Of a stretch of DNA of 58,548 bases, positions 1-58,548 are shown in pieces; position 1 is the first letter of the stretch; every line of letters begins with the position of its first letter. Source of the stretch: a virus (Duplodnaviria > Caudoviricetes). A model generated the notes under the pieces. That model saw only the letters and a list, made by a program, of their open reading frames with translations. It was not told the origin of the DNA and did not search any database. The stretch is taken from the IMG/VR virus record IMGVR_UViG_3300046167_000506, positions 1-58,548 of that record; one strand, given 5' to 3'. Made by a program: the position numbers and the translations under genes.

Positions 1-8
1 GCGAAACC

Positions 9-401
9 TTGATGAAGATGCAAGAAGCTAAACTTGCAATATCTCTGCAGACCGACAATGAAAAATCCCCCACTCACTTAACAATCGAGGAGGCAGCTGC
101 AGCTGCTTGCCTCAAGGGGAACACCTACGACGATGCATACAGCAAAATCACTATGAAGATGATTGCTAGTATGGGTTACGGCGAGGAGATTAAACTCAAC
201 GAGAAGTACCACTTGTACCACTACTGCGAGGACGACTACATTGGGCTACGCCATGTTGACTTCGATTGCGAAGATATCTACGCAGTCCAGTACGCAATCC
301 TTGAAGATGACGGCAAAGGAAAATGCACCTACGATATCGTGATAAGCGTAGAGAATAATATAATCGCAGATTTGTTGGAGAAAACGGAGGCTGCCTTATG
401 A
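9..401 (+). CDS. hypothetical phage protein (may be 5'-truncated by the window edge)
   Basis: 130-aa ORF; ATGA overlap with the next ORF. Confidence 0.6.
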   Translation: MMKMQEAKLAISLQTDNEKSPTHLTIEEAAAAACLKGNTYDDAYSKITMKMIASMGYGEEIKLNEKYHLYHYCEDDYIGLRHVDFDCEDIYAVQYAILEDDGKGKCTYDIVISVENNIIADLLEKTEAAL

Positions 402-580
402 GTAAGCGCAGAAAACCAATCGTAACAACGATGTCTCGGGAGGAGATTATGAGCAAACACATTTGGTTACCAAGACTGCAGTTTTGTGCGTCTATGGTTC
501 TAAGGAAGAAGTGGCCTCGATGCAACGAGGATGAGCAGTATGAAGTCAGAAAGTATATCATTGAAAACTACGAATTATGA
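398..580 (+). CDS. hypothetical protein
   Basis: 60-aa ORF coupled by ATGA overlaps on both sides. Confidence 0.65.
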   Translation: MSKRRKPIVTTMSREEIMSKHIWLPRLQFCASMVLRKKWPRCNEDEQYEVRKYIIENYEL

Positions 581-837
581 ATGAGTTAAATATAATAGTT
601 ACCGGAGTTCGTTACTTCGAAACTCGAAGAGGTATAGGATACCAATGTAAAACCAATCTTGGGTTTGAGATTTGGAATGATGGAGACGGGGGTGGTACTT
701 ATGTAGACGGCGCCGGAGTGATGCCGAACCGAGATGTTTACAATGTGTTACGGAAACAATTTCCCAACGCGAGACCACATAGCTACGACATCGAGAGAGC
801 CCTGGAAGTATTAATCAATAAATACGAGGGCGTATGA
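577..837 (+). CDS. hypothetical phage protein
   Basis: 86 aa; IWNDGDGGGT motif; coupled overlaps. Confidence 0.7.
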   Translation: MNELNIIVTGVRYFETRRGIGYQCKTNLGFEIWNDGDGGGTYVDGAGVMPNRDVYNVLRKQFPNARPHSYDIERALEVLINKYEGV

Positions 838-974
838 CAGCGAGAGAAGCACACGAAAAGATCGATAGCGTAAAGTTTATGCTGCGATTAAGAGAGAATG
901 TACTGGGAGTTCATTACCTCGAAGCGGTGGAGGAATACATCGCCAAATTAGAAGTTGAATTAAATAATAAATAG
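834..974 (+). CDS. small hypothetical protein (46 aa, not in ORF track)
   Basis: ATG at 834 overlaps the TGA of the previous gene; MTAREAHEKIDSVKFMLRLRENVLGVHYLEAVEEYIAKLEVELNNK; TAG ends 1 nt before the next ATG. Confidence 0.65.
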   Translation: MTAREAHEKIDSVKFMLRLRENVLGVHYLEAVEEYIAKLEVELNNK

Positions 975-975
975 T

Positions 976-1764
976 ATGCCAAATTACGTATCACATCTAG
1001 TGAAAGTTGTTGGACAAACCAGCAACGTAGAGCAGTTTAAATCTGCAATCAGAAAGAAAGACGCACCCATTTTTGATGAGTCAGCGGTCATTGATTTTAA
1101 TAGGTTTATCAAGATGCCGGAAGCATTGATTGATAGCTATTCGCCGTCAGTTACTGAGCGAGTAGAGCAAGCTAAAGAGAACGGTGATTTCAGTATGGAA
1201 CAAGCTAGTGTATGGCTTGGTGAAGACATGAAGGGCGCAGCTCTTGAAGCAGCGCTGTCTAAAGAAAAAGAATTGAGAGATAAGCACGGCTATGACAACT
1301 GGTACAACTGGAGCGTAGCCAACTGGGGTGTAAAGTGGAATGCAGTTGAGCCGGTCATCGTGAGTGAGGACGAGAAGAACGGCATCACAACATTTGTATT
1401 TCACTTCCAAACAGCCTGGTCTATGCCGGAAGGAATCATTAAATCAATGGTGGGCATGTGCAAGTCTATGAAGGTTAGTATTGAAATTAAGAGTGAGGAA
1501 GAGGGAGGATATTTTGATTGCCTTACAACGATTACACCTAGCCACTACGAGGTGAACATTGGTGAGCCATTCTACTGGATGGAAGACAGCGAAGGAAAAG
1601 TATTTCGGATAGATAATCTTGAGGAAGAACAAATAGCTGCACTTGGGCTTGACCCGGATGACGTTACCGGAGAGCAGAGAGGCTTTTGGTGTGACAATAC
1701 TGGTGATTTATTTATTGATTTTAAACGTAGTAAAAAGCAAGTGTATGAATCAGAAAAAGCATAA
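976..1764 (+). CDS. DUF1281/YubB ferredoxin-like domain protein
   Basis: MPNY start, YDNWYNWSVANWGVKWNA and FQTAWSMP motifs typical of this family. Confidence 0.75.
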   Translation: MPNYVSHLVKVVGQTSNVEQFKSAIRKKDAPIFDESAVIDFNRFIKMPEALIDSYSPSVTERVEQAKENGDFSMEQASVWLGEDMKGAALEAALSKEKELRDKHGYDNWYNWSVANWGVKWNAVEPVIVSEDEKNGITTFVFHFQTAWSMPEGIIKSMVGMCKSMKVSIEIKSEEEGGYFDCLTTITPSHYEVNIGEPFYWMEDSEGKVFRIDNLEEEQIAALGLDPDDVTGEQRGFWCDNTGDLFIDFKRSKKQVYESEKA

Positions 1765-2122
1765 CATCACACAAAAGGTTCTGATGTTTATTCAATCAGA
1801 AAAGCCCGAGCATTTACATCAAGTCCAATCGTATGTACGAGCGGTGAGTAATGCTAAGAGTGATACGAACGAAGGATTCTATTCCAGTAACCTAAAGAGA
1901 CTTCTTGATAGAGGACTGATACATAGAATCCACACCGGAAAGTACATCGTCACCGAGTTAGGTGAGCTGTACATAGAGGATAGAATGGCGGCCAATAGAA
2001 TAATAATTCAAGAGCACCATAAAATCAAAATCAAAGACGCTGTTGAACTACTGGACAAAATCAAACAGCAGCTGATTGATGGAGACTACGAAGAGGGAGA
2101 TGTAATCACAATAAAAGTTTAA
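1745..2122 (+). CDS. winged-helix DNA-binding-like protein
   Basis: likely ATG at 1745; SSNLKRLLDRGLIHR...GKYIVTELG resembles a wHTH recognition helix plus wing. Confidence 0.55.
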   Translation: MNQKKHNITQKVLMFIQSEKPEHLHQVQSYVRAVSNAKSDTNEGFYSSNLKRLLDRGLIHRIHTGKYIVTELGELYIEDRMAANRIIIQEHHKIKIKDAVELLDKIKQQLIDGDYEEGDVITIKV

Positions 2123-2124
2123 TC

Positions 2125-2436
2125 ATGAAATATTATATAGCATACAACCCGGACAGCGAGAAGTTTAACCTGCGAGATAAAGAGCTGTGTAAAACCATTT
2201 TTACATCTAGTTCTAGAGGTCAATGTGAGGCTCGCCTAGAGCAACTCGTAACCAAGACTTACAAGCCCGATATGGAGCGGCTATACTACCTATGTGACCG
2301 CATGGATGATGTGTTAGAAAACATACATCAAAGATACAAGGGGGAGCACGATCTGAGTGATTATGATTTGCGCCGTACTTTACACATCCAGGCCGAAATT
2401 AAAATCGCACTTGGAATACCAGTTCAAAACAATTAA
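2125..2436 (+). CDS. hypothetical protein
   Basis: 103-aa ORF in operon context. Confidence 0.65.
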   Translation: MKYYIAYNPDSEKFNLRDKELCKTIFTSSSRGQCEARLEQLVTKTYKPDMERLYYLCDRMDDVLENIHQRYKGEHDLSDYDLRRTLHIQAEIKIALGIPVQNN

Positions 2437-2462
2437 ATTAGCAACACTAAATTCAATTCATT

Positions 2463-3023
2463 ATGAGTAAATTAAATGCAGCACTTGTAAAGGTGCAATC
2501 TCAATTGAAAGCGCCCAAGGGTCAGTTCAATAAGTTTGGTAACTACAACTATCGTAGCGCCGAAGACATCCTAGAAGCAGTTAAGCCACTGCTAAGTTCT
2601 AATGGTCTATCTATGACTATTTCTGATGAGGTCAAAGAGCTGGCCGGAATATTATTTATAGAATCTACGGTCCAGGTGACCGATGGCGAGTCTGCTGCTG
2701 AGGTAAAAGCCCAGGCAGGTGTTGACCCAAATCGAAAGGGAATGGATATCGCTCAATGCTTTGGAGCTTCGAGTTCATATGCACGCAAGTATGCCCTCAA
2801 TGGTATGTATTTAATTGACGATACCAAAGACGCTGACGCTACCAACACGCACGGCAAGAAGACTGCTTCGGCCCCGGTGAAAGATGGTGAATGGTTTACT
2901 AAAGCAATAGACTATATCAAGAATAGTAAAGACAAGAATCAAGCGTTCGAAATGGTACTAAGCAAGTACAAAGAATCTGCAAGCGCTAAGCAAATAGAAG
3001 CACTGCAAAAGTTTGTGCGATAA
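2463..3023 (+). CDS. erf: ERF-family single-strand annealing protein
   Basis: LKAPKGQFNKFGNYNYRSAEDILEAVKPLL and GASSSYARKYALNGMYLIDDTKDAD signature. Confidence 0.92.
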   Translation: MSKLNAALVKVQSQLKAPKGQFNKFGNYNYRSAEDILEAVKPLLSSNGLSMTISDEVKELAGILFIESTVQVTDGESAAEVKAQAGVDPNRKGMDIAQCFGASSSYARKYALNGMYLIDDTKDADATNTHGKKTASAPVKDGEWFTKAIDYIKNSKDKNQAFEMVLSKYKESASAKQIEALQKFVR

Positions 3024-3790
3024 TGGAATTCGCTAAGCAACTACAAGATGGTACTGGGAAGGGTTATCTTTCCTATAGCAGTATCAAACACGCACTCAAT
3101 GACATAAGGCTATGGGAAATGTACATGGCTGGTCAGTTGAGAAAAGAATCTCAAGCGCTGTGGTTTGGGAGCGTATACGATACACTGTTGTTTGAACCTA
3201 ACGAGTATCAAAACCGCTTCTACACCTTTGACGATAAAGAGATTTGCGTTGAGATTGGTGGCAAAAATCCTCGTGCTACAAAGAAGTACAAGGAGTGGAA
3301 GGAGACGCTGTATGTCGAAGCTAAGTCACTGGGCAAGGATGTTGTATCAGAGGAAGACTATATCATGGCTATAGATATGATCTCGAGGCTGGACGATTGT
3401 GGGCTGCTTGACAGCCACCTTACCGGTGAAGTGCAGGTGGAGTTCAACACCTGGATTGAGGACATACCGGTTCGAGGGTTCTTGGACTGCAAAATTCCTG
3501 GTACAATAATAGACAGCAAGAGTACTCGTAGCATCGGGGGATTTAAGCGTGATGTTTTTTCTTTTGGTTATGACATTCAAGCTTATATATACACATCGGT
3601 TTATCCTGGCAATGAGTTTGCTTGGGTAGCCCAGGAGAAAGCATACCCATATCTACCTGCATTGATACATGCAACCGATGAGACACTTCGCAGTGGGGAG
3701 TTTAAGTTTTGGAAAGCTGTTGATGCTATCAAACATCACTTTCAGCTGGACAGACCGGCCACTACTTTTTACAAAGAATTCTATGTTTAA
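3023..3790 (+). CDS. PD-(D/E)XK exonuclease (RecE/DUF3799-like), ERF partner
   Basis: LSYSSIK, RGFLD, IIDSKST, YDIQAYIY motifs; TAATG coupling to erf. Confidence 0.85.
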   Translation: MEFAKQLQDGTGKGYLSYSSIKHALNDIRLWEMYMAGQLRKESQALWFGSVYDTLLFEPNEYQNRFYTFDDKEICVEIGGKNPRATKKYKEWKETLYVEAKSLGKDVVSEEDYIMAIDMISRLDDCGLLDSHLTGEVQVEFNTWIEDIPVRGFLDCKIPGTIIDSKSTRSIGGFKRDVFSFGYDIQAYIYTSVYPGNEFAWVAQEKAYPYLPALIHATDETLRSGEFKFWKAVDAIKHHFQLDRPATTFYKEFYV

Positions 3791-3805
3791 TTTAATATCT
3801 ATATC

Positions 3806-4112
3806 ATGACTAAAAACGAGAATGTTTTAGCCGGATACTTCAATGAGATGAAGGTCTGGAGTGACACGGACGGGAAGTTCGTGCCGTTTACAACTGGCGT
3901 AAGCGGAGAGTTTAGTTTCACCCTTGAAGAACTTGAGGACGTGAAGAAGTTTGCAACCCACAACGCGAAGACACCGCGAGTTTACTTTGAACTCAAGATG
4001 TCCCGCAAGACTGGGCGTCCTTATGCAATCGTTAAAGACCCTAGCACCTTGGGGCAAGAAAGAAGATAAGCAGCCAGTAGCCCAAGAAGAGAGCGATGGT
4101 CTGCCGTTCTAA
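3806..4112 (+). CDS. SSB-like protein with acidic C-terminal tail (apparent extra base near 4050)
   Basis: removing one base at ACCTTGGGG extends the ORF as ...TWGKKEDKQPVAQEESDGLPF*, a typical SSB DxLPF tail; lies after erf and the exonuclease. Confidence 0.6.
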
Positions 4113-4151
4113 GATCGAGGACACCCTAGTATCTTATGGTATGTTTTTCGT

Positions 4152-4181
4152 GGGGAATGGAGCGAGTTGGTTCTGTTCCCC
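4152..4181 (+). other. GC-rich hairpin after the SSB-like gene
   Basis: GGGGAATGGAGC pairs with GTTCTGTTCCCC (with G-U pairs); no U-tract. Confidence 0.35.
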
Positions 4182-4232
4182 CGACATACCTAGGCTAAGA
4201 GAGGTGGCAAGGAAATATCGTTTACGATAGAC

Positions 4233-4436
4233 GTGGTAAAACACATAGACAAAACACTGAGCTTACCGAACAAAGGAAAGAGTGACTACAAGATAGTCAT
4301 CATACCAAACAAAGTTGGAGACAACCTAATCTTACTTGAGGGTAAAGATGTTTGGGGTCGGGAGACCATGACCTTTGATGAGATAGCGAAACTAATTAAG
4401 TATAAAGAGCGAATCGAATATAAAAATGGAATATAA
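4233..4436 (+). CDS. hypothetical protein (start uncertain)
   Basis: 67-aa ORF overlapping the next start. Confidence 0.5.
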   Translation: MVKHIDKTLSLPNKGKSDYKIVIIPNKVGDNLILLEGKDVWGRETMTFDEIAKLIKYKERIEYKNGI

Positions 4437-4752
4437 TTTAGAAGACGTACCCGACTACTACATAGGAGAGCACAAGGCGATTGAAGCTATGGATGTTGTC
4501 TTGGATTTTCAGAGGACTAACTACAATGTAGGTACAGCACTTACCTACCTTATGAGGGCCGGCAAGAAGCCGGAGAATCCTATGAAACAAGACATTATAA
4601 AAGCAATAGTACACCTTAAAAGAGAACTCGACCTTATCGACTATGAAAGTAACCATCTACCAATCAATAACGGACACCAAGAATCCATTTCACATTCCAC
4701 TTGGTACAGCACTGCAACGAATCAAGTCCGGGAAGAGCAAGGACATAGTTGA
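4426..4752 (+). CDS. DUF3310 (SaV / T7 gp1.7-like nucleotide kinase) family protein
   Basis: PDYYIG..IEAMDV, GTALTYLMRAGKK, QDIIKAIVHLKRE pattern. Confidence 0.8.
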   Translation: MEYNLEDVPDYYIGEHKAIEAMDVVLDFQRTNYNVGTALTYLMRAGKKPENPMKQDIIKAIVHLKRELDLIDYESNHLPINNGHQESISHSTWYSTATNQVREEQGHS

Positions 4753-6481
4753 TAAGATACGAGACACTGGAGAGAAAGACCTTAAAATATCATTACCCGC
4801 TGTATTGTTTAGCGGGATGTTTGAGGAGAGAAAAGACGCTGGATTAAAACAACACAGTGGATTTATTGTACTCGATATTGATGACCTTAGTAATCCTAAA
4901 GAAGTAAAGCAAACTCTGTCTCTTGACTCTTATGTTTACTCGTGTTGGCTATCGCCCAGCGGTAAGGGAGTAAAGGCTTTGATAAAGATTAACGATAGCA
5001 CCAGGCATAGAGAACATTTCTTTGCTATTGAAAGCTATTTCGAGAAGCATTATAATATTGTTGTTGACCCCACCGGAAAGAATGTATCAAGAGCTTGCTA
5101 CGAAAGCTATGATAGTGAACTGTATCTAAACGAAGACAGTGAAACCTTTACTGCTTACGTCAGTGAAGAAAAGAAGGAGTCTAAACCAAAGCAAGAAGTC
5201 GTTAAGCCTCAAGAGTACACCGACTACAACAAGCTAAACATAGCAGCGTCTATGATACGCAGTGCTGCAGACGGAGAGAAGCATCATGCTTTGTATAACG
5301 CAGCTCGATTGTGTGGCGGATACATTGCCGGCGGCAAGATGCTTGAAGAAGAAGCTATCCGGGTGTTAGAGTATGAGATATCTTTGAGGGATATAAAGGA
5401 TTTTGATCATGCTAAGAAAACCATTAAAGATGCGCTAAACGAGGGCAAGGGTATGCCTATCCACGAGGTGCTGACCTTTGAGAAAACCGAGCAGCGTAAG
5501 CAGCGTGTGAAGGATGGAGACATGAGCTTCATTGCGCCCACTGACGATGACTTCAAATGGATTGAAGATTTCTCTCAAGGTAAAATTGAGATGGGACTGA
5601 TTACCGGAAGCCCCGCGCTAGATAAATACTTTAGATACAAGAGAGAGTTTACTATACTCAATGGACACAGCAACGTGGGCAAGACTACATTTGTGTTATT
5701 CCTTATGGTGAACTCAAGCATCAAGCACGGGTGGAAGTGGTGTGTGTATTCATCAGAGAACGCAACCGCTAGTACCAAGATGAGGCTAATGGAATTTGCT
5801 ACTGACCGAAAGGTGGACCGCATGTCTCGCAATGAATTAGCAAGTGCGTACAACTGGGTAAACAAACACTTCATTTTCTTTAGCAACAAAGACATGTATT
5901 CTTTTCACGACATACTAGCATTCACTGACAAGGTGAGAGAGAGTCAGAAGATTGATGCATTGTTTATCGACCCGTATAATTCTCTGAAGATTGACATGGG
6001 GCAGCACTCAAAGATTCGGGATACACGAGTACCACTACGAAGCGGCATCGAACTATTAAATTACAGCGTCAATAATGAACTCGCAATTTGGTTAAACACT
6101 CATGCTGTAACTGAGGCGCAGCGACGTAAAGATGGCGAAGGCTATCCGATTGCGCCCTATGCTGAGGACAGTGAGCACGGCGGCAAGTGGGTCAACCGCT
6201 GTTCGTGCTTCCTCACAATCCACAGAAAGGTCCAGCATCACGATCCAATAGTCAGAAAAACTACCGAGTTCCATGTTCGGAAGGTTCGTATGGTTGAGAC
6301 CGGGGGGTCTCCAACTCCCTTGTATGAGCCGATTGAATTTCAAATGAACATCACTAATACTGGGTTCTACTGTACTAAAGACAAAGGGAATAAAATATTT
6401 ACTCCTATTAGTGAGCAGTTTGACACATACATTCCGCCAAGCTCAGCTGAGAATGCATTCGATATGACAAACATGATATGA
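4643..6481 (+). CDS. primase-helicase: BT4734/VirE-N-like primase domain fused to an SF4 (DnaB/Twinkle-like) helicase
   Basis: SGFIVLDID, WLSPSGKGVK, DPTGKNVSRACYESYD in the N-terminus; Walker A GHSNVGKT and IDPYN in the C-terminus; compensated double indel near 6015-6050 (HEYHYEAAS in the alternate frame). Confidence 0.85.
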   Translation: MKVTIYQSITDTKNPFHIPLGTALQRIKSGKSKDIVDKIRDTGEKDLKISLPAVLFSGMFEERKDAGLKQHSGFIVLDIDDLSNPKEVKQTLSLDSYVYSCWLSPSGKGVKALIKINDSTRHREHFFAIESYFEKHYNIVVDPTGKNVSRACYESYDSELYLNEDSETFTAYVSEEKKESKPKQEVVKPQEYTDYNKLNIAASMIRSAADGEKHHALYNAARLCGGYIAGGKMLEEEAIRVLEYEISLRDIKDFDHAKKTIKDALNEGKGMPIHEVLTFEKTEQRKQRVKDGDMSFIAPTDDDFKWIEDFSQGKIEMGLITGSPALDKYFRYKREFTILNGHSNVGKTTFVLFLMVNSSIKHGWKWCVYSSENATASTKMRLMEFATDRKVDRMSRNELASAYNWVNKHFIFFSNKDMYSFHDILAFTDKVRESQKIDALFIDPYNSLKIDMGQHSKIRDTRVPLRSGIELLNYSVNNELAIWLNTHAVTEAQRRKDGEGYPIAPYAEDSEHGGKWVNRCSCFLTIHRKVQHHDPIVRKTTEFHVRKVRMVETGGSPTPLYEPIEFQMNITNTGFYCTKDKGNKIFTPISEQFDTYIPPSSAENAFDMTNMI

Positions 6482-6918
6482 GAAAAAAGAAAACCGGCGC
6501 AGTAAGAAGCAAGAAAGTCAAGCACGATGGTATTGAATTCCAATCAAAGCTTGAGCTATACTGCTACAAAAAACTTAAGACCAGTAAACTATCTTTTGAT
6601 TACGAAGGGCATAGGTTTGAGGTGTTAGAATCTTTTAGACACGAAGGGTTCTATGGTAAGAAGGCGGCTCGTGGCTTTAGCTTGAAGGAAGACAAGTTGA
6701 TACGAGCTGTCACTTACACTCCCGACTTTGTATCGCACAAACATAAGTTTGTTATTGAGACTAAGGGATTTGTTCCGTCAAACCACAGCTTCCCTCTTAG
6801 GTTTAAGATGTTCCTACTTCACTTAAAGAACAATTCTATGGGTGATTATGATGTGTACATCCCTCGTAATCAGAAAGAGGTTGATGAGGTAGTTATGCAC
6901 ATTGTTAATAACATGTAG
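6478..6918 (+). CDS. T7 endonuclease I / DUF1064-like PD-(D/E)XK nuclease (Holliday junction resolvase candidate)
   Basis: FQSKLE, YTPDF, IETKG motifs. Confidence 0.8.
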   Translation: MRKKKTGAVRSKKVKHDGIEFQSKLELYCYKKLKTSKLSFDYEGHRFEVLESFRHEGFYGKKAARGFSLKEDKLIRAVTYTPDFVSHKHKFVIETKGFVPSNHSFPLRFKMFLLHLKNNSMGDYDVYIPRNQKEVDEVVMHIVNNM

Positions 6919-6974
6919 CGGTGTTGTGAATTATGGTGTGAGGTTTGTTTTAAATTAATAGAAACAAAACAGCC

Positions 6975-7196
6975 ATGAATCCGCAGGAATTATCAAAACT
7001 TTATTACAGCGCTTGTGAAAATGCTCACAAGGAGATTGATCAGCTGTATGAATCCTGCCACGAATCAAATGGAGATCCTATTTCTGATACAGAAAAAATA
7101 ATTCACACACTACAAAGGGTGAACCAAAAGGTTCGTATAGAACTTGATCTAATTAAGTCGGCTGTCATTGAACATCACGAAACAAATGGCCGATAA
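6975..7196 (+). CDS. hypothetical helical protein
   Basis: 73-aa ORF. Confidence 0.6.
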   Translation: MNPQELSKLYYSACENAHKEIDQLYESCHESNGDPISDTEKIIHTLQRVNQKVRIELDLIKSAVIEHHETNGR

Positions 7197-7533
7197 TTTT
7201 AGATGCGCTAAGTGTAAGCAGCGTAAACCAAGGGAGGAATTTCACAAGGACAAAAGCAGACCGTCCGGAGTACAGAGATACTGTAAGCCTTGCAAGAAAA
7301 ACGTAGACGTTCACGGAAAGAAAACACTTGACGGAAAGTTTGTGCTATACTATTTACCCAAAGAGCGGTACATAGGCATGACTAAAAACTACTCCAGGAG
7401 AGTCAAGCGTCACAAAGAAAACGGTAAGAATGTAGAGTGGGCTTTCATTGTAGTAAAAACTAAACACATGAAGCTAGCGCATCTACTAGAAACACTGCTT
7501 CACATGCTAGGCTTTAATGGGTTTAGGTACTAG
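7186..7533 (+). CDS. Zn-finger plus GIY-YIG-like small nuclease
   Basis: CAKC...CKPC, then VLY(x7)YIGMT...RRVKRH and a downstream conserved-type E (LLE). Confidence 0.65.
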   Translation: MADNFRCAKCKQRKPREEFHKDKSRPSGVQRYCKPCKKNVDVHGKKTLDGKFVLYYLPKERYIGMTKNYSRRVKRHKENGKNVEWAFIVVKTKHMKLAHLLETLLHMLGFNGFRY

Positions 7534-7996
7534 GTATATCAAAGTCTACATACTCGATAGTCAACTCACCGTCTTCCGCAGCGTCAGCTAAGTCCGGGTA
7601 TATTCTTTTGTAAGCATCAACCGAAGACCCAATGAATCCCTCTTTGGTTATGTTCTGCTGCGAGTGATCTCCTACCAGTAAACAACCAGCAGTGTGGTCA
7701 TCAGTGTTCCCAGTATGAATAAGTATGTACTCAAAGTTTGGGACGTCGCGTACCCAAAGCATGCCGCGATGAAACCCACCATACTTTCTACCATAGCGGG
7801 AGTGAAATCCACCGGTGGTTCTAAGCGTGACCTTATACTCTCCTGCAGGTACTCGTGTTTCCCCGTAAACTTTTTCTTCTCTATGCTCATCTTCTAGTGT
7901 GAATGCTAAGAAATCTCTGTTCCCGTCTGTTATATCAAACAACAACCCCAGTGTACTGTCTTCTTGCGAAGAGAATCTTACTACTTGTAGTTTCAT
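7523..7996 (-). CDS. DUF5675-family putative endolysin (L,D-transpeptidase-like)
   Basis: STLG..TLED..RVPAGEY..VPNFEYILIHTGNTDDHTAGCLLVG (H...C pair); next to the holin. Confidence 0.85.
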   Translation of the reverse strand: MKLQVVRFSSQEDSTLGLLFDITDGNRDFLAFTLEDEHREEKVYGETRVPAGEYKVTLRTTGGFHSRYGRKYGGFHRGMLWVRDVPNFEYILIHTGNTDDHTAGCLLVGDHSQQNITKEGFIGSSVDAYKRIYPDLADAAEDGELTIEYVDFDIPST

Positions 7997-8358
7997 TTTG
8001 TTCTTCCTTTTTTATCAATCGATCTTACCGCAAAGTAACCACCAACAACAGTGACACTGAGCATGTTCCATAAGTTAATCCAAGCTGAGTTGACATCTAC
8101 AATTCCGAGGCCATCAAAGAAAGTCATCAACACTAGAAAAACCACAACCACTATAAGGGTGAGCGGGCGTACATTCTTAGACAACCAAGACGTAGAGTCC
8201 ATGTCTGATTCCCAGCGTTTGCTAATCTCTTGTTCAATCTGCGCCTTTGCTGCAGCCTTTTCTTCCGGAGTCGCCACGAACTTGTCGACGATATTGCCTA
8301 CCGCGTTCACAGTTTCTGTTGCACTCCCTCCTAAAATCTTTTTAATAATATTACTCAT
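7993..8358 (-). CDS. holin (3TM/GTA-holin-like)
   Basis: RWESDMDSTSWLSKNVRPLTL followed by hydrophobic helices and GGYFAVRS.DK basic tail. Confidence 0.85.
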   Translation of the reverse strand: MSNIIKKILGGSATETVNAVGNIVDKFVATPEEKAAAKAQIEQEISKRWESDMDSTSWLSKNVRPLTLIVVVVFLVLMTFFDGLGIVDVNSAWINLWNMLSVTVVGGYFAVRSIDKKGRTK

Positions 8359-11300
8359 CTCCTAAATTTAAAAAATAATTTCTAACCATTCCATCTCTGT
8401 ACGATTTCCAAGGATACATACCCCCATCGTATGTGCCTCTGGAGTTTCTGTTGTAAATAGATTTAAGACCGCTAATCTTTTGTGCATTAGTCATGCGCTC
8501 GTAAGAATTGCTAGTCACAAATCTTTTAATCTCATTGTATCTGTATGCACCGAAAGTCTTCATCATAGCGTGAGCATCCTTTGGCATCACATCAATGTAG
8601 TTCGGTTCATTTACATTAAGGCCGTGGTAAGCAGCCTCACTCTTAGTGAGTTGAATCTTTAGTTTACCCACCGGCATAGGATATCCAGGGATCACATCAG
8701 TATCACCAGTCTCTTTGAACAAATTGTATATCTCAATCTTTACCGGGTCAGTCGAACTTATTCTAGATTTAAATACACCAAAGGTGTTGTAGAGCCAAGG
8801 GTGTTCATCTCCGTCACCAAGCATTAAAGACCCGCCGCCTTCTGGAGTTTGAGTGATTGACTCACCCCAAATGTTTACACGAGGAATGACCTGCGTACCA
8901 GTGCCTAGGTAGTTAAATGTTTTATCACGTAAGATGTTATCAAGCACACTAAAGAAGTCTGCGTTAGGATGTCTGTAGTCTGGAAGATACTCACGTCCAG
9001 AACGATAGAATGCGCTGAGCGAGTTCGGTAAGATTACAGAGAATCCAGAGCGTGAAATATTCTCGAGGTACTTGGTAAGCTGTCTCTCACTTGGATCAGC
9101 AAGGAGCTTGATGATACCGTCTATACCAGTAAGGAAAGACTGATTCATCATAGAGCCTAACACCCCAGGAACAACCCCCGTTAAATCTGCGAGGTAATCC
9201 ATAAAGTTGTTTGATCGATTAAGAACTCTTGATTCCATTTGCGCATCACGCATAGTAGACTTTAAGCCTACAGCCTGGGCCGCTATTACCGCACCACCAA
9301 GACCAAGCTTCTGATAGTTAAACCACACATCGTCTGCCTGGAGTGTAGGGTCTTCGCTTCTCAACATCCGTTTGATACCCGTGATATTAATAGAATTTGG
9401 CGGGGCCACAGAATACTTTAAGTCTCTTTCTCTTGAAACATCGGCATCTACCGGTGTAGTAATCAGCCCGCTTTCCATTAATCTTTGTGTAGCCTTATAC
9501 ATCAACCAGCTCATGAATGCTTTTGATAACAACTCAGAAAGCTCACGTTGAGACACTCTTCCTTTTGCTGCTTTCTTTATAGCAATCGTAGCAAGAGGTA
9601 TGGCAGGGTGTGCTAACTGAATACTTTGAGCTAGGATGTTAGCCGGAGTCTTAACGTATGGCATATGCATACGCACTGCAACACGGAAAGCGTTCTCCAA
9701 CACACGACTACGCTCGCCAATCAAATCAGCGGTTCTTGTTATGGCTTTGTTCAGCCAAGTTGCAAACTGGTTATCTTCCTGGAAGGTAACTTTAAGACCT
9801 GCTTGTGTAGCCCTGGTTCTGTATTCCTCATTAGGGTACTTCAAGAATCTATTCATCTCTTCACCGCTTATGCCTAATGACTTGCCTATTCTGTAGAGCT
9901 CGTAGCCCTCCATGAATTTAAAGAACGGCACATCACCAAAGGCTAGTAACCTAAACATAATGTTTGCTGGTGTCCCACCAACTGCCTCTAAGAATTTTTT
10001 AGCGCGGTAGTCGATCTGGTCTAGCTTAGTTCCATTCTTTACAGAGTCCGGGAGCTTATCACTGTTAGCCATGATTAAACCAAACGCTTTAATCGGAGCA
10101 AGCTGAAGCTGCATGTTGTACTCGAACTTATCGTTGGGAACCGTCTCCCCAATAGCACTCTTATACGCGTCTTTGATACCAACACCGAACTGCTTGCCTG
10201 CATAAATTGCAGCGGCTATAGAAGGCGGTAGTGACGCTAGGCTAGGATCAACATCTTTACCCATAGACCTGCGGATACCATTAATCATAACCTCAGCACC
10301 ATACCCAAGAGTTTTATCTAGGGCCATGATAGGAAGTGTAGAAAGGTTGGCGGTAACGTTAACCATCTGAGACACCGGAGTAAGAAGATTTCCCTGGATT
10401 AGCAATCCAATTAATTTACCCCAAGTCATAGCGTACTTGCTATTGAACTGATTCAGTCTCTTATTAGCCTCAGACACTCTACGCTTAGCATCTTCTAGCC
10501 TACCCTCGATATCTCCAATGCGGTCTAGGTCTGTGGTTTCTGCTAGCTCTTTGATCAAGGCTTGAACATCTTGCTGACCATCAAATAAATCATCAACAAT
10601 AACACCCATCTCTTCGTACTCAGTATCCGATAACTTAGTACCGTTTGAATCGTACACGCTATCCACAAGGTCTTTCATTCCTTCTGGTGTCTGGCCTTTT
10701 ATCTCACCGAACTGACGCAGCAATTGCCCCACAGCTGTACCCGTCTCAAAGAATCTTTTTAGAACAGCGCGATACTCTGCTGTACGGCCCTGCTCTTGAA
10801 GCCTCTTGAGATATTCTAGCGTAGCCAACACACGGAAGTCTCCACTTGCCAAGCTGCTCATAGCGTCGTTGACAACCGAAGGGTTCTCCCCGTCATACAA
10901 AGCAACATCTTTCATCTCAGACATTAGCTCCTCAATACTCATCTCTTCTAACCGCTCTTTGATATCGTCAATCTTCTGAGGCTCATAGAATCGAGAAGGA
11001 TCATTTCTTAACTCGGCACGAACGGAAGCTTCAAACGGAACATCCGGACGTAGATTTTGGAACATCTTACGAGCGTGTCTTCTCTCTCTCGTTTCATCTA
11101 ATCTGGCACGATCACCAGAATCGACATACCAATCTGGATTAAAGATACCACCTGCTCTTTCAAACACCTGGTCTTGAGCTTCCTCAAAGCTGATGTTACC
11201 CTTAGCATACTCTTCCCATATGCTGCGAACGTCTTGCTTGTTTTTCTTCTGACCCTTGAATCCTGCAGTAAACAATGTACGAACAGCTTCCCAGGTAATA

Positions 11301-14300
11301 GACTGCATCTCTCTTGCGAGCACTCCTTTTTCTTCTGCAGCTCTACGATATGCTTCAGCATAAGCAAAGTAAATCCCCTTAACACCTAGGTTAGAACTAC
11401 CGGCCTTAACTTTCATTGCAGCTGTGCCTCCACCAAAGTTGTGAAAAACCTCTGCGCTAGATCCTGCCAAAGGAAGTAGCTCAGCCGCCGCCACCGCATG
11501 TGTGTCAATCGTAACGTCACCCTCTGGGGAATTAGGATTGTTAATGTTGTTAAAGAACGAGCGCACCTTATGCTGGTCACCCACCTGCTTATCAATGTTT
11601 TTCATTGTACCGTTAAGCGCAATAGATGTGGCTGAAGAAATCTCAGCGTAAGAACCCCAAGCCATTGTAGACATAGAGCCGTCCGCTTTCTTAGCGTAGC
11701 CAACGCGCTCACCAATAGGGCTAACGACATGGTAGTTGCGGTCTTCAAACATCTCGTTGTACGTGCGCACAAACATCGCAGCATTCATAGCGCCATTGTC
11801 TTCAAGGCTCATAGCACCGAGGGTTTTACCCAGCATGTTTTGCAAGACGGCTTTTCTTTTTAAGTAAGACTCGTATGTCTTTCTATCAGATACCCTTTTA
11901 AATTCTGACTGGGTAAGTATTTTGTTTTTTACTTTACGTGTGTTACCAAGAGCTTTATTGTACATAGACTTAGAAAACTCTGTATCTTTCTGATTACGCA
12001 TAACGCGCATTACCGCCTCAGCTAATGCCATGTTCTGATACCAGTCTTTCTGTGGAGATAAAGCGGCAAGCATACCTGCTGCCTGCTCTTGAGTGTACCC
12101 AAATCTAGCGCCCATGTCTTGAGCGGTAAGGTTCGCGCCCACGTACCAAAGCTTAGAATATTTTCTCACGTCTTCACTAAAGGAGTCATGAAGTCTGATA
12201 AGGTTTTTAGTAGCTCGATCAACGAACACTTCGTAAATCTCATCAGCCTTTTTTAACTGAGCTTCTGTAGGGTTCTTCGTGTCTAGCGCTTTTGTTCCCT
12301 TGATATCGGACATCATTGTATGCGTGCCTAATACAAAAGCCCCGCGAGCATATACAGCTGGAGCATTCTCTCTGGTATAGTCCATAGAGATTTGTCTAGA
12401 CCCGTCGTAGTTTAGCTTAACGTCTGACTTAGCGGATGTAGCACGAGCAGGTGACACGCGGTTACCCGCTTTTATTTTACCTACCGCAGCTGCAACAGTC
12501 TCATCATCTAGTCGAGCGCGGTTGCCGTCCTCCATGTACCTCAGCTTAGACCTTAGTGCTTGAACTAGACTTGACCTTTCTCTTTCTCTGGTCTCAAAGA
12601 TTGGAGCGAATTGACTTTGATAAGATTCAGTTCCGGCAATAGCTTGAGCGCCGTCATCGAACATAGGAGCTTCAAATCTTTCGATCATATCTCTTAGCCC
12701 ATCAGCATCAATGTTCTTTGTGAGAAGCTCTGCTATAGTTCCAGCCTGGAAGTTAAGCGGTCCTCGCACTGGGGACTCGTCTCCTATAGGGTCAGCAATA
12801 TTATAAGGGCCTTCACGGAAACCTTTAAATAATTCAGTGCCATCGAGGTAAGGCAAAATGATCCCATAGTCGTACTGTCTTTCAATGTCATCAGCTGGGT
12901 TCGGGCTGAGGCTAGATTCTGGACCTTTAGGTAATTGCATCTGTTCAAGAATCTGTCCGTTCAACACATACTGTGCTTCCTCTTGATCGTACATCACATC
13001 CTGCATTGTGGTAATAGGCACTCTACCCGGGATGGCCGACTCATGAACAATCTGATCTTTATTTTCCTCTCTAAACGTAGCGGCCTCTTCACCGACAAGA
13101 CCTACTGGGTTCAGCTGGGTAAATGGTTCTCCCCAAAAGAAGTGTTGCTTCTCTGCATAGCCTGGAATAAACGCAGCTTTTGTCTCATTGGATATTTCAT
13201 CCATGAAAACTCTATGCCCAGTCTCTGCCAGACGAGAGCTCATCATCATGTTAGAGTCGTAACCGTCTATATCAAACGCTTCAAACAATGGGTATCCGTT
13301 TAATGTTTTCTCAGTACTAGAAAACCCTAAATTAGCAGCGTGAATGTCTGGATTAACAGCACCTAGCAAAGTAAACGAACCAGTCATTTGCCAAAGATTA
13401 ACAGCGTATCCAATGAGATCTTCAAAGGTCATAGCCCCACTGCTAACCTCTTCACCTACAACTGAGCCACGAACTTCCATTTCGTTCTCAATATACTTGT
13501 TGATCTCTGCGGTCTTGTATGGGTCTTGATATACTTGCATTAAGGTTAACGCAGTAGCTTGAGCGGTTGGTAAGTCTACACCTCCACGCATATTAGGAGT
13601 AGCCATCATTGAGTCATATAGCTCCTCTGCCGGGGCATTATCTATTAACTCTATAGACTTATCATATACATCAGACACAGCGTGTATAATACGTCTATAC
13701 ACATTGTTTACTGAAACATCATAACTACCACCATACTTGTCAACAACCGTTTTCGACAAATCCTTAGTGACAAAGATGACGCCGCTTCTCTGCCAGTCTG
13801 TTGCAGCATCTAAGAACATTGCCCCCAGCTTGTGATACTTAACGAGCCCAGGTAATTTACCGTCATAATCGTAAATGTATCTAGAGGAAATATATGTTTC
13901 TCTTTTGCTGCCCGTTCTTTTAACTACGACATCACCGTCCGGCGTGCCAACAACAAATGCTTTGCCGAAAGCACCCGAGCCAATCTCTTTAATCTTATTG
14001 AATTCAATACCCCCATTAAGCAGGTACTCTTCTATACGAGCACGGTTGCCACCGTCAACATCTGAACGCTCGCTGGGATCAAGCATGGCTTCACGCTGAT
14101 ACTCTTGAAGTATACCATGGAAAGCGGTCTGTACTTGCTCGTTAAAATAGTATATCGAGTCACGCTGTGGAGTGTCTACTTTAGCAGTACCCGGAGCCCC
14201 ATCTACTTTAAACAGCTCATTCTCTAAGACTCTCATTAAGCTGTAGTCTGGGTTCTTGTGCATTAGCTTAACAAGACCAAGAGTCTTTGCTACATGCTTA

Positions 14301-17300
14301 AGAGCTTCTTTGGATTTAGGTGGATTTTTGTCGGCGTCCACGTAGAAATCTTCTGCCTCAAAATCATCCATTCTGATGTCTGGGTCTGCGTCAAGAATGG
14401 CCTTGATTGTAATAGGAGGAACAACTCCAAGCCCTATACTATTGTAGTAAGCTCTAGCGTTGAAATCCTCTTTGCCTAAACTAGTGTAATAGTCTGCGTC
14501 GGCAGCAGCGTATTTGAGCATGCGGTTACCTTCTTGAGCAAACCCTCTGTACTCTTTGGCGACAAGCACATCAATTTCGCTGGTAGGGAAATTACCCGTA
14601 AGCGAATTGTTGTCATATATATCCCCCATAATATCAAAGAACTTAATAGAGGAAAATTTCTCAATCTTATTCTCGGAATCAATGGCCGCAAACCCTACGT
14701 TACCAGCATGAAGATCAGCTGTTCTCAGACCTAACTTCCCAAGGCTTTCGCTCATCGCCATTTGATTGTCTAGGTAAGCCATAGAAACGTCTATCACTTC
14801 CTCTGAAGAAAATCCCTCAACATCAAAATGGGCACGGATAGCATTGTCGATTAGAGTGAATATCATTTCATTGTTGTCGTACAACGCAGATATCTTTTCT
14901 AATGCCCCAGGGTTGTTTATATCAAGATCTTCTAGGCTTTCTTGTCTTACATCAGAATAATCTATACTACTAGGACTTGCTTCGCCCATTGCCCTAACCT
15001 TTTTCTGAAGCTGCTCTATCTTCCCAACACCTACGATCGCAAACGGATTAAACAAAGTATCGTTAATGTCAGAGGCTATGTTTTCTACTACATGCTTTCT
15101 TAAAAGCACAGAATTTAATTCTGACCTAGATACATCTGAATCTAAAACCCTTCGGTTATCTGTGTTGTAGTCTAAACCAAACAGATGATCATACAAGTAA
15201 TTGTAAAGGTTGGTCTTTAAATCTAGAGCTCGCGAGTTTAGTATAGGCTTGAACACGGCTGAGAGGTTGGTTAGTTTCAACTCTCTAAACCCAGAACCTA
15301 CAGTTCTTTGAGCATCATTGATCGGCTCAAGCCTAGCAGCTTTAAGTTCTTCATAAAGCTCTTTTACCATGGTCATATTCTCGATCATGGATTGGTGCTG
15401 AATTTTACTAATCCCTCTGCTAGGATTTGAAGCACCAGAGTAAGGGAAGTTTCTGTTTAGTAGTTCAGCAACATTCTGAAGATCTCCGATTACAGCACCG
15501 ATATTAAGTTGATAAGCAGAATTATCTCTACTAATAACATCCGTCATTGACGTTGGCAAATACTCTTTGAGCTGATATACAAAAGGAACGCCGTCTATAT
15601 CTGAAGCGATTCCTACATCGTAATAATCAGCAAGACCTGGGAGTTTACCTTTAAACTTATCGAAGTAGTTCGTGGCGATATATATCTCGTCAGCACTCTG
15701 TGCTTGCTTAAGAACAACATCTCGACCATCCTTGTCTTTGACCATGAAAGCATAACCAAAAGCACCGCTACCCAGCTTCTTCATGTCAGACAAATCCAGG
15801 GCACGATCAAAAGCATAGTCGATTAATCGAGCACGGTCATCCGCTGTAGGTTCAGACTCAGTACGCATTGCCTCTGCCGGGTTAGGGTTTGGATTTGGCT
15901 GTGCGTTTCTGACAATATCTAATATGTATATCTTATTACCAGTTCTGTATCCCTGCGTAACACGCTCGATCATATTGACCAAGTCGTTGTCACTCTTTAA
16001 GTGGAACTTACCGAGCTTAGCGCCAAGCATCTTGTTGATGACTCGTCTAGTCTTAGCCTTGGCAGTAGCATCAATCTGATTAAGGTTATCGTTAATGTCT
16101 GCAATAATACCAACGATCGCTTCTTCCTCAGCAATAGCAACAGCCTTTGCCTCCGAAGCACCACGCTCTATATAGAACGCCACATATTTACGAAAGCGCT
16201 CATTGATTTTGTTGCGAAGTGTTTCGTTGTTAACGCTTTGCAGGTCATTGAATAGTTTTGTACGAACCGCCGGCTGCAGAACCATAACGTGACGAAGGCC
16301 CTGCATGCGCAAACTCCTCACGTATAGCAGCGGTAGTTGCATTGTACATGACGTGAATTGCAGGACCGCCTTGTCTTTCGTGTTCATAGAAAGCTTCGTA
16401 CGGACCACCAGTGGCACGCTGCAAAGACTCTTTTGTTTTATGAATAATAACACGCGGGGCTTCTGTATACAAACCAACGAATGCATTGAACGCGCTGTTG
16501 AGCATAGCTGCTATACGAGGTGTAACACCGTGGCGTCTTGGGTTTACTGCGCCACCACGAACCTCTACAGAATTGTCTAATTCTTCAACAGCCTCTCGGA
16601 CTTTCTGCGCTTCAGACGCCGCTTCTTCAGCAGCACCTGGCGCTACTCTTTGGGCTGGGCGAGTAGCTGGGCCAACACTTGGTTGCGCTTGCTCTGCGGT
16701 AGGTTCATTAGTCTCTCGTACAGATCCTTCTTCTGCGAACTCGCGCTCGGCTTGTTCAAGGGCTTGTCTTGCTGCTTCATTGTTTTCAATTACTTGGTTA
16801 ACTTTTGCTCTATCTGTAGGATTCTCTTTAGCTGCTAACAGTATTTGATACGCAGCATCTAAAGCGTCTTGGCCGTAGAGCTCAACAACCTCACCGCTTT
16901 CGTTTTTCATTTGCACACGAACACCTTTATCCGCATCTGCAGAAATTGATTCGGGTGATTGTAATGGATTGAATTGGCCTTCGCCAAATATAGATATGGC
17001 ACTAACGCCAGCTTCCTCGTCAATAGTCAATTTTGTTCCTTGCGCCACAGTAGGGTTGTCCTCGCGCTGATAAACAAACGATCCATCTTCTTGCACCGCT
17101 AATGTCTCGCGCTCAGCAATGGCTGGCTCAAACATTCTAATAGTAGACGGGTCAACCTCGCTGCGCTGCCCGAGCTCTACTTTTTCTGTCTCAGTCTCAA
17201 TAACCAGGGTAGGATTCTCTGGGTTCCCTTCTAAGCGAAGAGCGCCTTGTACCTCTGTCCCATCTATAGGACGCTGAGCTATAACCTCTGTACCGTCTTC

Positions 17301-19075
17301 TAGTGTATTAATAGTTACAGCATCCACCTCAGAGCGGCCTTCAGCGATAGAACTGGCATCTGATGAAGCCGTTCCTGGTACAACCGGAGCCTGCATCTGA
17401 TCTAGGGTAGTGGTTTCTACCGCTGGAGCGACAGCCTCAACCTCAAACGTTCCGAAGCCAGTCAGCATGGTTAGAATTTCTCCCCCTAATCTAGACTTAA
17501 GTTTTGTATCTGTTGCATCCTGCATTTCTTTCTGCAGTGCAAATATCTTTTGACTCTTCTCGATCAACTCTACTTGTTGGTCTTGACTGAGTTCTTCGAA
17601 TGCTCTAATGTTTGCATTGAGCATTTCGTATTTCTTGTTTCTAAGCTCCTTAATGTCGTCACGCAAAGTCTGCTTTGCTTCCTTACCCTTTACATCCTTA
17701 AGCTGATCCTTTGTTTCTTGTATTTTTTTCTCTACTATCTGTACGTTACCGTCACCCATTAACGAAGCAGCGGTAGTAATGCTACTACCGTTTGCCTTGT
17801 TCCGATCCGCCCACTGGATATAGTTTCTCTCTGGGGTCGGCGTCATTAGCTCTGTATATCTAGAGCTAGCGCCGCGGGTTAAAGCGGCTGGGGCAGCCAT
17901 TACTGGACCACCTAATGCTTCCATAACAATATCGAGACCCGAGGTAACTTTACCATCTTCAACAAGTTGACCTGCAGTTTCACCTGCAGCACCACCTGCA
18001 GCATCTACTAATATCTCAGCGACCACTGCCTTTGTTTTACTACCTCCAGCTCTTCTGATAGCCTGGGCTGTCGTACCACCACCACCAGCAAGAAGTGCAT
18101 CTACAGAAGCAATAACGGCAGCACGAACCTTACGGTCCTCCATGGCTTGCTTTATTTTTTTTAACCCTTCTTCAGACTCAAAGGTTTGCGCAATTTCTTC
18201 CGGATCTTCAGTATCTATATGCAATTCCTCGAGAGCCATAGAAATAGCTTCTGACATTTCAAGGGCATACGAACCAGCATAAGCACCACCAACCGCAGCG
18301 CCATACGCAGTACCAGCGACATAACCAACGGGGAACTGTGACCTCGGCCAAAGGGACCGCCGGCCAGACCAGCAGATGCGCCAATAGCTTGACCCTCTGT
18401 GATACTCTCTAACACAGTCTTTTGTGCACCACCACTCGCTAAAGCACCAACGGTAGAAGAGAAGAAGTTACCCATCACTTCTGGTATCACCGTTTTCCAC
18501 CAGCCACTAGGCGAGCCAAAGTCTTCCCATCCAGGAGAACCCCGTTCGTCTCTGTATTTGTTTTGGATTTCGTTATAGTAAGCTAGTCGCTCTGCTGCGT
18601 CAACGTTGTTTTCTGGAGCTTCGTCTAAGAGATCTTCTTGCGCGCCAGTGGATAAGCCCATGGCCATAAAGTTGTTGTACCATCTAGCGGTACGCCCAAA
18701 CCAGTCGTCTCTATCAACGAGCCAATCGTCAGCAATAAGCGCGTGACGATATTCTCTATCGTTTGTCTCTTGAGGCTTGTTGTTGGGAGCGGAACTTTGA
18801 GTGAATTGCTGCGACAATAAGTCGTCCGAAAATTCGGTAGCGTCAGTCTTTAACTCGAACGATAAGTCCAACCCAGTGTCTTCCGAGCCAAAACCCATAG
18901 TGTTTGTAACCTGGGGAGGAGGTTGAGTTTGGTCTTTTTTTTTACTAAAAGATTCTAACGCAAGGGTAACATCGTTGTAAGAAAACCCTTGATCGATAGC
19001 CAATGCAAATATACGATCCTCGCTATATCCGCTAGCATAACCACTCTGCAGTAGTTGCAGTAACTCTTCGTTCAT
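8351..19075 (-). CDS. giant (~3570 aa) internal-virion polyvalent protein: zincin-like protease, two kinase-fold domains, DUF7178-like domain, helical C-terminal region
   Basis: three track ORFs (286, 670, 2711 aa) join after removing two extra bases at ~18330-18350 (GPFAEVTVPVGYVAGTAYGAAVGGAYAGSYALEMSEAI) and one at ~16300 (EEFAHAGLRHVM); lies between tail genes and the lysis cassette. Confidence 0.8.
11117..12508 (-). other. DUF7178-like / HhH-glycosylase-like cassette
   Basis: LWY, AALSPQKDWYQN, HKVRSFFNNI, VTIDTHA, YAEAYRRAA, MQSITWEAVR; family name from memory. Confidence 0.6.
12527..14032 (-). other. protein-kinase-fold cassette 2
   Basis: GSGAFG (13964-13981), VVVK, RE helix, DIHAAN (13331-13348), AFDI at the DFG position; shares GKLPGL with cassette 1. 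Confidence 0.85.
14051..15823 (-). other. protein-kinase-fold cassette 1
   Basis: Gly loop GSGAFG (15755-15772), VVLK, DE helix, catalytic DLHAGN (14699-14716), FFDI at the DFG position. Confidence 0.85.
16100..16460 (-). other. zincin-like metallopeptidase domain (EExxH variant)
   Basis: VIIH..EAFY..AIHV..TTAAIREEFAHAG (EEFAH 16305-16319) with downstream EEEA (16118-16129). Confidence 0.55.
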
Positions 19076-19083
19076 CTAGTATG

Positions 19084-20467
19084 TTATTGTGGAGGCGCCG
19101 GTGGACCAGGGAGAGCAGTCTGCTCTGTACTAATCACCTTTAATGAAGCCTCTTGGTTTAACGCATTTTGTTTTTTAAGTGCATTTACATAAGCGGCGTA
19201 TTCTTTACGCCCCTCTGCCCCACTAGGCTTGATCACCCTACTTCTATTCTCGTAACGAGTCATCTCGTTCCACCCCGGCTGAGGAGAATTACTTGTCTCT
19301 CCAGTGTTCGGGTCTTGATAGTATGTAGTTCCGACATTCTCCTTGACAACAATCCCTTGCCCTTCTGGTAGCCGTGCTGCGCCTAGCACAACTCTTTGAT
19401 AGGTAGGGGTAACTTCTTGCCCTGGGTCAGCCTCAATCAACACCTTGATTGGTTTTTCAAAGGTAGGAATATCTGCTGACATTTTTGTTGTGGTCATCAC
19501 TCCACTAGCATAGTCGTAATCTTCTGACGCAAAGGTTACTGCGTCTGCTCCACTGTAGTCCAGACCATTGCTTTCTTGATCTCTTCTTCTTTGATGAGAA
19601 ACACTGGCTTGCCTCCACGCATTGTCTACATACATATCTGTAGCACGCTTCATCTCTTCCGGGTCAGCCATGATGTTCTCAATCCCTACGCTTAAGTCTT
19701 GAGGATCACTGCCGTAATCCATAGCGGCCAGTGAAGCGGCTGCTGAAAACTGAAGCTCTTCTTGTGTAGCAATTCTATTGCGGAGTGTTTTATCAAACTC
19801 ACCTTTTGGGCGGTTATAGTATAGCCCTTCATATCTGCCACCGTAATCTTCAGCAGAAATAATTCTAGGTATAGACGCCTTAGACGGGAATATCATTGCG
19901 TTATCTGGATTGAACATAGGGTCTTGCGAAGCGCGAATACCAACCATATCACCTCCAGAAACAACCACATCGCCAACAGCGAGGGTCGTATCGAACCTCA
20001 GTATATGCAGACTCGTTACCGTGACGCATAGCGATACTCACCCATCATAGTCTCTGTTGAAATACCAAACTTATTTGGCTGAGACATGCCCGTAAGTAAT
20101 GTGCTTTTATCCGCGTTATGTAACCCTTCGTATTGACTTAGGTATGTGTTTGCAGCACCAACAATTCTATTAATACTGTTTAAGTTTTCTTGAGACGGAT
20201 TTTCCTTCATAAGAATCTAGCGCTTGCTTGTATCCCTCGTGATATGCAGTGAATACCTGCTGAGCTTTTGGCGGCAAGAAACTAACAGACCCTTCAGCAG
20301 CAGACATGCTCTTCTCGAAAGAAGCAGCTTGCGCATCCGCACGCTTACGCTCTCTACGATCTTCCTCAGCGCCCATCGAAGCCATCTGGAATTTGTCCTC
20401 TGATTCCCTGGATAGCAGCTTGAGTAGCTCCAGAACTATAGTCTAGTGGTTTTGAAATTAAACTCAT
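19084..20467 (-). CDS. putative internal virion (ejection) protein, ~460 aa, split by several indels
   Basis: ATG at 20467 overlaps the upstream TGA (MSLISKPLDYSSGATQAAIQG...); track ORFs 20170-20385, 20016-20210 and 19084-19968 are consecutive fragments. Confidence 0.6.
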
Positions 20468-21255
20468 CCTGCTTTCTTATCAAATTTATTAAGTAACCCT
20501 ACAACATATTTTGCTAGCGGTGACTTCTCATCGCCGGCAAGCTTTTTCATTTTCTTAGATTGTGTTGGATTAAAGATATACTCACCGCCGGTAGCTTCTC
20601 CAATCTTCTGTCCGTCTTTAACCAAATCGATAGGATTGCTATTATGGCTAAACTCACCCGGCGTCTTCATACCGTCTTTACCGGTTTTAGGATAGTAAGT
20701 GTCCATGTAGTCGCTATCAGAATAAGCGCTCATTGCCATAGTACCTGCTTGCGCCATATTGTTGATAGCGCTTGACTGCATCTGTCTACCAGCTTGATAA
20801 CCCATCTGAGCACCTTGCAGATCATTAAAGTAACCTTGAGCGCCCAATTGGGTGTTCATCATTCCGGTGCGCATTTGTGCTCCAGCTAATCCTTCAAGTG
20901 CAGATAGTTCTTGTTGCTGAGATTGTGCTCCAATACCTGCAACCGTTGTGTCTGTTCTGCGTTGAGCCGCCGACAGACCTCCGATTAATGCACGAGAACC
21001 ACCAGCCTGCAAAGCAGAAGCGGTATCAGCCATGCCTTGTTGAGCTTGCCGCGTAGCAAGCTGAGCCCCTTTGTTTTCTTTAGCCTTCATGTAAAGGTCA
21101 AAGTATTCTTGCGGTGTTTCCATCTTAGGAATACCCGCAGAGCGAATCTCTTCCTCTCGTGCTTCTGCTTTCTTAGCCTCCTTACGGCCGGAGAGATATT
21201 GGGCTCCGGCTGTAATTCCCTGGACTATAAGCATTCCGGTTACTGGATCTATCAT
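20464..21255 (-). CDS. putative internal virion protein
   Basis: A/G/Q-rich, hydrophobic MIDPVTG N-terminus like podovirus ejection proteins; C-terminal GEFSH..NPID..GEATGGEYIFNP. Confidence 0.65.
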   Translation of the reverse strand: MIDPVTGMLIVQGITAGAQYLSGRKEAKKAEAREEEIRSAGIPKMETPQEYFDLYMKAKENKGAQLATRQAQQGMADTASALQAGGSRALIGGLSAAQRRTDTTVAGIGAQSQQQELSALEGLAGAQMRTGMMNTQLGAQGYFNDLQGAQMGYQAGRQMQSSAINNMAQAGTMAMSAYSDSDYMDTYYPKTGKDGMKTPGEFSHNSNPIDLVKDGQKIGEATGGEYIFNPTQSKKMKKLAGDEKSPLAKYVVGLLNKFDKKAG

Positions 21256-21272
21256 AATAGTATACTATTTTA

Positions 21273-21280
21273 CAAATTTA
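21273..21280 (-). promoter_or_regulatory. Bacteroidota -7 promoter box (TAAATTTG)
   Basis: TAnnTTTG 17 nt upstream of the ATG at 21255. Confidence 0.6.
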
Positions 21281-21284
21281 ATAA

Positions 21285-24200
21285 TTATCTCTGACTCATA
21301 GCCGAATGCATCGGACTGTCTACAAACACTGTGTTTACAGCGTATAGCTCCGACTTATCATTATGCACAGAATTCGTGAGTTCTATTTTAGCATAGTAAT
21401 CTCTAAGCGTATCACCCTCGTGTTTAGCAGATAATACGGCAACTAAAGTATAACCTTCTTCTTGGCCGGTAAGCGCTGAGCTAGTGGTTATTGTTTTAGC
21501 TGTATTTATGCTAACCACCGTTCTATTTAAGTTAGTCATAGAACTGCCGTTTACCAAATACAATGCAGATCCTATAGGGATAGGAAGTCTGTTGACCTTG
21601 TTTTCAAACGTTACGGTAGTCCCATTTACAGAATCTACAACTCCTAGGGTCACATAGTTAGCGGTGGATGCGCTAGTGTCTCTAGGTATAGCAGCGTAAT
21701 ATCCGCGCTCTCTCTCATCAAAATCTCCAGCAGCAATACTGGTTGTTTGACTAGAAGTAGATACGACAGCCGACCACACAGAATCACCTTCTAGCGATAA
21801 CGCCTGGAAAGATTTGACCATGGATGGATTGGCGTTTGCAATGATTGAAATCTTTGCGTCGTAGTTCGTGCCATAGAAATTGCCATACGCTGAGCCAGCA
21901 CCATGTTCCCACATGTATTGTTGCGTATTGCTAACGCTAACGACTTTGAAAGAGAAAAATCTATCATTGATGTGGGTATAGAAGTCTGGCTTAAAAGAAT
22001 AGAAAGACGTGAACACTCTCTTGTTATGACTATACCCAATGGTAAAACCAGTGTAGTTTCCACGGTCTTTGCTGGTCAATACATATTCTGAATTATCTGG
22101 ATCAAACCCTGCAACGATGTCCATCTCCGTCTTTCCGCTTTCAACCAAGTAAGAAGAGAATTTCTTGTCAAAGAAAGAATCCATATTAGGATCGCTGATT
22201 GGAGTAACACCGTCTCTAGAGATACGTAATACACGTTGAGCCTTTATATCAGCAAAGTACATCATTCCGAACCGCTCAACAATAGCAGCAGGATAACCGC
22301 TAGAACCAAAGTCACCGGCATAATAATTAGGTGTACTAAACACCACATTAGAAACCACCACGTTTTGATCGCTAAGAGTTTCTAGTATATTTCTGTTAAC
22401 ACCAACAATACCAACCTTGTGCTCTTGGAACACATAAAGTCTATCCGTCTGATCAACAAGTCGATCTATCTTGCCGTGACGTATCTCAAAGTCACTAAAG
22501 TTAGCGGTAGTAGGGTTGAAGCTAGAGAGGCTTAGTATATTGCTATCAGCTATGTAGGGTGCTGAGTATGTGACGGAAGAACGTCTGCGCACCTGCTTAG
22601 CGTCTTCATTGATTGCGTGTGGCCGCCCTCTAGACGTTACCTCAGAATCAAAGTAATCACTAACACTAGACGACTCTACGTAGAAGGTTTCGTATTCATA
22701 GTCACTATAATTGTCCTCGTTGTATTCAGAGTTACTAGAATCAAAAGGAGCAACAAGTACTTCGCGAGGTTTAAAGTAAACATCGCCATCCGAAAGCTGT
22801 ACCACTGGGTAACCGCCATTTGTTGTGTCGCCCACGTGAGCTCCAGAAGTAATGTCATAAACCTCACCTATTTCGTAGTAAACGGTATCGTTGTTAATTG
22901 TGTTTGGAGAAAGTATTTCTACCATAACTCTTTGACCCCAGTCATCACTTCCAGCCTTTACCTTTGTAAGATTAAAGTTGCTGTATGTTTTGGTAGCATA
23001 ATCCTCGTCTCGTATTACAATAAAATTAGAAGCACGGTTAGGTGTTACCTCTGAACTGTCAGTGATAATCTCTTTACTTAGTACATTATAAATTTGATTG
23101 TCTGGATACCTACGCACCTCAGAAGAGTCGTGGAATGAAATGATTCGTAATACATCACCTTGCTTATATGTGTATTCTAAATCAGCACCCTTGTCCTTGC
23201 TATAGGATTTGTTTTGACCTTCTAGGGGGAATAGATCTAGATATATACTGTCTTGGTCAGAAACATAATGAGCACCAGCGACTCCATATTGAAGAAAGCT
23301 TGCGTACGTTTCGTTGCCACCATACACTATCTGATACTTCTTGGCCCAGCTGGGAGGTGAGTGTTTAATCTTTAAGTCGATCTGCACTCTCCCTAAGTTT
23401 GAGCTACGTGCAGAGTCGGCATATCCTCCTACATACACGCCGTCTATCTTTTGCACAAAAGAAGATCGCCCCTTAGCATCGTAATATACGATGCCGAAGT
23501 TATGCATAGCGCTGGTTTTAAACGAAGAAAGCCCTGCCTCCAAAGAACGTTTTATGTCTTTTTGCAAAGTTACATTTGCAGAAGAAACATATCTAAAGTT
23601 AGACACGCCAAGAGAGCTGGACGCACTTGTTCTAGTATCAGCGGTCGGTCCCCCGTCAATAGTAACAACGCGTCTTGAAGTTGAACTATTGTAGTGAACT
23701 TTTGCCCTTAACACATCAAACTCAACATCTATCTTTCTCTTGTTTGCTACTCCATAAGATGAATCAGCGGTAAAGGATAGTTCTATTTCTGGGAAATCTA
23801 GCGCAGCTTCCACTTGATCTCCTACAGAATATTGTTGTGTACCCGAGCCAACAGAGGTTACGACACCCGTAGCGTTAAAGTTTACACCGTTGTTTGTGTA
23901 GTCGTAAGCAATGTTTGATGTCGCAGCAAATTGCGACCTTACTTCGTCGAGTATCTGATTACGAGTCATTACAGACCCAGCAATGATTGTAGCGCTAAGA
24001 ACCTTATCTGTACTGTAAGGAACATCTATGTAATTATTTGTATTCGAATTACCAGTGTGTTTTCCGAGACCGTAGTTTCCGTTATTAGAACCAATAACAT
24101 AATCCTCGCTAAACAAGTACGCCGGGGAGTCTCTGCTTATTCTGAAAGAACCTTGAGAAGTTCCGCGCAGTGTTACTTTAAGTCTGATAATAGCACCCTG

Positions 24201-25382
24201 GCCATAGCTATCAGCCATATTTGTTCCGTCAATAATAATAGCTGGGCTGTTTCCTAGAGAGATAGGTTGCAGTGTAGCGTCTATTGTGCCAGTATCTTCC
24301 AGCCCTTTATACGTAATAGAAGACTCTACGTTAATATCCACATTATCGTAGCCCTCTGTATAATCGCCGTACACTAATCGATTACCGGATAGGGTTTGCG
24401 CGTGTGCCTTTAGCGGCACATTATCAAAGACCTTGTCTATTTCTAAAGTAGCAACAGCCGGGAACATCCCATCATTAGTAAAGTCAAAGGTAGGATTAGC
24501 TGCAGTACCGTTATCTACTTCTTCAATTTTATAAAAGACTGTAGTCCCACCAAGACGGGCAAGGAATCGAATAGATTCAACTTCCGATCCACCGTTCTGA
24601 TAGGACAGTACAATCTTGTTATTTACTCTTTCAAACTCTGGCTCTACAACACCAGTACCATATGTATTGGGGTTTACCGCCATCTTAGAGTATGTTGATA
24701 TAGCGCTTACTTCTCCGTCTTTATAAATGTACTGATACGCAAACTGAAAGGTCTTATCGGTGACATTGTTACTTTGAACGGCAGCATCTGTGGCGTACTC
24801 AAACGTGATCGGGTCTAGCGGTGGGGTTTTACAGACGGCGAAGAACTCGTCTCTTTCTGCGTTTGTATAATACCCAGTAGCCGTGCTGTTTTTCCAGATA
24901 ACATCTCTATTGGCTAACATGCGGTCCACATTAATCTTTTTAGGCTCGCCTACTCCATCAGTAAAATACACAATTGCTTCATCGTCGCCGTTGAATACAA
25001 CACTAGATTCTACAAAAGAATCAATATCAAAACCCAACTGAGTGCCACGATATAGTATTTTATACTTATTTAAGTTTACATCATAGATATAAATATGATC
25101 TATGTTTACAGAATTACTCTCTGCCTTTGCAAAGTATACCACCTGCTGTTTCTTTGGTACAGCCACAGAGCCGATAACCTTAAGGCTTGTTGGTGTAAAG
25201 TACACCTCGTCAGAAGAGCTTTGCTCTACATGTGTATTACCTTTTATGGTTTTAACGATACCAGCATTGCCGTCATCGTCAGATGAAACCTGCACGTTCT
25301 CTGCATTCAACATCTCTATCGGCTTGAGAAGTTTCTCGTCCGAAGCTTTGTTGAGGTATTGTGGTACGTTCTTGATTATCAT
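21285..25382 (-). CDS. tail stabilization/nozzle protein (P22 gp10 / crAss muzzle-like)
   Basis: 1365 aa; LNKASDEKLL..NAENV, YFTDG..EPKKIN, FAYQYIYKDGEVSAIS, GNRLVYGDYTEGYD, FGIVYYDAKGRSS motifs. Confidence 0.8.
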   Translation of the reverse strand: MIIKNVPQYLNKASDEKLLKPIEMLNAENVQVSSDDDGNAGIVKTIKGNTHVEQSSSDEVYFTPTSLKVIGSVAVPKKQQVVYFAKAESNSVNIDHIYIYDVNLNKYKILYRGTQLGFDIDSFVESSVVFNGDDEAIVYFTDGVGEPKKINVDRMLANRDVIWKNSTATGYYTNAERDEFFAVCKTPPLDPITFEYATDAAVQSNNVTDKTFQFAYQYIYKDGEVSAISTYSKMAVNPNTYGTGVVEPEFERVNNKIVLSYQNGGSEVESIRFLARLGGTTVFYKIEEVDNGTAANPTFDFTNDGMFPAVATLEIDKVFDNVPLKAHAQTLSGNRLVYGDYTEGYDNVDINVESSITYKGLEDTGTIDATLQPISLGNSPAIIIDGTNMADSYGQGAIIRLKVTLRGTSQGSFRISRDSPAYLFSEDYVIGSNNGNYGLGKHTGNSNTNNYIDVPYSTDKVLSATIIAGSVMTRNQILDEVRSQFAATSNIAYDYTNNGVNFNATGVVTSVGSGTQQYSVGDQVEAALDFPEIELSFTADSSYGVANKRKIDVEFDVLRAKVHYNSSTSRRVVTIDGGPTADTRTSASSSLGVSNFRYVSSANVTLQKDIKRSLEAGLSSFKTSAMHNFGIVYYDAKGRSSFVQKIDGVYVGGYADSARSSNLGRVQIDLKIKHSPPSWAKKYQIVYGGNETYASFLQYGVAGAHYVSDQDSIYLDLFPLEGQNKSYSKDKGADLEYTYKQGDVLRIISFHDSSEVRRYPDNQIYNVLSKEIITDSSEVTPNRASNFIVIRDEDYATKTYSNFNLTKVKAGSDDWGQRVMVEILSPNTINNDTVYYEIGEVYDITSGAHVGDTTNGGYPVVQLSDGDVYFKPREVLVAPFDSSNSEYNEDNYSDYEYETFYVESSSVSDYFDSEVTSRGRPHAINEDAKQVRRRSSVTYSAPYIADSNILSLSSFNPTTANFSDFEIRHGKIDRLVDQTDRLYVFQEHKVGIVGVNRNILETLSDQNVVVSNVVFSTPNYYAGDFGSSGYPAAIVERFGMMYFADIKAQRVLRISRDGVTPISDPNMDSFFDKKFSSYLVESGKTEMDIVAGFDPDNSEYVLTSKDRGNYTGFTIGYSHNKRVFTSFYSFKPDFYTHINDRFFSFKVVSVSNTQQYMWEHGAGSAYGNFYGTNYDAKISIIANANPSMVKSFQALSLEGDSVWSAVVSTSSQTTSIAAGDFDERERGYYAAIPRDTSASTANYVTLGVVDSVNGTTVTFENKVNRLPIPIGSALYLVNGSSMTNLNRTVVSINTAKTITTSSALTGQEEGYTLVAVLSAKHEGDTLRDYYAKIELTNSVHNDKSELYAVNTVFVDSPMHSAMSQR

Positions 25383-26206
25383 AATTTAGGAGACTGCTTA
25401 GAATTCTTACGAATAACCTTGAGTGCTTCTTCTTTGGTGAACCTTTTTAGTCTGGAGTTAGCCAGCCTGCGTTCGTTATAGTATTCTGTACGTGCACGCA
25501 TCTTTTCGTTCATGGGTACAGTTGCCTTGTGCTGAATGAGTTTGTAGTAAATATACGCACGCAACGCCTCTTCTATAAACACATGTACAGTAGGGTTTTT
25601 GCTTCTTGCCTCATCACACACGTATTCCAGAACCACTGTATTGACCTGGTTATTAATACTGAGTTCAATACGACTCTGATCTAAATTGATGCGGTACTCA
25701 CCGCTATACTGTCCCCCGCCAAGTCCATACAACTGACCCGCGCTGTTTTCATACAAGTAGTTTCTAAAAACATAAGAGTCATATCCTTTAAGAGAGCTAT
25801 ATTCTTGGGCAGTTTCTGTTACATCCAGCCTATCAAAAACACCGTCAGAATCAGAGTCTATAGCGTTAGCAGCAAGCAGGTCACTACCAGAGGTAACCTT
25901 ATACTTCTGAGCAATATGCATGTTTCTGTTTTCACCAAAGACATACACCAACCCGTCTCCACCGATGACGCCAACCTTAACTAAGTCCACGTAGTCGTCT
26001 GGTAATTCAACCGTATTATTATCAGTATTTACGTTCATCTTTAACGAGCGTATCTTCTGAGATAAATCAAACCCCATCTCACGTATACCGCGAAGGGCAA
26101 ATGTGCGAATCAATGTATCCGTAGCGTTAGCTACAAAGTCATCACCGTCTAACGTGATAATGAAGTCGTTAACTATCTGCTCTAAGTTTACGTAGTTTCT
26201 AGCCAT
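25379..26206 (-). CDS. tail tubular/ring (adaptor) protein
   Basis: ELPDDYVDLVKVG motif; position between capsid and nozzle genes. Confidence 0.7.
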   Translation of the reverse strand: MARNYVNLEQIVNDFIITLDGDDFVANATDTLIRTFALRGIREMGFDLSQKIRSLKMNVNTDNNTVELPDDYVDLVKVGVIGGDGLVYVFGENRNMHIAQKYKVTSGSDLLAANAIDSDSDGVFDRLDVTETAQEYSSLKGYDSYVFRNYLYENSAGQLYGLGGGQYSGEYRINLDQSRIELSINNQVNTVVLEYVCDEARSKNPTVHVFIEEALRAYIYYKLIQHKATVPMNEKMRARTEYYNERRLANSRLKRFTKEEALKVIRKNSKQSPKL

Positions 26207-26943
26207 TATTGTTTGTTTTTAACGTCCTCCTGGCTAGCATACGTAAACACATCTTTATCCCTTAAGTTGATACCGATAAGCATTGCTATCTGAGTTACCA
26301 GCTCGGGAACATAATGGTCCGGCAGTTCAAAGTCTACACTAGTATTAGCCGCGTATACGTGCACCCCGTTAGAGGTGGTGTATCCAAACGACGGAAGACT
26401 AGCGGTTCTTGTGCCAGTTGTAGGGCTAAGGCCTTCTGGGTATTTATAGTATGTAAGTCTTAATCGACTAATGGCGCTAGGAAAAACCTCAATGTCATCA
26501 GATATCAACCCAATAGGATGTGCCTCGCTAGGCGCTGATAAGTCGCTTTTTAAGATATAGTCAATCTTAGATTCATCGTACAGCACTTCAACGTTCACAC
26601 GAGTGCTTTGACCCAACAAGATTGTACCCCCGGAGGTCATAGATATTAGATATGCAAAGTCGTCTGGCTTATTAAATACGCCATTAGATTTTGACAAGGT
26701 TGTCGTTTTTGATAAAGAAGAAAGGTCTTCTTTAATTTGATTGTCGACAGACATATGTCGACTGCCGTCTGCTTGACGTAAACGAAGTCTTTTACTTGCC
26801 ACGATCTTATCAAGCATACCCTTAAACACATTCACCTGCGCTATTTGAGCAAAGTTGTTAAACACAGATGGCGTTACAAAACCCTTTTGCTCTTTATTCG
26901 CAAGGTCTTTTAAGGTGTTATATACCGTATTAACACTAGCCAT
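26206..26943 (-). CDS. tail ring / head-tail connector protein
   Basis: SVNTVYNT..LANKEQKGFVTPSVFNNFAQIAQ and DFELP motifs; synteny. Confidence 0.7.
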   Translation of the reverse strand: MASVNTVYNTLKDLANKEQKGFVTPSVFNNFAQIAQVNVFKGMLDKIVASKRLRLRQADGSRHMSVDNQIKEDLSSLSKTTTLSKSNGVFNKPDDFAYLISMTSGGTILLGQSTRVNVEVLYDESKIDYILKSDLSAPSEAHPIGLISDDIEVFPSAISRLRLTYYKYPEGLSPTTGTRTASLPSFGYTTSNGVHVYAANTSVDFELPDHYVPELVTQIAMLIGINLRDKDVFTYASQEDVKNKQ

Positions 26944-26964
26944 TTTATTACTTTTAGATACCTA

Positions 26965-26972
26965 CAAATATA
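26965..26972 (-). promoter_or_regulatory. Bacteroidota -7 promoter box (TATATTTG)
   Basis: upstream of 26943, directly after a terminator. Confidence 0.65.
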
Positions 26973-26974
26973 CC

Positions 26975-27002
26975 AAAAAGAAAGGGGCAGTTTCCCGCCC
27001 CT
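26975..27002 (-). terminator. intrinsic terminator
   Basis: AGGGGC/GCCCCT stem followed on the - strand by TTCTTTTT. Confidence 0.6.
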
Positions 27003-27032
27003 CACTATATCAACTTTCTAATTAGCAGTAAC

Positions 27033-27815
27033 TTATAAGTTACTGGTCTTTTGTTCTAATTCACTGAGGACCAACGCACCCTTGTCTGTCATACAAAAAC
27101 GAGTCACAACGTCTATTGTGTCTTGACCTACTGGTGTAGCTAAGATAAGCTTGCTGCTATCAAACCAGTATGCACCGCTAGGTTCAGTCTTAATAATTTG
27201 ATACATCTCAGCTTTCTTCACCGTAGCGCGTACCGTAACCATTGGGTTGTCAAAGCTTTGTAAGAATCCAGATGGGTTAGACCGGGCTTGTTGTAACAAA
27301 TCAAAACGAATCTCACTTGCCTGGCGGTCTACATTAATATTATAGAACAACGCGATAGGCATAAGCTCATCGATAGATTTATCACGAACAGCATTAACCG
27401 CATCTAATACTTTGAATTCCTGGGTTAACTGCTCTTCTGCTGTTCTCTCGTTATCTACCATTTCAAAACGGTTGCCACCGTTTTGGGCATTACCAGGATG
27501 CAAATCAAGATACAGAATTAGATTAGGCTTTGTATAAGATACATAAAGAAGGCTATCATAAAACATGATATGCTCTCTCTTTGCAAATTCACTTTGTTCG
27601 TCTCTCCAGACAGAACGCTCGTTTGGACAATAACGCAACTCACGAACAGAGTTGCTAGATTCATCATACACCGTTACTCCGGTTTGCGGTAGAGAATAAA
27701 CGATTCCCCCTCCGTTGATGACTTTATAAATGCGATCCTTTTTTTCAAAGGTATCTTTTTCGCTGCCTGCCTTACGGCTTTTAGTGGCAGCCTTTTTTAC
27801 TGTAGCTGATGCCAT
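27033..27815 (-). CDS. conserved head-associated protein downstream of the major capsid gene
   Basis: RELRYCPNERS..DEQ and LDLHPGN motifs; synteny. Confidence 0.65.
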   Translation of the reverse strand: MASATVKKAATKSRKAGSEKDTFEKKDRIYKVINGGGIVYSLPQTGVTVYDESSNSVRELRYCPNERSVWRDEQSEFAKREHIMFYDSLLYVSYTKPNLILYLDLHPGNAQNGGNRFEMVDNERTAEEQLTQEFKVLDAVNAVRDKSIDELMPIALFYNINVDRQASEIRFDLLQQARSNPSGFLQSFDNPMVTVRATVKKAEMYQIIKTEPSGAYWFDSSKLILATPVGQDTIDVVTRFCMTDKGALVLSELEQKTSNL

Positions 27816-27850
27816 TTTAATAGTATTTAATTAAATTTTAAAAAAGATAT

Positions 27851-27873
27851 AAAGGGGAGACCGAAGCCTCCCC
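27851..27873 (-). terminator. intrinsic terminator after the major capsid gene
   Basis: GGGGAG/CTCCCC stem followed by a T-rich tract on the - strand. Confidence 0.6.
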
Positions 27874-27888
27874 CCCATATCAAAGTAC

Positions 27889-29253
27889 TTACTTAGTAAT
27901 TAAAGCGTGACGGTTAGCACCACGCGTTACCAAACATACCTCAGAGCGGTAGTTGAACTGAGCGAAGTCATTACCGTCAGTGTTAGCACCTAACACAGAA
28001 CCAGTAATCCAGTGCTCCATCTCACGGCTGTAACCGTTAGAAGCTTTGTAGTTCAATTCCAATGATGGGTTGCGGTCACCACTCTTAGCATCTACTACTG
28101 TAGATAGTGGGATAGCAGCACCAACAAACTCTTTTGCGTCTCCCAACAACTGTGGGTCGTTCAACAACTTCCAGTCGTGCTTGTGGAAAGTATATCCACC
28201 ACGAGTGAATGATTTGAAACCTAGCTCTACAGCCATGTCACTGTCATTGTTGAATGCACCGAAGTTAGCAGCCAAACCAGTAGTCGTACCACCAGCAGCA
28301 GTGTGACCTGCAGAAGCCAACATGTCGTCGATAGCTAAATCTTGGTCGCGGTTTACATATAGAGCGTACTCAGAGTTAGCACCTTGCTTGTCAAATTCTT
28401 TAATTAAAGAATCGAAATCGCTCAATGCAGTCATAGCACCACCAGATACGTTAATACCACGGTCAGCGATAGCAGCGAAGTAACCTTCAGAACCAGAGAT
28501 ACCGTTTAATGCAGCATCAGAAGAAGTTACTTTCTGACCTAACAACATCATCATTTCACGCTTGTCCATGAAACGCTGACGAGTATCGCCTTCGTTTTTC
28601 AAGTACCAACGGTAATCACCGTTACCCAAGTTAATCCAACCGATGTTGGTTGCTTGAGAACCAGAAACTTTGTAAGTTTCTTTCATGATCATGTAATCGT
28701 TTGTACGTAAAGTAACGTTGCTCTCGAAGAACTCACCTGGCTGGTCAGTACCTTGTGCATACAAGTTACCAACGATAGCGATCTTGCCAGAACCTACAGC
28801 GATTGCTGGTAAGTTAGCGTCTAACAAGTTTTTAACTACGAAAGATGTACCAGCTGTTACAGCAGAAACGTAAGCACGCTCGCCGCCGGTTAACAATACG
28901 ATATCTCCTACACGAACAAAAGTGTCGTTAGACCCTAGTGTTACAGTTTGAGACTTTGCAGCAGCAACTGGAGAACCAGCAACAGTGTAACCTTGAATCG
29001 GATGTAGACGAGTTTCTTCCCACCATTGTACCTTGTCGTTTGTTCCTGCAGCTTTAACAGCTCCAGTTAGTTTCAAAAACCCAGTGATACCTTGATCACC
29101 GAATGTCTTTACCAACAACTCACGGTTATCCGGTTTGTTGATTGCGTCGATGTAGTCTCCTAACGCGCTGTATTTCTCAATCGTTGCGCGACGTACTACT
29201 CCATTTGCAGAGCTATCAGCGTCGCCGAATGCTCCAGTAATTCCAAAAGCCAT
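27889..29253 (-). CDS. major capsid protein
   Basis: 454 aa; WWEETRLH, VSGSQATNIGW, GSEGYFAAI, LGFKSFTRGGYTFHKHDWKLLND; strong codon bias; follows the scaffold gene and ends in a terminator. Confidence 0.85.
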   Translation of the reverse strand: MAFGITGAFGDADSSANGVVRRATIEKYSALGDYIDAINKPDNRELLVKTFGDQGITGFLKLTGAVKAAGTNDKVQWWEETRLHPIQGYTVAGSPVAAAKSQTVTLGSNDTFVRVGDIVLLTGGERAYVSAVTAGTSFVVKNLLDANLPAIAVGSGKIAIVGNLYAQGTDQPGEFFESNVTLRTNDYMIMKETYKVSGSQATNIGWINLGNGDYRWYLKNEGDTRQRFMDKREMMMLLGQKVTSSDAALNGISGSEGYFAAIADRGINVSGGAMTALSDFDSLIKEFDKQGANSEYALYVNRDQDLAIDDMLASAGHTAAGGTTTGLAANFGAFNNDSDMAVELGFKSFTRGGYTFHKHDWKLLNDPQLLGDAKEFVGAAIPLSTVVDAKSGDRNPSLELNYKASNGYSREMEHWITGSVLGANTDGNDFAQFNYRSEVCLVTRGANRHALITK

Positions 29254-29273
29254 AATAGTTTATTTAGGCGTTA

Positions 29274-30380
29274 TTATTTAAATCTCATCAAATTGTCTCC
29301 ACCTCCTAAGAGTGCGTTAACAATCTGTTCTTCAACCGGATTACGATCTTTGCTTTGCTGAACTGGGTTAGAAGCGTCGACATTAGCTGCACGTGTAACA
29401 ATGTTTTTTTGCCCATCCCCCAAACCTTGTCGGTATGCGGACTGAACAATACCATCAATATTATCAATGATAGTACGGTGCGCGCTTAATGTCTCATGGT
29501 CCCACTTACCAGAGTCATCAACGTATTGATCAAAAAACTCATCAAGTCGAGCATTCTTATCCTTTAGAGTTGAGCGGTAGTTATCATCTATTGCGTACTT
29601 AAATTGACTTCCCTTACCTAGATCGAAATCTAATGAGGACATGTTATCAACTACGCCAGACATGGTATCTACCCACTGATCGTCTATAGGACTCTGAATT
29701 TCTTCTGAAGAGGCAGGCTTTTCTACCGGCAACATGTATCCATTTCGGACATCGTTGATTTTGGATCTGGCCTTATCAGCATCCATCTTGAGTTGAAGCT
29801 TGGAGTATGTGACATCTTGTTCATCGTACATGTCCTCATCCACCTTATACTTCTTGTCTAGAAGGAGGTTGATCTCATCGTTAGAAAGATTAGGGAAATC
29901 ACTTGCCAATTCTAATCGCACTACTGACTTGTCGTCCATTTCGGACGGATTAAGTGATTGGTAGCGAAACCAGTCTTCTGGACTACGACCCGTATTCTCA
30001 ACAAAGTCTGCAATAACCTTAATACTCTCTGGCAAAAGAATCTCTTCTTGAGCTTGAGTTTCATCCCCGAAGCTAACGTCATCCCAAGAACCGAACTTCG
30101 TATCCATCTTTTCATTAAGATACTCTAAGAACGTAGCGTCTATGTCTATGTCGTCATCTTCTGTCGAAGAACCTTGCTGCATTTGTGCCGGTTCAGCTTC
30201 CGGTGTAATATCTTCAGTAGACTGAACCACTGGCTCTTCTACTGGTTGTTGTGTTTCTTCTGTAGCGGTAGATTGCTCTGGTGCTGGTGAAGAATCGCTT
30301 TCGAAATCCGGGGTGTCGCTAATTTCGATACCCATTGCAGAAGCCGCTGCTTCTAGTGATGATTGAACTGAACTTGCCAT
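29274..30380 (-). CDS. capsid scaffolding protein
   Basis: very acidic N-terminus and helical body; directly upstream of the capsid gene. Confidence 0.7.
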   Translation of the reverse strand: MASSVQSSLEAAASAMGIEISDTPDFESDSSPAPEQSTATEETQQPVEEPVVQSTEDITPEAEPAQMQQGSSTEDDDIDIDATFLEYLNEKMDTKFGSWDDVSFGDETQAQEEILLPESIKVIADFVENTGRSPEDWFRYQSLNPSEMDDKSVVRLELASDFPNLSNDEINLLLDKKYKVDEDMYDEQDVTYSKLQLKMDADKARSKINDVRNGYMLPVEKPASSEEIQSPIDDQWVDTMSGVVDNMSSLDFDLGKGSQFKYAIDDNYRSTLKDKNARLDEFFDQYVDDSGKWDHETLSAHRTIIDNIDGIVQSAYRQGLGDGQKNIVTRAANVDASNPVQQSKDRNPVEEQIVNALLGGGDNLMRFK

Positions 30381-30407
30381 ATAAATTGATTTTCAATAAA
30401 TTATACA

Positions 30408-30415
30408 CAAAGATA
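30408..30415 (-). promoter_or_regulatory. Bacteroidota -7 promoter box (TATCTTTG)
   Basis: upstream of the scaffold-capsid operon. Confidence 0.65.
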
Positions 30416-30503
30416 GATAATAAAACATTTTTTTCGCAGGGGGGTTGCTATTGTGAATAGAATTTGATAACTTGGTACTAGTTAAACTTAAAACATATGC
30501 CTT

Positions 30504-30839
30504 ATGAAGAATGTAATTCTGGTGTTAGCGATTTTATTCGTAACACAAACACAAGCTCAAGTATCAATCTTAGACATCCTGCCTACAGACGTAGAGCAAG
30601 AGATTCAAATCGACGAACTCCTTGGAGGTAACGACACGTGTGTATTTACGTACCAGACTGACGCCATCCAAAAGATTGACAACCTGGTGTTTTTAGAACA
30701 CAGAGTAAATAGATTTACGAATGCACTGGTTTACAAAGTGAAGGGGACTCCCTTTAAAGTTAGATTAGTAACACCCGATGAAGACGACGAAATTCAAGAT
30801 CCGTTTATTCGAGTATACAGAATTTTATTGCAACGATAG
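30504..30839 (+). CDS. secreted protein with signal peptide, inverted within the late region
   Basis: MKNVILVLAILFVTQTQA-Q Sec-type signal; ends at a bidirectional hairpin. Confidence 0.65.
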   Translation: MKNVILVLAILFVTQTQAQVSILDILPTDVEQEIQIDELLGGNDTCVFTYQTDAIQKIDNLVFLEHRVNRFTNALVYKVKGTPFKVRLVTPDEDDEIQDPFIRVYRILLQR

Positions 30840-30864
30840 GTTTGGTTTGGTTTGTTGCAATAAG

Positions 30865-30892
30865 AAAAAGGGGGTCCGTTTGGGCCCCCTTT
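30865..30892. terminator. bidirectional intrinsic terminator
   Basis: AAAAAGGGGGTCC-GTTT-GGGCCCCCTTT between convergent genes. Confidence 0.75.
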
Positions 30893-30897
30893 ATTCG

Positions 30898-31512
30898 TTA
30901 TCGTAGCATTATTGGACTGCCAGCGGCATCCTTCTTTCTTGTTGCTCCACCTACGCCAGCATAACTAGCTTGGTATTGCTTAGGATTTTTTGCTCTGTCG
31001 TCACCCCAGTCTCTAAACAATTTTGCAGCAGCAATATTAGCGTCTTGAAGAACGCCTTTTGTTTTAGCCATCTGCAGAACTTTCTCTGGAGATACATCTG
31101 CGTTTATGCTGATCCCTGCTTTGTCCAGAAGCAGCTTTTTAGCCTCGTCTACTTTAAAGAACTTAAGAGCATCTTCTGAAGTAGCAGAGTAAAGATTCAT
31201 GTTGTGAAAGTTTTCATACTTGCCTCTAAACTCTCGGTCATCCAGAAGGCCTAGGTTCTTCTGCTCTTGAGAAGTAAGGTCTTGTACACGAACCTCTCCC
31301 GGTTCGCCTTTTATCATTTTGCCTTCTTTCTCTGGCTCTCCAGTTGCACCGCCTTCTTCGTATTCTGGGACTTTAGCGCCCATCTCAGCAATGATCTGCT
31401 TAGCCATTTCTCTTTGCGCTGGATCTTTTAACAAAGCCTTTAGCATACCGCCGCTAGCATACATCTCTTTCATTGATCCGCCGGAGCTATATTCTTTCTT
31501 TCCGATTTTCAT
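30898..31512 (-). CDS. hypothetical protein with three YxxGG motifs
   Basis: YSSGG, YASGG, YEEGG in the N-terminal 56 aa. Confidence 0.7.
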   Translation of the reverse strand: MKIGKKEYSSGGSMKEMYASGGMLKALLKDPAQREMAKQIIAEMGAKVPEYEEGGATGEPEKEGKMIKGEPGEVRVQDLTSQEQKNLGLLDDREFRGKYENFHNMNLYSATSEDALKFFKVDEAKKLLLDKAGISINADVSPEKVLQMAKTKGVLQDANIAAAKLFRDWGDDRAKNPKQYQASYAGVGGATRKKDAAGSPIMLR

Positions 31513-31539
31513 AATTAGGTTGTTTGTTACGTAACATCA

Positions 31540-31547
31540 CAAAGATA
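31540..31547 (-). promoter_or_regulatory. Bacteroidota -7 promoter box (TATCTTTG)
   Basis: upstream of 31512, directly after a terminator. Confidence 0.65.
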
Positions 31548-31550
31548 AAA

Positions 31551-31583
31551 AAGAAAAGCCCCCCAATCTGGGAGGCCTCTTTT
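31551..31583 (-). terminator. intrinsic terminator
   Basis: imperfect GCCCCCCA/TGGGAGGC stem with a long T-tract on the - strand. Confidence 0.5.
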
Positions 31584-31755
31584 AGTGCTGTGTGATTACC
31601 TTAAACGGAACTTCTAGTGAAGCACCCTCGTGCTCCTTAAATTTTCCCTCATGAGGCATCAAGTAATAGCGTCCTTTTTTGGTCATCCAATGATAACCAC
31701 TAGGTGCTTTGACGCTTACTTCCTTTTTTGGGTTTTGTTTTCTTTGAACTTTCAT
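31582..31755 (-). CDS. small basic hypothetical protein
   Basis: likely start MKVQRK; KAPSGYHWM..GRYYLM motif. Confidence 0.65.
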   Translation of the reverse strand: MKVQRKQNPKKEVSVKAPSGYHWMTKKGRYYLMPHEGKFKEHEGASLEVPFKVITQH

Positions 31756-31811
31756 CGCAACAGATATTTCTTTTTGCACACTCGCACTCCCTAGGTTCTA
31801 CCGAGCACCAC

Positions 31812-31916
31812 TTATGAACCACACGCTTCACACTCCTCGGGGTTGGAGATGTTACATGCCGGTTGTTCTGCGGTTTCAAGGTCGCTTACCCATGAAGCAA
31901 AAGAGTCTTGTCCCAT
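31812..31916 (-). CDS. 34-aa mini-protein ending in C-x7-CxxC-GS (not in ORF track)
   Basis: MGQDSFASWVSDLETAEQPACNISNPEECEACGS*; AT-rich leader; fills the gap between neighbours. Confidence 0.65.
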   Translation of the reverse strand: MGQDSFASWVSDLETAEQPACNISNPEECEACGS

Positions 31917-31956
31917 AGTATTATGAGTTAAAAGGATTAATAAAAAAAATGGATGG

Positions 31957-32139
31957 TTATTTGCCTTTAACGGCGTCTACAACATCCTTAGCCTCTTCCA
32001 CAACATTACTTACTCGACGTTGCGTTTCGTCTACGGCTGCCGTAATTTTTTCGTCTAATTCAGTTTGACCTAACAAGTAAGCCCAAAAGCGGTTACGGGT
32101 TTCTTTGACCCAAAGCCAAAATACTTTTAAATGTTTCAT
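31957..32139 (-). CDS. small hypothetical protein
   Basis: 60 aa; amphipathic W-rich N-terminus. Confidence 0.65.
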   Translation of the reverse strand: MKHLKVFWLWVKETRNRFWAYLLGQTELDEKITAAVDETQRRVSNVVEEAKDVVDAVKGK

Positions 32140-32141
32140 AT

Positions 32142-33251
32142 CTATCTAAACTGGTAATTAAGTCCACACTTTACGAGATACAAATCTCTGTCCCAATACT
32201 TCATGTATTCTGACTCAACAAATATACCCCAATTTAACCCAACTTTATAGCCCACTATCAAGCCCACGGAATAATCAATCCACTGCCCGTCAATCCAGTG
32301 ATTGGTGGATTCGAGCTGATCGGCAAATTGCTCGTAAGAATACATATGATCCCCGAGTATATGCTTATGCCAAGGCAATATGCTTCCCCAGGTATGAATC
32401 CAAAAATCTTCTTCGTAATGATAATAATCAATACCAGCAATAGCAGACAAGGAGCCCAACGCGCCAACTTCAGAAAGACGAGCTTTGTTATAGTCGTTTA
32501 CAATATCTCCGTATATATATTTTCTAAAGTCTTCATCTGTGTCTGCTACCCTTACCCCGCCTGCATCTTCCCAGTACCAATCAGCTTCGTCAACTTCTCC
32601 GTCGTTGTCAGAGTCAATGCCGTAATAGTGATCTTCGTATCCATACTCAAAAGCAAGTTCCCACCAAGAGTTTGCATCAAGATAATCTCCAATAGGATTA
32701 AAGCCATAAGGCTGATGTTGACGAACTGCAGCTCCTACGCTAATATCTAACTCACCAAAATGTATTCTCAAACGAGAATCAACTTGCGTATAATTAAGAC
32801 CCACTAAACCTTGCTGATAATACTCGCCTTTTAAAATCCAGCGCTTGCTTAAATACCGCAAGAAGTATCTTTGATTAATGTATTCACTCCCCTGCTGGCG
32901 GCCCATATCATACTGAGCTAAATATTCAAAACCCTTTACAGCTCCCACAGTAGCATCGGTAGATGTGTTAGACTGGTTGTGACCATCGTAGAACCTAGTT
33001 TGTCTGTTCTCGTATTCAAACCTAGCGACACGACGAATTCCTATTGTAGCTCTATAATCAAAAGGATTTTCAATAGTTATATCTTGCAGCTCTCCGAACT
33101 GTGTAACATAATATTCTGTTTGAGCCTCCATCGGAGACGCGGCCATAGCGCTAGTGTAAACAGTTGAGTATTTAAAGAATTTCTTAATAGCATTCTGAGA
33201 AAACGCTAGATTAGAAAATATAAAGAATGTTATTAATAGTAGGCGCTTCAT
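32142..33251 (-). CDS. exported protein, possible outer-membrane beta-barrel
   Basis: signal peptide MKRLLLITFFIFSNLAFS-Q; alternating beta-strand pattern; C-terminal GLNYQFR resembles a beta-signal. Confidence 0.6.
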   Translation of the reverse strand: MKRLLLITFFIFSNLAFSQNAIKKFFKYSTVYTSAMAASPMEAQTEYYVTQFGELQDITIENPFDYRATIGIRRVARFEYENRQTRFYDGHNQSNTSTDATVGAVKGFEYLAQYDMGRQQGSEYINQRYFLRYLSKRWILKGEYYQQGLVGLNYTQVDSRLRIHFGELDISVGAAVRQHQPYGFNPIGDYLDANSWWELAFEYGYEDHYYGIDSDNDGEVDEADWYWEDAGGVRVADTDEDFRKYIYGDIVNDYNKARLSEVGALGSLSAIAGIDYYHYEEDFWIHTWGSILPWHKHILGDHMYSYEQFADQLESTNHWIDGQWIDYSVGLIVGYKVGLNWGIFVESEYMKYWDRDLYLVKCGLNYQFR

Positions 33252-33252
33252 G

Positions 33253-33606
33253 TTAGAATTGATTTGCTCCGGTTAGGTCATCTATTTCTTTTTGTATTTC
33301 TTGGTATGACACTGAAAGAGAAAAGGAAAGCCCTGCTTCCCATCTGCGAATTTCCTTTCCGTTTTCATAAAGTATAACCGTGGGTAGAGACCGAATGCCT
33401 TCAGACTCCTTTACAGTGTTGTCTTTGTCTATCCAAGCTGTAAGAATCTTGACGTCTTTTAATTTTGCGACTTCAGTATAATTGTTTTTATTATTCCAAG
33501 TAGCGTTGTAATGTACCACCGCTACACCTTTTATATTTATCTGCTCAGACGAGTTTATAGTCGTCGGAACTACAAAAAGTAAAGCGGCAAGAATTAAGTT
33601 TTTCAT
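33253..33606 (-). CDS. exported thioredoxin-fold protein lacking CxxC
   Basis: signal peptide; VVHYNATWN in place of xDFxAxWC; GIRSLPTVILYENGKEIRR cis-Pro motif. Confidence 0.7.
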   Translation of the reverse strand: MKNLILAALLFVVPTTINSSEQINIKGVAVVHYNATWNNKNNYTEVAKLKDVKILTAWIDKDNTVKESEGIRSLPTVILYENGKEIRRWEAGLSFSLSVSYQEIQKEIDDLTGANQF

Positions 33607-33607
33607 A

Positions 33608-33886
33608 TTACTTCATTTCAAAGAGTCTTTCTTCTATCTTATCTAGTTGCTTTTTGATGTCCTCGACATCTGATTGCGTATTCATGATGGTTTCACGAAT
33701 AAGCTCATCCTTAAGATCGTACTCTGTTCTGCTTATTTCTGGTTTAGGAAGCTCTTTAGCTTCTTTAATATCAGCTTGAAGGTCAAAATACCCCAGGCAG
33801 ATAACCCCCACAGTAGCGCCAATAGCACCCAATGTTTTTAAAGACAAGCCTACTACAGTGTTTTCAGATATTTCTTTTGGTTGCAT
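33608..33886 (-). CDS. membrane-anchored coiled-coil protein
   Basis: N-terminal hydrophobic segment and C-terminal heptads. Confidence 0.65.
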   Translation of the reverse strand: MQPKEISENTVVGLSLKTLGAIGATVGVICLGYFDLQADIKEAKELPKPEISRTEYDLKDELIRETIMNTQSDVEDIKKQLDKIEERLFEMK

Positions 33887-34767
33887 TATTTGGTTTGTTT
33901 TAGATCGTCATATGCTTTCATGTCCATGTTAAAAGAGTTAACTCTATCTACACGGTTTTTTTCTTTTCCTGCCCAGTGATAGTTTGCCCAGTAATCTACA
34001 AGCGGCACTTCCCCGCTAAACAGCTTGCCGAGGTCCGCCTTCGGGTGAGCAAGCTGGTTCATTAAGAACAAATACTTTTGCTGCTCTAAAGAAACAGTAG
34101 ATGCGTCGAATGATTTAGAAGGGTAAGCGTCTTTAACCCAAGAAGGAATTTCATAACTAGCGAGATCTGGATGAGAAGAATCCTTGCCGCTAATTAAGTT
34201 GTATGCACGGTTGATAGCGATAATTCCTCCATGACCATCACCTACTTCAAATTGAAAGGCTCCACGTCCTGGTCCTCCGCCCTTTTGCTTAATAGTAGAA
34301 TCTCCTTTAGATTCATGAAAGATGATGCGAGACATAGCGTCTTCAATCTGGTCCGGTGTTGTGCTTTTAGCGGTGGCTATATAGTTGAGGAGATCCTTGT
34401 ATGCGAGCTCTTTCTTAGGCGGGTCGACCGTTCCTCCGTTCTCAAATCTTTTCTTCTGGGATTTTGGTGGGGCTTTTTTACTTCCTCCAGAACCTCCCCA
34501 AAACAATTTGTTAGCCCAGTAAGCAGCACTCATCTTGCCCTTGGCAATGTTAGCAGCGTGTCTTGCTTTAAAAGATTTACGAGCTCCTTTGGAATAGTTG
34601 TGACCCATCTTCTGGTCACCGAATCTAATAAGACGAATCTTATCACCAACCTTAGCGAGAACAACACCTTTCTTTGTCGCGTGACTAGGTGTGCGCTTTG
34701 GTTTGTTTACTCCGCTAAGCCCATGCTTTTTAAGGAGATTCTTAATTCTTTTTCCTGGATCGCTCAT
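33886..34767 (-). CDS. basic N-terminal domain fused to a lysozyme/transglycosylase-like domain
   Basis: start likely MSDPGK; IRFGDQ..RKSFKARH..SAAYWANK domain, then IFHES..GPGRGAFQFE..YW..YH (lysozyme-like E and GxxQ). Confidence 0.6.
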   Translation of the reverse strand: MSDPGKRIKNLLKKHGLSGVNKPKRTPSHATKKGVVLAKVGDKIRLIRFGDQKMGHNYSKGARKSFKARHAANIAKGKMSAAYWANKLFWGGSGGSKKAPPKSQKKRFENGGTVDPPKKELAYKDLLNYIATAKSTTPDQIEDAMSRIIFHESKGDSTIKQKGGGPGRGAFQFEVGDGHGGIIAINRAYNLISGKDSSHPDLASYEIPSWVKDAYPSKSFDASTVSLEQQKYLFLMNQLAHPKADLGKLFSGEVPLVDYWANYHWAGKEKNRVDRVNSFNMDMKAYDDLKQTK

Positions 34768-34772
34768 AGGAA

Positions 34773-34780
34773 CAAAGATA
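34773..34780 (-). promoter_or_regulatory. Bacteroidota -7 promoter box (TATCTTTG)
   Basis: 5 nt upstream of the ATG at 34767. Confidence 0.6.
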
Positions 34781-34785
34781 AAAAA

Positions 34786-34812
34786 TAAAAGAGGGGCAAA
34801 AAGCCCCCCTTT
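34786..34812 (-). terminator. intrinsic terminator
   Basis: GAGGGGC-AAAAA-GCCCCC stem with flanking A/T tracts. Confidence 0.65.
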
Positions 34813-34876
34813 CAATAGTAAACCAAACTCATCAATTGCCTTATGAGCTATTCAAAGATACGTATAAAAATCTTTA

Positions 34877-35122
34877 TTACGCAACTTCTTCTGCCTCTTC
34901 TACGACTTCTTCATACTCGCCGCTTTGCAGATTAATGGTTACAGATCCATACTTATCCTCAAGACCTTTTTGCTGCTCTTTCAAAACAACATCAAGATTT
35001 TCTGCGTTTTTAACTGCATCGACAATAGCACGACCTACACTCATGTATAAGTTGTTGATGTTGCTTACCGCCTCTTGAACAGCGGCTAATTCTTCTCCGG
35101 TGATTTTTTTTGCTTTCGCCAT
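34877..35122 (-). CDS. small hypothetical (coiled-coil) protein
   Basis: KITGEEL..LEDKYGSVTINLQSGEY. Confidence 0.7.
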   Translation of the reverse strand: MAKAKKITGEELAAVQEAVSNINNLYMSVGRAIVDAVKNAENLDVVLKEQQKGLEDKYGSVTINLQSGEYEEVVEEAEEVA

Positions 35123-35153
35123 AATGATTGTTATTTAACTTAATTAAGTAGTT

Positions 35154-35161
35154 CAAATATA
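35154..35161 (-). promoter_or_regulatory. Bacteroidota -7 promoter box (TATATTTG)
   Basis: upstream of 35122. Confidence 0.55.
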
Positions 35162-35176
35162 ATACAAATCTGCTTA

Positions 35177-35299
35177 TTATGTCAAATTGTCTATGTATTG
35201 CTGGCACTCTTCTTCTGTTCCGTAGAATTCTGGCGTGCCATCGTTTAATACTTCAAAAACAGTTGCTTCTTCGTCGTATGGTGAAATTTCGTAAGCCAT
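35177..35299 (-). CDS. 40-aa acidic hypothetical protein (not in ORF track)
   Basis: TAATG overlap with the upstream gene; MAYEISPYDEEATVFEVLNDGTPEFYGTEEECQQYIDNLT. Confidence 0.55.
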   Translation of the reverse strand: MAYEISPYDEEATVFEVLNDGTPEFYGTEEECQQYIDNLT

Positions 35300-36255
35300 T
35301 AGTATGCGGTTATTGTTCCGTTAGTAATTGTATTAGTGTACTTACTGTTGCTATCGTTAGCGTTATTGTTATCAAAAGTCCACTCTGTTATAAGACCGCT
35401 TGTAACTGTTTGACTACTGTCTGCTATAACACCACTGTTATATAAGGTTGTTACTTCGCTTGAGGACAATACTTTGTTGTATATCTTTATCTCATCGTAG
35501 TCCAAAGTAGCATTACCCGCACTATTGGTAAGGTGTATGTTTTCTCCAATTTTCCCCTTAGTAGCATTAATAGCTGTTCTTGTTCCGTTATTAGCATTTG
35601 ATTGAGAAGTACACTCCGTAGCGTTCCAGTACAGTTTAAATGCGTTAGCTGCGTTTGTTAGCGAAGCATCGTAGGTTACTGTAATCATACAGAACCCATC
35701 ACTATTCACATTCCCTCTTGCACTGCTTTTCCATTTTGCACTACTATTAATTCCAGTAGCAGAATTATTATCGTGTAATGGCCATTGCCTATCAAAGTTT
35801 GTGCTATTAGTCCTTATCCTCGCAATAAGTCTATTTAAGCTTTGGCTATACGTCAACATAAATCTGTTATTGCCGTTCGAGTTTGTATTACCAAAGTTCC
35901 AAAGTAATTGATTTTGCAAGCTGCCCGTGTTGCGTACCCATATACTAAAACTCAAATCTTGCGTAGTATTTATACTAAACGGTGAAGTGCTAGTAGTGCA
36001 GTTTATATAATCACCCGTACCATCGTTTTGATAGTACCTCGTGTTTGAGTATGCTGCGGATGCATTATGGTCATAGCTATACCACTCACTAATAGCGTGG
36101 GGGGCAGAGTCGTTAGGTTTATTAGTACTATTCGTATTAATAGCTTCGTACCCTCCTTCTACTGCAAGGGAAATTGAAAATTCATCTGTTGCCCCCCGAT
36201 TTAACTCGGTGTTTAATTGGGACATTTTTATTTGTCCACTGCTTTGTAATGCCAT
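35299..36255 (-). CDS. tail-associated LamG/concanavalin-A-like domain protein
   Basis: SFSIWV, MITVTYD, KLYWN, DEIKIYNKVLSSSEVTTLYNSG LamG motifs; N-terminal MALQSSG..PHAISEWYSYDH module. Confidence 0.8.
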   Translation of the reverse strand: MALQSSGQIKMSQLNTELNRGATDEFSISLAVEGGYEAINTNSTNKPNDSAPHAISEWYSYDHNASAAYSNTRYYQNDGTGDYINCTTSTSPFSINTTQDLSFSIWVRNTGSLQNQLLWNFGNTNSNGNNRFMLTYSQSLNRLIARIRTNSTNFDRQWPLHDNNSATGINSSAKWKSSARGNVNSDGFCMITVTYDASLTNAANAFKLYWNATECTSQSNANNGTRTAINATKGKIGENIHLTNSAGNATLDYDEIKIYNKVLSSSEVTTLYNSGVIADSSQTVTSGLITEWTFDNNNANDSNSKYTNTITNGTITAY

Positions 36256-39200
36256 TATGAGAATATATCTGAGAATGCGATAACATCGCCTTTAATATGT
36301 AAATCACCATCCGACTCCATACGAGCCACAAACACACCGCCTGCATAAAAGTCTATACGTCCATTGGTTGAATCAAACTGTATGTAGTTATTAGCGTCTT
36401 TACCAACGTGTGTAATACCATCACGCAAGTCTGGTTCTACACTAAATGTTGTACTTGTTAAATCAAGACCACCACCAGCTGAATAAGTTGTGTTTGTATT
36501 AGCATCGGCTACCCAACTAAAAGTACCATCACCATCTGATGCTAATACTTGACCCGCAGTACCATTGCCCGAAACATTTAATTGTAAAGCATTTACAGAA
36601 TTGTCTTTAATACTAAAAGTTAAATCATACGGGTCTGAATCTATACCTTGGTCGGTATCCGTCCAGTTTATGTTAATACCAGTACCCTCTACGAATTTCC
36701 ACTCATTAGCATTATTAATCTGTACCTCTGTACCATCACCATCCTCTACAAAGAAGCCAGTCATGTTTCCAGTAGCACCAGTGCTTATGTTTGTAATGTG
36801 ACCATTTGCATCTACAGTAATTTCGTCAATCTTAGTGCCGTTAGCCGTTGAGCCATAAGTACCACTTAGCGTAGAAGTGTCTTCGTGAGCTGTGTAAGTT
36901 TCTGTAGTTAAGTAACCAGCTTCCGTGTGGTCGCTAAAAGAATCAAAAGCATTAGAACCAAACGTAAAGCTTTGGTTAGTTGCGCCACTTACAGAGAACA
37001 CAAGAGTATTCGTGCTGTCGGTTCTAACAACACCGTCAAGGTAATAATTAGTATCTGTACCACCACTTGCATCGGTTCTCCATGCTGGAACACCGCTTGC
37101 ATTGGTTTTCCACACTTTATTAGCTTGATTAGCACCCGAGGCAACGTAGCCCGCAGCGGTAGCACTGTTGGCTATCCACGTATCAGTATCGGTGTAGTTA
37201 CCAGAATGAATGTTAGTGCTTCCTTGGTCAGTAGTCCAATCTATAATTTGGTTACCGTCCAAATTACCACTATTGTAAGACGTGTATTCTGTTACCGCAT
37301 CGTAGCCAGTTGGTTTTGAATCAAAACCATCATCATTATTGTTTGCGTAAACAGTAAAACTACCATCACTAATGTGACCAGTTGCGGTAAGTTCAGCAAA
37401 TTGACCAGCTCTAATATAAACATCTACAGCAGGGTCTCCAGCATCTACAATACCTACTTCCGTAACTACTTCTGACGAAGCCGTAGAGTGGTTATAAAAA
37501 ACTACATCATAGTTGTTGTCATTGTTTAGTTGCCCTACAATGTGACCCATAGCTGGTAGCACTTCATTACTGTATGATGTGCTTCTGCCCGCAAGGGTGA
37601 TCATAAATCGTGAAGACTGACCTCCAGTAACTCTTGCTATTCTCCAATATGTATTTGAAGTGTTAGATGAATTTTCTAAAGCTCTCCAGTTGTAAAACTT
37701 AGAGTTACCGTCTGACGATATTCCTTTGTTGAATGTTATAAGCTCTGATGCGGAATCCGCAGCATCACTTCTTAGGTATTTGCTTTGTGTTGAAGATGAT
37801 GTTAGATACCCTGCACCATTTGTAAGTTGGTTGTTGTTTGTAGGTATCGTGGTATTACCCGCCATAGCGGTTGTGGCTGTTGTACCTATAGTAAGGTTAG
37901 AAGAACCATTACCCGTTCCTGCACCAATAAGAGTTCTCATCTCAGCAGCAGTTACGCCTCCCGTTAATGCAGGAGTAGACCCGTCAGTAGTAATAGCAGG
38001 AAAATCATTACGATTTAAAGTGTCAAAGTTGGTGTATCCATCTTTAGCTGAAGCTTGTGTAACAGCCCAGCTATCCCCCCATTGTGAGGTAGCAGAAGTC
38101 GCGGCATAACCTAACCACAAGTCCTTAGCAAGAAGCTGAGTATAACTACCACCCTCACCACTTATAAAGAATGCTGTTTTTCCAGAAGTAGAATTTCTAC
38201 AGACTTCAATTGTAGGCGTATGGTAGGGGTTAGAACATTCATATCTAAAGCCTTCAAAACCACTATTAGATTCTGGATTCCAATACCCGTAGATTTTAAT
38301 CTCACCACCTTCACCCGAACTATTATAAGCGTCTTGGTAAACTAAAGTAAAACCACCCATAGAGTAGCCGTCTTGAGGCACATTAGTTTGCACAACAATA
38401 TAAGTACTTATACCGCTATCATCAGACAGCATCGCATGGTTTTTACGCCAGACATGCATGTCCCGGTCACTAGAGTCGGACTGCATTAGCTCATACTCTA
38501 AAGCATAAGTCCCCGCGTGATTATGCGCAGCTGCAGCAAACGCACTGATGTTGCTGTATGCCGCAGAACCAAATATTTCGCTAAAACGTTTTCTACGTTC
38601 CGCTCCATCATCAAGGAGTATAAGCTCATCAACAGTGGTGGTTATATCAGCAGTCATATCAGTTAACTCTGATAAGTCTAAACTTATTGTAGCGTCACCA
38701 CTTGATGTGGTTCCGTCTAATCCAGTACCTACTGTTATGCTTGATATTAATCCACTTAAATCTTGATCACCCGTGTTTGTACCAGAAGACGTACCCGTAA
38801 AACTTGACGAAGAAGCAGCGCCTAGTTCCGCTAAGGTAGGTTTATGACCTTCGTGGTATATTTCTCTAGGTGTGCTATCGTCTACTACATAATTACCTTC
38901 TGCTAATGTTGAAGTATCTAGCTCTACATTACCGCCAGATACTGGTGCTGGTTCTGTGGTAACACTTGGTTTTGATGTGTAAAACCCCGCACCACCAAAC
39001 TTAGTTAAATGAAATTTTGCTTGAGAGTATCTAGTAGTTCTTATGTATATAGTGTAGGTGTCATAATAAGTGCCTACAGCACTTTTAATAACTCTTATAC
39101 CCGCTTTATCTGTGCTGTCTTCCGTGGCGTTATGTAAAACATCTACAGTACCAGTTATTTCTATATTGTCGCCATCATTTGCCTCTCTACCTTGTATTAA

Positions 39201-41030
39201 TAAATCAACTTTTTGTGTACCAAAGCTCTCAACATGATTAGAAAGAGACCCCTTAATATGTAATCCACCGTGCCCTTGGTTTACAATAGCAACCCTATAC
39301 CACTTGTTACCAGACAAATTACTCTCGTCTCCTAGTGTAAATTTCCACTCGTCACCGCTACCATCTGTGGTAGTGTATTTAGTGTTTATTTCAGTTTCGG
39401 TGTAGTATCTGTCGTCATGGTTGTGCGAAGGCAGAGATGTTAAGTAACCGCTTAAATCTTGATCACCGGTGTTTGTGCCAGACGATGATCCAGAGAAGTT
39501 AGATGCTCCTATTGTACCCGTAACGCTTACGTTACCAGCAAAACTTACAGATTTATCACTGCCGTTAAATGCAGCAATTTGTCCTGCTTTACCATCTCTA
39601 ATATCAAGACTTCTGAATTGAGTAGAACTACCATTGTATCCTCTATAATTTACATATAGTGTAGCTGCATCATTTACACTATTTTGCGTCCATATTTCAT
39701 TACCTCTACCAATTGACAAAATGCTTGAATCATCTCCAAGATGTAACCCGCCATTGCTACCCGTTCTTACATCACTTACCGTTAAGTCCCCCGTTATATT
39801 AACACCACTACTTGAGGTTTCAAACCTTTTAGAGCCATTATGGTAAAGCAAAACAGCATCGTCTGCCAAAAACCTAGCTAAATATTCCGAACCGTCTGCT
39901 ATTTCTAAATCAATAGCTCCCGAACCTCTTATTTTTAAAGAGCCCGTACCTTGGTCGTCTATATAGCTATGTGTGCCATCATGATATAGTCTAAGGTCAT
40001 TGCCCGCACCAAGTCTTAATTGATTGTTATCTGGCAACTTCACATGACCATCCTCATAAGTTAGAGTATCATCAAGTCTTTGCCATTGGAAGTCAGAACC
40101 AAAAGTGTGACCATCCATGTCTTGATCACCCGAATCAAATGTTTCTACCCAATATCTTATTCCATAAGTGCTAGAGTGATTATGATAAGCAATCATATAT
40201 GTCCCTACTCCATCTTCAGTTTTCATTGATAGCAGAGGGTGATTGCTGGTAGTACCGGCTATGGTAACGTGCCGTACAACCCAACTTGAAGACGTGTTGT
40301 TATAATAAACAACATAGCTAGCGCCAGAGTCTGTTCCGGTCCCCGTTGTAACAAGCTTAACCCTAAACGCGTATGCTAAAGAAGGAATAACATGAGTTCC
40401 GTTTTTCCAGTCTATTTCTACACCGTTATCCGTTCCCACCCCAGTAACTGAAACACTACCCGAATTCCAAATAAACCTACTGCTTCCAGATCCAACAGAT
40501 AAAGTGTTGTTAATCTGTAAATTGCTGCCTACTACTAAACTATCGTCTGTTTTTAGAACATTTGAAGAGTCTCTATATAGATTTGTGTCTGTACCAAATA
40601 ATATACCTTGTGAAGGAGGCGTGCCAGAGTATGATGTAGATACTTGTATACCTTTAAACTTAGCGTGTTGCGCCCCACTACCCGTGGTTAAAAACTGGAA
40701 TATACTATCTGAAAATATATTACCGCTAGCACTCAAAGTAATAGTGCCACCAATATTTAAATTACCTGCAACGGTCATTTGTGTTCCACTCCAAGTCGTG
40801 TTTAACGCCCAAGCACCGTCCCAGTCTACATCATTACCTGCGGTATATAATTTCAAACCTCCTCCATCTACACCTTCTATCAAACCAGTTTGATGAGATG
40901 TGCCACCAAAACCTACAGCTCCAGATCCTGCTCCTTTTCTTGCTTCAATGCTATTTCCAGAACTTACTGTTGCTATTACTTTACCACTAACTTCTAGCGT
41001 TTCGCTATTTAAAATCTTTTTCTCAGACAT
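36255..41030 (-). CDS. long tail fibre / receptor-binding protein
   Basis: 1591 aa, G/S/T/N-rich; fibre repeats (HNHDDRYYTE, SGTNTGDQDLS, LTNGAGY, GQVLASDGDG). Confidence 0.8.
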   Translation of the reverse strand: MSEKKILNSETLEVSGKVIATVSSGNSIEARKGAGSGAVGFGGTSHQTGLIEGVDGGGLKLYTAGNDVDWDGAWALNTTWSGTQMTVAGNLNIGGTITLSASGNIFSDSIFQFLTTGSGAQHAKFKGIQVSTSYSGTPPSQGILFGTDTNLYRDSSNVLKTDDSLVVGSNLQINNTLSVGSGSSRFIWNSGSVSVTGVGTDNGVEIDWKNGTHVIPSLAYAFRVKLVTTGTGTDSGASYVVYYNNTSSSWVVRHVTIAGTTSNHPLLSMKTEDGVGTYMIAYHNHSSTYGIRYWVETFDSGDQDMDGHTFGSDFQWQRLDDTLTYEDGHVKLPDNNQLRLGAGNDLRLYHDGTHSYIDDQGTGSLKIRGSGAIDLEIADGSEYLARFLADDAVLLYHNGSKRFETSSSGVNITGDLTVSDVRTGSNGGLHLGDDSSILSIGRGNEIWTQNSVNDAATLYVNYRGYNGSSTQFRSLDIRDGKAGQIAAFNGSDKSVSFAGNVSVTGTIGASNFSGSSSGTNTGDQDLSGYLTSLPSHNHDDRYYTETEINTKYTTTDGSGDEWKFTLGDESNLSGNKWYRVAIVNQGHGGLHIKGSLSNHVESFGTQKVDLLIQGREANDGDNIEITGTVDVLHNATEDSTDKAGIRVIKSAVGTYYDTYTIYIRTTRYSQAKFHLTKFGGAGFYTSKPSVTTEPAPVSGGNVELDTSTLAEGNYVVDDSTPREIYHEGHKPTLAELGAASSSSFTGTSSGTNTGDQDLSGLISSITVGTGLDGTTSSGDATISLDLSELTDMTADITTTVDELILLDDGAERRKRFSEIFGSAAYSNISAFAAAAHNHAGTYALEYELMQSDSSDRDMHVWRKNHAMLSDDSGISTYIVVQTNVPQDGYSMGGFTLVYQDAYNSSGEGGEIKIYGYWNPESNSGFEGFRYECSNPYHTPTIEVCRNSTSGKTAFFISGEGGSYTQLLAKDLWLGYAATSATSQWGDSWAVTQASAKDGYTNFDTLNRNDFPAITTDGSTPALTGGVTAAEMRTLIGAGTGNGSSNLTIGTTATTAMAGNTTIPTNNNQLTNGAGYLTSSSTQSKYLRSDAADSASELITFNKGISSDGNSKFYNWRALENSSNTSNTYWRIARVTGGQSSRFMITLAGRSTSYSNEVLPAMGHIVGQLNNDNNYDVVFYNHSTASSEVVTEVGIVDAGDPAVDVYIRAGQFAELTATGHISDGSFTVYANNNDDGFDSKPTGYDAVTEYTSYNSGNLDGNQIIDWTTDQGSTNIHSGNYTDTDTWIANSATAAGYVASGANQANKVWKTNASGVPAWRTDASGGTDTNYYLDGVVRTDSTNTLVFSVSGATNQSFTFGSNAFDSFSDHTEAGYLTTETYTAHEDTSTLSGTYGSTANGTKIDEITVDANGHITNISTGATGNMTGFFVEDGDGTEVQINNANEWKFVEGTGININWTDTDQGIDSDPYDLTFSIKDNSVNALQLNVSGNGTAGQVLASDGDGTFSWVADANTNTTYSAGGGLDLTSTTFSVEPDLRDGITHVGKDANNYIQFDSTNGRIDFYAGGVFVARMESDGDLHIKGDVIAFSDIFS

Positions 41031-41036
41031 GCTTTA

Positions 41037-44000
41037 TTATCTATGTGTTGAATCAAATCCGTGACCTACGTGTTCTACGTGAACCATAGGCGAATAACTT
41101 TTTGTACCGCTTCTAGATACAAAGGTAAATATTCTTGTTGCTCCAGAGGCTGAAACAGTAACGTCAAAATCGTTAGTCCCTTCGTCTATTACTTTCTTTA
41201 CATTCCATGTAGTACCCGAAGTATTATAACAGCTGTAAACTATTTTTTGATATCCACCGGTATGACCGTGACACGTAAATGTAAATGAGGCGGAATTGCC
41301 ATTACTTCCAGAAGCTAACCCTGCAACATCTTCACCCGTAGTATCTAGAGAACCAAATGATTTAGTATAGGTATTTTTACCGTTTACTTCACCAGTTGAT
41401 GTTATATTACCTGCGGTAATTATGTCGCCATCGTCATTGAGTTTAAATGTAGCAGCACCTCCAACAGCGTTAGAAACCCATATAGCGTTAGTGCCGCCCC
41501 CGTCTATTCTTAAACCATACTCAGCGGCTTGGTCTTTTCTAATATAGATGCCCCAATCACTAGCATCATTGATTATTTTTAAACCAGCATCATTTCCATT
41601 TGCATCACTACCGGTATAATCTATTAATATACTGTTTGTTAAAGTGCTAGTTATACCAGGTGTTGATATGCTTCCTGCAAAAGTTGTATTATTATCATTT
41701 ATTACTAAAGCAGCTGTCGAACCATTACCATCTGCAAAAATTCTTGTCTCAGTACCATTATCCCAGAAAGCAGCCCTAAAACCAGCACTGGCAGTTTGTA
41801 AGTAATATCCACCAGAACCTTTTTTAACAACACCACCGTTAAAAGTCGTAGAACCCGCAACAGCTAAATCATTTGTTAAATCCCAAGTGTCATCTGCATC
41901 ATCAAATATAAAACTTGCTTGTGTAACGCCATCGCCTCTGTATACACTTATACCAGATGTAGCTGCTGTCGCAGTATCTGGTGTTCCTTGTGTTGTGTTA
42001 AGCTGTAGTATATTATCTTCAACTTCTACTGTTGTGGTATTTAAAGTTGTTGTAGTGCCATTAACAATTAGGTTACCCTCAACAGTTACACTACCTGCAA
42101 AAGTCGCGTTACCAGAACTATTTAATGTAAATTTAGCAGTAGCACTACTGCTACCAGGTATTAATCTAAAATCACCATCATATGCTATAAAAGAAGTGTT
42201 TGGTGCTGTTCCTGCGGCAGATCTAACAACACCCATTTTCATATGCTTACTGTCATCGTTACTTACAGTAATGAGAGGTGTAGATGTGTCAATAGATCTA
42301 TTTACTGTTATATCCCCCGCAAAATTTGCGTTACCATTTGCCATGTTTATAGCTAGGTGCTCGGCGTTTGAATTGTTTCTTAACGAGAAATAACTAGCTG
42401 ATCCAGAATGATCCCATCTTTTTAACAAAAAGACGTCGTTACCCGGTGATGAACTAATTTTAATACCACCCGCGCTACTAACTTCTGTAGTTGCTACATT
42501 ATCTCTAATGTGAACAATTTGATTAGCAGGTATAGCTGTGTTTGTTGCAAAATATCCGGATGTAGCAGAGGCAATAGTAGAACTTATACCCACAGAAGAT
42601 ACTAGCCCTCCAAAAGTTGCATTACCAGAAGAATCAATATTAAACTTTGTAGTAGTACCAACTTTAAATGTTAAATCTAAAGTACTACTATTAAATATTC
42701 TCCAATAGTTATCATCCCCATTTTTTAAGTACAAAGAAGGTGACGCCCCAGAACCATCATCTAAAGTTAAATCACCAGTCATCGTACCACCAGCCTTTGG
42801 AAGAGCAGCATCTGCTGTAGTCCCTTGTGCTGCCGTAGCAAAGTTTGTGGTGTCTGTGTCAATAGAATCTTGCAGGTCTTCAAGAGTCATTTGCTTCCAA
42901 ACGTCAGCAGACTCATCCCACAATAGGATCTTATCGTTTGTAGCGTCAGTGGTTTCACTTAAAGAATCTAACGCTCCCGCAGGAAACTTGCTGTGGAAGT
43001 TTAAACCAAGCTCTCCGTCAACACCTACCCTTTGAATAAGCTCTGCTAAGGAAGGCTCGTTACCATTAATCTCTTCAAAACGAGGAGACCACCAGTTAAT
43101 AGAAGAACTAGTATCTGTAGAGTAGTATTGATACGTTCTATGACGCTGGGTTGTAGACCCAGACTTCATCATAAAATCCGTACCGTTTGATATTTTCTTT
43201 CCAGTGTAGCAATCATAAATACCACTTCTTGTGCTGTTAGTTGCAGTAGGGTATTGATAAGGTTGTATATATCCTACAGAAACATACCATCTATTTTCTA
43301 CAAGGTTTGAGAAAGCTATTGTTTGAAAGTATGGATTAGTATCGGGATTACCGTTCATTTGAAGTGTGTGACTTCCATGACATCCGTGATAGAACGTACC
43401 GCTTGTGCTGTCGTCTGTTTTTTGGAAATACACAACCGAACGATAAGCCTTGGCATGCTGAACGTTTTGTATATCCATATCCCAACCGCCATCCGAGCTA
43501 CTGGATGCATCGTTTGATGGTGTGCGCCATACAACACCGTACGCCCCATTAGGAAGTTCAGCTACGGTTCTTATGTTTTCTGCTGTCTCTCCGTTTTGAT
43601 TAAAATCACCAGTTGGGCTAAATGGATATCCTTCAGCACCCCAACCTTGGTTTACGCTGCCGCTACCATCGTTACTCCAATTAGCAGTGCTAATGTAGTT
43701 ACCTTGATGTGTAACGCTTTTAAAGAATCCGTTTAACTCTGTCTCTGTGTAGTATCTGTCGTCATGATTGTGCGAAGGTAGAGCGGTTAAATAACCTTGA
43801 GTGCTGTGATCTGAGAAGCTTGTAAACGCGTTAGTGCCAAATGATGTTGTAGCTGTGTATGAACCAAGTTCAGTAGCTACATACGTTTCAGTCTGGTCTG
43901 ATGTCTTATAATCAGATGTAGCCGCAGCAGCCATTGTGCCAAGGGTAGTGGTATCTACTGTACCGTCTGATTTTAAGAATCCAGTAGTTCCGCTTGTTTT

Positions 44001-45753
44001 AAAACCAGTTGCGTATAGGTATCCATCTTGGTCAAACTTACCTAATTCATTAGTAGACTGCTTAAAGCTAATAACAGCGTCTGCATCGCCTTGACCGTGT
44101 TGTACATCACCTCTAATAACAACCTCTCCGTCACTTTGTAAAACTAAGGAGTCACCAGTATCGGCATATTGTAAGAATGCTTTCTCTGCTCCGTTTTGAT
44201 ATAATCCGAAGTATGGGCTACCCGTAGCAGATGAATCCACACGTATAGAACTTTCTCCTTTTATTACACCCGCAACATCTAGTTTCTGTTGGGGATTAGC
44301 AACGCCAATGCCTACGTTGCCGTTATCCCTTACTCTAAGTATAGCGTTAGCGGAATATTCCGCTTGACCACCAGTTTCATCAAAACCAACCTGCCAATAA
44401 TTATGATTTCCATTATAAGGAACACCATCAAACCATTCACCATCGGCTCCAGAATCTGTATAGAAAGTACCTTTTGCACGTCCTTCGTACCCTTGCATTA
44501 TTATTTGGGTAGCAATAGCTGGTGCGCCATCGGTGTTAGTAGCGGTTAAATATAAAGATGTAGTTGTTTGAGAAGAGCTACCTATTCTAGCAGCGTTATG
44601 ATTAACGTCTAACCCGTAGCTAGGGCTAGATGTCCCGATGCCTACGTTACCACCATTTAACCAGCTATTGCTTGCGGAATCTAAACGAACAACTTCTACA
44701 TTGTTATTAGTGCCATCGGAACTCATTAACGAGAACAGACCCTTATCTAAATCATCACCGGAGTTTCCTCTAGAAATAATACGAGATATAGTGTAGTCAT
44801 TTGACCTAATTAAAAATCTTTCTTCATTATCTGACTGTATTGACACAGACCCCGCAAAACCAACGTTGCCAGCTGAGGTCAATGTCATTAAAACATTGTT
44901 ATTAGGATCTTTAAATAGTAAATCATTACCACCATAAACCCCTAATTTAAATTTAACGGTAGTAGGGCTGCCTATAACAAAACCGTCTCCGTTCGTTGAT
45001 GCTTTTATAGTGCCCCCTACTTCAAGTGCAACATCGGGGTCTGTTATACCTATACCTAAGTTCCCGCCAGCAGTAAGACGCATTCGCTCTGTATTACCAT
45101 GAAGCCATCTAGTGTAAGCGCTAGGGCTGTCTCCATCCATTTTAAAAGCAAATCTACCGTGGTCACCTCCGGTTTCGTCTTGTATACTTTCGAAGAATGC
45201 CTCTGTATCATTAACGTATATTTTTAATGATTCGGAAGTAGAACTGTTTCTTGCAATATATAAAGGATTATTACCCCCATCAGTATCAAACATTGCACTA
45301 CCTCCATCAACAAGTAAGCCTGCTTGAAAAGCAGCAGCGCCAGCTGTTGAAATCTCTAAAACATTTGTAGTGCCTAAAGCTGTAGAGGCTGCAATAACAA
45401 ACTTATCAGAGTCTGAATTGTCAATACCCATCGTATATGACTGGGTACTAATCTTGAACTCCATACTAGCATCACCAGTATTACCGTCTTCAATAAGAAG
45501 TTTAGGGTCTGTGGTCTGATAGGCATAAACGTGAAGTCTTGCTTCGGGTAGCTACATCTGAACTAAAAGTGCCAATGCGAACATCTTTGTTAATGTTTAC
45601 GCCCCCTGTTCCAGCAGTTGACCATAAACTTGATGCAGTATTGTAGTCTGTCCCGTCTACGGCTGCAACAATATTACCGTTTGAATCAAGTTTTAGTATT
45701 GAGCCAGCGGTGACGTTGCTTAGGTTTAATCCGCTTAGAAACTTTATTGCCAT
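41037..45753 (-). CDS. long tail fibre protein (~1570 aa; one apparent extra base near 45550)
   Basis: track ORFs 45502-45753 and 41037-45464 join (…DVAPEARLHVYAYQTTDPKLLIEDGNTGDASMEF…); GNVGIG repeats, ALPKAGGTMTG. Confidence 0.8.
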
Positions 45754-45775
45754 AATAGTGAATGTCTATATCTCA

Positions 45776-45783
45776 CAAAAATA
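45776..45783 (-). promoter_or_regulatory. Bacteroidota -7 promoter box (TATTTTTG)
   Basis: upstream of the fibre gene start at 45753, after a terminator. Confidence 0.6.
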
Positions 45784-45784
45784 C

Positions 45785-45812
45785 AAAAAAAAGAGGGGCG
45801 TATGCCCCTCTC
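45785..45812 (-). terminator. intrinsic terminator
   Basis: AGAGGGGC-GTAT-GCCCCTCT followed by a T-tract on the - strand. Confidence 0.75.
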
Positions 45813-45834
45813 TATCATTGGTCTGTATTACAGA

Positions 45835-47133
45835 TTATGGAGTTAAGTCTCCAGCAGTGTCTTCATTTGCAACCGCACTAACCATACAAATATAATCTCC
45901 GTTTGAAACGGTTTGTGCAAAATGTACTTTAACCTGCGTAGTAGAAGGTCTTGTTATTTCAACCATTATGGTTTCATACGTTGTTGCGTCTACAACTTCC
46001 ACCATAACCAACTTAGTTCCTAAGCCATGTGCTACAGTGTATACGTTGCCAGTTTTACTAACGTTGGTACGACCTGGATCTAACACTACAGAGTATAATC
46101 CTAAACCGAGAGCAGTACCGATGTCTGCAACTGTAGTTTGTTGGATTGTGGTGTCGGTAGCGTGAGATTTTTCTACAAGAATTTTCGTTCCAGTAGTTGT
46201 TCCACTAACCGTTGGGATGGTATCAATAATCAACTCACCTTCGATGCGCCAAGAGTCTAAGCTTTCATCCCAATAAAGTTTCTTATTAGCACCTGCGCCA
46301 CGCTCAACTTCAATACCCGCGTCTTCGCTCGGTGTCGCATCAGAAGCTATATCAGCATTAAGCGATAGCATAGCATCGCCAATGTTTACAGTATTAGAAT
46401 CAACAGTTGTCGTTGTACCTTGTACCGTTAAGTTACCAGCAACAACAAGGTGACGACTGCTACCTACGGTTACACTAGTACCATCATCCGACAGAGGAGA
46501 GTCAATGAACTGACCGTTCGTATCGTCCCACATTACAAGCGTATCGTCCGATAAAGTCGATGCTCCTTTAACCGCCACTGAATCCGCGGCGACGGCAATA
46601 CCCGTACCAGCACCTACAGCAACAGTAGTAGAGCCACCAAGAACTGTTGCTCCAGCGGTCGCTGTAAGCCCATTGCCACCAGTAACTGTAATGCTTGAAT
46701 TAGCAAGTGAAGCATTAGGGATAGAAGAAAGCTGTAAAGACGTTCCGCTAATCTCAATACCCGTAGAAGTTGAACAAGTAAGATATGCTGAAGTCGAAGC
46801 ACTTACATCATAGAAGAAGATTGAGTCAATCGCACTTTCTCCGGTAATCGCTGTAAGAGACTCAAGGCCTAAGTGGGAAAGAGAAACAGTTGCATCACCA
46901 CCAGAACCATCAGCGACAGCAATACCACCACCTGCACTGATTGAGCGTACGTCACCCGTTACGTCAATCCAATTTGTACCGTCATAAACATACAGCTTCT
47001 TGTTTGCATTGGTTGTGTTGAAATAAACCTGCCCTTCAGCTGGTGAGCTAGGCGCAGTCGCTGTAGGGTGTAACAGAACATTCTGTATCTGATTCCCCCC
47101 AAGGTTAATGTTGCTTTTAAAATCTATAGCCAT
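45835..47133 (-). CDS. tail fibre / structural protein
   Basis: PSSPAEGQVYFNT..LYVYDGTNW, GNLTVQGTTTTVDS, AGIEVERG, HGLGTK motifs. Confidence 0.75.
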   Translation of the reverse strand: MAIDFKSNINLGGNQIQNVLLHPTATAPSSPAEGQVYFNTTNANKKLYVYDGTNWIDVTGDVRSISAGGGIAVADGSGGDATVSLSHLGLESLTAITGESAIDSIFFYDVSASTSAYLTCSTSTGIEISGTSLQLSSIPNASLANSSITVTGGNGLTATAGATVLGGSTTVAVGAGTGIAVAADSVAVKGASTLSDDTLVMWDDTNGQFIDSPLSDDGTSVTVGSSRHLVVAGNLTVQGTTTTVDSNTVNIGDAMLSLNADIASDATPSEDAGIEVERGAGANKKLYWDESLDSWRIEGELIIDTIPTVSGTTTGTKILVEKSHATDTTIQQTTVADIGTALGLGLYSVVLDPGRTNVSKTGNVYTVAHGLGTKLVMVEVVDATTYETIMVEITRPSTTQVKVHFAQTVSNGDYICMVSAVANEDTAGDLTP

Positions 47134-47135
47134 GT

Positions 47136-47453
47136 TTAGTTGAGATATGCTTTACCAGAATTGCCACCGTTAAAGCGAATTATTAAGTTGTTTAAATCTA
47201 AGTATTCAATTTCCGCAAAGATCACGTTCTCGCCAGAGTCTACGATCGTTACAGAGGGGTTTTTATTCATATTGTGTTCTATTACCCATTCCTCAGCACT
47301 CTGCTCCTGGGCAAAGACAAAGTGGGCGTCACTAGTACCTACGCGAGATATGCTTACGTTTACCGCCGGCTGCTCAATAGCCACAGATTTTGTGGTTGTC
47401 GAAACACCTCCTAGGTTTACGTTAGCTCCTGCTTTTATTTCTACACTACTCAC
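47136..47453 (-). CDS. small structural protein
   Basis: WVIEHNMNKNPSVTIVDS...SGKAYLN phage structural motif. Confidence 0.7.
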   Translation of the reverse strand: MSSVEIKAGANVNLGGVSTTTKSVAIEQPAVNVSISRVGTSDAHFVFAQEQSAEEWVIEHNMNKNPSVTIVDSGENVIFAEIEYLDLNNLIIRFNGGNSGKAYLN

Positions 47454-47805
47454 TTACGTCTTCGTTAATTTTAAACAATCCATATACCCATGTCTTCACA
47501 ACGCTGCCGCTGGTAGACTGTAGGTCATACACGTATGTGCCCCCCGGGGCAGCAGCCATAACCGCAGCCGTAGCTTCAATCGTAAGCTTTCCTGCGGCAG
47601 TACCCGTATAGTCAAAAGCGCTATCAGCAATAATATCCCCAGAAGTAGTATCTGTTTCTTTGACATCCATCTTCCAGGAGTACGAGCTCAAATCAAGCGG
47701 ATCACCGTTGTCGTCTGTAAAAGTAAACTCTAATTCAAAAGTATCTCCTTTGCGACAAGTAATGTCTACTCTGGTAGCGTTATCTAGGTTTATTGTTGTT
47801 GCCAT
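47446..47805 (-). CDS. BppU-N-like Ig-fold structural protein
   Basis: RKGDTF..DLSSY..GKLTI..YVYDLQ..G.F.I.EDV pattern. Confidence 0.7.
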   Translation of the reverse strand: MATTINLDNATRVDITCRKGDTFELEFTFTDDNGDPLDLSSYSWKMDVKETDTTSGDIIADSAFDYTGTAAGKLTIEATAAVMAAAPGGTYVYDLQSTSGSVVKTWVYGLFKINEDVSE

Positions 47806-47809
47806 ATTG

Positions 47810-47817
47810 CAAAGATA
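47810..47817 (-). promoter_or_regulatory. Bacteroidota -7 promoter box (TATCTTTG)
   Basis: 4 nt upstream of the ATG at 47805. Confidence 0.6.
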
Positions 47818-47822
47818 ATAAC

Positions 47823-50264
47823 TTACTGGTTATCAATTAGATCGGCTATGCTATTTGGAGCATCGCTTAAAGGTGGGCGCTGGTCCTTACGCTGAGCGAT
47901 AAGCTTAGATTGCTCTATCGCTTGCTTTTGTACCCGGCTGTCCTTTCTATCCTCTTTCATAACATCCAAGCTCGTCTTGCCTTGTTGACCGACCATAGTC
48001 TGTTGCGCGACAATCTGAGCCTTCATCGCCTGGATTTCTTTTTCATACATATGCTCAAGCTCCATAAGTTGAGCTTTAATCTTGCTCTCCATCTGAATCT
48101 TTTGCATTTCTAGCTCTTGTTGCATTTGCATTTTCTGAGCATCAACTTGCATTGCCATCTGTTGGTTTTGAGCATTAGCCTGCTGCTGCGCTTGAATATT
48201 TTGCATATTCATGTCTTGCTTGGCCTTCATGCGCTTCTTGCGACGCACGATAAGTAGACGCTCTGCTTGGTCCACATCGCGAAGATTACGTACCGCAATA
48301 GCATCCTCGAGATCAATCTCTCCATTAGCTAAAGCCACTTGAATGTTTTGCTCCAAGTACGCCGCGTCTTTGTCATCCATATTACCTACGATCTGAACAC
48401 CAAAATTATACATTGGTAATTCATTGAAGCTGGTGATGACGTTTATGTTTGTCTCACCAATGGCATTCATATAGATTTGATGAAGCGTACTTCCCTGCGG
48501 AATGATCTGCAAGCATCTAATAATGTCTTCACAAACACGCTTGTATAACACCTTAGCAGAGTGGGTAACGTCATAAATAGCGTTGTTACCTGCCGCAAGC
48601 TGCTGCTGGCGTACACCAACAAGCTGATCTCCTTTAGGAGACGTTCCGTCCATTACCTCGTTAATACCCGTGGCATCACGAATCATTCGCAGGTAGTGGT
48701 TGTATAGAGCAACAAGCTCATTAATGTTTCGTATGCTATTGTCTAAAGGTCGAATAGGAGGATTCTGGAACCCACCGTCCGGATTTTTAGAGCGGTAGTA
48801 GAATATCCCCGTTTGCTCGTAGATGTCTTGCAGCTCTAATGGCTGCAACTCTCCACCCGCACCAAGCTGAACATTCTCAAGACCTTCGATATCAATAATA
48901 ATACCGTCTGGTTTAGCCTTAGCAATAGCCTGCTGAATCTTTAAGTGGGTAAGCTGGAGCTGATCCGCAAATCCAATGATAGAAGAAACAATAGACTTTG
49001 GCATCATGCGACGCAAGTTGGTTGCAACTACACTATAAGACAATCGAGCTCTAGTGATATCATGAACATTCTTCGGGATATTCTTCTTAATGCCGTAGTT
49101 AAATAGGTGTTTTGTACCTAGTATAAAACTACCACCATATACGGTTGTGTTATGCAAACAATGTCCTACACGCTCATACACAGACTCTTGAGGAGCTTTA
49201 TACTCAGTGCCTTTATAAAAGAAGTTCTTGTTTCCGTGTCGAGACTCTTTTTCTTCGTAGTAGATCTTGTCTACCGATAAGAACTCAAAGTCTATAACTT
49301 CAAGAAAATACTCGTCATACCCGTAAGACGAGCGCTGCATACTCTTGTCGTAGTAAGAATGCGTAAGACGAGAAGGGTCATTCTGAAAACGGTTGCGTAC
49401 TGCGTTACCGATTTCGTAGTACTGTTCTTCCGTGAACTGCTCTCCTGCAAGACGCTTAAGTTCTTGGATGGTAATACGCTTAATATGTCCTGCGTAAACT
49501 AGGTCATCAAAATTCGGATCCTCAGTATGACTGTGGATGAAGTGCCCTGGGTCTACGTAGCTTTCTGTAATCCCATAGTTTGGATCGTTATCGCGTTTGA
49601 TAACTGCTATGCCGATACTAGCGAGATCGTTAATCGCGCGGCGATATGTCGAGTCGTTAAAGTCGTTCCAATCCAGAGTCATCTTCGTGGCGATCTGGCT
49701 AGCTATTTCTGCCTGCGTTTTCACGCCGGTATCCATAAAAATTTCCGCCTCTTCTAAGTTCTCGGGTAAAGCCTCTGGGTCAACTTCCGTTTCCAGCCCA
49801 GCACCTTTTGCTTTCGCTAAGAAATCCTTAGTAAGAATTTGCGCTTTTAATCTGTTCTTTTTCTTATCCTTCTCTGTACGCGACAAAGGATCAACAGCTT
49901 CTATATTTGGATATGGATCGGCAGATAGAATCTTATTTACTACAATCTTAATGAACTTAGGTACAATAGGAACCGGGGTCCAGTCTAGATTTAATAGCGT
50001 CCCGTCACCGTTATTTGGATCTAAGGAGTTTAAAATCTGCTTATATTTAGAAGTGTCTTGAGTTCCGTTTGCGTAGTCACGGCAGTTCTCAAATTCTTTC
50101 TTTCTGCGGTGATAGAGAGAGCTCTCGTCTGCCGCATTACCCCATTGTGACTCTATAGCCATAGCGTACTTAAGGCCAAAAGCTGTAGTTAATTTAACTT
50201 CCGGAGAAGCTAACGGGTCGGGGAAGTTCCCGTATTTATCGGATTTTTTATTACTATCAAACAT
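47823..50264 (-). CDS. portal protein
   Basis: 813 aa; LNLDWTPVPIVPKFIKIVVN, IRDATGINEVMDG; Q-rich C-terminal coiled coil; follows terL. Confidence 0.88.
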   Translation of the reverse strand: MFDSNKKSDKYGNFPDPLASPEVKLTTAFGLKYAMAIESQWGNAADESSLYHRRKKEFENCRDYANGTQDTSKYKQILNSLDPNNGDGTLLNLDWTPVPIVPKFIKIVVNKILSADPYPNIEAVDPLSRTEKDKKKNRLKAQILTKDFLAKAKGAGLETEVDPEALPENLEEAEIFMDTGVKTQAEIASQIATKMTLDWNDFNDSTYRRAINDLASIGIAVIKRDNDPNYGITESYVDPGHFIHSHTEDPNFDDLVYAGHIKRITIQELKRLAGEQFTEEQYYEIGNAVRNRFQNDPSRLTHSYYDKSMQRSSYGYDEYFLEVIDFEFLSVDKIYYEEKESRHGNKNFFYKGTEYKAPQESVYERVGHCLHNTTVYGGSFILGTKHLFNYGIKKNIPKNVHDITRARLSYSVVATNLRRMMPKSIVSSIIGFADQLQLTHLKIQQAIAKAKPDGIIIDIEGLENVQLGAGGELQPLELQDIYEQTGIFYYRSKNPDGGFQNPPIRPLDNSIRNINELVALYNHYLRMIRDATGINEVMDGTSPKGDQLVGVRQQQLAAGNNAIYDVTHSAKVLYKRVCEDIIRCLQIIPQGSTLHQIYMNAIGETNINVITSFNELPMYNFGVQIVGNMDDKDAAYLEQNIQVALANGEIDLEDAIAVRNLRDVDQAERLLIVRRKKRMKAKQDMNMQNIQAQQQANAQNQQMAMQVDAQKMQMQQELEMQKIQMESKIKAQLMELEHMYEKEIQAMKAQIVAQQTMVGQQGKTSLDVMKEDRKDSRVQKQAIEQSKLIAQRKDQRPPLSDAPNSIADLIDNQ

Positions 50265-50287
50265 TTCGTGAGATAAAGTATTCCTTG

Positions 50288-50295
50288 CAAATATA
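50288..50295 (-). promoter_or_regulatory. Bacteroidota -7 promoter box (TATATTTG)
   Basis: upstream of the portal gene. Confidence 0.65.
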
Positions 50296-50318
50296 CTAAA
50301 TCAGTTCACGCAATATCT

Positions 50319-52442
50319 CTAGGCATTGAATTTGTACTTTCGGAAAAACTTCTTTTCAGAAAAGTCTGACTGTATCTTTTCTTTTTTAACCTTTTGCGCT
50401 GCAAGCAAAGCAAGGCCGCTAGATATGGTAAGGTCAAACTTAGTACGATTGTCGATCTTAAATCCAATCCAATCCTCTAGGGTTCTGTTAAAATACAAGT
50501 TCCCGAACTGCATAGTATCTCCGTTGGCCCCTACATGATTATGGATGTAGTCTTCTATGGCCTGGGCATGGGACTGTATAACATCTGCAGAGTTGGATGG
50601 AATCCCTTTTGTTTTGACATTAACTTTGCTAGATGTTGAAGATAGATGCTGAGGGCGATCCATGAGATAGCCGTCATATCCGCGCTGCTCAAAGTATCTA
50701 GCAATGCCGTATTTGTTATTTTCTATAAGTATAGGATACCCATAATAAACAGCAGCCATCAACACATCTTCATAGAATATTTTAGCGAGGGGAGGTCGAG
50801 AAGCATATTCTACTACAAACATGTTAGATGGCGCTGTCATATTAAATTTATTGTAAAGGTGCATCGCACCCTTCGATCCACGCCCGTCAAGTGTTGCATC
50901 AAGGTCGTAACTATCGACTCCACCTACACCAACATGAGCGTTTCCAGGCATACGTTTGCCGCGCTCGTTAACAATCTTATTTCTATCCTCGGCAGAAGGT
51001 TGCCATGCAATTCTAAATCTACCGTTGACATCTGGGGCAAATATAACTTTAGAATCTTGAACTCCGTTTTCCCAGACGAAGTTACCAATAACGACTGGAT
51101 TAGGGTATAGCCCATCGTTGTGTTGCACTTGCTCGTATATCTTAGTAAGATTAAATAAAGAACCCTGGATACTGTCCCGAAAAGCTTCGTCCTCCGTAAA
51201 GGGGAACTGACGTATAACTTCATTGAGCTCCGAGTGATCATCCCGCAAAGACTTACGCTCGTTTTTCAAGAAGGTCTTAGCGCCAATGTCTACCTCTTCG
51301 TCATCAATGCCCATCACTGGTTTTTCTGGGTTATCAATTATTGGATTACCATATCTATCAAAGAACCCCTCTAGTGCCTCGTATGCCGGTATAAATATTC
51401 TATATAGTCCAGACCTTGTCCGGCCATTATCGTTTCGCTGTCTTGGATTTGAATCGGCCCATAAGTCTTTATACTCTTTTCCGCCTTTATCCATAGGGTT
51501 AACGGTAGATCCAACAATAGCAGTTCCAATAATCTTACGCCCTACAATGAGACAAGTCTTTTGTATTCTCCATGCTTCTCGTATATCAGTAGGCCTTTCC
51601 CATTTACCAGCCTCATCCAAGTATAGCATGTGGAGCTTCTCTCCATCGTAAGCGTTATTGGTAGTGTTTTTCCAGTTAATAATAGAATTAAGGGCTTCAC
51701 CTTTACTAGTGGTTTTGTTGTTCTTAGTAATACGCTTACTGGGCTCACGAAATGCAAGCTCTACACGTGGGTTTGTTGTACCATCTTGTATCGGTTTAAA
51801 GAAAAACGGATAGGTTTTAAACATGTATACCACCTTCTTCATGAAGATGTTTTCCTGCGCATCCTTACCCGTCTTAGACTGAAGGCCCAGTAGCTTGTCT
51901 TTCACCTGGGTTGCCTCATCTAACAGCACGGCGGCAGACATATTCGTATATCCAGAACGTCTACACTTGGTATATATCTGACCTAGGCTTCGTGGATCAC
52001 ACTCACACGCACGTTGATGAAGGAACAGCTGGTGCTGAAACTCCAAGTAATATGGATACCCGATGTCGAGCTTTGACCATTGGAGCATCATGTAGTGACG
52101 TCCGGTTAAGTATGTAGCTACGCCGTCGTTCATGAACCAAAGACCCTCGTTGCGTCTAGTAAATTCCCCCTGGATAAAGTCTATGTGTTTATCTCTAAAT
52201 TCTTTTGGAGCTTCAAGCCACTCATCCATAGACCGGATGCGTTTAAGATCAGTAGGCATTTCTGTACGTTGCCAGTATTGATCCTCTTTTTTCTTGTCGC
52301 TAAACAGAATGTCTTTCTTTGCTGGTTTCTTGGGGAGCTGTATAAGCAAGTTAGCTATCTCAATCACCTCACCCGAGGTTCCGTTCGGGCAGATATTGAC
52401 AACCTTCTGGTCATAACCTTCTATGTCTACAAGTCCAGCCAT
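50319..52442 (-). CDS. terL: terminase large subunit
   Basis: KCRRSGYT Walker A variant, LYLDEAGKW Walker B, VGST motif III, GVDSYD nuclease aspartate, ENNK, FDLTISSG. Confidence 0.92.
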   Translation of the reverse strand: MAGLVDIEGYDQKVVNICPNGTSGEVIEIANLLIQLPKKPAKKDILFSDKKKEDQYWQRTEMPTDLKRIRSMDEWLEAPKEFRDKHIDFIQGEFTRRNEGLWFMNDGVATYLTGRHYMMLQWSKLDIGYPYYLEFQHQLFLHQRACECDPRSLGQIYTKCRRSGYTNMSAAVLLDEATQVKDKLLGLQSKTGKDAQENIFMKKVVYMFKTYPFFFKPIQDGTTNPRVELAFREPSKRITKNNKTTSKGEALNSIINWKNTTNNAYDGEKLHMLYLDEAGKWERPTDIREAWRIQKTCLIVGRKIIGTAIVGSTVNPMDKGGKEYKDLWADSNPRQRNDNGRTRSGLYRIFIPAYEALEGFFDRYGNPIIDNPEKPVMGIDDEEVDIGAKTFLKNERKSLRDDHSELNEVIRQFPFTEDEAFRDSIQGSLFNLTKIYEQVQHNDGLYPNPVVIGNFVWENGVQDSKVIFAPDVNGRFRIAWQPSAEDRNKIVNERGKRMPGNAHVGVGGVDSYDLDATLDGRGSKGAMHLYNKFNMTAPSNMFVVEYASRPPLAKIFYEDVLMAAVYYGYPILIENNKYGIARYFEQRGYDGYLMDRPQHLSSTSSKVNVKTKGIPSNSADVIQSHAQAIEDYIHNHVGANGDTMQFGNLYFNRTLEDWIGFKIDNRTKFDLTISSGLALLAAQKVKKEKIQSDFSEKKFFRKYKFNA

Positions 52443-52468
52443 AAAAACACTAACATGAAAGTTAGCAG

Positions 52469-52663
52469 CTATTTGATTAGGAGTCTGTCTATTTTCTCTG
52501 GATCAAACTCTCTGATTCTACATAAACGTTCGTTCTCCAGGGCTCGTGCTTTAGCGTATTGTTCTGGTGTGCTATCAGAGCCTAGCTCTGTAAACATCTT
52601 AGCATTCCTGCGTAACACACAGTCAATTACCATCTTAGCTTTTGGGTCGTCTCTATAACTCAT
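52469..52663 (-). CDS. hypothetical protein
   Basis: 64 aa; ATGA overlap. Confidence 0.6.
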   Translation of the reverse strand: MSYRDDPKAKMVIDCVLRRNAKMFTELGSDSTPEQYAKARALENERLCRIREFDPEKIDRLLIK

Positions 52664-53034
52664 AATGATATAAAGGTAGTAAAAGCTATTTTAATCCTCG
52701 TCCACAGACGCTGAATCCAGTTCATTCCCAGGAATTCGTCGGTATCAAAAAAAGCTTCTGGCCCCTCAATTATAACATCCCACTCTAAATCCTCTGCAAA
52801 AATAGGAGTGTTATCACCAACATACGCATTGAAGGTGTTATACTCTAGCCAGTCAATAGCTTCCTCACTGCTCATTTCATCCATAACACAAAGCTTGTCT
52901 ATACATTGGCTTCTTGAGTATATAACCTTCCAGCCCACTGGGTCAAATCCAATGATGCAGTCGTCATATCCATCTGCAAAAAGTATGTCTTCTGAGTCTG
53001 CGTAAAGTTCGATGATTGTTTCTTTTTTATTCAT
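52660..53034 (-). CDS. conserved phage hypothetical protein
   Basis: ADGYDDCIIG..MSSEEAIDWLEYNT..AYVGDNTPIF. Confidence 0.75.
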   Translation of the reverse strand: MNKKETIIELYADSEDILFADGYDDCIIGFDPVGWKVIYSRSQCIDKLCVMDEMSSEEAIDWLEYNTFNAYVGDNTPIFAEDLEWDVIIEGPEAFFDTDEFLGMNWIQRLWTRIKIAFTTFISL

Positions 53035-53528
53035 AACAGTTTATTTAATTGCTCTAAATTCATTAAGTAACAGTCGTAAGCAAACCTCCAATCTCTGTTA
53101 GCTAGCTCACCTGGATCAAGATCACCTTTCTTGTGGAATGTAGCTCTTTTAAAGAACTCATCCTTCGGCATATATCCCGCTATGTATACTTTGCTCATGT
53201 CGTTCATTACATAAGTAAACATGTAATAATCACAGCGCTGCTTTGTATTCCACGCAGAGACGGTCACCCGAAAGCCTTCTCTAGGCTCGTAGTTTGTCCT
53301 CTTGCTTTTTACGTCAATAGTTAATCCATTTGCTTTAAGATCGTAATCGTATGTACTAATATCAATAACCTCGTTTTTTCTTTTTTCTAATACGTCCAAC
53401 ACAACAATCTCACCTAGGGCGCCAGCAAGGTTTCCGTCACCTTTAGTGATAGAACCGTTGAGCTCTTGAAACTCAAATCTAGTTTCTGCTCTACTTAACT
53501 GCTCCTTTGTGACATCAATCTTTATCAC
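53031..53528 (-). CDS. PD-(D/E)XK-like nuclease-fold protein
   Basis: GALGE..YDYDL..IDVKSK pattern. Confidence 0.6.
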   Translation of the reverse strand: MIKIDVTKEQLSRAETRFEFQELNGSITKGDGNLAGALGEIVVLDVLEKRKNEVIDISTYDYDLKANGLTIDVKSKRTNYEPREGFRVTVSAWNTKQRCDYYMFTYVMNDMSKVYIAGYMPKDEFFKRATFHKKGDLDPGELANRDWRFAYDCYLMNLEQLNKLL

Positions 53529-53876
53529 CGTCGGTCATCTTTTTAAATAAGTATATGTGCCAGGCAGCGGTGATTAGTATCACCACCACCCAATCAATTA
53601 CATTCGATCCCATACTCGTCTCGATCTCGATCACACAGTGCTACCATGTCTTTCATCTCTCTTTGGTGTTAAAGGTTTGCGCCTATTTTTATATGCTTGC
53701 GCCTATAATTTGACTGATAAACCCATCATTATATGCTTAAACGCTCATTAATGACGCAAATAAGCGACATTCAGTCTGTTTAAATAAACATTATCGTTCT
53801 GTATCATCTTTGGTGTTAGTTAGATACATAAACAATACGCTAAGAAGTAAAGTAAGTACTATTAGTGTCTTCATCT

Positions 53877-54272
53877 CTATTTTGTTTTAGCAGAGTTTGG
53901 GTTAACTTCAAAGTGATTACCAAACGGATCTTCTTTAATCTCCTTGTCAAGAATCTCTTGTTGCCAGTCTTTCAGATCGTTAGCTCTTGTTTCTTCAAGT
54001 ACTACTTTAAGCCCACCAATTTCCTCCAGCGTCATATCTACAATAAGGTCTACCTTGGATTTTATCTCATCGAACAGATTAGAATCTGTCATATCGAGGG
54101 CAGCAACCTTATCATTGATTGTTTGCTCGATAGTTTTTTCTAAGCCATTGATCTTATTCTTTAGACCTTGCTTATAGATGTTTGTGCCTTTAACGTCGTC
54201 CATTATTTCCAGTGCGCTTTGGAGCAGCACTGTTGTTTTGACTAGCGTCTTAAAAAGATTTGCGTCTATCAT
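53877..54272 (-). CDS. hypothetical helical protein
   Basis: 131-aa ORF; ATGA overlap. Confidence 0.65.
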   Translation of the reverse strand: MIDANLFKTLVKTTVLLQSALEIMDDVKGTNIYKQGLKNKINGLEKTIEQTINDKVAALDMTDSNLFDEIKSKVDLIVDMTLEEIGGLKVVLEETRANDLKDWQQEILDKEIKEDPFGNHFEVNPNSAKTK

Positions 54273-54562
54273 TTTGAAAACTTCTCTGCGAACCCGCCGG
54301 AGAAATCCGACTGTTCTGTTATACCTCCCGTTTGCCTTAATTCTTTTACCATTTGCTCCAACCGCTGCCTTTCCTGCAGCAGCTCTCGAGCGTCGGTAGC
54401 TGTAATCTTTATTGCTTGTAGCTCAGCTTTGCGCTGCGAACCACCAGCATCCGGATCAACGGGCTTGCGTATCTCGTCAATCATGTTGTTAATGGCCACC
54501 TCCATGGATGACATTAGCCTTTCAGCTGCGTCAAGCGTTGTGAACTTCTTCGATTTCGACAT
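54269..54562 (-). CDS. conserved helical protein, terminase small subunit candidate
   Basis: two long helices and C-terminal GGFAEKFSK; upstream of terL in the same operon; function inferred from position only. Confidence 0.45.
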   Translation of the reverse strand: MSKSKKFTTLDAAERLMSSMEVAINNMIDEIRKPVDPDAGGSQRKAELQAIKITATDARELLQERQRLEQMVKELRQTGGITEQSDFSGGFAEKFSK

Positions 54563-55127
54563 AAAGCAAGTCATCAAACCTCATTCTCCAATACGTTTCC
54601 CCTTCCATCTCGATTTCGTAATCTGAGTTTGCGGAAAATCCTACGATGTCGCCAATTCTAAGGCTAGCCTCTTCAAGGGTTTTATTTATAAACGCTATCT
54701 TACCTCGTTTATTTTTACCTTTATCAGAACTTATTATCTGGATAATATCGCTCTTGAGCGTGTCTTCTTCTTCGATAGGGTGTAGCAGTACCCATTCGGA
54801 TAGAGCCCGAATCCCCTCCTTATCTTTTACCGCAAATGCTTGAGAAGCATATGGTGTATCGGGGTGATACCTTACAATGAAGATGGATTCACCGTTGTAG
54901 GTAATACCTTGTCCTTTGTCCATTACTACATGATGGTGAAAGTAGAGCGTGTCACCCGGCTCGGCAACTTTTTCGTAACGCATAGGAACAGAAACTATTT
55001 CACCTTCCATTACCCGATGCTGAAACTCATCAAACTTTGGATCTAGGTAAAGTTCCTGCCCGTTCACCTCGATGGTGTTTTTAAACCTCTTAGGCATACG
55101 CACTAAGAAGTTCTCGAGCATTTTCAT
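54531..55127 (-). CDS. tandem GroES-like (co-chaperonin) protein
   Basis: two GroES-like repeats: FLV..GEIVSVP..EPGDTLYF and ALSEWVLLHPIEEE..RGKI..IGDIVGF..YEIEMEGETYWRMRFDDL. Confidence 0.75.
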   Translation of the reverse strand: MKMLENFLVRMPKRFKNTIEVNGQELYLDPKFDEFQHRVMEGEIVSVPMRYEKVAEPGDTLYFHHHVVMDKGQGITYNGESIFIVRYHPDTPYASQAFAVKDKEGIRALSEWVLLHPIEEEDTLKSDIIQIISSDKGKNKRGKIAFINKTLEEASLRIGDIVGFSANSDYEIEMEGETYWRMRFDDLLYVEIEEVHNA

Positions 55128-55130
55128 AAG

Positions 55131-55364
55131 CTAGAAATTTAAGTCATATTCAATTAAGCAGGGTACGTTCTCTACTGTTTTCCACAGCATTAAACCTTCC
55201 TCCCCTTTCAAATATACTAAATATCTTTTGATTGAGTACTTTACGAGATGCTTTTCATCCAGAACGATGGAGTCTACTTTCATCTGGCCTACACGCATAC
55301 CTATGTAATAAGCCATAGCGTCCTTGGGGTTTTGCCCAATGACAATCTTTCTAATTAGATTCAT
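55131..55364 (-). CDS. conserved phage hypothetical protein
   Basis: IRKIVIG..KDAMAY.IG..LWK..P..IEYDL. Confidence 0.75.
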   Translation of the reverse strand: MNLIRKIVIGQNPKDAMAYYIGMRVGQMKVDSIVLDEKHLVKYSIKRYLVYLKGEEGLMLWKTVENVPCLIEYDLNF

Positions 55365-55365
55365 A

Positions 55366-55656
55366 TTAATTAATTCTGTCTAGCCACCAATCAACAGTTC
55401 CCTCTGGAGGATCTTCCTTGTCGCGCTCCCATGCTTCAATCATGAAGTCCATGATTTCTTCAAACTCATCATCACTGTCAAACACGTGGTCGTACACTGC
55501 GTTAAGTTTATTCTCCTCTTCATCTTCTTCTAGGTTAATTAAACCCACGAAACAAGAAAGCACCAATCGATCATCAACCCCTAGTTCATAAGCCATCTCT
55601 TTAATGGTTGCGAGAACAGTTGCTATAGTCTCTAGAAACTCTTGGTCGGTAGACAT
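55366..55656 (-). CDS. acidic hypothetical protein
   Basis: 96 aa; preceded by a TAnnTTTG box. Confidence 0.65.
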   Translation of the reverse strand: MSTDQEFLETIATVLATIKEMAYELGVDDRLVLSCFVGLINLEEDEEENKLNAVYDHVFDSDDEFEEIMDFMIEAWERDKEDPPEGTVDWWLDRIN

Positions 55657-55681
55657 ATTATTTTTAATTTAGATACTCTAA

Positions 55682-55689
55682 CAAATATA
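55682..55689 (-). promoter_or_regulatory. Bacteroidota -7 promoter box (TATATTTG)
   Basis: upstream of the operon running to terL. Confidence 0.6.
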
Positions 55690-55709
55690 ATTCAAATACT
55701 AAGGCGCAC

Positions 55710-56240
55710 ATGGGAGGATCTGTTTCAATACCACCGATTATCAATTCGCAATACTTTGCTGCTCAGCATCTTTGGAATGAACTTAAGAAAGATTATAGCA
55801 TAAAAGAAAACCGGAAGAGAGAAAATGTTCGTATCCGGCAAGCTTTTGCAGTTGCTCTGACAAATGAAACTGGGCTTACATATTCCGCTATTGGCAACGT
55901 AATGAGTAAGAATCACGCTACGATTATACATTGCAGGAGAAACCACGAGTCAAATATGCTTTACGATCCGCATTACCCGGAGATATATGATTTAATGTGT
56001 AGAAAGATTTACGACATGATTATTGCCGGTAGCGACGAAACCCGTGCGATACTCAACCGCAAGTACTATTTCTCAGAACAAAATGTCGAGAATTACTTTA
56101 TGGCTATCGAAAAGAAGTATAAGCGTAAGTTAGAGCATATGATTACTGAGAATACTGCTTTAAAAAAGCACGTTCAAGATTTAACGAAAAGAAACAATAA
56201 TCTTCATGAACTTTATGCGAGACTTAAAAACCTTTCATAA
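55710..56240 (+). CDS. DnaA C-terminal (domain IV)-like HTH protein with coiled coil
   Basis: RKRENVRIRQ..LTYSAIG..KNHATIIH matches the DnaA_C signature. Confidence 0.75.
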   Translation: MGGSVSIPPIINSQYFAAQHLWNELKKDYSIKENRKRENVRIRQAFAVALTNETGLTYSAIGNVMSKNHATIIHCRRNHESNMLYDPHYPEIYDLMCRKIYDMIIAGSDETRAILNRKYYFSEQNVENYFMAIEKKYKRKLEHMITENTALKKHVQDLTKRNNNLHELYARLKNLS

Positions 56241-56671
56241 TGCCCAGGAGTCAAGTTAAAAAGTCTAAAATGTTCCGCGAGTTTTCTAAACAACCGGAGC
56301 GGTATATAAAGAACAACTACGCTAAGTACGTAAAGGAAGCTTTCCGCATTATGGCGGATAAATATGATGTCTCCCGCGCTGAGATGGAATTCATGCTTTT
56401 TGTTTATGACTTGGAGTTCTTTACTTTGGACTGGGTATCTGAAGAGATGGGGTTGTCTAGGAAAAAGCTAGCCCCCCGGGTGGTATATCCTTTGTTGAAG
56501 AGAGAGTATCTATACAAACACTTCGACAAGCTGTCTCCAAAAACAGAACTCGATCAGATGTTCCATGAAAACAAGTACAACTATCGAGTCCGTTATGCAT
56601 TATCCCAGAAGGGACGCTTAAATGTACAGCGGTTCTACAGAAAACTGGAGAGCCCCTCTAGTATTATCTAG
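56240..56671 (+). CDS. MarR-like winged-helix protein
   Basis: KYDVSRAEMEFMLFVY..PLLKREYL..YALSQKGR; TAATG coupling. Confidence 0.65.
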   Translation: MPRSQVKKSKMFREFSKQPERYIKNNYAKYVKEAFRIMADKYDVSRAEMEFMLFVYDLEFFTLDWVSEEMGLSRKKLAPRVVYPLLKREYLYKHFDKLSPKTELDQMFHENKYNYRVRYALSQKGRLNVQRFYRKLESPSSII

Positions 56672-57093
56672 CGTCTACGGCGCCTTTTCTTATTTATCTC
56701 ACGCGCAGCAGCTTCTTGCTTCATGCGTTGAATGTCCGGATCATCTTCAAACGGGTCGCTTCCACCAAGAGAAGACCCAAAACTATCCTCAAACATATCT
56801 GATATAGAAGAAGCTTTCTGGTCGGCGACCTCTGAATCTACTTGATAAGCGCGCATGTCGTCGTCACTGCGCCAAGCACCACTGTCGATAAACTTCTTGG
56901 TTTGCTCCTCGCGCTGAAAAAGATCGAGATCCGGGTAGGTTTCTTTTAAGAATGATTCAAACCCTAATAATCGGTTTGCTTCTTCCCCTTCCCAGGTCAT
57001 TGTTTTTCCGTCCGCACCGTTGTAGGTGAATCGTTTTGCTTCTCCCGAAGGTATTGACTTGGGTGGATCAACTGGTTTTTTGGATATTCTCAT
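56668..57093 (-). CDS. hypothetical protein
   Basis: 141 aa; VDPPK near the N-terminus; poly-Arg C-terminus. Confidence 0.6.
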   Translation of the reverse strand: MRISKKPVDPPKSIPSGEAKRFTYNGADGKTMTWEGEEANRLLGFESFLKETYPDLDLFQREEQTKKFIDSGAWRSDDDMRAYQVDSEVADQKASSISDMFEDSFGSSLGGSDPFEDDPDIQRMKQEAAAREINKKRRRRR

Positions 57094-57488
57094 TTTTCTA
57101 GATCATTTATTTCTTTTGCCTGCTTAATTGCCATGGCACTCTTTAGCACTCTCTTGTAGTTCTGAGACCACCACGAAGGGTTAGCCGCGCTCTTGTACAT
57201 ATTAAACCCCTTTGTCACTGCTTTAACACCCGTACGACCGGATAGTATATCAAATATTGGGTATCTAGGCTTAAGTGCATGAACAGCTGTGGAATTACCT
57301 ACAGCCTTGTTATAGTTCCATTGTGTGTTAGCGGACGCAGTCATGAGAGGAGCTTTTGCTGTAACCGTAGTTTCCGGAGCTATACCCATACTATGCACAT
57401 ATCCTGGCATTTTAGACCGAAGACTTGGCGGTATATACCTATACTTCTCGTTATGATCTGGAATTGATATGGGTTTCTTTTCTAGCAT
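57090..57488 (-). CDS. hypothetical protein
   Basis: 132 aa; coupled overlaps. Confidence 0.55.
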   Translation of the reverse strand: MLEKKPISIPDHNEKYRYIPPSLRSKMPGYVHSMGIAPETTVTAKAPLMTASANTQWNYNKAVGNSTAVHALKPRYPIFDILSGRTGVKAVTKGFNMYKSAANPSWWSQNYKRVLKSAMAIKQAKEINDLEK

Positions 57489-57733
57489 TACGCTCTGTAT
57501 CTAGCGGTTTTCTTTGCAACGGAGGCGGGTTGCTTTACATGCTGCTTCCCTTTTTTGTTTCCTTTGGATTTTGCGGCGTTGGTAGCTGCGATTTCACCTT
57601 TGCTAAGATTTCTCCATGCCGCAGCTGGTAGGTATCTCTTCTTACCTTTGCTTGGTTTGCCATCGCTTGTCTTCCAATTTTGACGTGTCCACTTGCGCAA
57701 AGATTGTTGCGCTTTCTTTAAAACCCCAGGCAT
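57488..57733 (-). CDS. small basic phage protein (DUF5872-associated)
   Basis: QQSLRKWTRQNWKT..KRYLPAAAW..LS. Confidence 0.7.
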   Translation of the reverse strand: MPGVLKKAQQSLRKWTRQNWKTSDGKPSKGKKRYLPAAAWRNLSKGEIAATNAAKSKGNKKGKQHVKQPASVAKKTARYRA

Positions 57734-57951
57734 CAGTTCTTATACCCTCCCCCGGCAGCTTTATATCGTTTAGCTAATAGTTGTGCTTTTCTAGCGGACC
57801 ACTGACCAGCACGTCCACCCGAAGTCCCACGCATGATCGCTTGAAACAACCGCTTACGTAATCCAGGCTGTGTATAGTTACCAGACTCGTTAACACGAGA
57901 CTTCGTCTTACCGCCCTTTTTATACTTAGCTAAAATATTTTTAGTATACAT
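57733..57951 (-). CDS. DUF5872-like small basic protein
   Basis: NYTQPGLRKRL..GGRAGQWSARKAQLLAKRYKAAGGGY. Confidence 0.75.
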   Translation of the reverse strand: MYTKNILAKYKKGGKTKSRVNESGNYTQPGLRKRLFQAIMRGTSGGRAGQWSARKAQLLAKRYKAAGGGYKN

Positions 57952-57958
57952 AGTATCA

Positions 57959-57966
57959 CAAAGATA
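57959..57966 (-). promoter_or_regulatory. Bacteroidota -7 promoter box (TATCTTTG)
   Basis: 7 nt upstream of the ATG at 57951. Confidence 0.6.
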
Positions 57967-58548
57967 CTAAACAAACAAAATCAAATCTCCAGACTCCACA
58001 TCATCGTAGAACTCACAGATGCAGTAATTAGAATTGCATTCACACATATTCCTCCCCCCATTAATAATTAAACACAGCACACCCTATTACACTCCTAAGT
58101 TAGCAACTCGGGTTTTTAGCGGTAAAAGACCGGGGTCGTCAGAACCCCGAGTCATTATCTCTCGCAAGCTTAGTGCGAAGTTACACATTTTATTTGATAA
58201 AATCAACCCCTTCGGCATTTTTGTATTACCGAATATACACCATACACTTAAAGTTCTACTTCAATTCCGCCCCGTTAAAATACCTCGATAAATTTTTCAG
58301 TCATTCAGATCGTGGGGATTATACGTCATACGTGTGGCCGGCGAACAGAAACGGAAATCGATTGTGCAAACCCAGGGTATCGATATGCAAAACGTAAACG
58401 TAAAAACTTCCAGCGTTTTACCTACTAACTATCTGGGAATCAGACTACTATATAGCTATACCTCCACCGGCACTTGAGCTAAACCAAGCTAACCTGCTCT
58501 GACTGAGGAAACTACTGAGCGGCACATCAGCTCCCCAGTTATCCTCGA

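Follow-up and report, generated by a model that had tools for sequence, protein, structure and literature searches.

The giant minus-strand gene at positions 8351..19075 of the window, the 58,548-nucleotide stretch of phage DNA analysed here, is almost certainly a single gene of the polyvalent class, encoding about 3570 residues. Its product falls among the polyvalent proteins as defined by Iyer et al (2017; PMC5512222) and, judged by sequence, consists of a fixed chassis carrying exchangeable cassettes. The chassis comprises an N-terminal region, part of it G/A-rich, then a zincin-like EExxH...E domain and, at the far end, a C-terminal domain of 920 residues; the cassettes in the window protein are two protein-kinase-like domains followed by one DUF7178 domain. 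A repeated motif, [DN]RAR[LI], opens each cassette and the C-terminal domain, with Asp or Glu usually next. On balance, we lean slightly towards explaining the whole as a polyvalent cargo protein of a marine podovirus of flavobacterial type, processed at these delimiters.

As deposited, the gene (protein of about 3573 residues) is split into three minus-strand ORFs of 286 (18215..19075), 670 (16245..18257) and 2711 residues (8351..16486), because of three 1-base insertions in homopolymers. Three-frame translation revealed that sense carries on in a different frame at both ORF junctions, and blastn comparison with the relative L002 placed single extra bases in the window near 18355, 18333 and 16301. 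In this minus-strand gene, these are an extra C in a CCC run (18355..18356), an extra C in a CCCC run (18330..18333) and an extra G in a GGG run (16299..16301), each seen against both L002 and contigs from public runs; the third falls within the conserved peptidase domain, 4 nt past the EEFAH codons. With an X placed at each break, the read-through protein is stop-free over 3576 residues. Among 13 related IMG/VR loci, seven are cut by contig ends and all six that hold the whole gene carry it as a single ORF of 3324–3543 residues (3543 in L001; 3542 in L002, L003 and L005; 3324 in L008 and L009). As an independent check, we turned to public seawater data: nearly identical contigs from four runs in four studies omit a single base at each of 18356 and 18330 (4/4 runs) and one at 16299 in all three runs covering that position, the fourth having no coverage there. 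The neighbouring gene is broken by four further 1-base insertions in the same 4-kb patch, pointing to a local assembly error. Such comparisons support the view that the stops between the ORFs are artefacts of homopolymer insertion errors in assembly; the single ORF of about 3570 residues that the preliminary description obtained by repairing three bases is upheld by the intact relatives, and the repairs themselves by the public contigs. That the three ORFs are truly separate genes, or are joined through programmed frameshifting, is scarcely credible: the stops do stand in the window as deposited, but the six intact relatives, the absence of the extra bases from four independent runs, the additional insertions next door and the position of one break within a conserved domain all count against it. 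The giant ORF is present in 75 related loci.

The C-terminal domain (8354..11113, minus strand) is the hallmark of the family. It is common to 45 giant proteins (26–100% identity) and to 80 loci, includes the motifs QGNLLT, PYVKTPANIL, MDQSFLQG and LPNxLS, and has 49 invariant columns in an alignment of 15 sequences (A5). It matched no known family in Pfam, PHROG, NCBIfam or the PDB and nothing in 50,697 phage records, and no homology to it was detectable in the phi38:1 proteins that occupy the equivalent position. The region had been described as long and helical; it proved to be a conserved domain, while "helical" found no support. At the other end, the conserved N-terminal region (16575..19075, minus strand) includes a G/A-rich stretch as well as a small N-terminal domain whose last residues are KKK. 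M1, K46 and K47 are invariant or nearly so in 20 sequences (alignment A1), and identity to L002 and L009 is 57–98%. Its earlier characterization as G/A-rich and hydrophobic holds for composition, with G+A at 37–42% over residues about 201–400 against 17% overall, but hydropathy is only moderate (Kyte-Doolittle maximum 1.26). The PNPNPNP linker is present in the sequence, whereas the proposed acidic linker is weak, as no 60-residue window of the protein reaches 30% D+E. The same chassis occurs in about 100 relatives with other cassettes, namely L5_gp82, DUF3293, RadC, LPD23, ART-PolyVal and a weakly matched methyltransferase, which corroborates the polyvalent assignment; LPD23, ART-PolyVal and RadC are shared with polyvalent proteins (Iyer et al, 2017; PMC5512222).

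The zincin-like metallopeptidase (MPTase) domain (15872..16574, minus strand) spans the third break and is an EExxH variant, with the EEFAH motif at 16305..16319 and the segment IAEEEAI, holding the putative third-ligand Glu, at 16115..16135. All 23 sequences compared keep E87, H90 and E151. Five of them begin the motif with His, canonical HExxH belonging to distant clades, and the other 18 with Glu; with Glu rather than His as first zinc ligand, the domain may lack activity or work with a different metal. The AF2 model is confident (pLDDT 85.9) and has an alpha / three-strand / motif-helix / Glu-helix topology, in agreement with the description in section 8 of Iyer et al (2017; PMC5512222). 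A profile of the domain matched a Zn protease in the PDB with both motifs aligned (E 9.8e-5), and proteins named polyvalent accounted for 10 of the 50 BFVD matches listed for the model (best E 3.8e-5). Foldseek found nothing in the PDB at E ≤ 0.001, the best match being the metalloprotease MATCAP (E 0.42), and no peptidase or kinase model of Pfam or NCBIfam scored above threshold in the giant protein. The EEFAH..EEEA domain of the preliminary description is retained as zincin-like through its motifs, model and profile match, but with EExxH rather than HExxH and a Foldseek match to the PDB that is not significant.

Both kinase-like cassettes, K1 (cassette 1, 14048..15838, 597 residues with a long insert; 417 residues in L009) and K2 (cassette 2, 12524..14047, 508 residues), lie on the minus strand and retain the full set of catalytic residues. 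K1 aligns with K2, with conserved G-loop, Lys, Glu, DxHxxN and FDxxG motifs, and G22, G24, G27, K42, E49, D233, H235, N238 and D258 are invariant in ten sequences. In the AF2 model of K2, residues 1–300 mostly have pLDDT 70–89 and the model is poor past residue 330. Foldseek returned 102 PDB matches at E ≤ 0.001, those listed all being kinases or kinase-like, with small-molecule kinases among the best; the K2 profile gave 117 PDB matches at E ≤ 10, of which the best 60 are protein kinases throughout. Only two relatives of K2 were found among 1.84 billion representatives. We consider a kinase fold of these cassettes highly probable, as had been suggested, given the invariant catalytic residues and the fold and profile matches. 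Cassette 3 (11114..12523, minus strand, 470 residues) is confirmed as a DUF7178 domain (Pfam PF23802; E 1.4e-22, 81 bits against a cut-off of 27) and also matches PHROG 3842; stand-alone viral DUF7178 proteins have 426–481 residues. The label "glycosylase-like" found no support for this cassette; a PDB search with the DUF7178 profile turned up no relative.

The four delimiters are DRARL (15824..15838), NRARI (14033..14047), NRARL (12509..12523) and DRARL (11099..11113), all on the minus strand. [DN]RAR[LI] is a true delimiter, far above chance: four copies were observed against 0.017 expected, none of 20,000 shuffles contained at least three, and an unbiased scan of the whole protein for 8-mers with at least three copies ranked it first (score 32 against ≤27 in shuffles). 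A shared element does stand at all four boundaries, as a consensus rather than the single identical hexapeptide reported initially, and its codons vary synonymously from site to site. Across 11 distinct sequences of the clade, all four copies are kept in the ten full-length proteins and 3/3 in the incomplete one, while the kinase cassettes flanking them share just 5–48% identity with L009. Alignment of orthologues agrees with the expected pattern, the cassettes diverging or being exchanged and the flanks being kept. What distinguishes P0007 from P0008 is a methyltransferase-like cassette together with one delimiter. Phage-wide, the motif is confined to the giant gene, save for one poor match in the portal. 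Several other clades have repeated motifs of their own (GRAS x5, EMAS x4-5, FSVDE x3, FSRRG x3, ERSA x3, RSSG x3), restricted to the stretch that the zincin and C-terminal domains enclose, and the position of the last delimiter copy is homologous across all clades. Less favourably, the top-scoring 8-mer present three or more times was not clearly above shuffles in 36 of 40 clusters, and that of P0015 exceeded shuffles yet is unlike a delimiter. A family-wide regex was enriched only 1.8-fold in cassette regions and was picked after looking.

We think it somewhat probable that the delimiters are cleavage sites. In viral polyproteins and the substrates of phage prohead proteases, one short motif recurs at the junctions and changes with lineage, so that equivalent polyprotein cleavage sites hold different motifs in different lineages. 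The recurrent, lineage-dependent junction motif of this family may be analogous, and the different motifs at equivalent places across clades would be the behaviour of such sites; unlike those systems, the putative enzyme is a zincin-like domain within the substrate, and the cleavage is a predicted one. An unlikely, though not negligible, alternative is that the protein stays uncleaved and functions as a whole, as the N4 virion RNA polymerase does, the motif being a structural or recognition element that opens modules. It might, for example, cap a helix, bind a partner shared by the modules or direct the order of unfolding and refolding as the protein is ejected. The K2 model opens with RARIEEYLL as a helix (H2-10, pLDDT about 70), so the motif could be structural, and Asp or Asn ahead of a helix is a typical cap. 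MPTase-bearing proteins can also travel uncleaved: section 8 of Iyer et al (2017; PMC5512222) describes the N4 virion RNA polymerase (gp50) as packaged unprocessed and ArdC and TraC1 as transferred full-length. Against an intact protein, the same motif opens unrelated folds (kinase, DUF7178, C-terminal domain), equivalent places in other clades hold quite different motifs (FSVDE, GRAS, EMAS), and the stand-alone DUF7178 proteins match the cassette in size.

Cutting by the giant protein's own zincin-like domain is a serious candidate to which we give rather less than an even chance. Iyer et al (2017; PMC5512222) predict that zincin peptidases process polyvalent proteins, and that members of this class are delivered together with the DNA and process themselves. 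We regard it as improbable that another protease, whether of the host after ejection or a different phage enzyme, cleaves the delimiters while the zincin-like domain is an effector or pseudo-enzyme. The EExxH motif of the window clade and the non-significant PDB fold match would suit such a division of labour, and section 8 of Iyer et al (2017; PMC5512222) allows for MPTase domains acting on host proteins. However, no second protease was found among the window proteins scanned (20 by PHROGs, 10 by Pfam), where the sole weak peptidase match (BSP, E 0.0085) is an acidic scaffold-like protein without HExxH; the capsid and scaffold proteins lack the motif, and E87, H90 and E151 are invariant. The delimiter also differs between phage lineages, a pattern more in keeping with a protease inherited alongside it than with a host enzyme that is conserved.

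The gene belongs to the late module and follows a crAss-type muzzle gene, in agreement with its earlier placement in the virion-protein region: a muzzle homologue (PF25731, E 6e-25) is followed by two small genes, the giant gene and a holin. This order is kept upstream in 52/61 testable loci and downstream in 51/73, and the slot between muzzle and lysis genes persists down to relatives of about 25–40% identity. In crAss001, genes after the muzzle gene encode cargo detected in virions by mass spectrometry; gp45–gp50 of PhicrAss001 likewise stand directly downstream of the muzzle gene, and its cargo and virion RNA polymerase subunits, which are very large (262–277 kDa), reside in the capsid until they are ejected (Bayfield et al, 2023; PMC10172136). 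The likeness is one of position and size, and the window domains are kinases and DUF7178 rather than RNA polymerase; the text of that paper contains no words starting with "proteoly" or "cleav". Polyvalent proteins typically adjoin virion genes (Iyer et al, 2017, section 32; PMC5512222), and a 2811-aa polyvalent protein, gp47, is reported from phi24B virions (bioRxiv 10.64898/2026.04.10.717836). We infer that the giant protein is quite probably virion cargo. That it is unpackaged, being either a multi-enzyme that works late or early in the cytoplasm or a structural protein of the tail or tape-measure-like kind, with an incidental place in the late module, seems improbable; its C-terminal domain has no match in the phage records or the PDB, but the deeply conserved slot, the phi24B protein, the usual setting of polyvalent genes and the annotation of syntenic giant genes of cultured relatives as structural proteins weigh against it. 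One such relative, Flavobacterium phage vB_FspP_elemoE_6-9C (capsid protein 33% identity, same gene order), encodes at the same position gp18, a 3694-aa "structural protein" with DUF3293. Only the peptidase domain (37–39% identity, canonical HExxH) and some cassettes are common to it and the family members; it has no kinases, and the family's C-terminal profile finds no match in its C-terminal part. Coliphage N4 gp50, likewise a podovirus protein of about 3500 residues, has an N-terminal injection part and a central enzyme, and the region with its zincin-like domain is needed for encapsidation (PMC5512222). It is an unprocessed single polymerase, whereas the window protein has three enzymatic cassettes and delimiters.

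The giant protein resembles polyvalent proteins in being multi-domain, encoded beside virion genes and equipped with a zincin-like hub domain, and its kinases recall the distinct kinase clade of polyvalent proteins in Bacteroidetes (pro)phages (Iyer et al, 2017; PMC5512222). It departs from those described there in having a fixed chassis whose C-terminal domain of 920 residues belongs to no known family, in its mostly EExxH variant, and in a lineage-specific repeated motif at every cassette boundary. The novelty claimed initially is accordingly narrower: zincin processing, phage kinases and the T7 kinase analogy are already in that paper, and the delimiter is absent from its main text, which gives no cleavage motif, contains "cleavage site" in one reference title only and does not use "linker".

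In the mechanism we propose, the giant protein would be packed in the capsid as cargo, like the products encoded downstream of the crassvirus muzzle gene, and would exit through the tail at infection. It would then be cut at the delimiters, with its own zincin-like domain the likeliest agent, into fragments of about 1081, 597, 508, 470 and 920 residues, and the kinases and DUF7178 may act in the host ahead of phage gene expression, perhaps, as first suggested, against host defences. The new element in this family of polyvalent proteins is the lineage-specific delimiter at the cassette boundaries.

The giant gene is deposited as three minus-strand ORFs of 286 aa (ORF 1, 18215..19075), 670 aa (ORF 2, 16245..18257) and 2711 aa (ORF 3, 8351..16486), and at both junctions meaningful translation resumes in a different frame. 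The window, an IMG/VR virus record of 58,548 bases, is linear, with an estimated completeness of 97%. Searching IMG/VR with the last 999 residues of the protein yielded 13 related loci; seven have the gene cut off by contig ends, and all six that contain the whole gene encode it as a single ORF, of 3543 aa in L001, 3542 aa in L002, L003 and L005, and 3324 aa in L008 and L009. Alignment with L002 using blastn revealed three single extra bases in the giant gene (~18355, ~18333 and ~16301), situated in the homopolymers CCC, CCCC and GGG. Four further one-base insertions (~19980, ~20035, ~20204 and ~20388-20390) disrupt the upstream gene (19084..20460, minus strand), which is one ORF of 462–465 aa in the relatives and matches no Pfam or PHROG family.

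Public seawater contigs from four runs in four studies, mostly 95–100% identical to the window, are one base shorter at 18356, at 18330 (both 4/4 runs) and at 16299 (3/3 runs covering the site), as judged from contigs rather than raw reads and with one run possibly being the window's own source. The extra base is likewise absent from these contigs at each of the four sites in the upstream gene. Read through with X at every break, the giant protein spans 3576 positions with zero stops. All seven insertions fall within one 4-kb patch (16299..20390) that has the highest G+C in the window (0.47) and splits two genes, and the remaining part of the 13 kb aligned to L002 showed no such frame-breaking indel, a clustering that makes a local assembly problem likely. 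Because the public-run contigs agree with the relatives, assembly error is by far the best reading of the three-ORF structure, as the preliminary description had anticipated in obtaining one ORF after mending three single-base insertions. On the practical side, this public virus record contains seven one-base insertion errors inside 4 kb, with two genes split.

The first 45 residues of the protein, together with a KKK sequence, are conserved family-wide. Residues ~201-400 are rich in glycine and alanine (37–42% vs 17% overall) and hydrophobic to a moderate degree only, with a Kyte-Doolittle maximum of 1.26. The zincin-like domain lies at 15872..16574 (minus strand). Across 23 aligned family members, three of its residues never vary: the catalytic Glu and the His of xExxH, and E151, a Glu located 61 residues further on; the first motif position is Glu in 18 and His in five. 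The window protein reads EEFAH at this place and lacks the canonical HExxH; given the distribution of Glu and His across the 23 members, HExxH looks like the ancestral motif, and the window clade has a variant. The AlphaFold model of the domain is confident (pLDDT 85.9, pTM 0.80) and consists of a helix (19-32), three strands (41-45, 61-64 and 72-76), the motif helix (81-92) and the Glu helix (141-162), the arrangement that section 8 of Iyer et al. (PMC5512222) gives for the zincin-like MPTase core.

Foldseek comparison of this model with the PDB returned no match at E<=0.001, the best being the metalloprotease MATCAP (E 0.42). A profile of the domain searched against PDB sequences found a Zn protease at E 9.8e-5 with both motifs aligned and sixteen lesser matches, unrelated for the most part; a second match scored E 0.009, and myroilysin E 1.6-2. 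Among predicted viral structures, two matches reached E<=0.001; 10 of the 50 listed carry names of large polyvalent or PolyVal proteins, and Flavobacterium phage elemoC contributes the third-ranking one, a structural protein. For the zincin-like EEFAH..EEEA domain proposed in the preliminary description, the third-ligand Glu and core topology are borne out and an HExxH motif is lacking, while similarity to solved zincins is mixed, with the profile match to a Zn protease but no significant fold match in the PDB.

Cassette 1, with 597 aa, and cassette 2, with 508 aa, are paralogous (22% identity), and their kinase-like domains are here termed K1 and K2. Residues G22, G24, G27, K42, E49, D233, N238 and D258 are invariant among K1, K2 and the kinases of a sister clade, and the Gly-rich loop, beta-3 Lys, alpha-C Glu, DxHxxN and FDxDG-type motif are kept in K1, K2 and the single kinase of that clade. 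The AlphaFold model of K2 (mean pLDDT 59) is reliable for residues 1-300 only, which mostly score 70–89, with residues 330-481 below 50. Against the PDB it gave 102 Foldseek matches at E<=0.001; those listed are all protein kinases or kinase-like enzymes, with YtaA the best (2e-5) and p38, FN3K, PKR, APH(9) and choline kinase also represented. A kinase profile retrieved 117 PDB sequences at E<=10, the 60 shown being all protein kinases, and the Atlas neighbours of K2 include the minimal kinases OspG (0.93) and YrbL (0.93) as well as clusters of viral Pkinase. Other searches gave less: the window protein matches no kinase family in Pfam (E<=1) or NCBIfam (E<=0.1), K1 and K2 as single sequences found nothing significant among PDB sequences (the Gly-loop of EGFR only, E 0.46), and phmmer with K2 against 1.84 billion representatives gave just two matches, making a deep alignment impossible. 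Considering the invariant motifs, the all-kinase Foldseek and profile matches and the Atlas neighbours, we regard the predicted kinase fold and catalytic residues of cassettes 1 and 2 as established, a conclusion that excludes their substrate; for K1, the fold is inferred via alignment with K2. The two kinase folds claimed at the outset are therefore upheld.

Cassette 3 corresponds to DUF7178 (PF23802), with 81 bits against a gathering cut-off of 27 (E 1.4e-22), and its 470 aa are close to the size of stand-alone viral DUF7178 proteins (426–481 aa). It contains no other Pfam family, the DUF7178 profile had no PDB match at E<=10, a literature search on DUF7178 returned no papers, and every Atlas neighbour is DUF7178 or unnamed. 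The earlier label "glycosylase-like" is accordingly unsupported, as neither Pfam, the PDB profile search nor the Atlas neighbours indicate any glycosylase likeness. In Roseobacter phage CRP-738 (L091, 5819..8326), DUF7178 makes up the C-terminal half of an 835-aa protein, and its gene lies directly after the portal gene, the usual site of head-associated MuF-like proteins. Pfam searches of CRP-738 gp40 and of the two genes upstream of the giant gene had DUF7178 in gp40 as their sole match, with no MuF domain detected. In Rhodobacteraceae phage LS06-2018-MD07 (L092), DUF7178 lies within a ~3100-aa CDS annotated "methyltransferase" that spans the record start and is probably another giant polyvalent protein.

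The hallmark of the family is the 920-aa C-terminal domain. Its profile retrieved nothing from the PDB, tblastn with the C-terminal 902 aa gave no match in phage records at E<=0.01, and NCBIfam returned 0 families; no known relatives of the domain were found in PHROG, phage records or the PDB. Searching with it nonetheless recovered 45 giant proteins (2330–4584 aa) and 80 viral loci; a giant ORF is present in 75 loci (some contigs included twice). The family as used here comprises 109 giant proteins in 40 clusters. Among 22 cassette regions (the window's and those of 21 cluster representatives), Phage_L5_gp82 is present in 14, DUF7178 in 3, RadC in 1 and ART-PolyVal in 1; further members carry LPD23 (P0030), RadC (P0032 and P0033) and DUF3293. 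According to a motif search, kinases are confined to the window's cluster, with two, and the P0007 cluster, with one. Like polyvalent proteins in general, the window protein combines several unrelated domains in one ~3573-aa chain (peptidase-like, two kinase folds and DUF7178). It has no LPD family, ART-PolyVal or RadC itself; LPD23, RadC and ART-PolyVal, which are diagnostic of the polyvalent class, are carried by relatives on the same chassis. Comparison of P0007 with its relative P0008 revealed one added unit, consisting of a delimiter-like KARSRKSL and a methyltransferase-like domain (weak Pfam match).

The delimiter, [DN]RAR[LI], occurs four times on the minus strand (15824..15838, 14033..14047, 12509..12523 and 11099..11113), and each copy opens either a cassette or the C-terminal domain. 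Shuffled proteins contain 0.017 copies on average, and three copies were reached in none of 20,000 shuffles. Four copies are present in all ten full-length distinct sequences of the clade, and three of three in one truncated sequence. The kinases between the copies are 5–48% identical to those of L009, with flanks at 60–92%; combined with the differing domain content, these values bear out the modular variation expected by the preliminary description, in which cassettes diverge or are exchanged and flanks are conserved. Delimiter codons vary synonymously from site to site, which indicates that selection on the candidate cleavage site is at the peptide level. Elsewhere in the window, six-frame ORFs contain RAR[LIVM] once in the portal protein, where the flanking pattern is missing, and in two spurious antisense stretches.

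We also ran an unbiased scan that looked in each protein for the 8-mer whose second match scores best (at least three copies anywhere in the protein), compared with shuffles. In the window protein the top 8-mer is GNRARLDD (score 32 vs <=27 in four shuffles); VYFSVDEG stands out in L060 (32 vs <=25) and EGRASNKI in L074 (32 vs <=28). In P0015, DFPFMLTP (31 vs <=27) is not delimiter-like; its copies read DFPLMVKP, DFPFMLTP and NFPFVKTP at residues 1528, 1894 and 2875, the third falling within the conserved C-terminal motif PYVKTPANIL. In the other 36 of the 40 clusters, the best 8-mer does not clearly exceed shuffles. Exact 4-mer counts gave further clade-specific repeats, namely GRAS x5, EMAS x4 with EMSS, FSRRG x3, ERSA x3 with ERAA, and RSSG x3, all located downstream of the zincin motif and ahead of the C-terminal domain; as a statistic such counts are too noisy, since shuffled proteins have ~1.5 exact 4-mers each with at least three copies. 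Allowing one mismatch in 5-mers proved too noisy as well, the controls averaging ~3. The last copy occupies a homologous place in all clades, 15–25 residues ahead of RxTAxRxA...NPxNY, and takes the forms ERAS, DRAS, SRAS, EMAS, GRAS, GRAN, ERAA and DRAR. A regular expression for the last copy, chosen after looking, is 1.8-fold enriched in the cassette regions of 33 clusters (45 observed vs 24.6 expected), unenriched in the N-terminal part (35 vs 32) and depleted in the C-terminal domain (16 vs 24).

The giant gene sits among late and virion genes, another trait of polyvalent proteins. Minus-strand gene order runs from terminase through portal, several large unknown genes, a scaffold-like gene, capsid, virion proteins, a muzzle homologue, two small genes, the giant gene, holin and DUF5675. 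The muzzle homologue (21285..25382, minus strand; 1365 aa), related to the tail muzzle protein of crassviruses, matches PF25731 (6e-25), PF25729 (7.5e-17) and PHROG 14478, and by this homology connects this Pervagoviridae/Elemovirus-like group of podoviruses with the tail architecture of the crAss type. The holin gene (7993..8358, minus strand; PHROG 3427) overlaps the end of the giant gene by 8 nt and is followed by the DUF5675 gene (7523..7996, minus strand), a pair that recurs behind the giant gene in many of the relatives. Upstream, homologues of the muzzle or small genes are present in 52 of the 61 loci with enough sequence; downstream, holin or DUF5675 is present in 51/73. Two very large minus-strand ORFs between the portal and capsid genes (36255..41030, 1591 aa; 41037..45464, 1475 aa) have no Pfam family and weak PHROG matches only; in phi38:1 and elemoE no such block lies between portal and capsid. 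A separate maturation protease was considered for the protein at 29274..30380, owing to a weak BSP peptidase match, and rejected on reading the sequence.

Judged by capsid protein, the nearest cultured phages come from Cellulophaga (phi38:1 and Calle, 35% identity) and Flavobacterium (the elemo phages, 33%), all of which have a "structural protein" at the position of the giant gene (1691 aa in the Cellulophaga phages and 3694 aa in the elemo phages). Megablast of the giant-gene region against phage records gave no match, tblastn with the third ORF (8351..16486) matched three records through its DUF7178 part only, and phi38:1 gp92-gp101 yielded nothing with phmmer or the C-terminal profile. The 3694-aa gp18 of elemoE (L093, NC_055854.1, 18852..29936), at the same genomic position, shares with the family the peptidase domain, with a canonical HExxH, and some cassettes, but its C-terminus is unrelated; it could serve as an experimental stand-in. 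In PhicrAss001, the genes past the muzzle gene encode cargo proteins and 262-277 kDa RNA polymerase subunits, all present in virions and believed to be ejected (PMC10172136), and phi24B virions were found to contain a polyvalent protein of 2811 aa (bioRxiv 10.64898/2026.04.10.717836). Together with the conserved gene order and the annotation of the cultured relatives, these precedents make packaging of the giant protein in the virion a reasonable inference.

Polyvalent proteins were defined by Iyer et al. (2017, PMC5512222), with a zincin-like peptidase as their hub, and were predicted there to be injected and cut into effectors, autoprocessing being proposed in the head or after injection. 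The same work recognises a separate clade of kinases in the polyvalent proteins of (pro)phages from Verrucomicrobia-Chlamydia and Bacteroidetes, names the T7 kinase as a precedent, and points out that N4 gp50, ArdC and TraC1 travel without cleavage (PMC5512222). Since this interpretation is the standard hypothesis of a known class, the preliminary description, right in almost all details of its observation, overclaimed in presenting an undescribed kind of protein. The main text of Iyer et al. (2017, PMC5512222) contains no cleavage motif, a search that fell short of many subscription papers found no later literature on polyvalent-protein processing, and where or how these proteins are cut is not defined in the literature searched. 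What is new is the family itself, well delimited and built on a fixed chassis, together with its EExxH variant of the peptidase, the tandem kinases of one clade and the delimiters, which mark every cassette boundary and differ by lineage.

We tentatively suggest, rating the idea somewhat below an even chance, that giant cargo proteins might operate like viral polyproteins, with a built-in protease, a delimiter coevolving with the lineage, injected effectors that are set free and interchangeable payloads. The built-in zincin-like protease, in its HExxH form or EExxH variant, would recognise the short delimiter, and the two would co-evolve within each lineage. Each effector domain behind a delimiter would enter along with the DNA and be liberated as a separate enzyme, and the tandem kinases and DUF7178 would represent interchangeable payloads of a plug-and-play injection chassis. 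The candidate cleavage sites are exact, constant within a lineage and changing between lineages; as the same polypeptide also contains a candidate protease and cassettes have been swapped naturally, the processing hypothesis is directly testable. If true, the chassis would explain how kinases and further enzymes are delivered by marine flavobacterial phages before gene expression, and the delimiter would provide a rule for locating where effectors begin and end in thousands of giant phage genes that lack annotation.

Follow-up and report, generated by a model that had tools for sequence, protein, structure and literature searches.

A recurring junction peptide at the module borders of a giant phage protein

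The window analysed here (the whole stretch of viral DNA, 58,548 nucleotides) carries on its minus strand a gene for a giant virion protein of the polyvalent/ejection type, split in the record into three ORFs (18215..19075, 16245..18257 and 8351..16486; Table 1). Its orthologues are single ORFs of 3324–3565 aa. The ORFs at orthologous loci run to 3324–3543 codons. In a tblastn search one orthologue, P0002 (3543 aa), matches 19075-18347, 18347-16299 and 16300-8354 in frames -3, -2 and -3 at 82–90% identity, and alignment with orthologous DNA shows three 1-base insertions that break the gene in this record. The peptides discussed below lie in a single frame (P0001, 2711 aa, translated from 8351..16486 on the minus strand), which orthologues and tblastn show to be part of the ~3,540-codon gene.

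The structural block ends with this gene, and the phage also encodes a GroES-like protein. The giant proteins encoded at the same position in Cellulophaga phi38:1 (1691 aa) and in Flavobacterium Elemovirus (3694 aa) are annotated as structural, but neither has BLAST similarity to the present protein, and both lack RAR and any repeated peptide. The host is probably a flavobacterium, and the marine phage probably packs the giant protein in its particle and injects it. At least two unrelated effector-type domains share the one ~3,540-aa chain (two kinase-like modules and DUF7178). The order is a multi-part N-terminal region of ~1,075 residues, closed by an EExxH domain just upstream of motif 1, then motif 1, kinase-like module 1, motif 2, kinase-like module 2, motif 3, DUF7178, motif 4 and a C-terminal carrier module.

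Table 1. Features of the giant-protein gene, in window coordinates.
Feature	Position	Strand	Remarks
Giant virion protein gene (polyvalent/ejection-type)	8351..19075	-	~3,540 codons; tblastn and orthologous ORFs
First frame break	18330..18351	-	Two extra single bases where L002 and L006 DNA, as aligned, has none; both fall in short C/T runs
Second frame break	16297..16301	-	One extra base in GGGCC, within the conserved IREEFAHAG codons; aligned with L002, L006 and L007
EExxH domain, variant zincin-like	15920..16562	-	Approximate; projected from P0002 residues 836-1048
IREEFAHAG	16299-16325	-	Inside the EExxH domain
Motif 1, DDRARL	15824..15841	-	Residue 216 of P0001; follows a Pro/Asn-rich variable linker; opens kinase-like module 1
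Kinase-like module 1	14051..15823	-	Gly-loop GSGAFG at 15755-15772; paralogue alignment
Motif 2, GNRARI	14033..14050	-	Residue 813 of P0001; conserved island where the protein varies most
Kinase-like module 2	12527..14032	-	Gly-loop at 13964-13981; paralogue alignment
Motif 3, GNRARL	12509..12526	-	Residue 1321 of P0001
DUF7178 module	11129..12466	-	Pfam PF23802, E 1.4e-22; bounds are those of the part shared with other polyvalent proteins
Motif 4, GDRARL	11099..11116	-	Residue 1791 of P0001
C-terminal carrier module	8354..11098	-	~900 aa, all-alpha; 28 homologues; AF2; BFVD

Four [GD][DN]RAR[LI] peptides had been reported, and translation of this frame finds all of them at the positions given, with the codons quoted. 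The spacings, put at about 590, 500 and 465 codons, measure 597, 508 and 470, and the two Gly-loops (GSGAFG at residues 239 and 836) lie exactly 17 residues past the end of a motif, as had been estimated. The consensus is x-[DGS]-G-[DN]-R-A-R-[LI]-[DE]-[DE]. No other RAR tripeptide occurs in P0001, and the ~1,075 N-terminal residues hold no copy of the motif. A count over open stretches of more than 100 codons in all six frames of the window found [DN]RAR[LIVM] in the giant protein only; the long frames of the phage's other virion proteins contain none. The expectation is 0.013 copies per protein. Among 20,000 residue shuffles 19,726 gave no copy, 273 one, a single shuffle two and none three or more; a post-hoc test that accepts any exact tripeptide with conservative flanks reached four copies in 3/5,000 shuffles. 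Chance does not explain the four copies. An unbiased 7-mer self-comparison of P0001, P0002 and P0007 likewise returned the motif as the only cluster of at least three copies. In AF2 models helices start at motifs 2, 3 and 4, at low confidence, and motif 4 falls in a stretch with pLDDT < 50 (C-terminal module model).

Both kinase-like modules display the hallmarks of kinases in the right order: Gly-loop, β3 Lys, αC Glu, catalytic D/H..N and metal-binding Asp. When the two paralogues are aligned, the Gly-loop, VxK, E, DxHxxNxGF and FDxxG are invariant, and G35, G37, G40, K55, E62, D246, H248, N251 and D271 are invariant across seven module sequences. The two modules are ~21% identical to each other, R-A-R being kept in their motifs. 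Their earlier designation as kinases is backed by ordered motifs and weak matches, not by a family match. Pfam gives no match, phmmer against 1.84 billion representatives finds only the protein's own cluster, and a PDB profile search returns Gly-loop matches only (E 0.0035-0.05). The ESM-Atlas neighbours of module 2 are phage kinase-like clusters, which we treat only as a lead; its AF2 model (seven sequences) has a mean pLDDT of 40 and is unusable for a fold search. Among viral and metagenome contigs no more distant relatives appear beyond the same two clades, between which the modules are 39-44% identical versus 75-77% for their neighbours.

DUF7178 is the only Pfam match of the window protein. 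Distant DUF7178 proteins, among which ART-PolyVal and LPD38 also occur, delimit it from outside: the BLAST alignments of 15 of them begin 19-97 residues past motif 3, and 13 of the 15 stop no more than six residues before motif 4. The alignments of P0016 and P0017 stop ~15 residues before motif 4, and P0008 aligns through it. The carrier core begins ~10 residues past motif 4, where relatives have low-complexity linkers. This module is C-terminal in every relative, and different effector domains precede it. Its AF2 model (pLDDT 69.9, pTM 0.65) has 56 BFVD matches at E ≤ 0.001 (top E 3e-18), including 'Internal virion protein' entries at E 4e-13 to 3e-09 with TM 0.33-0.43. Foldseek against the PDB gives nothing at E ≤ 0.001, VIA-align wide against the PDB finds only helical-hairpin matches (Z ≤ 8.6), and the module has no sequence-family match. 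The module may resemble podovirus internal virion (ejection) proteins. Homology defines these module borders independently, and the peptides sit at them, as proposed: the motifs mark where the modules of the giant protein meet.

Orthologues retain the motif at each of its positions that they cover. All four copies occur in 5/5 full-length orthologous proteins and 3/3 in the truncated P0006; likewise four in loci L002 and L005-L009, 3/3 in L003 and L004 and 1/1 in L010, and again four in L096, L097, L099 and L100 and 3/3 in L098. The N-side flanks vary among orthologues, and motif 2 persists inside modules merely 39–44% identical. The suggestion that the constraint acts on peptide and not on DNA is upheld by comparison with L007, in which 8/12 R-A-R codons differ synonymously and none non-synonymously. 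Strict amino-acid invariance amid saturated synonymous change argues that the motif is maintained by selection on the peptide.

The upstream domain had been called a zincin. Its site reads EExxH, and no HExxH occurs in the window; what stands is that its profile aligns to HExxH domains. With a 15-sequence family alignment (G..IH...EExxH...EE), hhalign gives 88.5% and E 2.8e-6 against the HExxH domains of other polyvalent proteins, with EExxH falling on HExxH and EE on EE; earlier shallow profiles had given 7.5% and 0.2%, which are not significant. IREEF[AG]HAG is kept as far as P0008 (27% identical), and HExxH is absent from P0002-P0008. By these comparisons the domain recurs throughout the family and is probably homologous to the HExxH-bearing ones. 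Those HExxH templates themselves have no Pfam peptidase match, and with the threshold relaxed to E 10 Pfam finds no peptidase in the EExxH region either; a homologue search with the domain among proteins of 432-2000 aa gave no match, and LPD23 is present in 18% of one cluster of its ESM-Atlas neighbours. Because Glu replaces the first zinc-binding His of zincins, the domain may be inactive. Neither HExxH nor HxxEH occurs in any long frame of the window, and no protease family, prohead protease included, was recognized among the window ORFs scanned with PHROGs and Pfam. A predicted complex of the domain (P0002 residues 836-1048) with 45 residues around motif 4, run without controls, scored 0.56, 0.00 and 0.00, which speaks neither for nor against binding.

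Many distant relatives carry [ED]RA[SA][ILVM] at the position of motif 4. The form [ED]RA[SAN][ILVMT] is present there in 11/44 other proteins, with a near variant in nine more. Upstream, [ED]RA[SAR][ILVM] was observed 15 times in 38 other proteins against 2.43 expected, although these matches are not independent (~9 distinct positions, shared among related proteins); a relaxed form gives 21 versus 3.92 expected upstream, and 2 versus 2.2 within the C-module. The peptide brackets the last effector domain in distant relatives; in L023, L029 and L043 two copies bracket a PF25735 domain. Its recurrence both at the motif 4 position and upstream makes RAR the local variant of a junction peptide, [ED]R[AS][SAR][ILVM], that is found again in other lineages of the family. 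Still other lineages repeat different peptides (RRSSGxL[RK] in L031, FSVDE in L038; each p ≤ 0.01, 100 shuffles), and 38 of the 44 other proteins have no significant repeat in the anchored test. In P0009-P0024, DUF7178 polyvalent proteins that lack the carrier, the junction peptide is not clearly enriched (8 copies versus 3.39 expected). Two of them have repeats of their own, QVGK in P0021 (four copies) and QxSxGGR in P0009 (three copies), which are leads only, as clusters of at least three copies arise in 2-9/60 shuffles.

Our best reading, a tentative one, is that the motif copies are polyprotein-like processing sites at which kinase-like modules and DUF7178 would be released, with the EExxH domain as a possible cutter. 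The giant protein would be packaged in the head and ejected into the host, where the chain would be cut at the junction peptides, freeing the kinase-like and DUF7178 effectors from the carrier. The likeliest cutter would be the EExxH zincin-like domain, embedded directly upstream of the first site; failing that, a host protease might serve. In favour are the non-random and unique occurrence of the motif, its conservation, its place at borders, its counterparts across the family, the low-pLDDT stretch around motif 4, taken as a sign of exposure, and the autoproteolytic release predicted for polyvalent proteins (PMC5512222). Several observations speak against processing: no protease family was recognized in the window ORFs, the candidate domain may be inactive, the motif is confined to one protein, unlike prohead protease sites, the multi-part N-terminal region has no copy, the upstream matches in other proteins are not independent, most of those proteins lack a significant repeat, and the placement of the motif at helix starts, in models of low confidence, would also fit a structural cap.

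The main rival is an uncleaved docking or helix-capping motif, in which the same helix N-cap stabilizes the start of each module or binds a common partner while the protein stays one chain. Candidate partners are the carrier or the inside of the capsid while the protein is being packaged, a chaperone that helps it refold once ejected, and a single hub protein of the host. We rate this somewhat below processing. Besides the modelled helices, D/N followed by R-A-R-L-[DE]-[DE] would make a plausible N-cap and amphipathic start, the phage encodes a GroES-like protein, no protease was recognized in the window ORFs, and the internal virion proteins of podovirus phiRIO-1, in the available part of that report, showed no processing (PMC4819975), which speaks against cleavage here too. 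However, the modules that follow the motif (kinase-like, DUF7178, carrier) are unrelated in fold, so that a shared structural role within each is improbable, and relatives have low-complexity linkers at the same place. The wholesale changes between lineages (RAR, ERAS, RRSSG, FSVDE) would fit a co-evolving enzyme–site pair better than a host hub.

Improbable, in our estimation, is that the peptide has no biochemical role and persists mainly because modules are swapped between giant proteins by recombination at or near it, each module bringing its own copy along. The proposal that the motifs mark cassette-exchange points survives in part: a variable kinase block is roughly bounded by motifs 1 and 3, but its breakpoints are not sharp. 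In favour of exchange, the kinase-like modules have diverged much further than the regions beside them; L002 and L006 DNA is 100% identical except for patches, down to 83%, near the kinase-like module starts; an insert of ~145 aa just past a DRAS peptide separates P0028 from P0029; and the same carrier stands behind different effector domains. Against this, codons differ between copies and between orthologues, which leaves no DNA homology for recombination at the motifs, identity shifts gradually across them, and the invariance described above points to selection on the peptide.

Far less probable are substrate-like or pseudosubstrate sites (R-x-[S/R]-hydrophobic) by which the protein would regulate its own kinase-like modules. 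ERAS[ILM], the consensus across the family, resembles basophilic kinase sites, and the window variant, with R for S, is pseudosubstrate-like; however, Ala freely replaces Ser in relatives (ERAAL, ERAAI), proteins with ERAS-type copies in L023, L029 and L043 have no Pfam kinase match, and the motifs also border non-kinase modules. A leftover of internal duplication, or chance, is hardly credible: motifs 1 and 2 share an origin, as their modules are paralogues, but R-A-R is kept at ~21% identity, unrelated modules follow motifs 3 and 4, and the shuffles (0/20,000 with three or more, 3/5,000 post hoc with four) disfavour chance.

Returning to processing, we speculate, with considerable doubt, that the giant ejection/polyvalent proteins of a broad set of marine podophages share a polyprotein-like code, in which the EExxH variant would cut [ED]-R-[AS]-[SAR]-[ILM] and, once the protein is inside the cell, free kinase-like, DUF7178, L5-gp82-like and other effectors from an internal-virion-protein carrier. 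Enzyme and site would be re-coded per lineage (RAR, ERAS, GRAS, RRSSG, perhaps FSVDE), and the sites would double as exchange seams.

In phage T4, gp21 reportedly acts as the prohead protease that processes head and ejection proteins. Prohead-protease processing is also described for SPN3US gp245 in a giant phage (PMC10052503). In systems of this kind short motifs, sometimes several per protein, direct cleavage of head-packed, ejected proteins; the sites have Glu as their last residue, recur across many head proteins and serve a dedicated protease that removes N-terminal propeptides. The motif described here is instead Arg/Ala-based, lies between modules of one protein only, and no prohead protease is recognized. 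Polyvalent proteins of phages and conjugative elements were described by Iyer, Burroughs, Anand, de Souza and Aravind (2017; PMC5512222), who, in the part available, report a distinctive kinase group in Bacteroidetes phages and predict delivery with DNA and autoproteolytic release of domains. Like those, the present protein is a giant single polypeptide with unrelated effector domains, and it may have an embedded zincin-like peptidase of the kind predicted there to release them; unlike those, it has EExxH, a carrier end that may resemble internal virion proteins and a defined recurring junction peptide, no cleavage or junction motif being named in the accessible portion of that paper. The same portion draws an analogy to polyproteins of eukaryotic RNA viruses (PMC5512222), with which our protein would share one chain, an embedded candidate protease and short lineage-specific border sites, but no domains, and here cleavage is putative. 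With regard to the internal virion proteins of T7-like and other podoviruses, the C-module matches predicted structures under that name from Synechococcus and Pelagibacter podophages, without a sequence-family match and at TM-scores of only 0.3-0.5. For internal virion proteins and for phi24B gp47, a 2811-aa LPD protein detected in virions and thought by its authors to be ejected, the available parts of the sources describe no processing sites (bioRxiv 10.64898/2026.04.10.717836).

The main texts covered here contain no published account of a junction motif for such proteins, and the searches gave no literature on DUF7178 under that name and none pairing a polyvalent protein with an internal virion protein. 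New here are the recurring junction peptide at module borders and the internal-virion-like carrier module. Giant polyvalent or ejection proteins are widespread in phages, and they raise the question of how so long a chain, over 3,000 residues, can be packaged and ejected and then yield active enzymes. The junction peptide names residues to mutate and peptide ends to seek, and it points to the EExxH domain as a candidate enzyme. Were the copies cut sites, they would give a rule for dividing such proteins into effectors and would define a new peptidase specificity; left uncut, they would be a shared handle on every module, with a partner worth finding.

The four RAR peptides of the initial annotation (DDRARL, GNRARI, GNRARL and GDRARL) lie exactly at the coordinates it assigned to them, with the codons it quoted, in a single 2711-codon frame (P0001, see table). 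They are the only RAR tripeptides in this protein, and the long open stretches of all six frames of the window (58,548 bases, rated 97% complete in its record) hold no [DN]RAR[LIVM] run outside it. Both Gly-loops (GSGAFG) start 17 residues past the end of a motif, as had been noted. By chance 0.013 copies are expected, and three or more copies arose in 0 of 20,000 shuffles; in a post hoc test that allowed any tripeptide with conservative flanks, four copies were reached in 3 of 5,000 shuffles. A blind 7-mer self-comparison returned the RAR peptide as the sole cluster with at least three copies in P0001 and in the orthologues P0002 and P0007, the background from shuffles of P0002 being 9/60 for a cluster of three or more copies and 1/60 for one of four.

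Features of the window discussed in the text (residues are those of the 2711-codon frame)
Feature	Position	Strand or frame	Details
Long open frame	8351..16486	minus	2711 codons, single frame
Motif 1, DDRARL	15824-15841	minus	residue 216
Motif 2, GNRARI	14033-14050	minus	residue 813
Motif 3, GNRARL	12509-12526	minus	residue 1321
Motif 4, GDRARL	11099-11116	minus	residue 1791
Kinase-like modules	12527-15823	minus	
tblastn coverage by P0002, first piece	19075-18347	frame -3	
tblastn coverage by P0002, second piece	18347-16299	frame -2	
tblastn coverage by P0002, third piece	16300-8354	frame -3	
Muzzle-like protein	21285-25382	minus	1365 aa; matches crassvirus muzzle families PF25731 and PF25729
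Small ORF in structural block	33253-33606	minus	weak thioredoxin match, E 6.6e-4, below Pfam cut-off
Very large ORF	36255-41030	minus	1591 aa; no Pfam family, two weak PHROG matches only
Very large ORF	41037-45464	minus	1475 aa; no Pfam family, no PHROG match
GroES-like co-chaperonin gene	54531-55127	minus	PHROG 13932, E 2e-34; ~2 kb upstream of terminase gene

The gene is larger than this frame and is broken in the window, since the nearest relatives are single unbroken proteins of 3324-3565 residues and tblastn spans three pieces. Set against orthologous DNA, the window has three single-base insertions, two near 18350 and 18332 (18330-18351) and one near 16299 (16297-16301), the last inside the conserved codons of IREEFAHAG. 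All three are absent from all orthologues and split the gene into three ORFs; as they add up to +3, the frame returns. The pieces are otherwise intact, with 82-90% identity to the orthologues. Because the insertions fall in short homopolymer runs, they are probably errors of sequencing or assembly.

The genome is of the podophage type, its terminase and portal matching PHROG families. The portal shares ~30% identity with its counterparts in Cellulophaga phi38:1 (Pervagoviridae) and the Flavobacterium Elemovirus phages, and from this likeness the host is probably a flavobacterium. The giant gene ends the structural block and adjoins a holin. The muzzle match (1365 aa), in a phage of 58 kb with a portal closest to Pervagoviridae and Elemovirus, may point to a structural link between these podophages and crass-like phages. 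The 1591-aa and 1475-aa ORFs lie between the portal and capsid genes, where the Elemovirus relatives have no counterpart. In phi38:1 and Elemovirus the GroES-like gene is directly beside the terminase gene, and Elemovirus also has GroEL.

The motif is kept at the domain junctions of the orthologues, at every covered motif position in every orthologue of both clades (about 80% and about 62% identical); [DN]RAR is invariant and the flanks on its N-side are variable. Eight of the 12 R-A-R codons differ between the window and the orthologous locus L007, all synonymously, which bears out the earlier suggestion that the constraint is on the peptide. At the four module borders, purifying selection acts on this short peptide. 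Between the orthologous loci L002 and L007, the N-terminal region, the DUF7178 module and the C-terminal module are 75%, 77% and 76% identical, against 39% and 43.5% for the two kinase-like modules; since these are the most divergent, motif 2 is a conserved island where the protein varies most. The kinase-like modules diverge far faster than the rest both between clades (39-44% versus 75-77%) and within the closer clade (61-75% versus 85-96%). Outside patches that drop to 83% close to where the kinase-like modules begin, L002 and L006 have the same DNA, a pattern suggestive of diversifying selection or gene conversion. The kinase-module alignment found no relatives beyond the two clades in IMG/VR and a metagenome collection, and phmmer against 1.84 billion representatives matched the protein's own cluster alone. 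In the next relative, P0008, the end regions are 27-33% identical, unrelated sequence replaces the kinase-like modules, and RAR is absent.

The two kinase-like modules are paralogues (~21% identical) with a motif at the start of each. Both have a Gly-loop, Lys, Glu, DxHxxNxGF and FDxxG; beyond these common motifs, kinase membership is weakly supported. The N-terminal region is homologous to P0008 up to ~30 residues before motif 1. DUF7178 alignments to 15 distant polyvalent proteins begin 19-97 residues past motif 3, and in 13 of these proteins end at a conserved PxW at most six residues before motif 4; the exceptions are P0016 and P0017, where the alignment stops ~15 residues short of motif 4, and P0008, where it continues through the motif. 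A low-complexity linker follows DUF7178 in most of the 15.

For the last ~900 residues 28 homologues were found, in proteins of 506-1612 residues, where the module is always C-terminal and preceded by varied domains (RadC, DUF3293, L5-gp82-like). An AF2 model of this carrier module (22 sequences) is all-alpha (pLDDT 69.9, pTM 0.65), pLDDT being below 50 in the first 39 residues, which include motif 4. A PDB structure search with the model found nothing. In BFVD, 56 entries matched at E<=0.001, namely the C-terminal portions of phage proteins labelled MuF C-terminal, PolyVal ADP-ribosyltransferase and LPD3, and podophage entries (Synechococcus and Pelagibacter) labelled 'Internal virion protein'. 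A 2026 preprint (bioRxiv 10.64898/2026.04.10.717836) reports phi24B gp47, a 2811-aa LPD protein, as a virion component and puts it forward as an ejection protein. From these matches and this precedent we read the window protein as a putative carrier of the ejection type, preceded by effector modules.

The initial annotation had also referred to a zincin domain. HExxH itself is absent from the window and the orthologues; what the protein has is an EExxH variant that aligns to HExxH regions. It lies in IREEF[AG]HAG, a little before motif 1, and is conserved out to P0008. EExxH occurs in at least 12 other lineages, at residues 900-1250, preceded by a G..IH strand and followed ~70 residues later by EE. 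A profile of 15 EExxH sequences aligned with six further polyvalent proteins that have DUF7178, over their HExxH regions (88.5% probability, E 2.8e-6), with EExxH on HExxH and EE on EE. Shallow EExxH profiles failed to align to HExxH domains, and a Pfam scan of the EExxH domain gave nothing; the HExxH templates likewise have no Pfam peptidase match. Judged by sequence, the domain is a lead towards a peptidase, not an assigned member. The protein that hosts the peptide is a putative ejection-type polyvalent protein with a conserved zincin-like variant. Within the domain, ~20 residues past the EExxH helix, GRARL or GRSRL is found in L028 (residue 1259) and L043 (residue 1241), carrier-module loci of other lineages whose junction peptides are GRAS-like.

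On sequence comparison, the RAR motif is one local variant of a family-wide junction peptide. Searching IMG/VR with the alignment of the carrier gave 78 loci, the carrier-bearing ORFs being mostly 2,000-3,350 codons. At the site corresponding to motif 4, [ED]RA[SAN][ILVMT] (ERASI, DRASI or ERAAI, for example) occurs in 11 of the 44 proteins from other clades than the window's, and near variants (KRASV, SRASS, SRASG, ARASA, GRASA, RRSSG or GRAAL) in 9 more; these equivalents lie 10-15 residues ahead of the carrier's basic start. The pattern [ED]RA[SAR][ILVM], derived solely from junction copies, was observed 15 times in the upstream parts of 38 proteins versus 2.43 expected, the matches being non-independent and falling at about nine distinct positions common to related proteins. 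This count leaves out the window's clade, near-duplicates (L048, L046, P0040, L026, P0029 and P0027) and proteins with <300 upstream residues. A relaxed, post hoc pattern gave 21 upstream versus 3.92 expected, and 2 inside the carrier versus 2.2. L020, L023 and L029 have four copies apiece, spaced 200-480 residues, and two copies flank a PF25735 domain in L023, L029 and L043, like DUF7178 in the window protein. When we asked whether the junction 7-mer recurs twice upstream (46 proteins, 100 shuffles), p<=0.01 was reached in six, namely the window's two clades, L028 and L043 (GRAS...), L031 (RRSSGxL[RK]) and L038 (FSVDE), and not in the other 40 (L019, p = 0.02). In other lineages, relatives of the peptide stand both at the corresponding border and at borders further upstream; GDDRARLIE is present in P0028, in a non-kinase setting.

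Some lineages have repeats of their own. L038 repeats [YR]FSVDE at residues 2024, 2204 and 2458 of its giant ORF, and L031 repeats RRSSGxL[RK] at residues 1342, 1923 and 2199, the last copy in each being at the junction before the carrier; P0021, a DUF7178 protein that has no carrier, repeats [DS]QVGK at residues 882, 1220, 1391 and 1515. P0028 and P0029 are near-identical apart from a ~145-residue module inserted right after IKDRASEQP (residues about 480-640), within an acidic low-complexity linker.

We favour the reading that the junction peptides are processing sites, tentatively and with rather less than even confidence. The layout is that of a polyprotein, with a peptidase-like domain built into the chain, junctions that are exposed and sites particular to each lineage; Iyer et al. 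predicted such domain release in polyvalent proteins (PMC5512222); and small residues after Arg, followed by a hydrophobic residue, form a plausible candidate cleavage site. The protein class and the self-processing idea are already in print; in the literature searched, we found no description of the recurring junction peptide or its family-wide variants, nor of the EExxH form of the domain or the link to an internal-virion-protein-like carrier. Several points speak against processing. PHROGs and Pfam recognized no protease family in the window ORFs scanned, the first zinc ligand is altered in the EExxH domain, and the motif is absent from the phage's other virion proteins and from the giant protein's first 1,075 residues. 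In AF2 models of low confidence a helix begins at the motif, and the internal virion proteins of phiRIO-1 are described as unprocessed (PMC4819975). A docking or capping motif that stays uncleaved ranks second, with somewhat lower confidence. A pure recombination seam is much less likely because the DNA differs between motif copies; even so, the variable kinase block, the L002/L006 mosaic patches and the P0028/P0029 insertion show that, near the junction peptides, modules of these proteins do move or diversify.

Follow-up and report, generated by a model that had tools for sequence, protein, structure and literature searches.

Passages of Iyer et al. (2017, PMC5512222) describe Kinase-PolyVal as stripped-down PKL domains with an intact active site, carried in very large proteins of phages and conjugative elements. 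These passages place the domains mainly in phages and prophages of Bacteroidetes and Verrucomicrobia, and propose a role in the modification of host proteins during conflict. [quoted passage not shown] Another phage kinase, T7 gp0.7 (T7K), is presented in parts of PMC13645617 as a factor of host takeover that disarms host defences and has a DPV motif at the DFG position.

In the window, i.e., the whole stretch of 58,548 nucleotides that was analysed, two kinase-like modules were found in one giant protein (Table 1). The original prediction had placed two protein-kinase-fold domains at 12527..15823, which corresponds to aa 222-1320, i.e., both modules. The motifs that it listed were all present on the minus strand in ORF 8351..16486 and were conserved in all relatives found. 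Both modules showed the full protein-kinase-like catalytic signature of the PKL superfamily, i.e., the GxGxxG loop, β3 Lys, and αC Glu, then the catalytic-loop Asp, a metal-binding Asn five residues further along, and a DFG-type Asp downstream of both. The Lys lies 20 residues after GSGAFG and the Glu 7 residues after the Lys, and [VL]GF directly follows both catalytic loops. From the Asn to the Asp of FD, 20-22 residues were counted, which is longer than in PKA, where the distance is roughly 13 residues. The distance from G-loop to catalytic loop, predicted as about 345 and 205 aa, was measured as 352 aa (module 1) and 211 aa (module 2).

The signature residues were invariant. Across nine module sequences of three lineages, the invariant columns were G32, G34, G37, K52, E59, D243, H245, N248, D268, and a few others, and these match exactly the residues predicted to bind ATP and transfer phosphate. 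The core of each module is minimal, i.e., G-loop, β3 Lys, Glu seven residues later, DxHxxN loop, and the metal-binding Asp of FD. A helical insert sits between the lobes of each module; in module 1, the insert is ~235 aa and mostly lineage-specific. Module 2 is composed of a kinase core (~aa 814-1130) and a tail of unknown fold. In BLASTP, the two modules shared 33/76 identities in the N-lobe (E 3e-17) and 28/91 identities in the catalytic segment (E 7e-6). Because of these values, the resemblance is far above chance, and by sequence comparison the modules are paralogues that arose by internal duplication.

Table 1. Features of the giant gene and its surroundings in the window. Residue numbers are those of ORF 8351..16486.
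Feature	Position	Strand	Residues or remark
Whole giant gene	8351..19075	-	3,573 codons, one ORF without the three extra bases
Frameshift site 1, two extra bases	18330 and 18356		within or next to homopolymers
Frameshift site 2, extra base	16299		CCC/GGG run, just upstream of the kinase region
Kinase-like module 1	14048..15838	-	aa 217-813
[DN]RAR[LI] copy 1, DRARL	15824..15838	-	aa 217
GSGAFG G-loop, module 1	15755..15772	-	aa 239
VVLK, module 1, Lys K260	15707..15709 (Lys)	-	motif at aa 257
αC Glu, module 1			E267
GKLPGL, module 1			aa 280
Catalytic loop DLHAGN, module 1	14699..14716	-	aa 591
FFDIMG, module 1, Asp D618	14633..14635 (Asp)	-	motif at aa 616
Kinase-like module 2	12524..14047	-	aa 814-1321
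[DN]RAR[LI] copy 2, NRARI	14033..14047	-	aa 814
GSGAFG G-loop, module 2	13964..13981	-	aa 836
VVVK, module 2, Lys K856	13919..13921 (Lys)	-	motif at aa 853
αC Glu, module 2	13898..13900	-	E863
GKLPGL, module 2			aa 876
Catalytic loop DIHAAN, module 2	13331..13348	-	aa 1047
AFDIDG, module 2, Asp D1072	13271..13273 (Asp)	-	motif at aa 1070
[DN]RAR[LI] copy 3, NRARL	12509..12523	-	aa 1322
DUF7178 module	11114..12523	-	aa 1322-1791; Pfam match aa 1422-1506
[DN]RAR[LI] copy 4, DRARL	11099..11113	-	aa 1792
Conserved C-terminal region	8354..11113	-	aa 1792-2711
Holin gene	7993..8358	-	phrog_3427, E 6.4e-19; end of structural block

The domains had been called apparently intact. The modules are indeed open, but single extra bases split their host gene into three recorded ORFs, i.e., 18215..19075, 16245..18257, and 8351..16486, the last of which bears the kinases and has 2,711 codons. 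By tblastn, the giant protein P0002 of a relative (3,565 aa) was aligned to the window in frame -3 at 19075..18347, in frame -2 at 18332..16299, and again in frame -3 at 16300..8354. At 18330 and at 18356, one letter was absent in the contigs of runs X1, X2, X4, and X7. At 16299, one letter was missing in the contigs of runs X1, X2, and X4, the contig of X7 not reaching this position, and the indel was also seen against L005 and L009. Deleting the three letters gave a continuous open frame across the gene, and in relatives the giant protein is one chain of 3,337-3,565 aa. The giant gene is longer than its recorded ORF, and this record has three single-base insertions in it. Because these insertions are absent from independent contigs, the gene was assigned as 8351..19075 with 3,573 aa.

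The giant gene is the last in the structural module and lies directly before the holin gene; terminase, portal, and virion-protein PHROGs were found upstream. The predicted location in the structural region was thus correct. In Cellulophaga phage phi38:1, the last genes, which are in synteny, are large and carry a structural annotation. In 86/87 records, the closest portals belonged to phages of Flavobacterium, Cellulophaga, Tenacibaculum, and Maribacter, and the remaining one to an unclassified Caudoviricetes. The source phage is a marine podophage, kin to phages of Flavobacteriia. Such phages recur in seawater metagenomes, where half or more of the words sampled from a 3-kb stretch were present in 18 runs, which came from 18 studies.

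At least four modules were recognized in the 3,573-aa protein. It carries the pair of kinase modules and DUF7178, along with conserved regions at the N- and C-terminus. Every copy of [DN]RAR[LI] lies at the start of a module. Four copies were observed versus 0.023 expected, and 0/5,000 shuffles reached four. Their positions were the same in P0002-P0005 and P0007, and the truncated P0006 keeps the three that it covers. DUF7178 (Pfam PF23802) was matched at E 1.4e-22 and 3.7e-25, and phrog_3842 also matched. This module was 78-90% identical to P0002-P0007. It is the only one found in cultured-phage relatives, where tblastn hits in 3 phage records were restricted to aa 1361-1793. The C-terminal region had no match in the Pfam search and resembles no known family, and with 76-94% identity to P0002-P0007 it is among the best-conserved parts.

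P0002-P0005 and P0007 have both modules with their motifs. The P0006 protein is truncated at its N-terminus and retains the motifs where covered, P0008 has a single kinase module, and the G-loop, Lys, and Glu motifs were found in all relatives. P0007 is 42-43% identical to the giant protein, and the alignments place the internal duplication before the split from it. The paralogy in the original prediction, in which the inserts may set different substrate specificities, was supported. The module 1 insert is lineage-specific and not ancient, because in P0007 the distance from G-loop to catalytic loop is 180 aa versus 352 aa here. The kinase region is the most variable part of the giant protein, with 29-53% identity to P0007 versus 66-78% for the scaffold. 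In P0008, kinase 1 is replaced by a segment that resembles a methyltransferase (Methyltransf_23 at E 0.0011, which is below the cut-off), i.e., the kinase slot of the giant scaffold is exchangeable. Unrelated effector-type domains in one polypeptide and domain shuffling among relatives, by which polyvalent proteins are recognized, were both found.

In profile searches, no Pfam kinase-clan family (Pkinase, APH, ABC1, OspG_kinase, YrbL) was matched by the whole protein at E ≤ 1, and no kinase model of Pfam, PHROG, or NCBIfam by the isolated modules at E ≤ 10. The kinase modules are annotated as hypothetical at present because they are invisible to Pfam, PHROGs, and NCBIfam. In six-frame translation, the window had no hit at E ≤ 10 to the HMMs of Kinase-PolyVal (PF18762) and RIO1 (PF01163); the control of the RIO1 search was positive in 11/14 genomes. 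The T7 kinase family (phrog_2828) was matched neither by the isolated modules at E ≤ 10 nor in the six frames of the window, and hhalign with the T7-kinase alignment gave a probability of just 8% over 21 columns. ABC1 (PF03109) was without match at E ≤ 10. The ABC1/APH-type kinship suggested at first failed at the HMM level. Weak PDB profile matches were protein kinases in 13/13 cases (best E 0.013), in register on the G-loop and β3 Lys. Among ESM feature neighbours with a family, module 1 had ABC1 (ABC1-bearing clusters scored 0.94-0.95), Pkinase, RIO1, and APH, and module 2 had OspG_kinase, Pkinase, and YrbL.

Two AlphaFold models for module 2 were of low confidence (pLDDT 50.6 and 48.8, pTM 0.51 and 0.53). 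In both, the order was β1-3, helix, β4-5, helices, catalytic loop, β hairpin, and FD. The structure prediction and Foldseek check that had been proposed was run, and models unlike kinases did not result; the structural neighbours of these models (pLDDT ~50) were of kinase fold only. In the unbiased VIA search of the core model against 48,161 chains, all 50 of the 50 rows listed were kinases or complexes holding one, aligned over both lobes and 160-190 residues. Within the range that VIA's own caveat says may reflect only a common arrangement (Z < 8), the best rows of the core model were RIO1 (Z 6.2, 167 aligned residues), RioK1 (5.6), and RIOK3 (5.3), with Rio2 (Z 5.1), ADCK3 (Z 4.6), and Bud32 among further neighbours, those of the kinase part of the first model were TkArkI (Z 6.7), amicoumacin kinase (5.8), and APH(4) (5.2), and neither model had a row at Z ≥ 8. 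In Foldseek, every listed PDB row was kinase-like, and no row reached E ≤ 1e-3 for either model. The best rows of the first model were macrolide 2'-phosphotransferases and N-acetylhexosamine kinase. The top two BFVD rows, at E 7e-3 and 1e-2, were proteins named 'protein kinase' from T7-like phages. The modules, as modelled, lack the C-terminal helices with which protein kinases bind their substrate, and no activation segment was recognisable in them. Support for the predicted kinase fold is consistent across profiles and models, but no single fold or profile test was significant.

Like Kinase-PolyVal as those passages describe it, the modules are stripped-down kinase domains with intact active-site residues in a huge multidomain phage protein. 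The setting is also shared, i.e., a large multidomain protein in a phage of the Bacteroidetes/Verrucomicrobia sphere by portal kinship. However, no conserved His precedes the catalytic Asp here (..VNPD, ..RTAD, ..AAPD, ..GIVD), so the His-Asp insert is absent. The place of the conserved Gln, i.e., before the invariant K104, is taken by Q in module 1 and by T in module 2, so this Gln is not conserved here, and the kinase domain here is tandemly duplicated. T7K is likewise a phage-encoded atypical kinase. Its catalytic loop (FDxHSGNxM) is of the same type as D[LI]HxxN[LV]GF here, and the spacing from Lys to Glu is short in both, i.e., 6 residues in T7K and 7 in the modules. The modules have FD[IV]xG (FDIMG/FDIDG) at the DFG place, whereas T7K has DPV and its relatives TDP. 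Furthermore, T7K is a free-standing early-gene product of ~360 aa, whereas the modules lie in a late giant protein. RIO kinases and Bud32, which ranked highest among the structural neighbours of the core model, are also minimal, with no activation loop or substrate-binding subdomains, but RIO kinases are cellular ribosome-biogenesis factors, and their VIA Z values fall in the caveat range. The DxHxxN catalytic loop is common to ABC1/UbiB atypical kinases (PF03109), and the modules have this type of loop; the ABC1-specific N-terminal extension was not detected in them.

On balance, the sequence and the models lean slightly towards paralogous atypical kinases of PKL fold, predicted to be competent and of an orphan lineage, in a polyvalent giant protein that is putatively delivered by the virion. 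It is highly improbable that the modules are not kinases and that the motifs are a chance or convergent likeness in a domain that has some other fold and was duplicated. For this speak tests that all fell short of conventional significance and models of low confidence, as a familiar fold may be what AlphaFold falls back on with motifs of the GxGxxG type; against this, five independent motifs in the right order and spacing are the invariant columns, and sequence-profile, language-model, and fold searches all yielded kinases only. RIO and Bud32 are largely ATPases or conformational switches. Their presence among the structural neighbours (RIO1, RioK1, RIOK3, Rio2, Bud32), and a huge scaffold otherwise poor in enzymes, would suit kinase-fold ATPases or switches, or pseudokinase-like parts for folding, packing, or ejection. 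This reading is very unlikely. The catalytic residues, among them the catalytic Asp and the two metal ligands, are all invariant across three lineages, which speaks against a pseudokinase, and the modules, which vary and are exchanged the most within the protein, are a better fit for effectors that face the host than for a mechanical core. A kinase-fold enzyme with a non-protein substrate, i.e., a small molecule, envelope sugar or lipid, nucleotide signal, or RNA, on the model of APH, macrolide, choline, and ArkI-type kinases, is unlikely. The best Foldseek and VIA rows of the first model (macrolide 2'-phosphotransferases, N-acetylhexosamine kinase, TkArkI, amicoumacin kinase, APH(4)) and the missing activation segment and substrate-binding helices speak for it. 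However, the 13/13 PDB profile matches put the N-lobe closest to eukaryote-like protein kinases, the core-only model ranks protein kinases and RIO kinases first, no APH or choline-kinase HMM was matched, and subfamilies cannot be ranked on Z and E values that are all this weak.

Delivery by the virion is probable, as suggested by gene order alone. A reading with real kinases in a giant protein that is made late, stays out of the virion, and acts in the infected cell, e.g., on phage or host proteins in assembly and lysis, is somewhat unlikely. This would agree with a location deduced only from gene order and with the lack of detectable homology to a protein shown in the virion; phi38:1 gp101 had no similarity to the giant protein (hhalign probability 0.9%). 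Among the Pfam matches of the giant protein, no known virion-targeting domain, no packaging or portal-binding domain, and no LPD or MuF family was found, and it has no hydrophobic helices. Against this reading, the gene lies within the structural block, at a place taken in related podophages by large genes with a structural annotation, and 3,573 aa, 18% of a 58.5-kb genome, is a share typical of packaged internal proteins. Under virion delivery of the predicted kinases, as favoured here, the giant protein would be packaged and exit the capsid with the DNA, as other giant internal podophage proteins do. With host ATP, the kinases would next phosphorylate targets in the host at the onset of infection, proteins being the most likely ones, for takeover or counter-defence, and the variable inserts and module swaps between lineages may mirror an arms race. 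A further version, by analogy with MARTX effector release, is quite unlikely: an 'effector train' in the capsid, in which the four G[DN]RAR[LI] would be cut or docking sites between an N-terminal piece, the two kinases, a DUF7178 enzyme, and a C-terminal piece, and the kinases would phosphorylate targets in host defence and takeover upon DNA entry, ahead of any phage transcription.

The kinase modules are probably takeover tools against the host cell. The exchangeable kinase slot fits the polyvalent-protein idea (Iyer et al. 2017) and extends it to a new scaffold. In the relevant parts of their sources, T7 kinase (PMC13645617) is described as a broad counter-defence weapon and JSS1_004 (PMC12345140) as a phage kinase shown to be a counter-defence weapon, both early-gene products. 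These kinases must be made in the host, whereas a packaged kinase pair, if true, would be ready at DNA entry.

The two kinase-like modules lie within one ORF on the minus strand, and all the motifs listed in the original prediction were found in its product by motif inspection (see the table). The modules had been proposed to descend from a duplication. This was borne out by BLASTP of module 1 against module 2, which gave 33/76 identities (E 3e-17) in the N-terminal part and 28/91 (E 7e-6) in the catalytic part. On this comparison, the modules are taken to be true paralogues. The idea that the insert in module 1 is ancient had to be given up, as the distance from the G-loop to the catalytic loop is 352 aa in the window and 180 aa in P0007, a more distant relative of the protein.

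Positions of the features in the window; aa numbering follows the product of ORF 8351..16486
Feature	Position	Strand	Basis or remark
Two kinase-like modules	12527..15823	-	
ORF holding both modules	8351..16486	-	2,711 codons
Giant gene	8351..19075	-	
Upstream ORF	16245..18257		86% identity to relative P0002
Upstream ORF	18215..19075		89% identity to relative P0002
Single extra bases	16299, 18330, 18356		In or beside homopolymer runs; giant gene split into three ORFs
GSGAFG	ORF aa 239 and 836	-	Motif inspection
Beta-3 Lys motif	ORF aa 257 (VVLK), 853 (VVVK)	-	Motif inspection
GKLPGL	ORF aa 280 and 876	-	Motif inspection
Catalytic loop, then [VL]GF	DLHAGN aa 591; DIHAAN aa 1047	-	Motif inspection
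Metal-binding Asp motif	FFDIMG aa 616; AFDIDG aa 1070	-	Motif inspection
[DN]RAR[LI] copies	15824..15838, 14033..14047, 12509..12523, 11099..11113 (aa 217, 814, 1322, 1792)	-	Motif scan
DUF7178	11969..12223 (aa 1422-1506)	-	Pfam
Very large ORF	36255..41030	-	1,591 aa
Very large ORF	41037..45464	-	1,475 aa
Gene order 1-2: terminase (phrog_6681), portal (phrog_6547)		-	PHROG matches
Gene order 3: run of 'virion structural protein' PHROGs, including 1,365-aa protein		-	PHROG matches
Gene order 4-6: two small ORFs, giant gene, holin		-	Gene order and PHROG

For the conservation analysis, nine module sequences of three lineages were aligned, i.e., module 2 of the window and of three relative loci, module 2 of P0007, the sole module of P0008 (the most divergent relative), and module 1 of the window and of two loci. 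The invariant columns were RAR, G32, G34, G37, A39, V42, G47, V50, K52, E59, Y66, G72, P75, G76, K104, S233, D243, H245, N248, F251, D268, and F290. Judged from the alignment, this set covers every residue required for kinase ATP binding and phosphate transfer. The kinase signature is kept in all relatives known. The Lys-to-Glu distance is 7 residues, the catalytic loop has the form DxHxxN, and the metal-binding Asp is placed in FD[IV]xG, 20-22 residues past the Asn. A helical insert separates the N-lobe from the catalytic loop, and no activation segment or APE-type motif follows FD[IV]xG in either module. The modules are minimal in build.

Family searches did not recognize the modules as kinases. 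DUF7178 was the sole Pfam family listed for the whole protein, and the isolated modules gave no kinase-clan family even at E <= 10. PHROGs and NCBIfam listed no kinase family. The Kinase-PolyVal (Pfam PF18762), T7-kinase PHROG 2828, and RIO1 models had zero matches in a six-frame search of the window. Against PDB sequences, phmmer returned a single irrelevant row (E 1.9), and the profile of the giant protein returned five rows, each with E of at least 0.51. These results would fit an unlikely rival reading in which the modules are not kinases at all. The profile of five modules gave another picture, i.e., 13 rows at E 0.013-2.4, and 13/13 were eukaryote-like protein kinases, with alignments centred on the G-loop and the beta-3 Lys. 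By language-model searching, the neighbours of module 1 were ABC1/Pkinase, RIO1, and APH clusters (0.94-0.95). The neighbours of module 2 were phage hypothetical proteins, followed by OspG_kinase, Pkinase, and YrbL clusters (0.94).

Structures were predicted by AlphaFold for a 516-aa module 2 (pLDDT 50.6, pTM 0.51) and its 326-aa core (pLDDT 48.8, pTM 0.53). Both models were poor because of the shallow alignments (9 rows). The predicted elements in both low-confidence models follow the kinase order. In Foldseek against PDB, all rows listed for these low-confidence models had a kinase-like fold, none at E <= 1e-3. In the VIA search, which is independent of Foldseek and covered 48,161 chains, five rows spanned residues 3-376 of the low-confidence 516-aa model, i.e., TkArkI (Z 6.7), amicoumacin kinase (5.8), APH(4) (5.2), fructosamine-3-kinase (5.1), and the Cdc7 complex (4.9). 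The remaining 45 rows matched the C-terminal helical hairpin only. With the core model, 50/50 rows were kinases or kinase-containing complexes, aligned over both lobes and 143-189 residues (nearly all 160-190). The best were RIO1 (Z 6.2), RioK1 and Cdc7 (5.6), and NEK1 (5.5), and none reached Z 8. In BFVD, the top two rows were phage proteins named 'protein kinase' (E 7.4e-3 and 1.0e-2). The conservation, profile, language-model, and structure lines are mutually consistent, and none is significant alone. Taken together with the motif conservation, they make it highly probable that the modules have a kinase-like fold.

The modules were also compared with known phage kinases. An alignment of five T7-type kinases, related to the phage T7 protein kinase gp0.7, showed the loop FDxHSGNxM, which is of the same type as the DxHxxN loop, and a similarly short Lys-to-Glu spacing (6 residues, and 7 in the modules). 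Kinship with the T7 kinase was not adopted, since hhalign against the T7-kinase alignment reached 8.2% probability over 21 columns; the G-loop appeared as a second, co-linear piece. The N-lobe alone beat 200/200 column shuffles (score 20.7 vs 10.7 +/- 2.05). However, just the 15-column G-loop was aligned, and therefore nothing family-specific was seen. Iyer et al. 2017 (PMC5512222) describe a monophyletic group of kinase domains, truncated in form, within polyvalent proteins encoded by (pro)phages of Bacteroidetes and Verrucomicrobia. The setting, a large polyvalent phage protein, is common to Kinase-PolyVal and the modules, but the modules match neither the HMM nor the sequence hallmarks listed there. 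Because of this absence and the weak T7-kinase profile match, the modules are placed in the kinase-like superfamily as an orphan lineage, with a predicted working like that of T7 gp0.7 or Kinase-PolyVal and without assignment to either.

The ORF holding the modules is part of a longer gene. The closest relatives of the giant protein are single proteins, six of which were found among 3,710 candidates by word-index search. Five are 3,337-3,565 aa long; the sixth, P0006, has 2,330 aa and is cut short at its N-terminus. Module 2 of the window is 42-73% identical to those of the six relatives. In the window, the N-terminal 920 residues of the giant protein are carried by two ORFs upstream of the modules. 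By tblastn, P0002 passed through frames -3, -2, and -3, with breaks near 18332-18347 and at 16299/16300. In DNA alignment, the window carries extra bases in homopolymer runs relative to the loci L005 and L009. Contigs of four public runs from four studies were compared, with a similarity to the window of at least 99% for most pieces. At 18330 and 18356, contigs of 4/4 runs have one letter fewer at each. At 16299, one letter fewer was found in contigs of three runs (X1, X2, and X4), and X7 had no coverage there. When the three letters are removed, the giant gene becomes a single frame of 3,573 codons. Since independent contigs lack the extra letters and one open frame results from their removal, the breaks most probably reflect errors in this record or a variant private to it; the contigs prove only that intact forms exist. 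Both frameshift sites precede the kinase region, which itself reads open. Any automatic pipeline applied to this record will annotate the giant gene wrongly.

The motif [DN]RAR[LI], in the extended form G/D-[DN]RAR[LI]-[DEI]-[DE], occurs four times in the giant protein, and each copy opens a module. Four copies were observed against 0.023 expected, and this number was reached in 0/5,000 shuffles. Elsewhere in the six frames of the window, the only copy was in a 73-codon, probably non-coding frame. The positions are the same in P0002-P0005 and P0007, and in the truncated P0006 all three sites within its span are retained. Our guess is that the motif serves for processing or docking.

The scaffold around the modules is well conserved. 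Ahead of kinase 1, the giant protein shares 66% identity with P0007; the figures are 78% for the DUF7178 module, 76% for the last 920 aa, and 29-53% for the kinase region, its most variable part. P0008 (3,106 aa) is ~26% identical to module 2 and has one kinase module only. At the place of kinase 1, aa ~1150-1252, it carries a methyltransferase-like segment with a VLDYGAGLG motif (Methyltransf_23, E 0.0011, below the cut-off), which points to an exchangeable effector slot. In tblastn with the 2,711-aa ORF, the DUF7178 module alone had relatives in cultured phages (3/50,697 records). One of these is OP947163.1, a 42.7-kb Rhodobacteraceae phage whose ~9.3-kb gene, 42499..9155 across the record start, is annotated 'methyltransferase' and has the DUF7178 module in common with the giant protein. 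Giant proteins with DUF7178 may be more widely distributed among small, podophage-sized genomes from the sea. For DUF7178 itself, PF22555, a domain resembling phage DNA adenine methylase, matched faintly (E 0.06), and no mention of DUF7178 was found in the literature.

Relatives of the modules are few. The kinase region had no blastn match in 50,697 phage records, and the kinase stretch of P0008 had no tblastn match at E <= 0.01. Only two proteins were obtained by phmmer with aa 210-1130 against 1.84 billion representatives. Further word-index searches gave one fragment among 8,000 candidates and three proteins including the query, and scans of IMG/VR and JGI metagenomes gave six and three loci. 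The word-index and contig scans yielded close relatives only, and among proteins of 178-797 aa no stand-alone kinase domain was detected. The kinase-module family is tiny in present databases. The phage lineage itself is widespread, not rare: sequence near-identical to 15800..18800 was found in 18 runs from as many studies (metagenomes of seawater, marine, estuary, and viral type, 2018-2025), where a run was counted if it held half or more of the words sampled from this 3-kb stretch. For the Bacteroidetes sphere, giant phage proteins with a kinase domain have already been published. The sequence family, the tandem duplication, and the scaffold were absent from every library searched, and published supplementary tables might list relatives.

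The virus record has 58,548 bases and is estimated to be 97% complete. Its portal shows ~30% identity to those in 87 phage records, i.e., Flavobacterium (68), Cellulophaga (15), Tenacibaculum (2), Maribacter (1), and unclassified (1). Since these relatives are mostly from Flavobacterium, Cellulophaga, Tenacibaculum, and Maribacter phages, a host among Flavobacteriia would be a reasonable guess. The two very large ORFs, flanked by the portal region and the capsid-region genes, are almost without PHROG annotation and have no counterpart at that place in Cellulophaga phage phi38:1. Membrane-spanning segments were dropped as a feature of the giant protein, as hydropathy essentially never reached 1.5 over 19 residues in P0002, P0007, and P0008.

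In phi38:1, gp98-gp101, which are annotated as structural, follow the homologue of the 1,365-aa protein and occupy the place of the giant gene. The profile of the giant protein had no detectable similarity to gp101 (1,691 aa; hhalign probability 0.9%), and therefore the virion reading comes from position only. A competing reading is a late, non-virion protein, which agrees with this lack of similarity. No statement on gp100 or gp101 was found in the literature on phi38 virion proteomics, and no description of a virion-carried phage protein kinase was found. As for the activity, the modules may instead act on a non-protein substrate, and amicoumacin kinase and APH(4) are among the structural matches; the PDB profile rows were protein kinases throughout. 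An ATPase or structural role is a further, less likely alternative. The RIO1 and RioK1 rows among the structural neighbours would suit it, and the invariant residues for phosphate transfer would argue against a pseudokinase.

The kinase modules vary and are exchanged between lineages, and both sit in one giant late-block gene. The giant protein is a conserved scaffold with an exchangeable enzymatic slot, which matches the polyvalent-protein concept. In the working that we propose, it would be packaged and would exit the capsid together with the DNA. For the T7 kinase, PMC13645617 describes takeover and counter-defence action once it is made in the host. The kinases carried by the giant protein would then phosphorylate host targets, probably proteins, with host ATP, for takeover or counter-defence.
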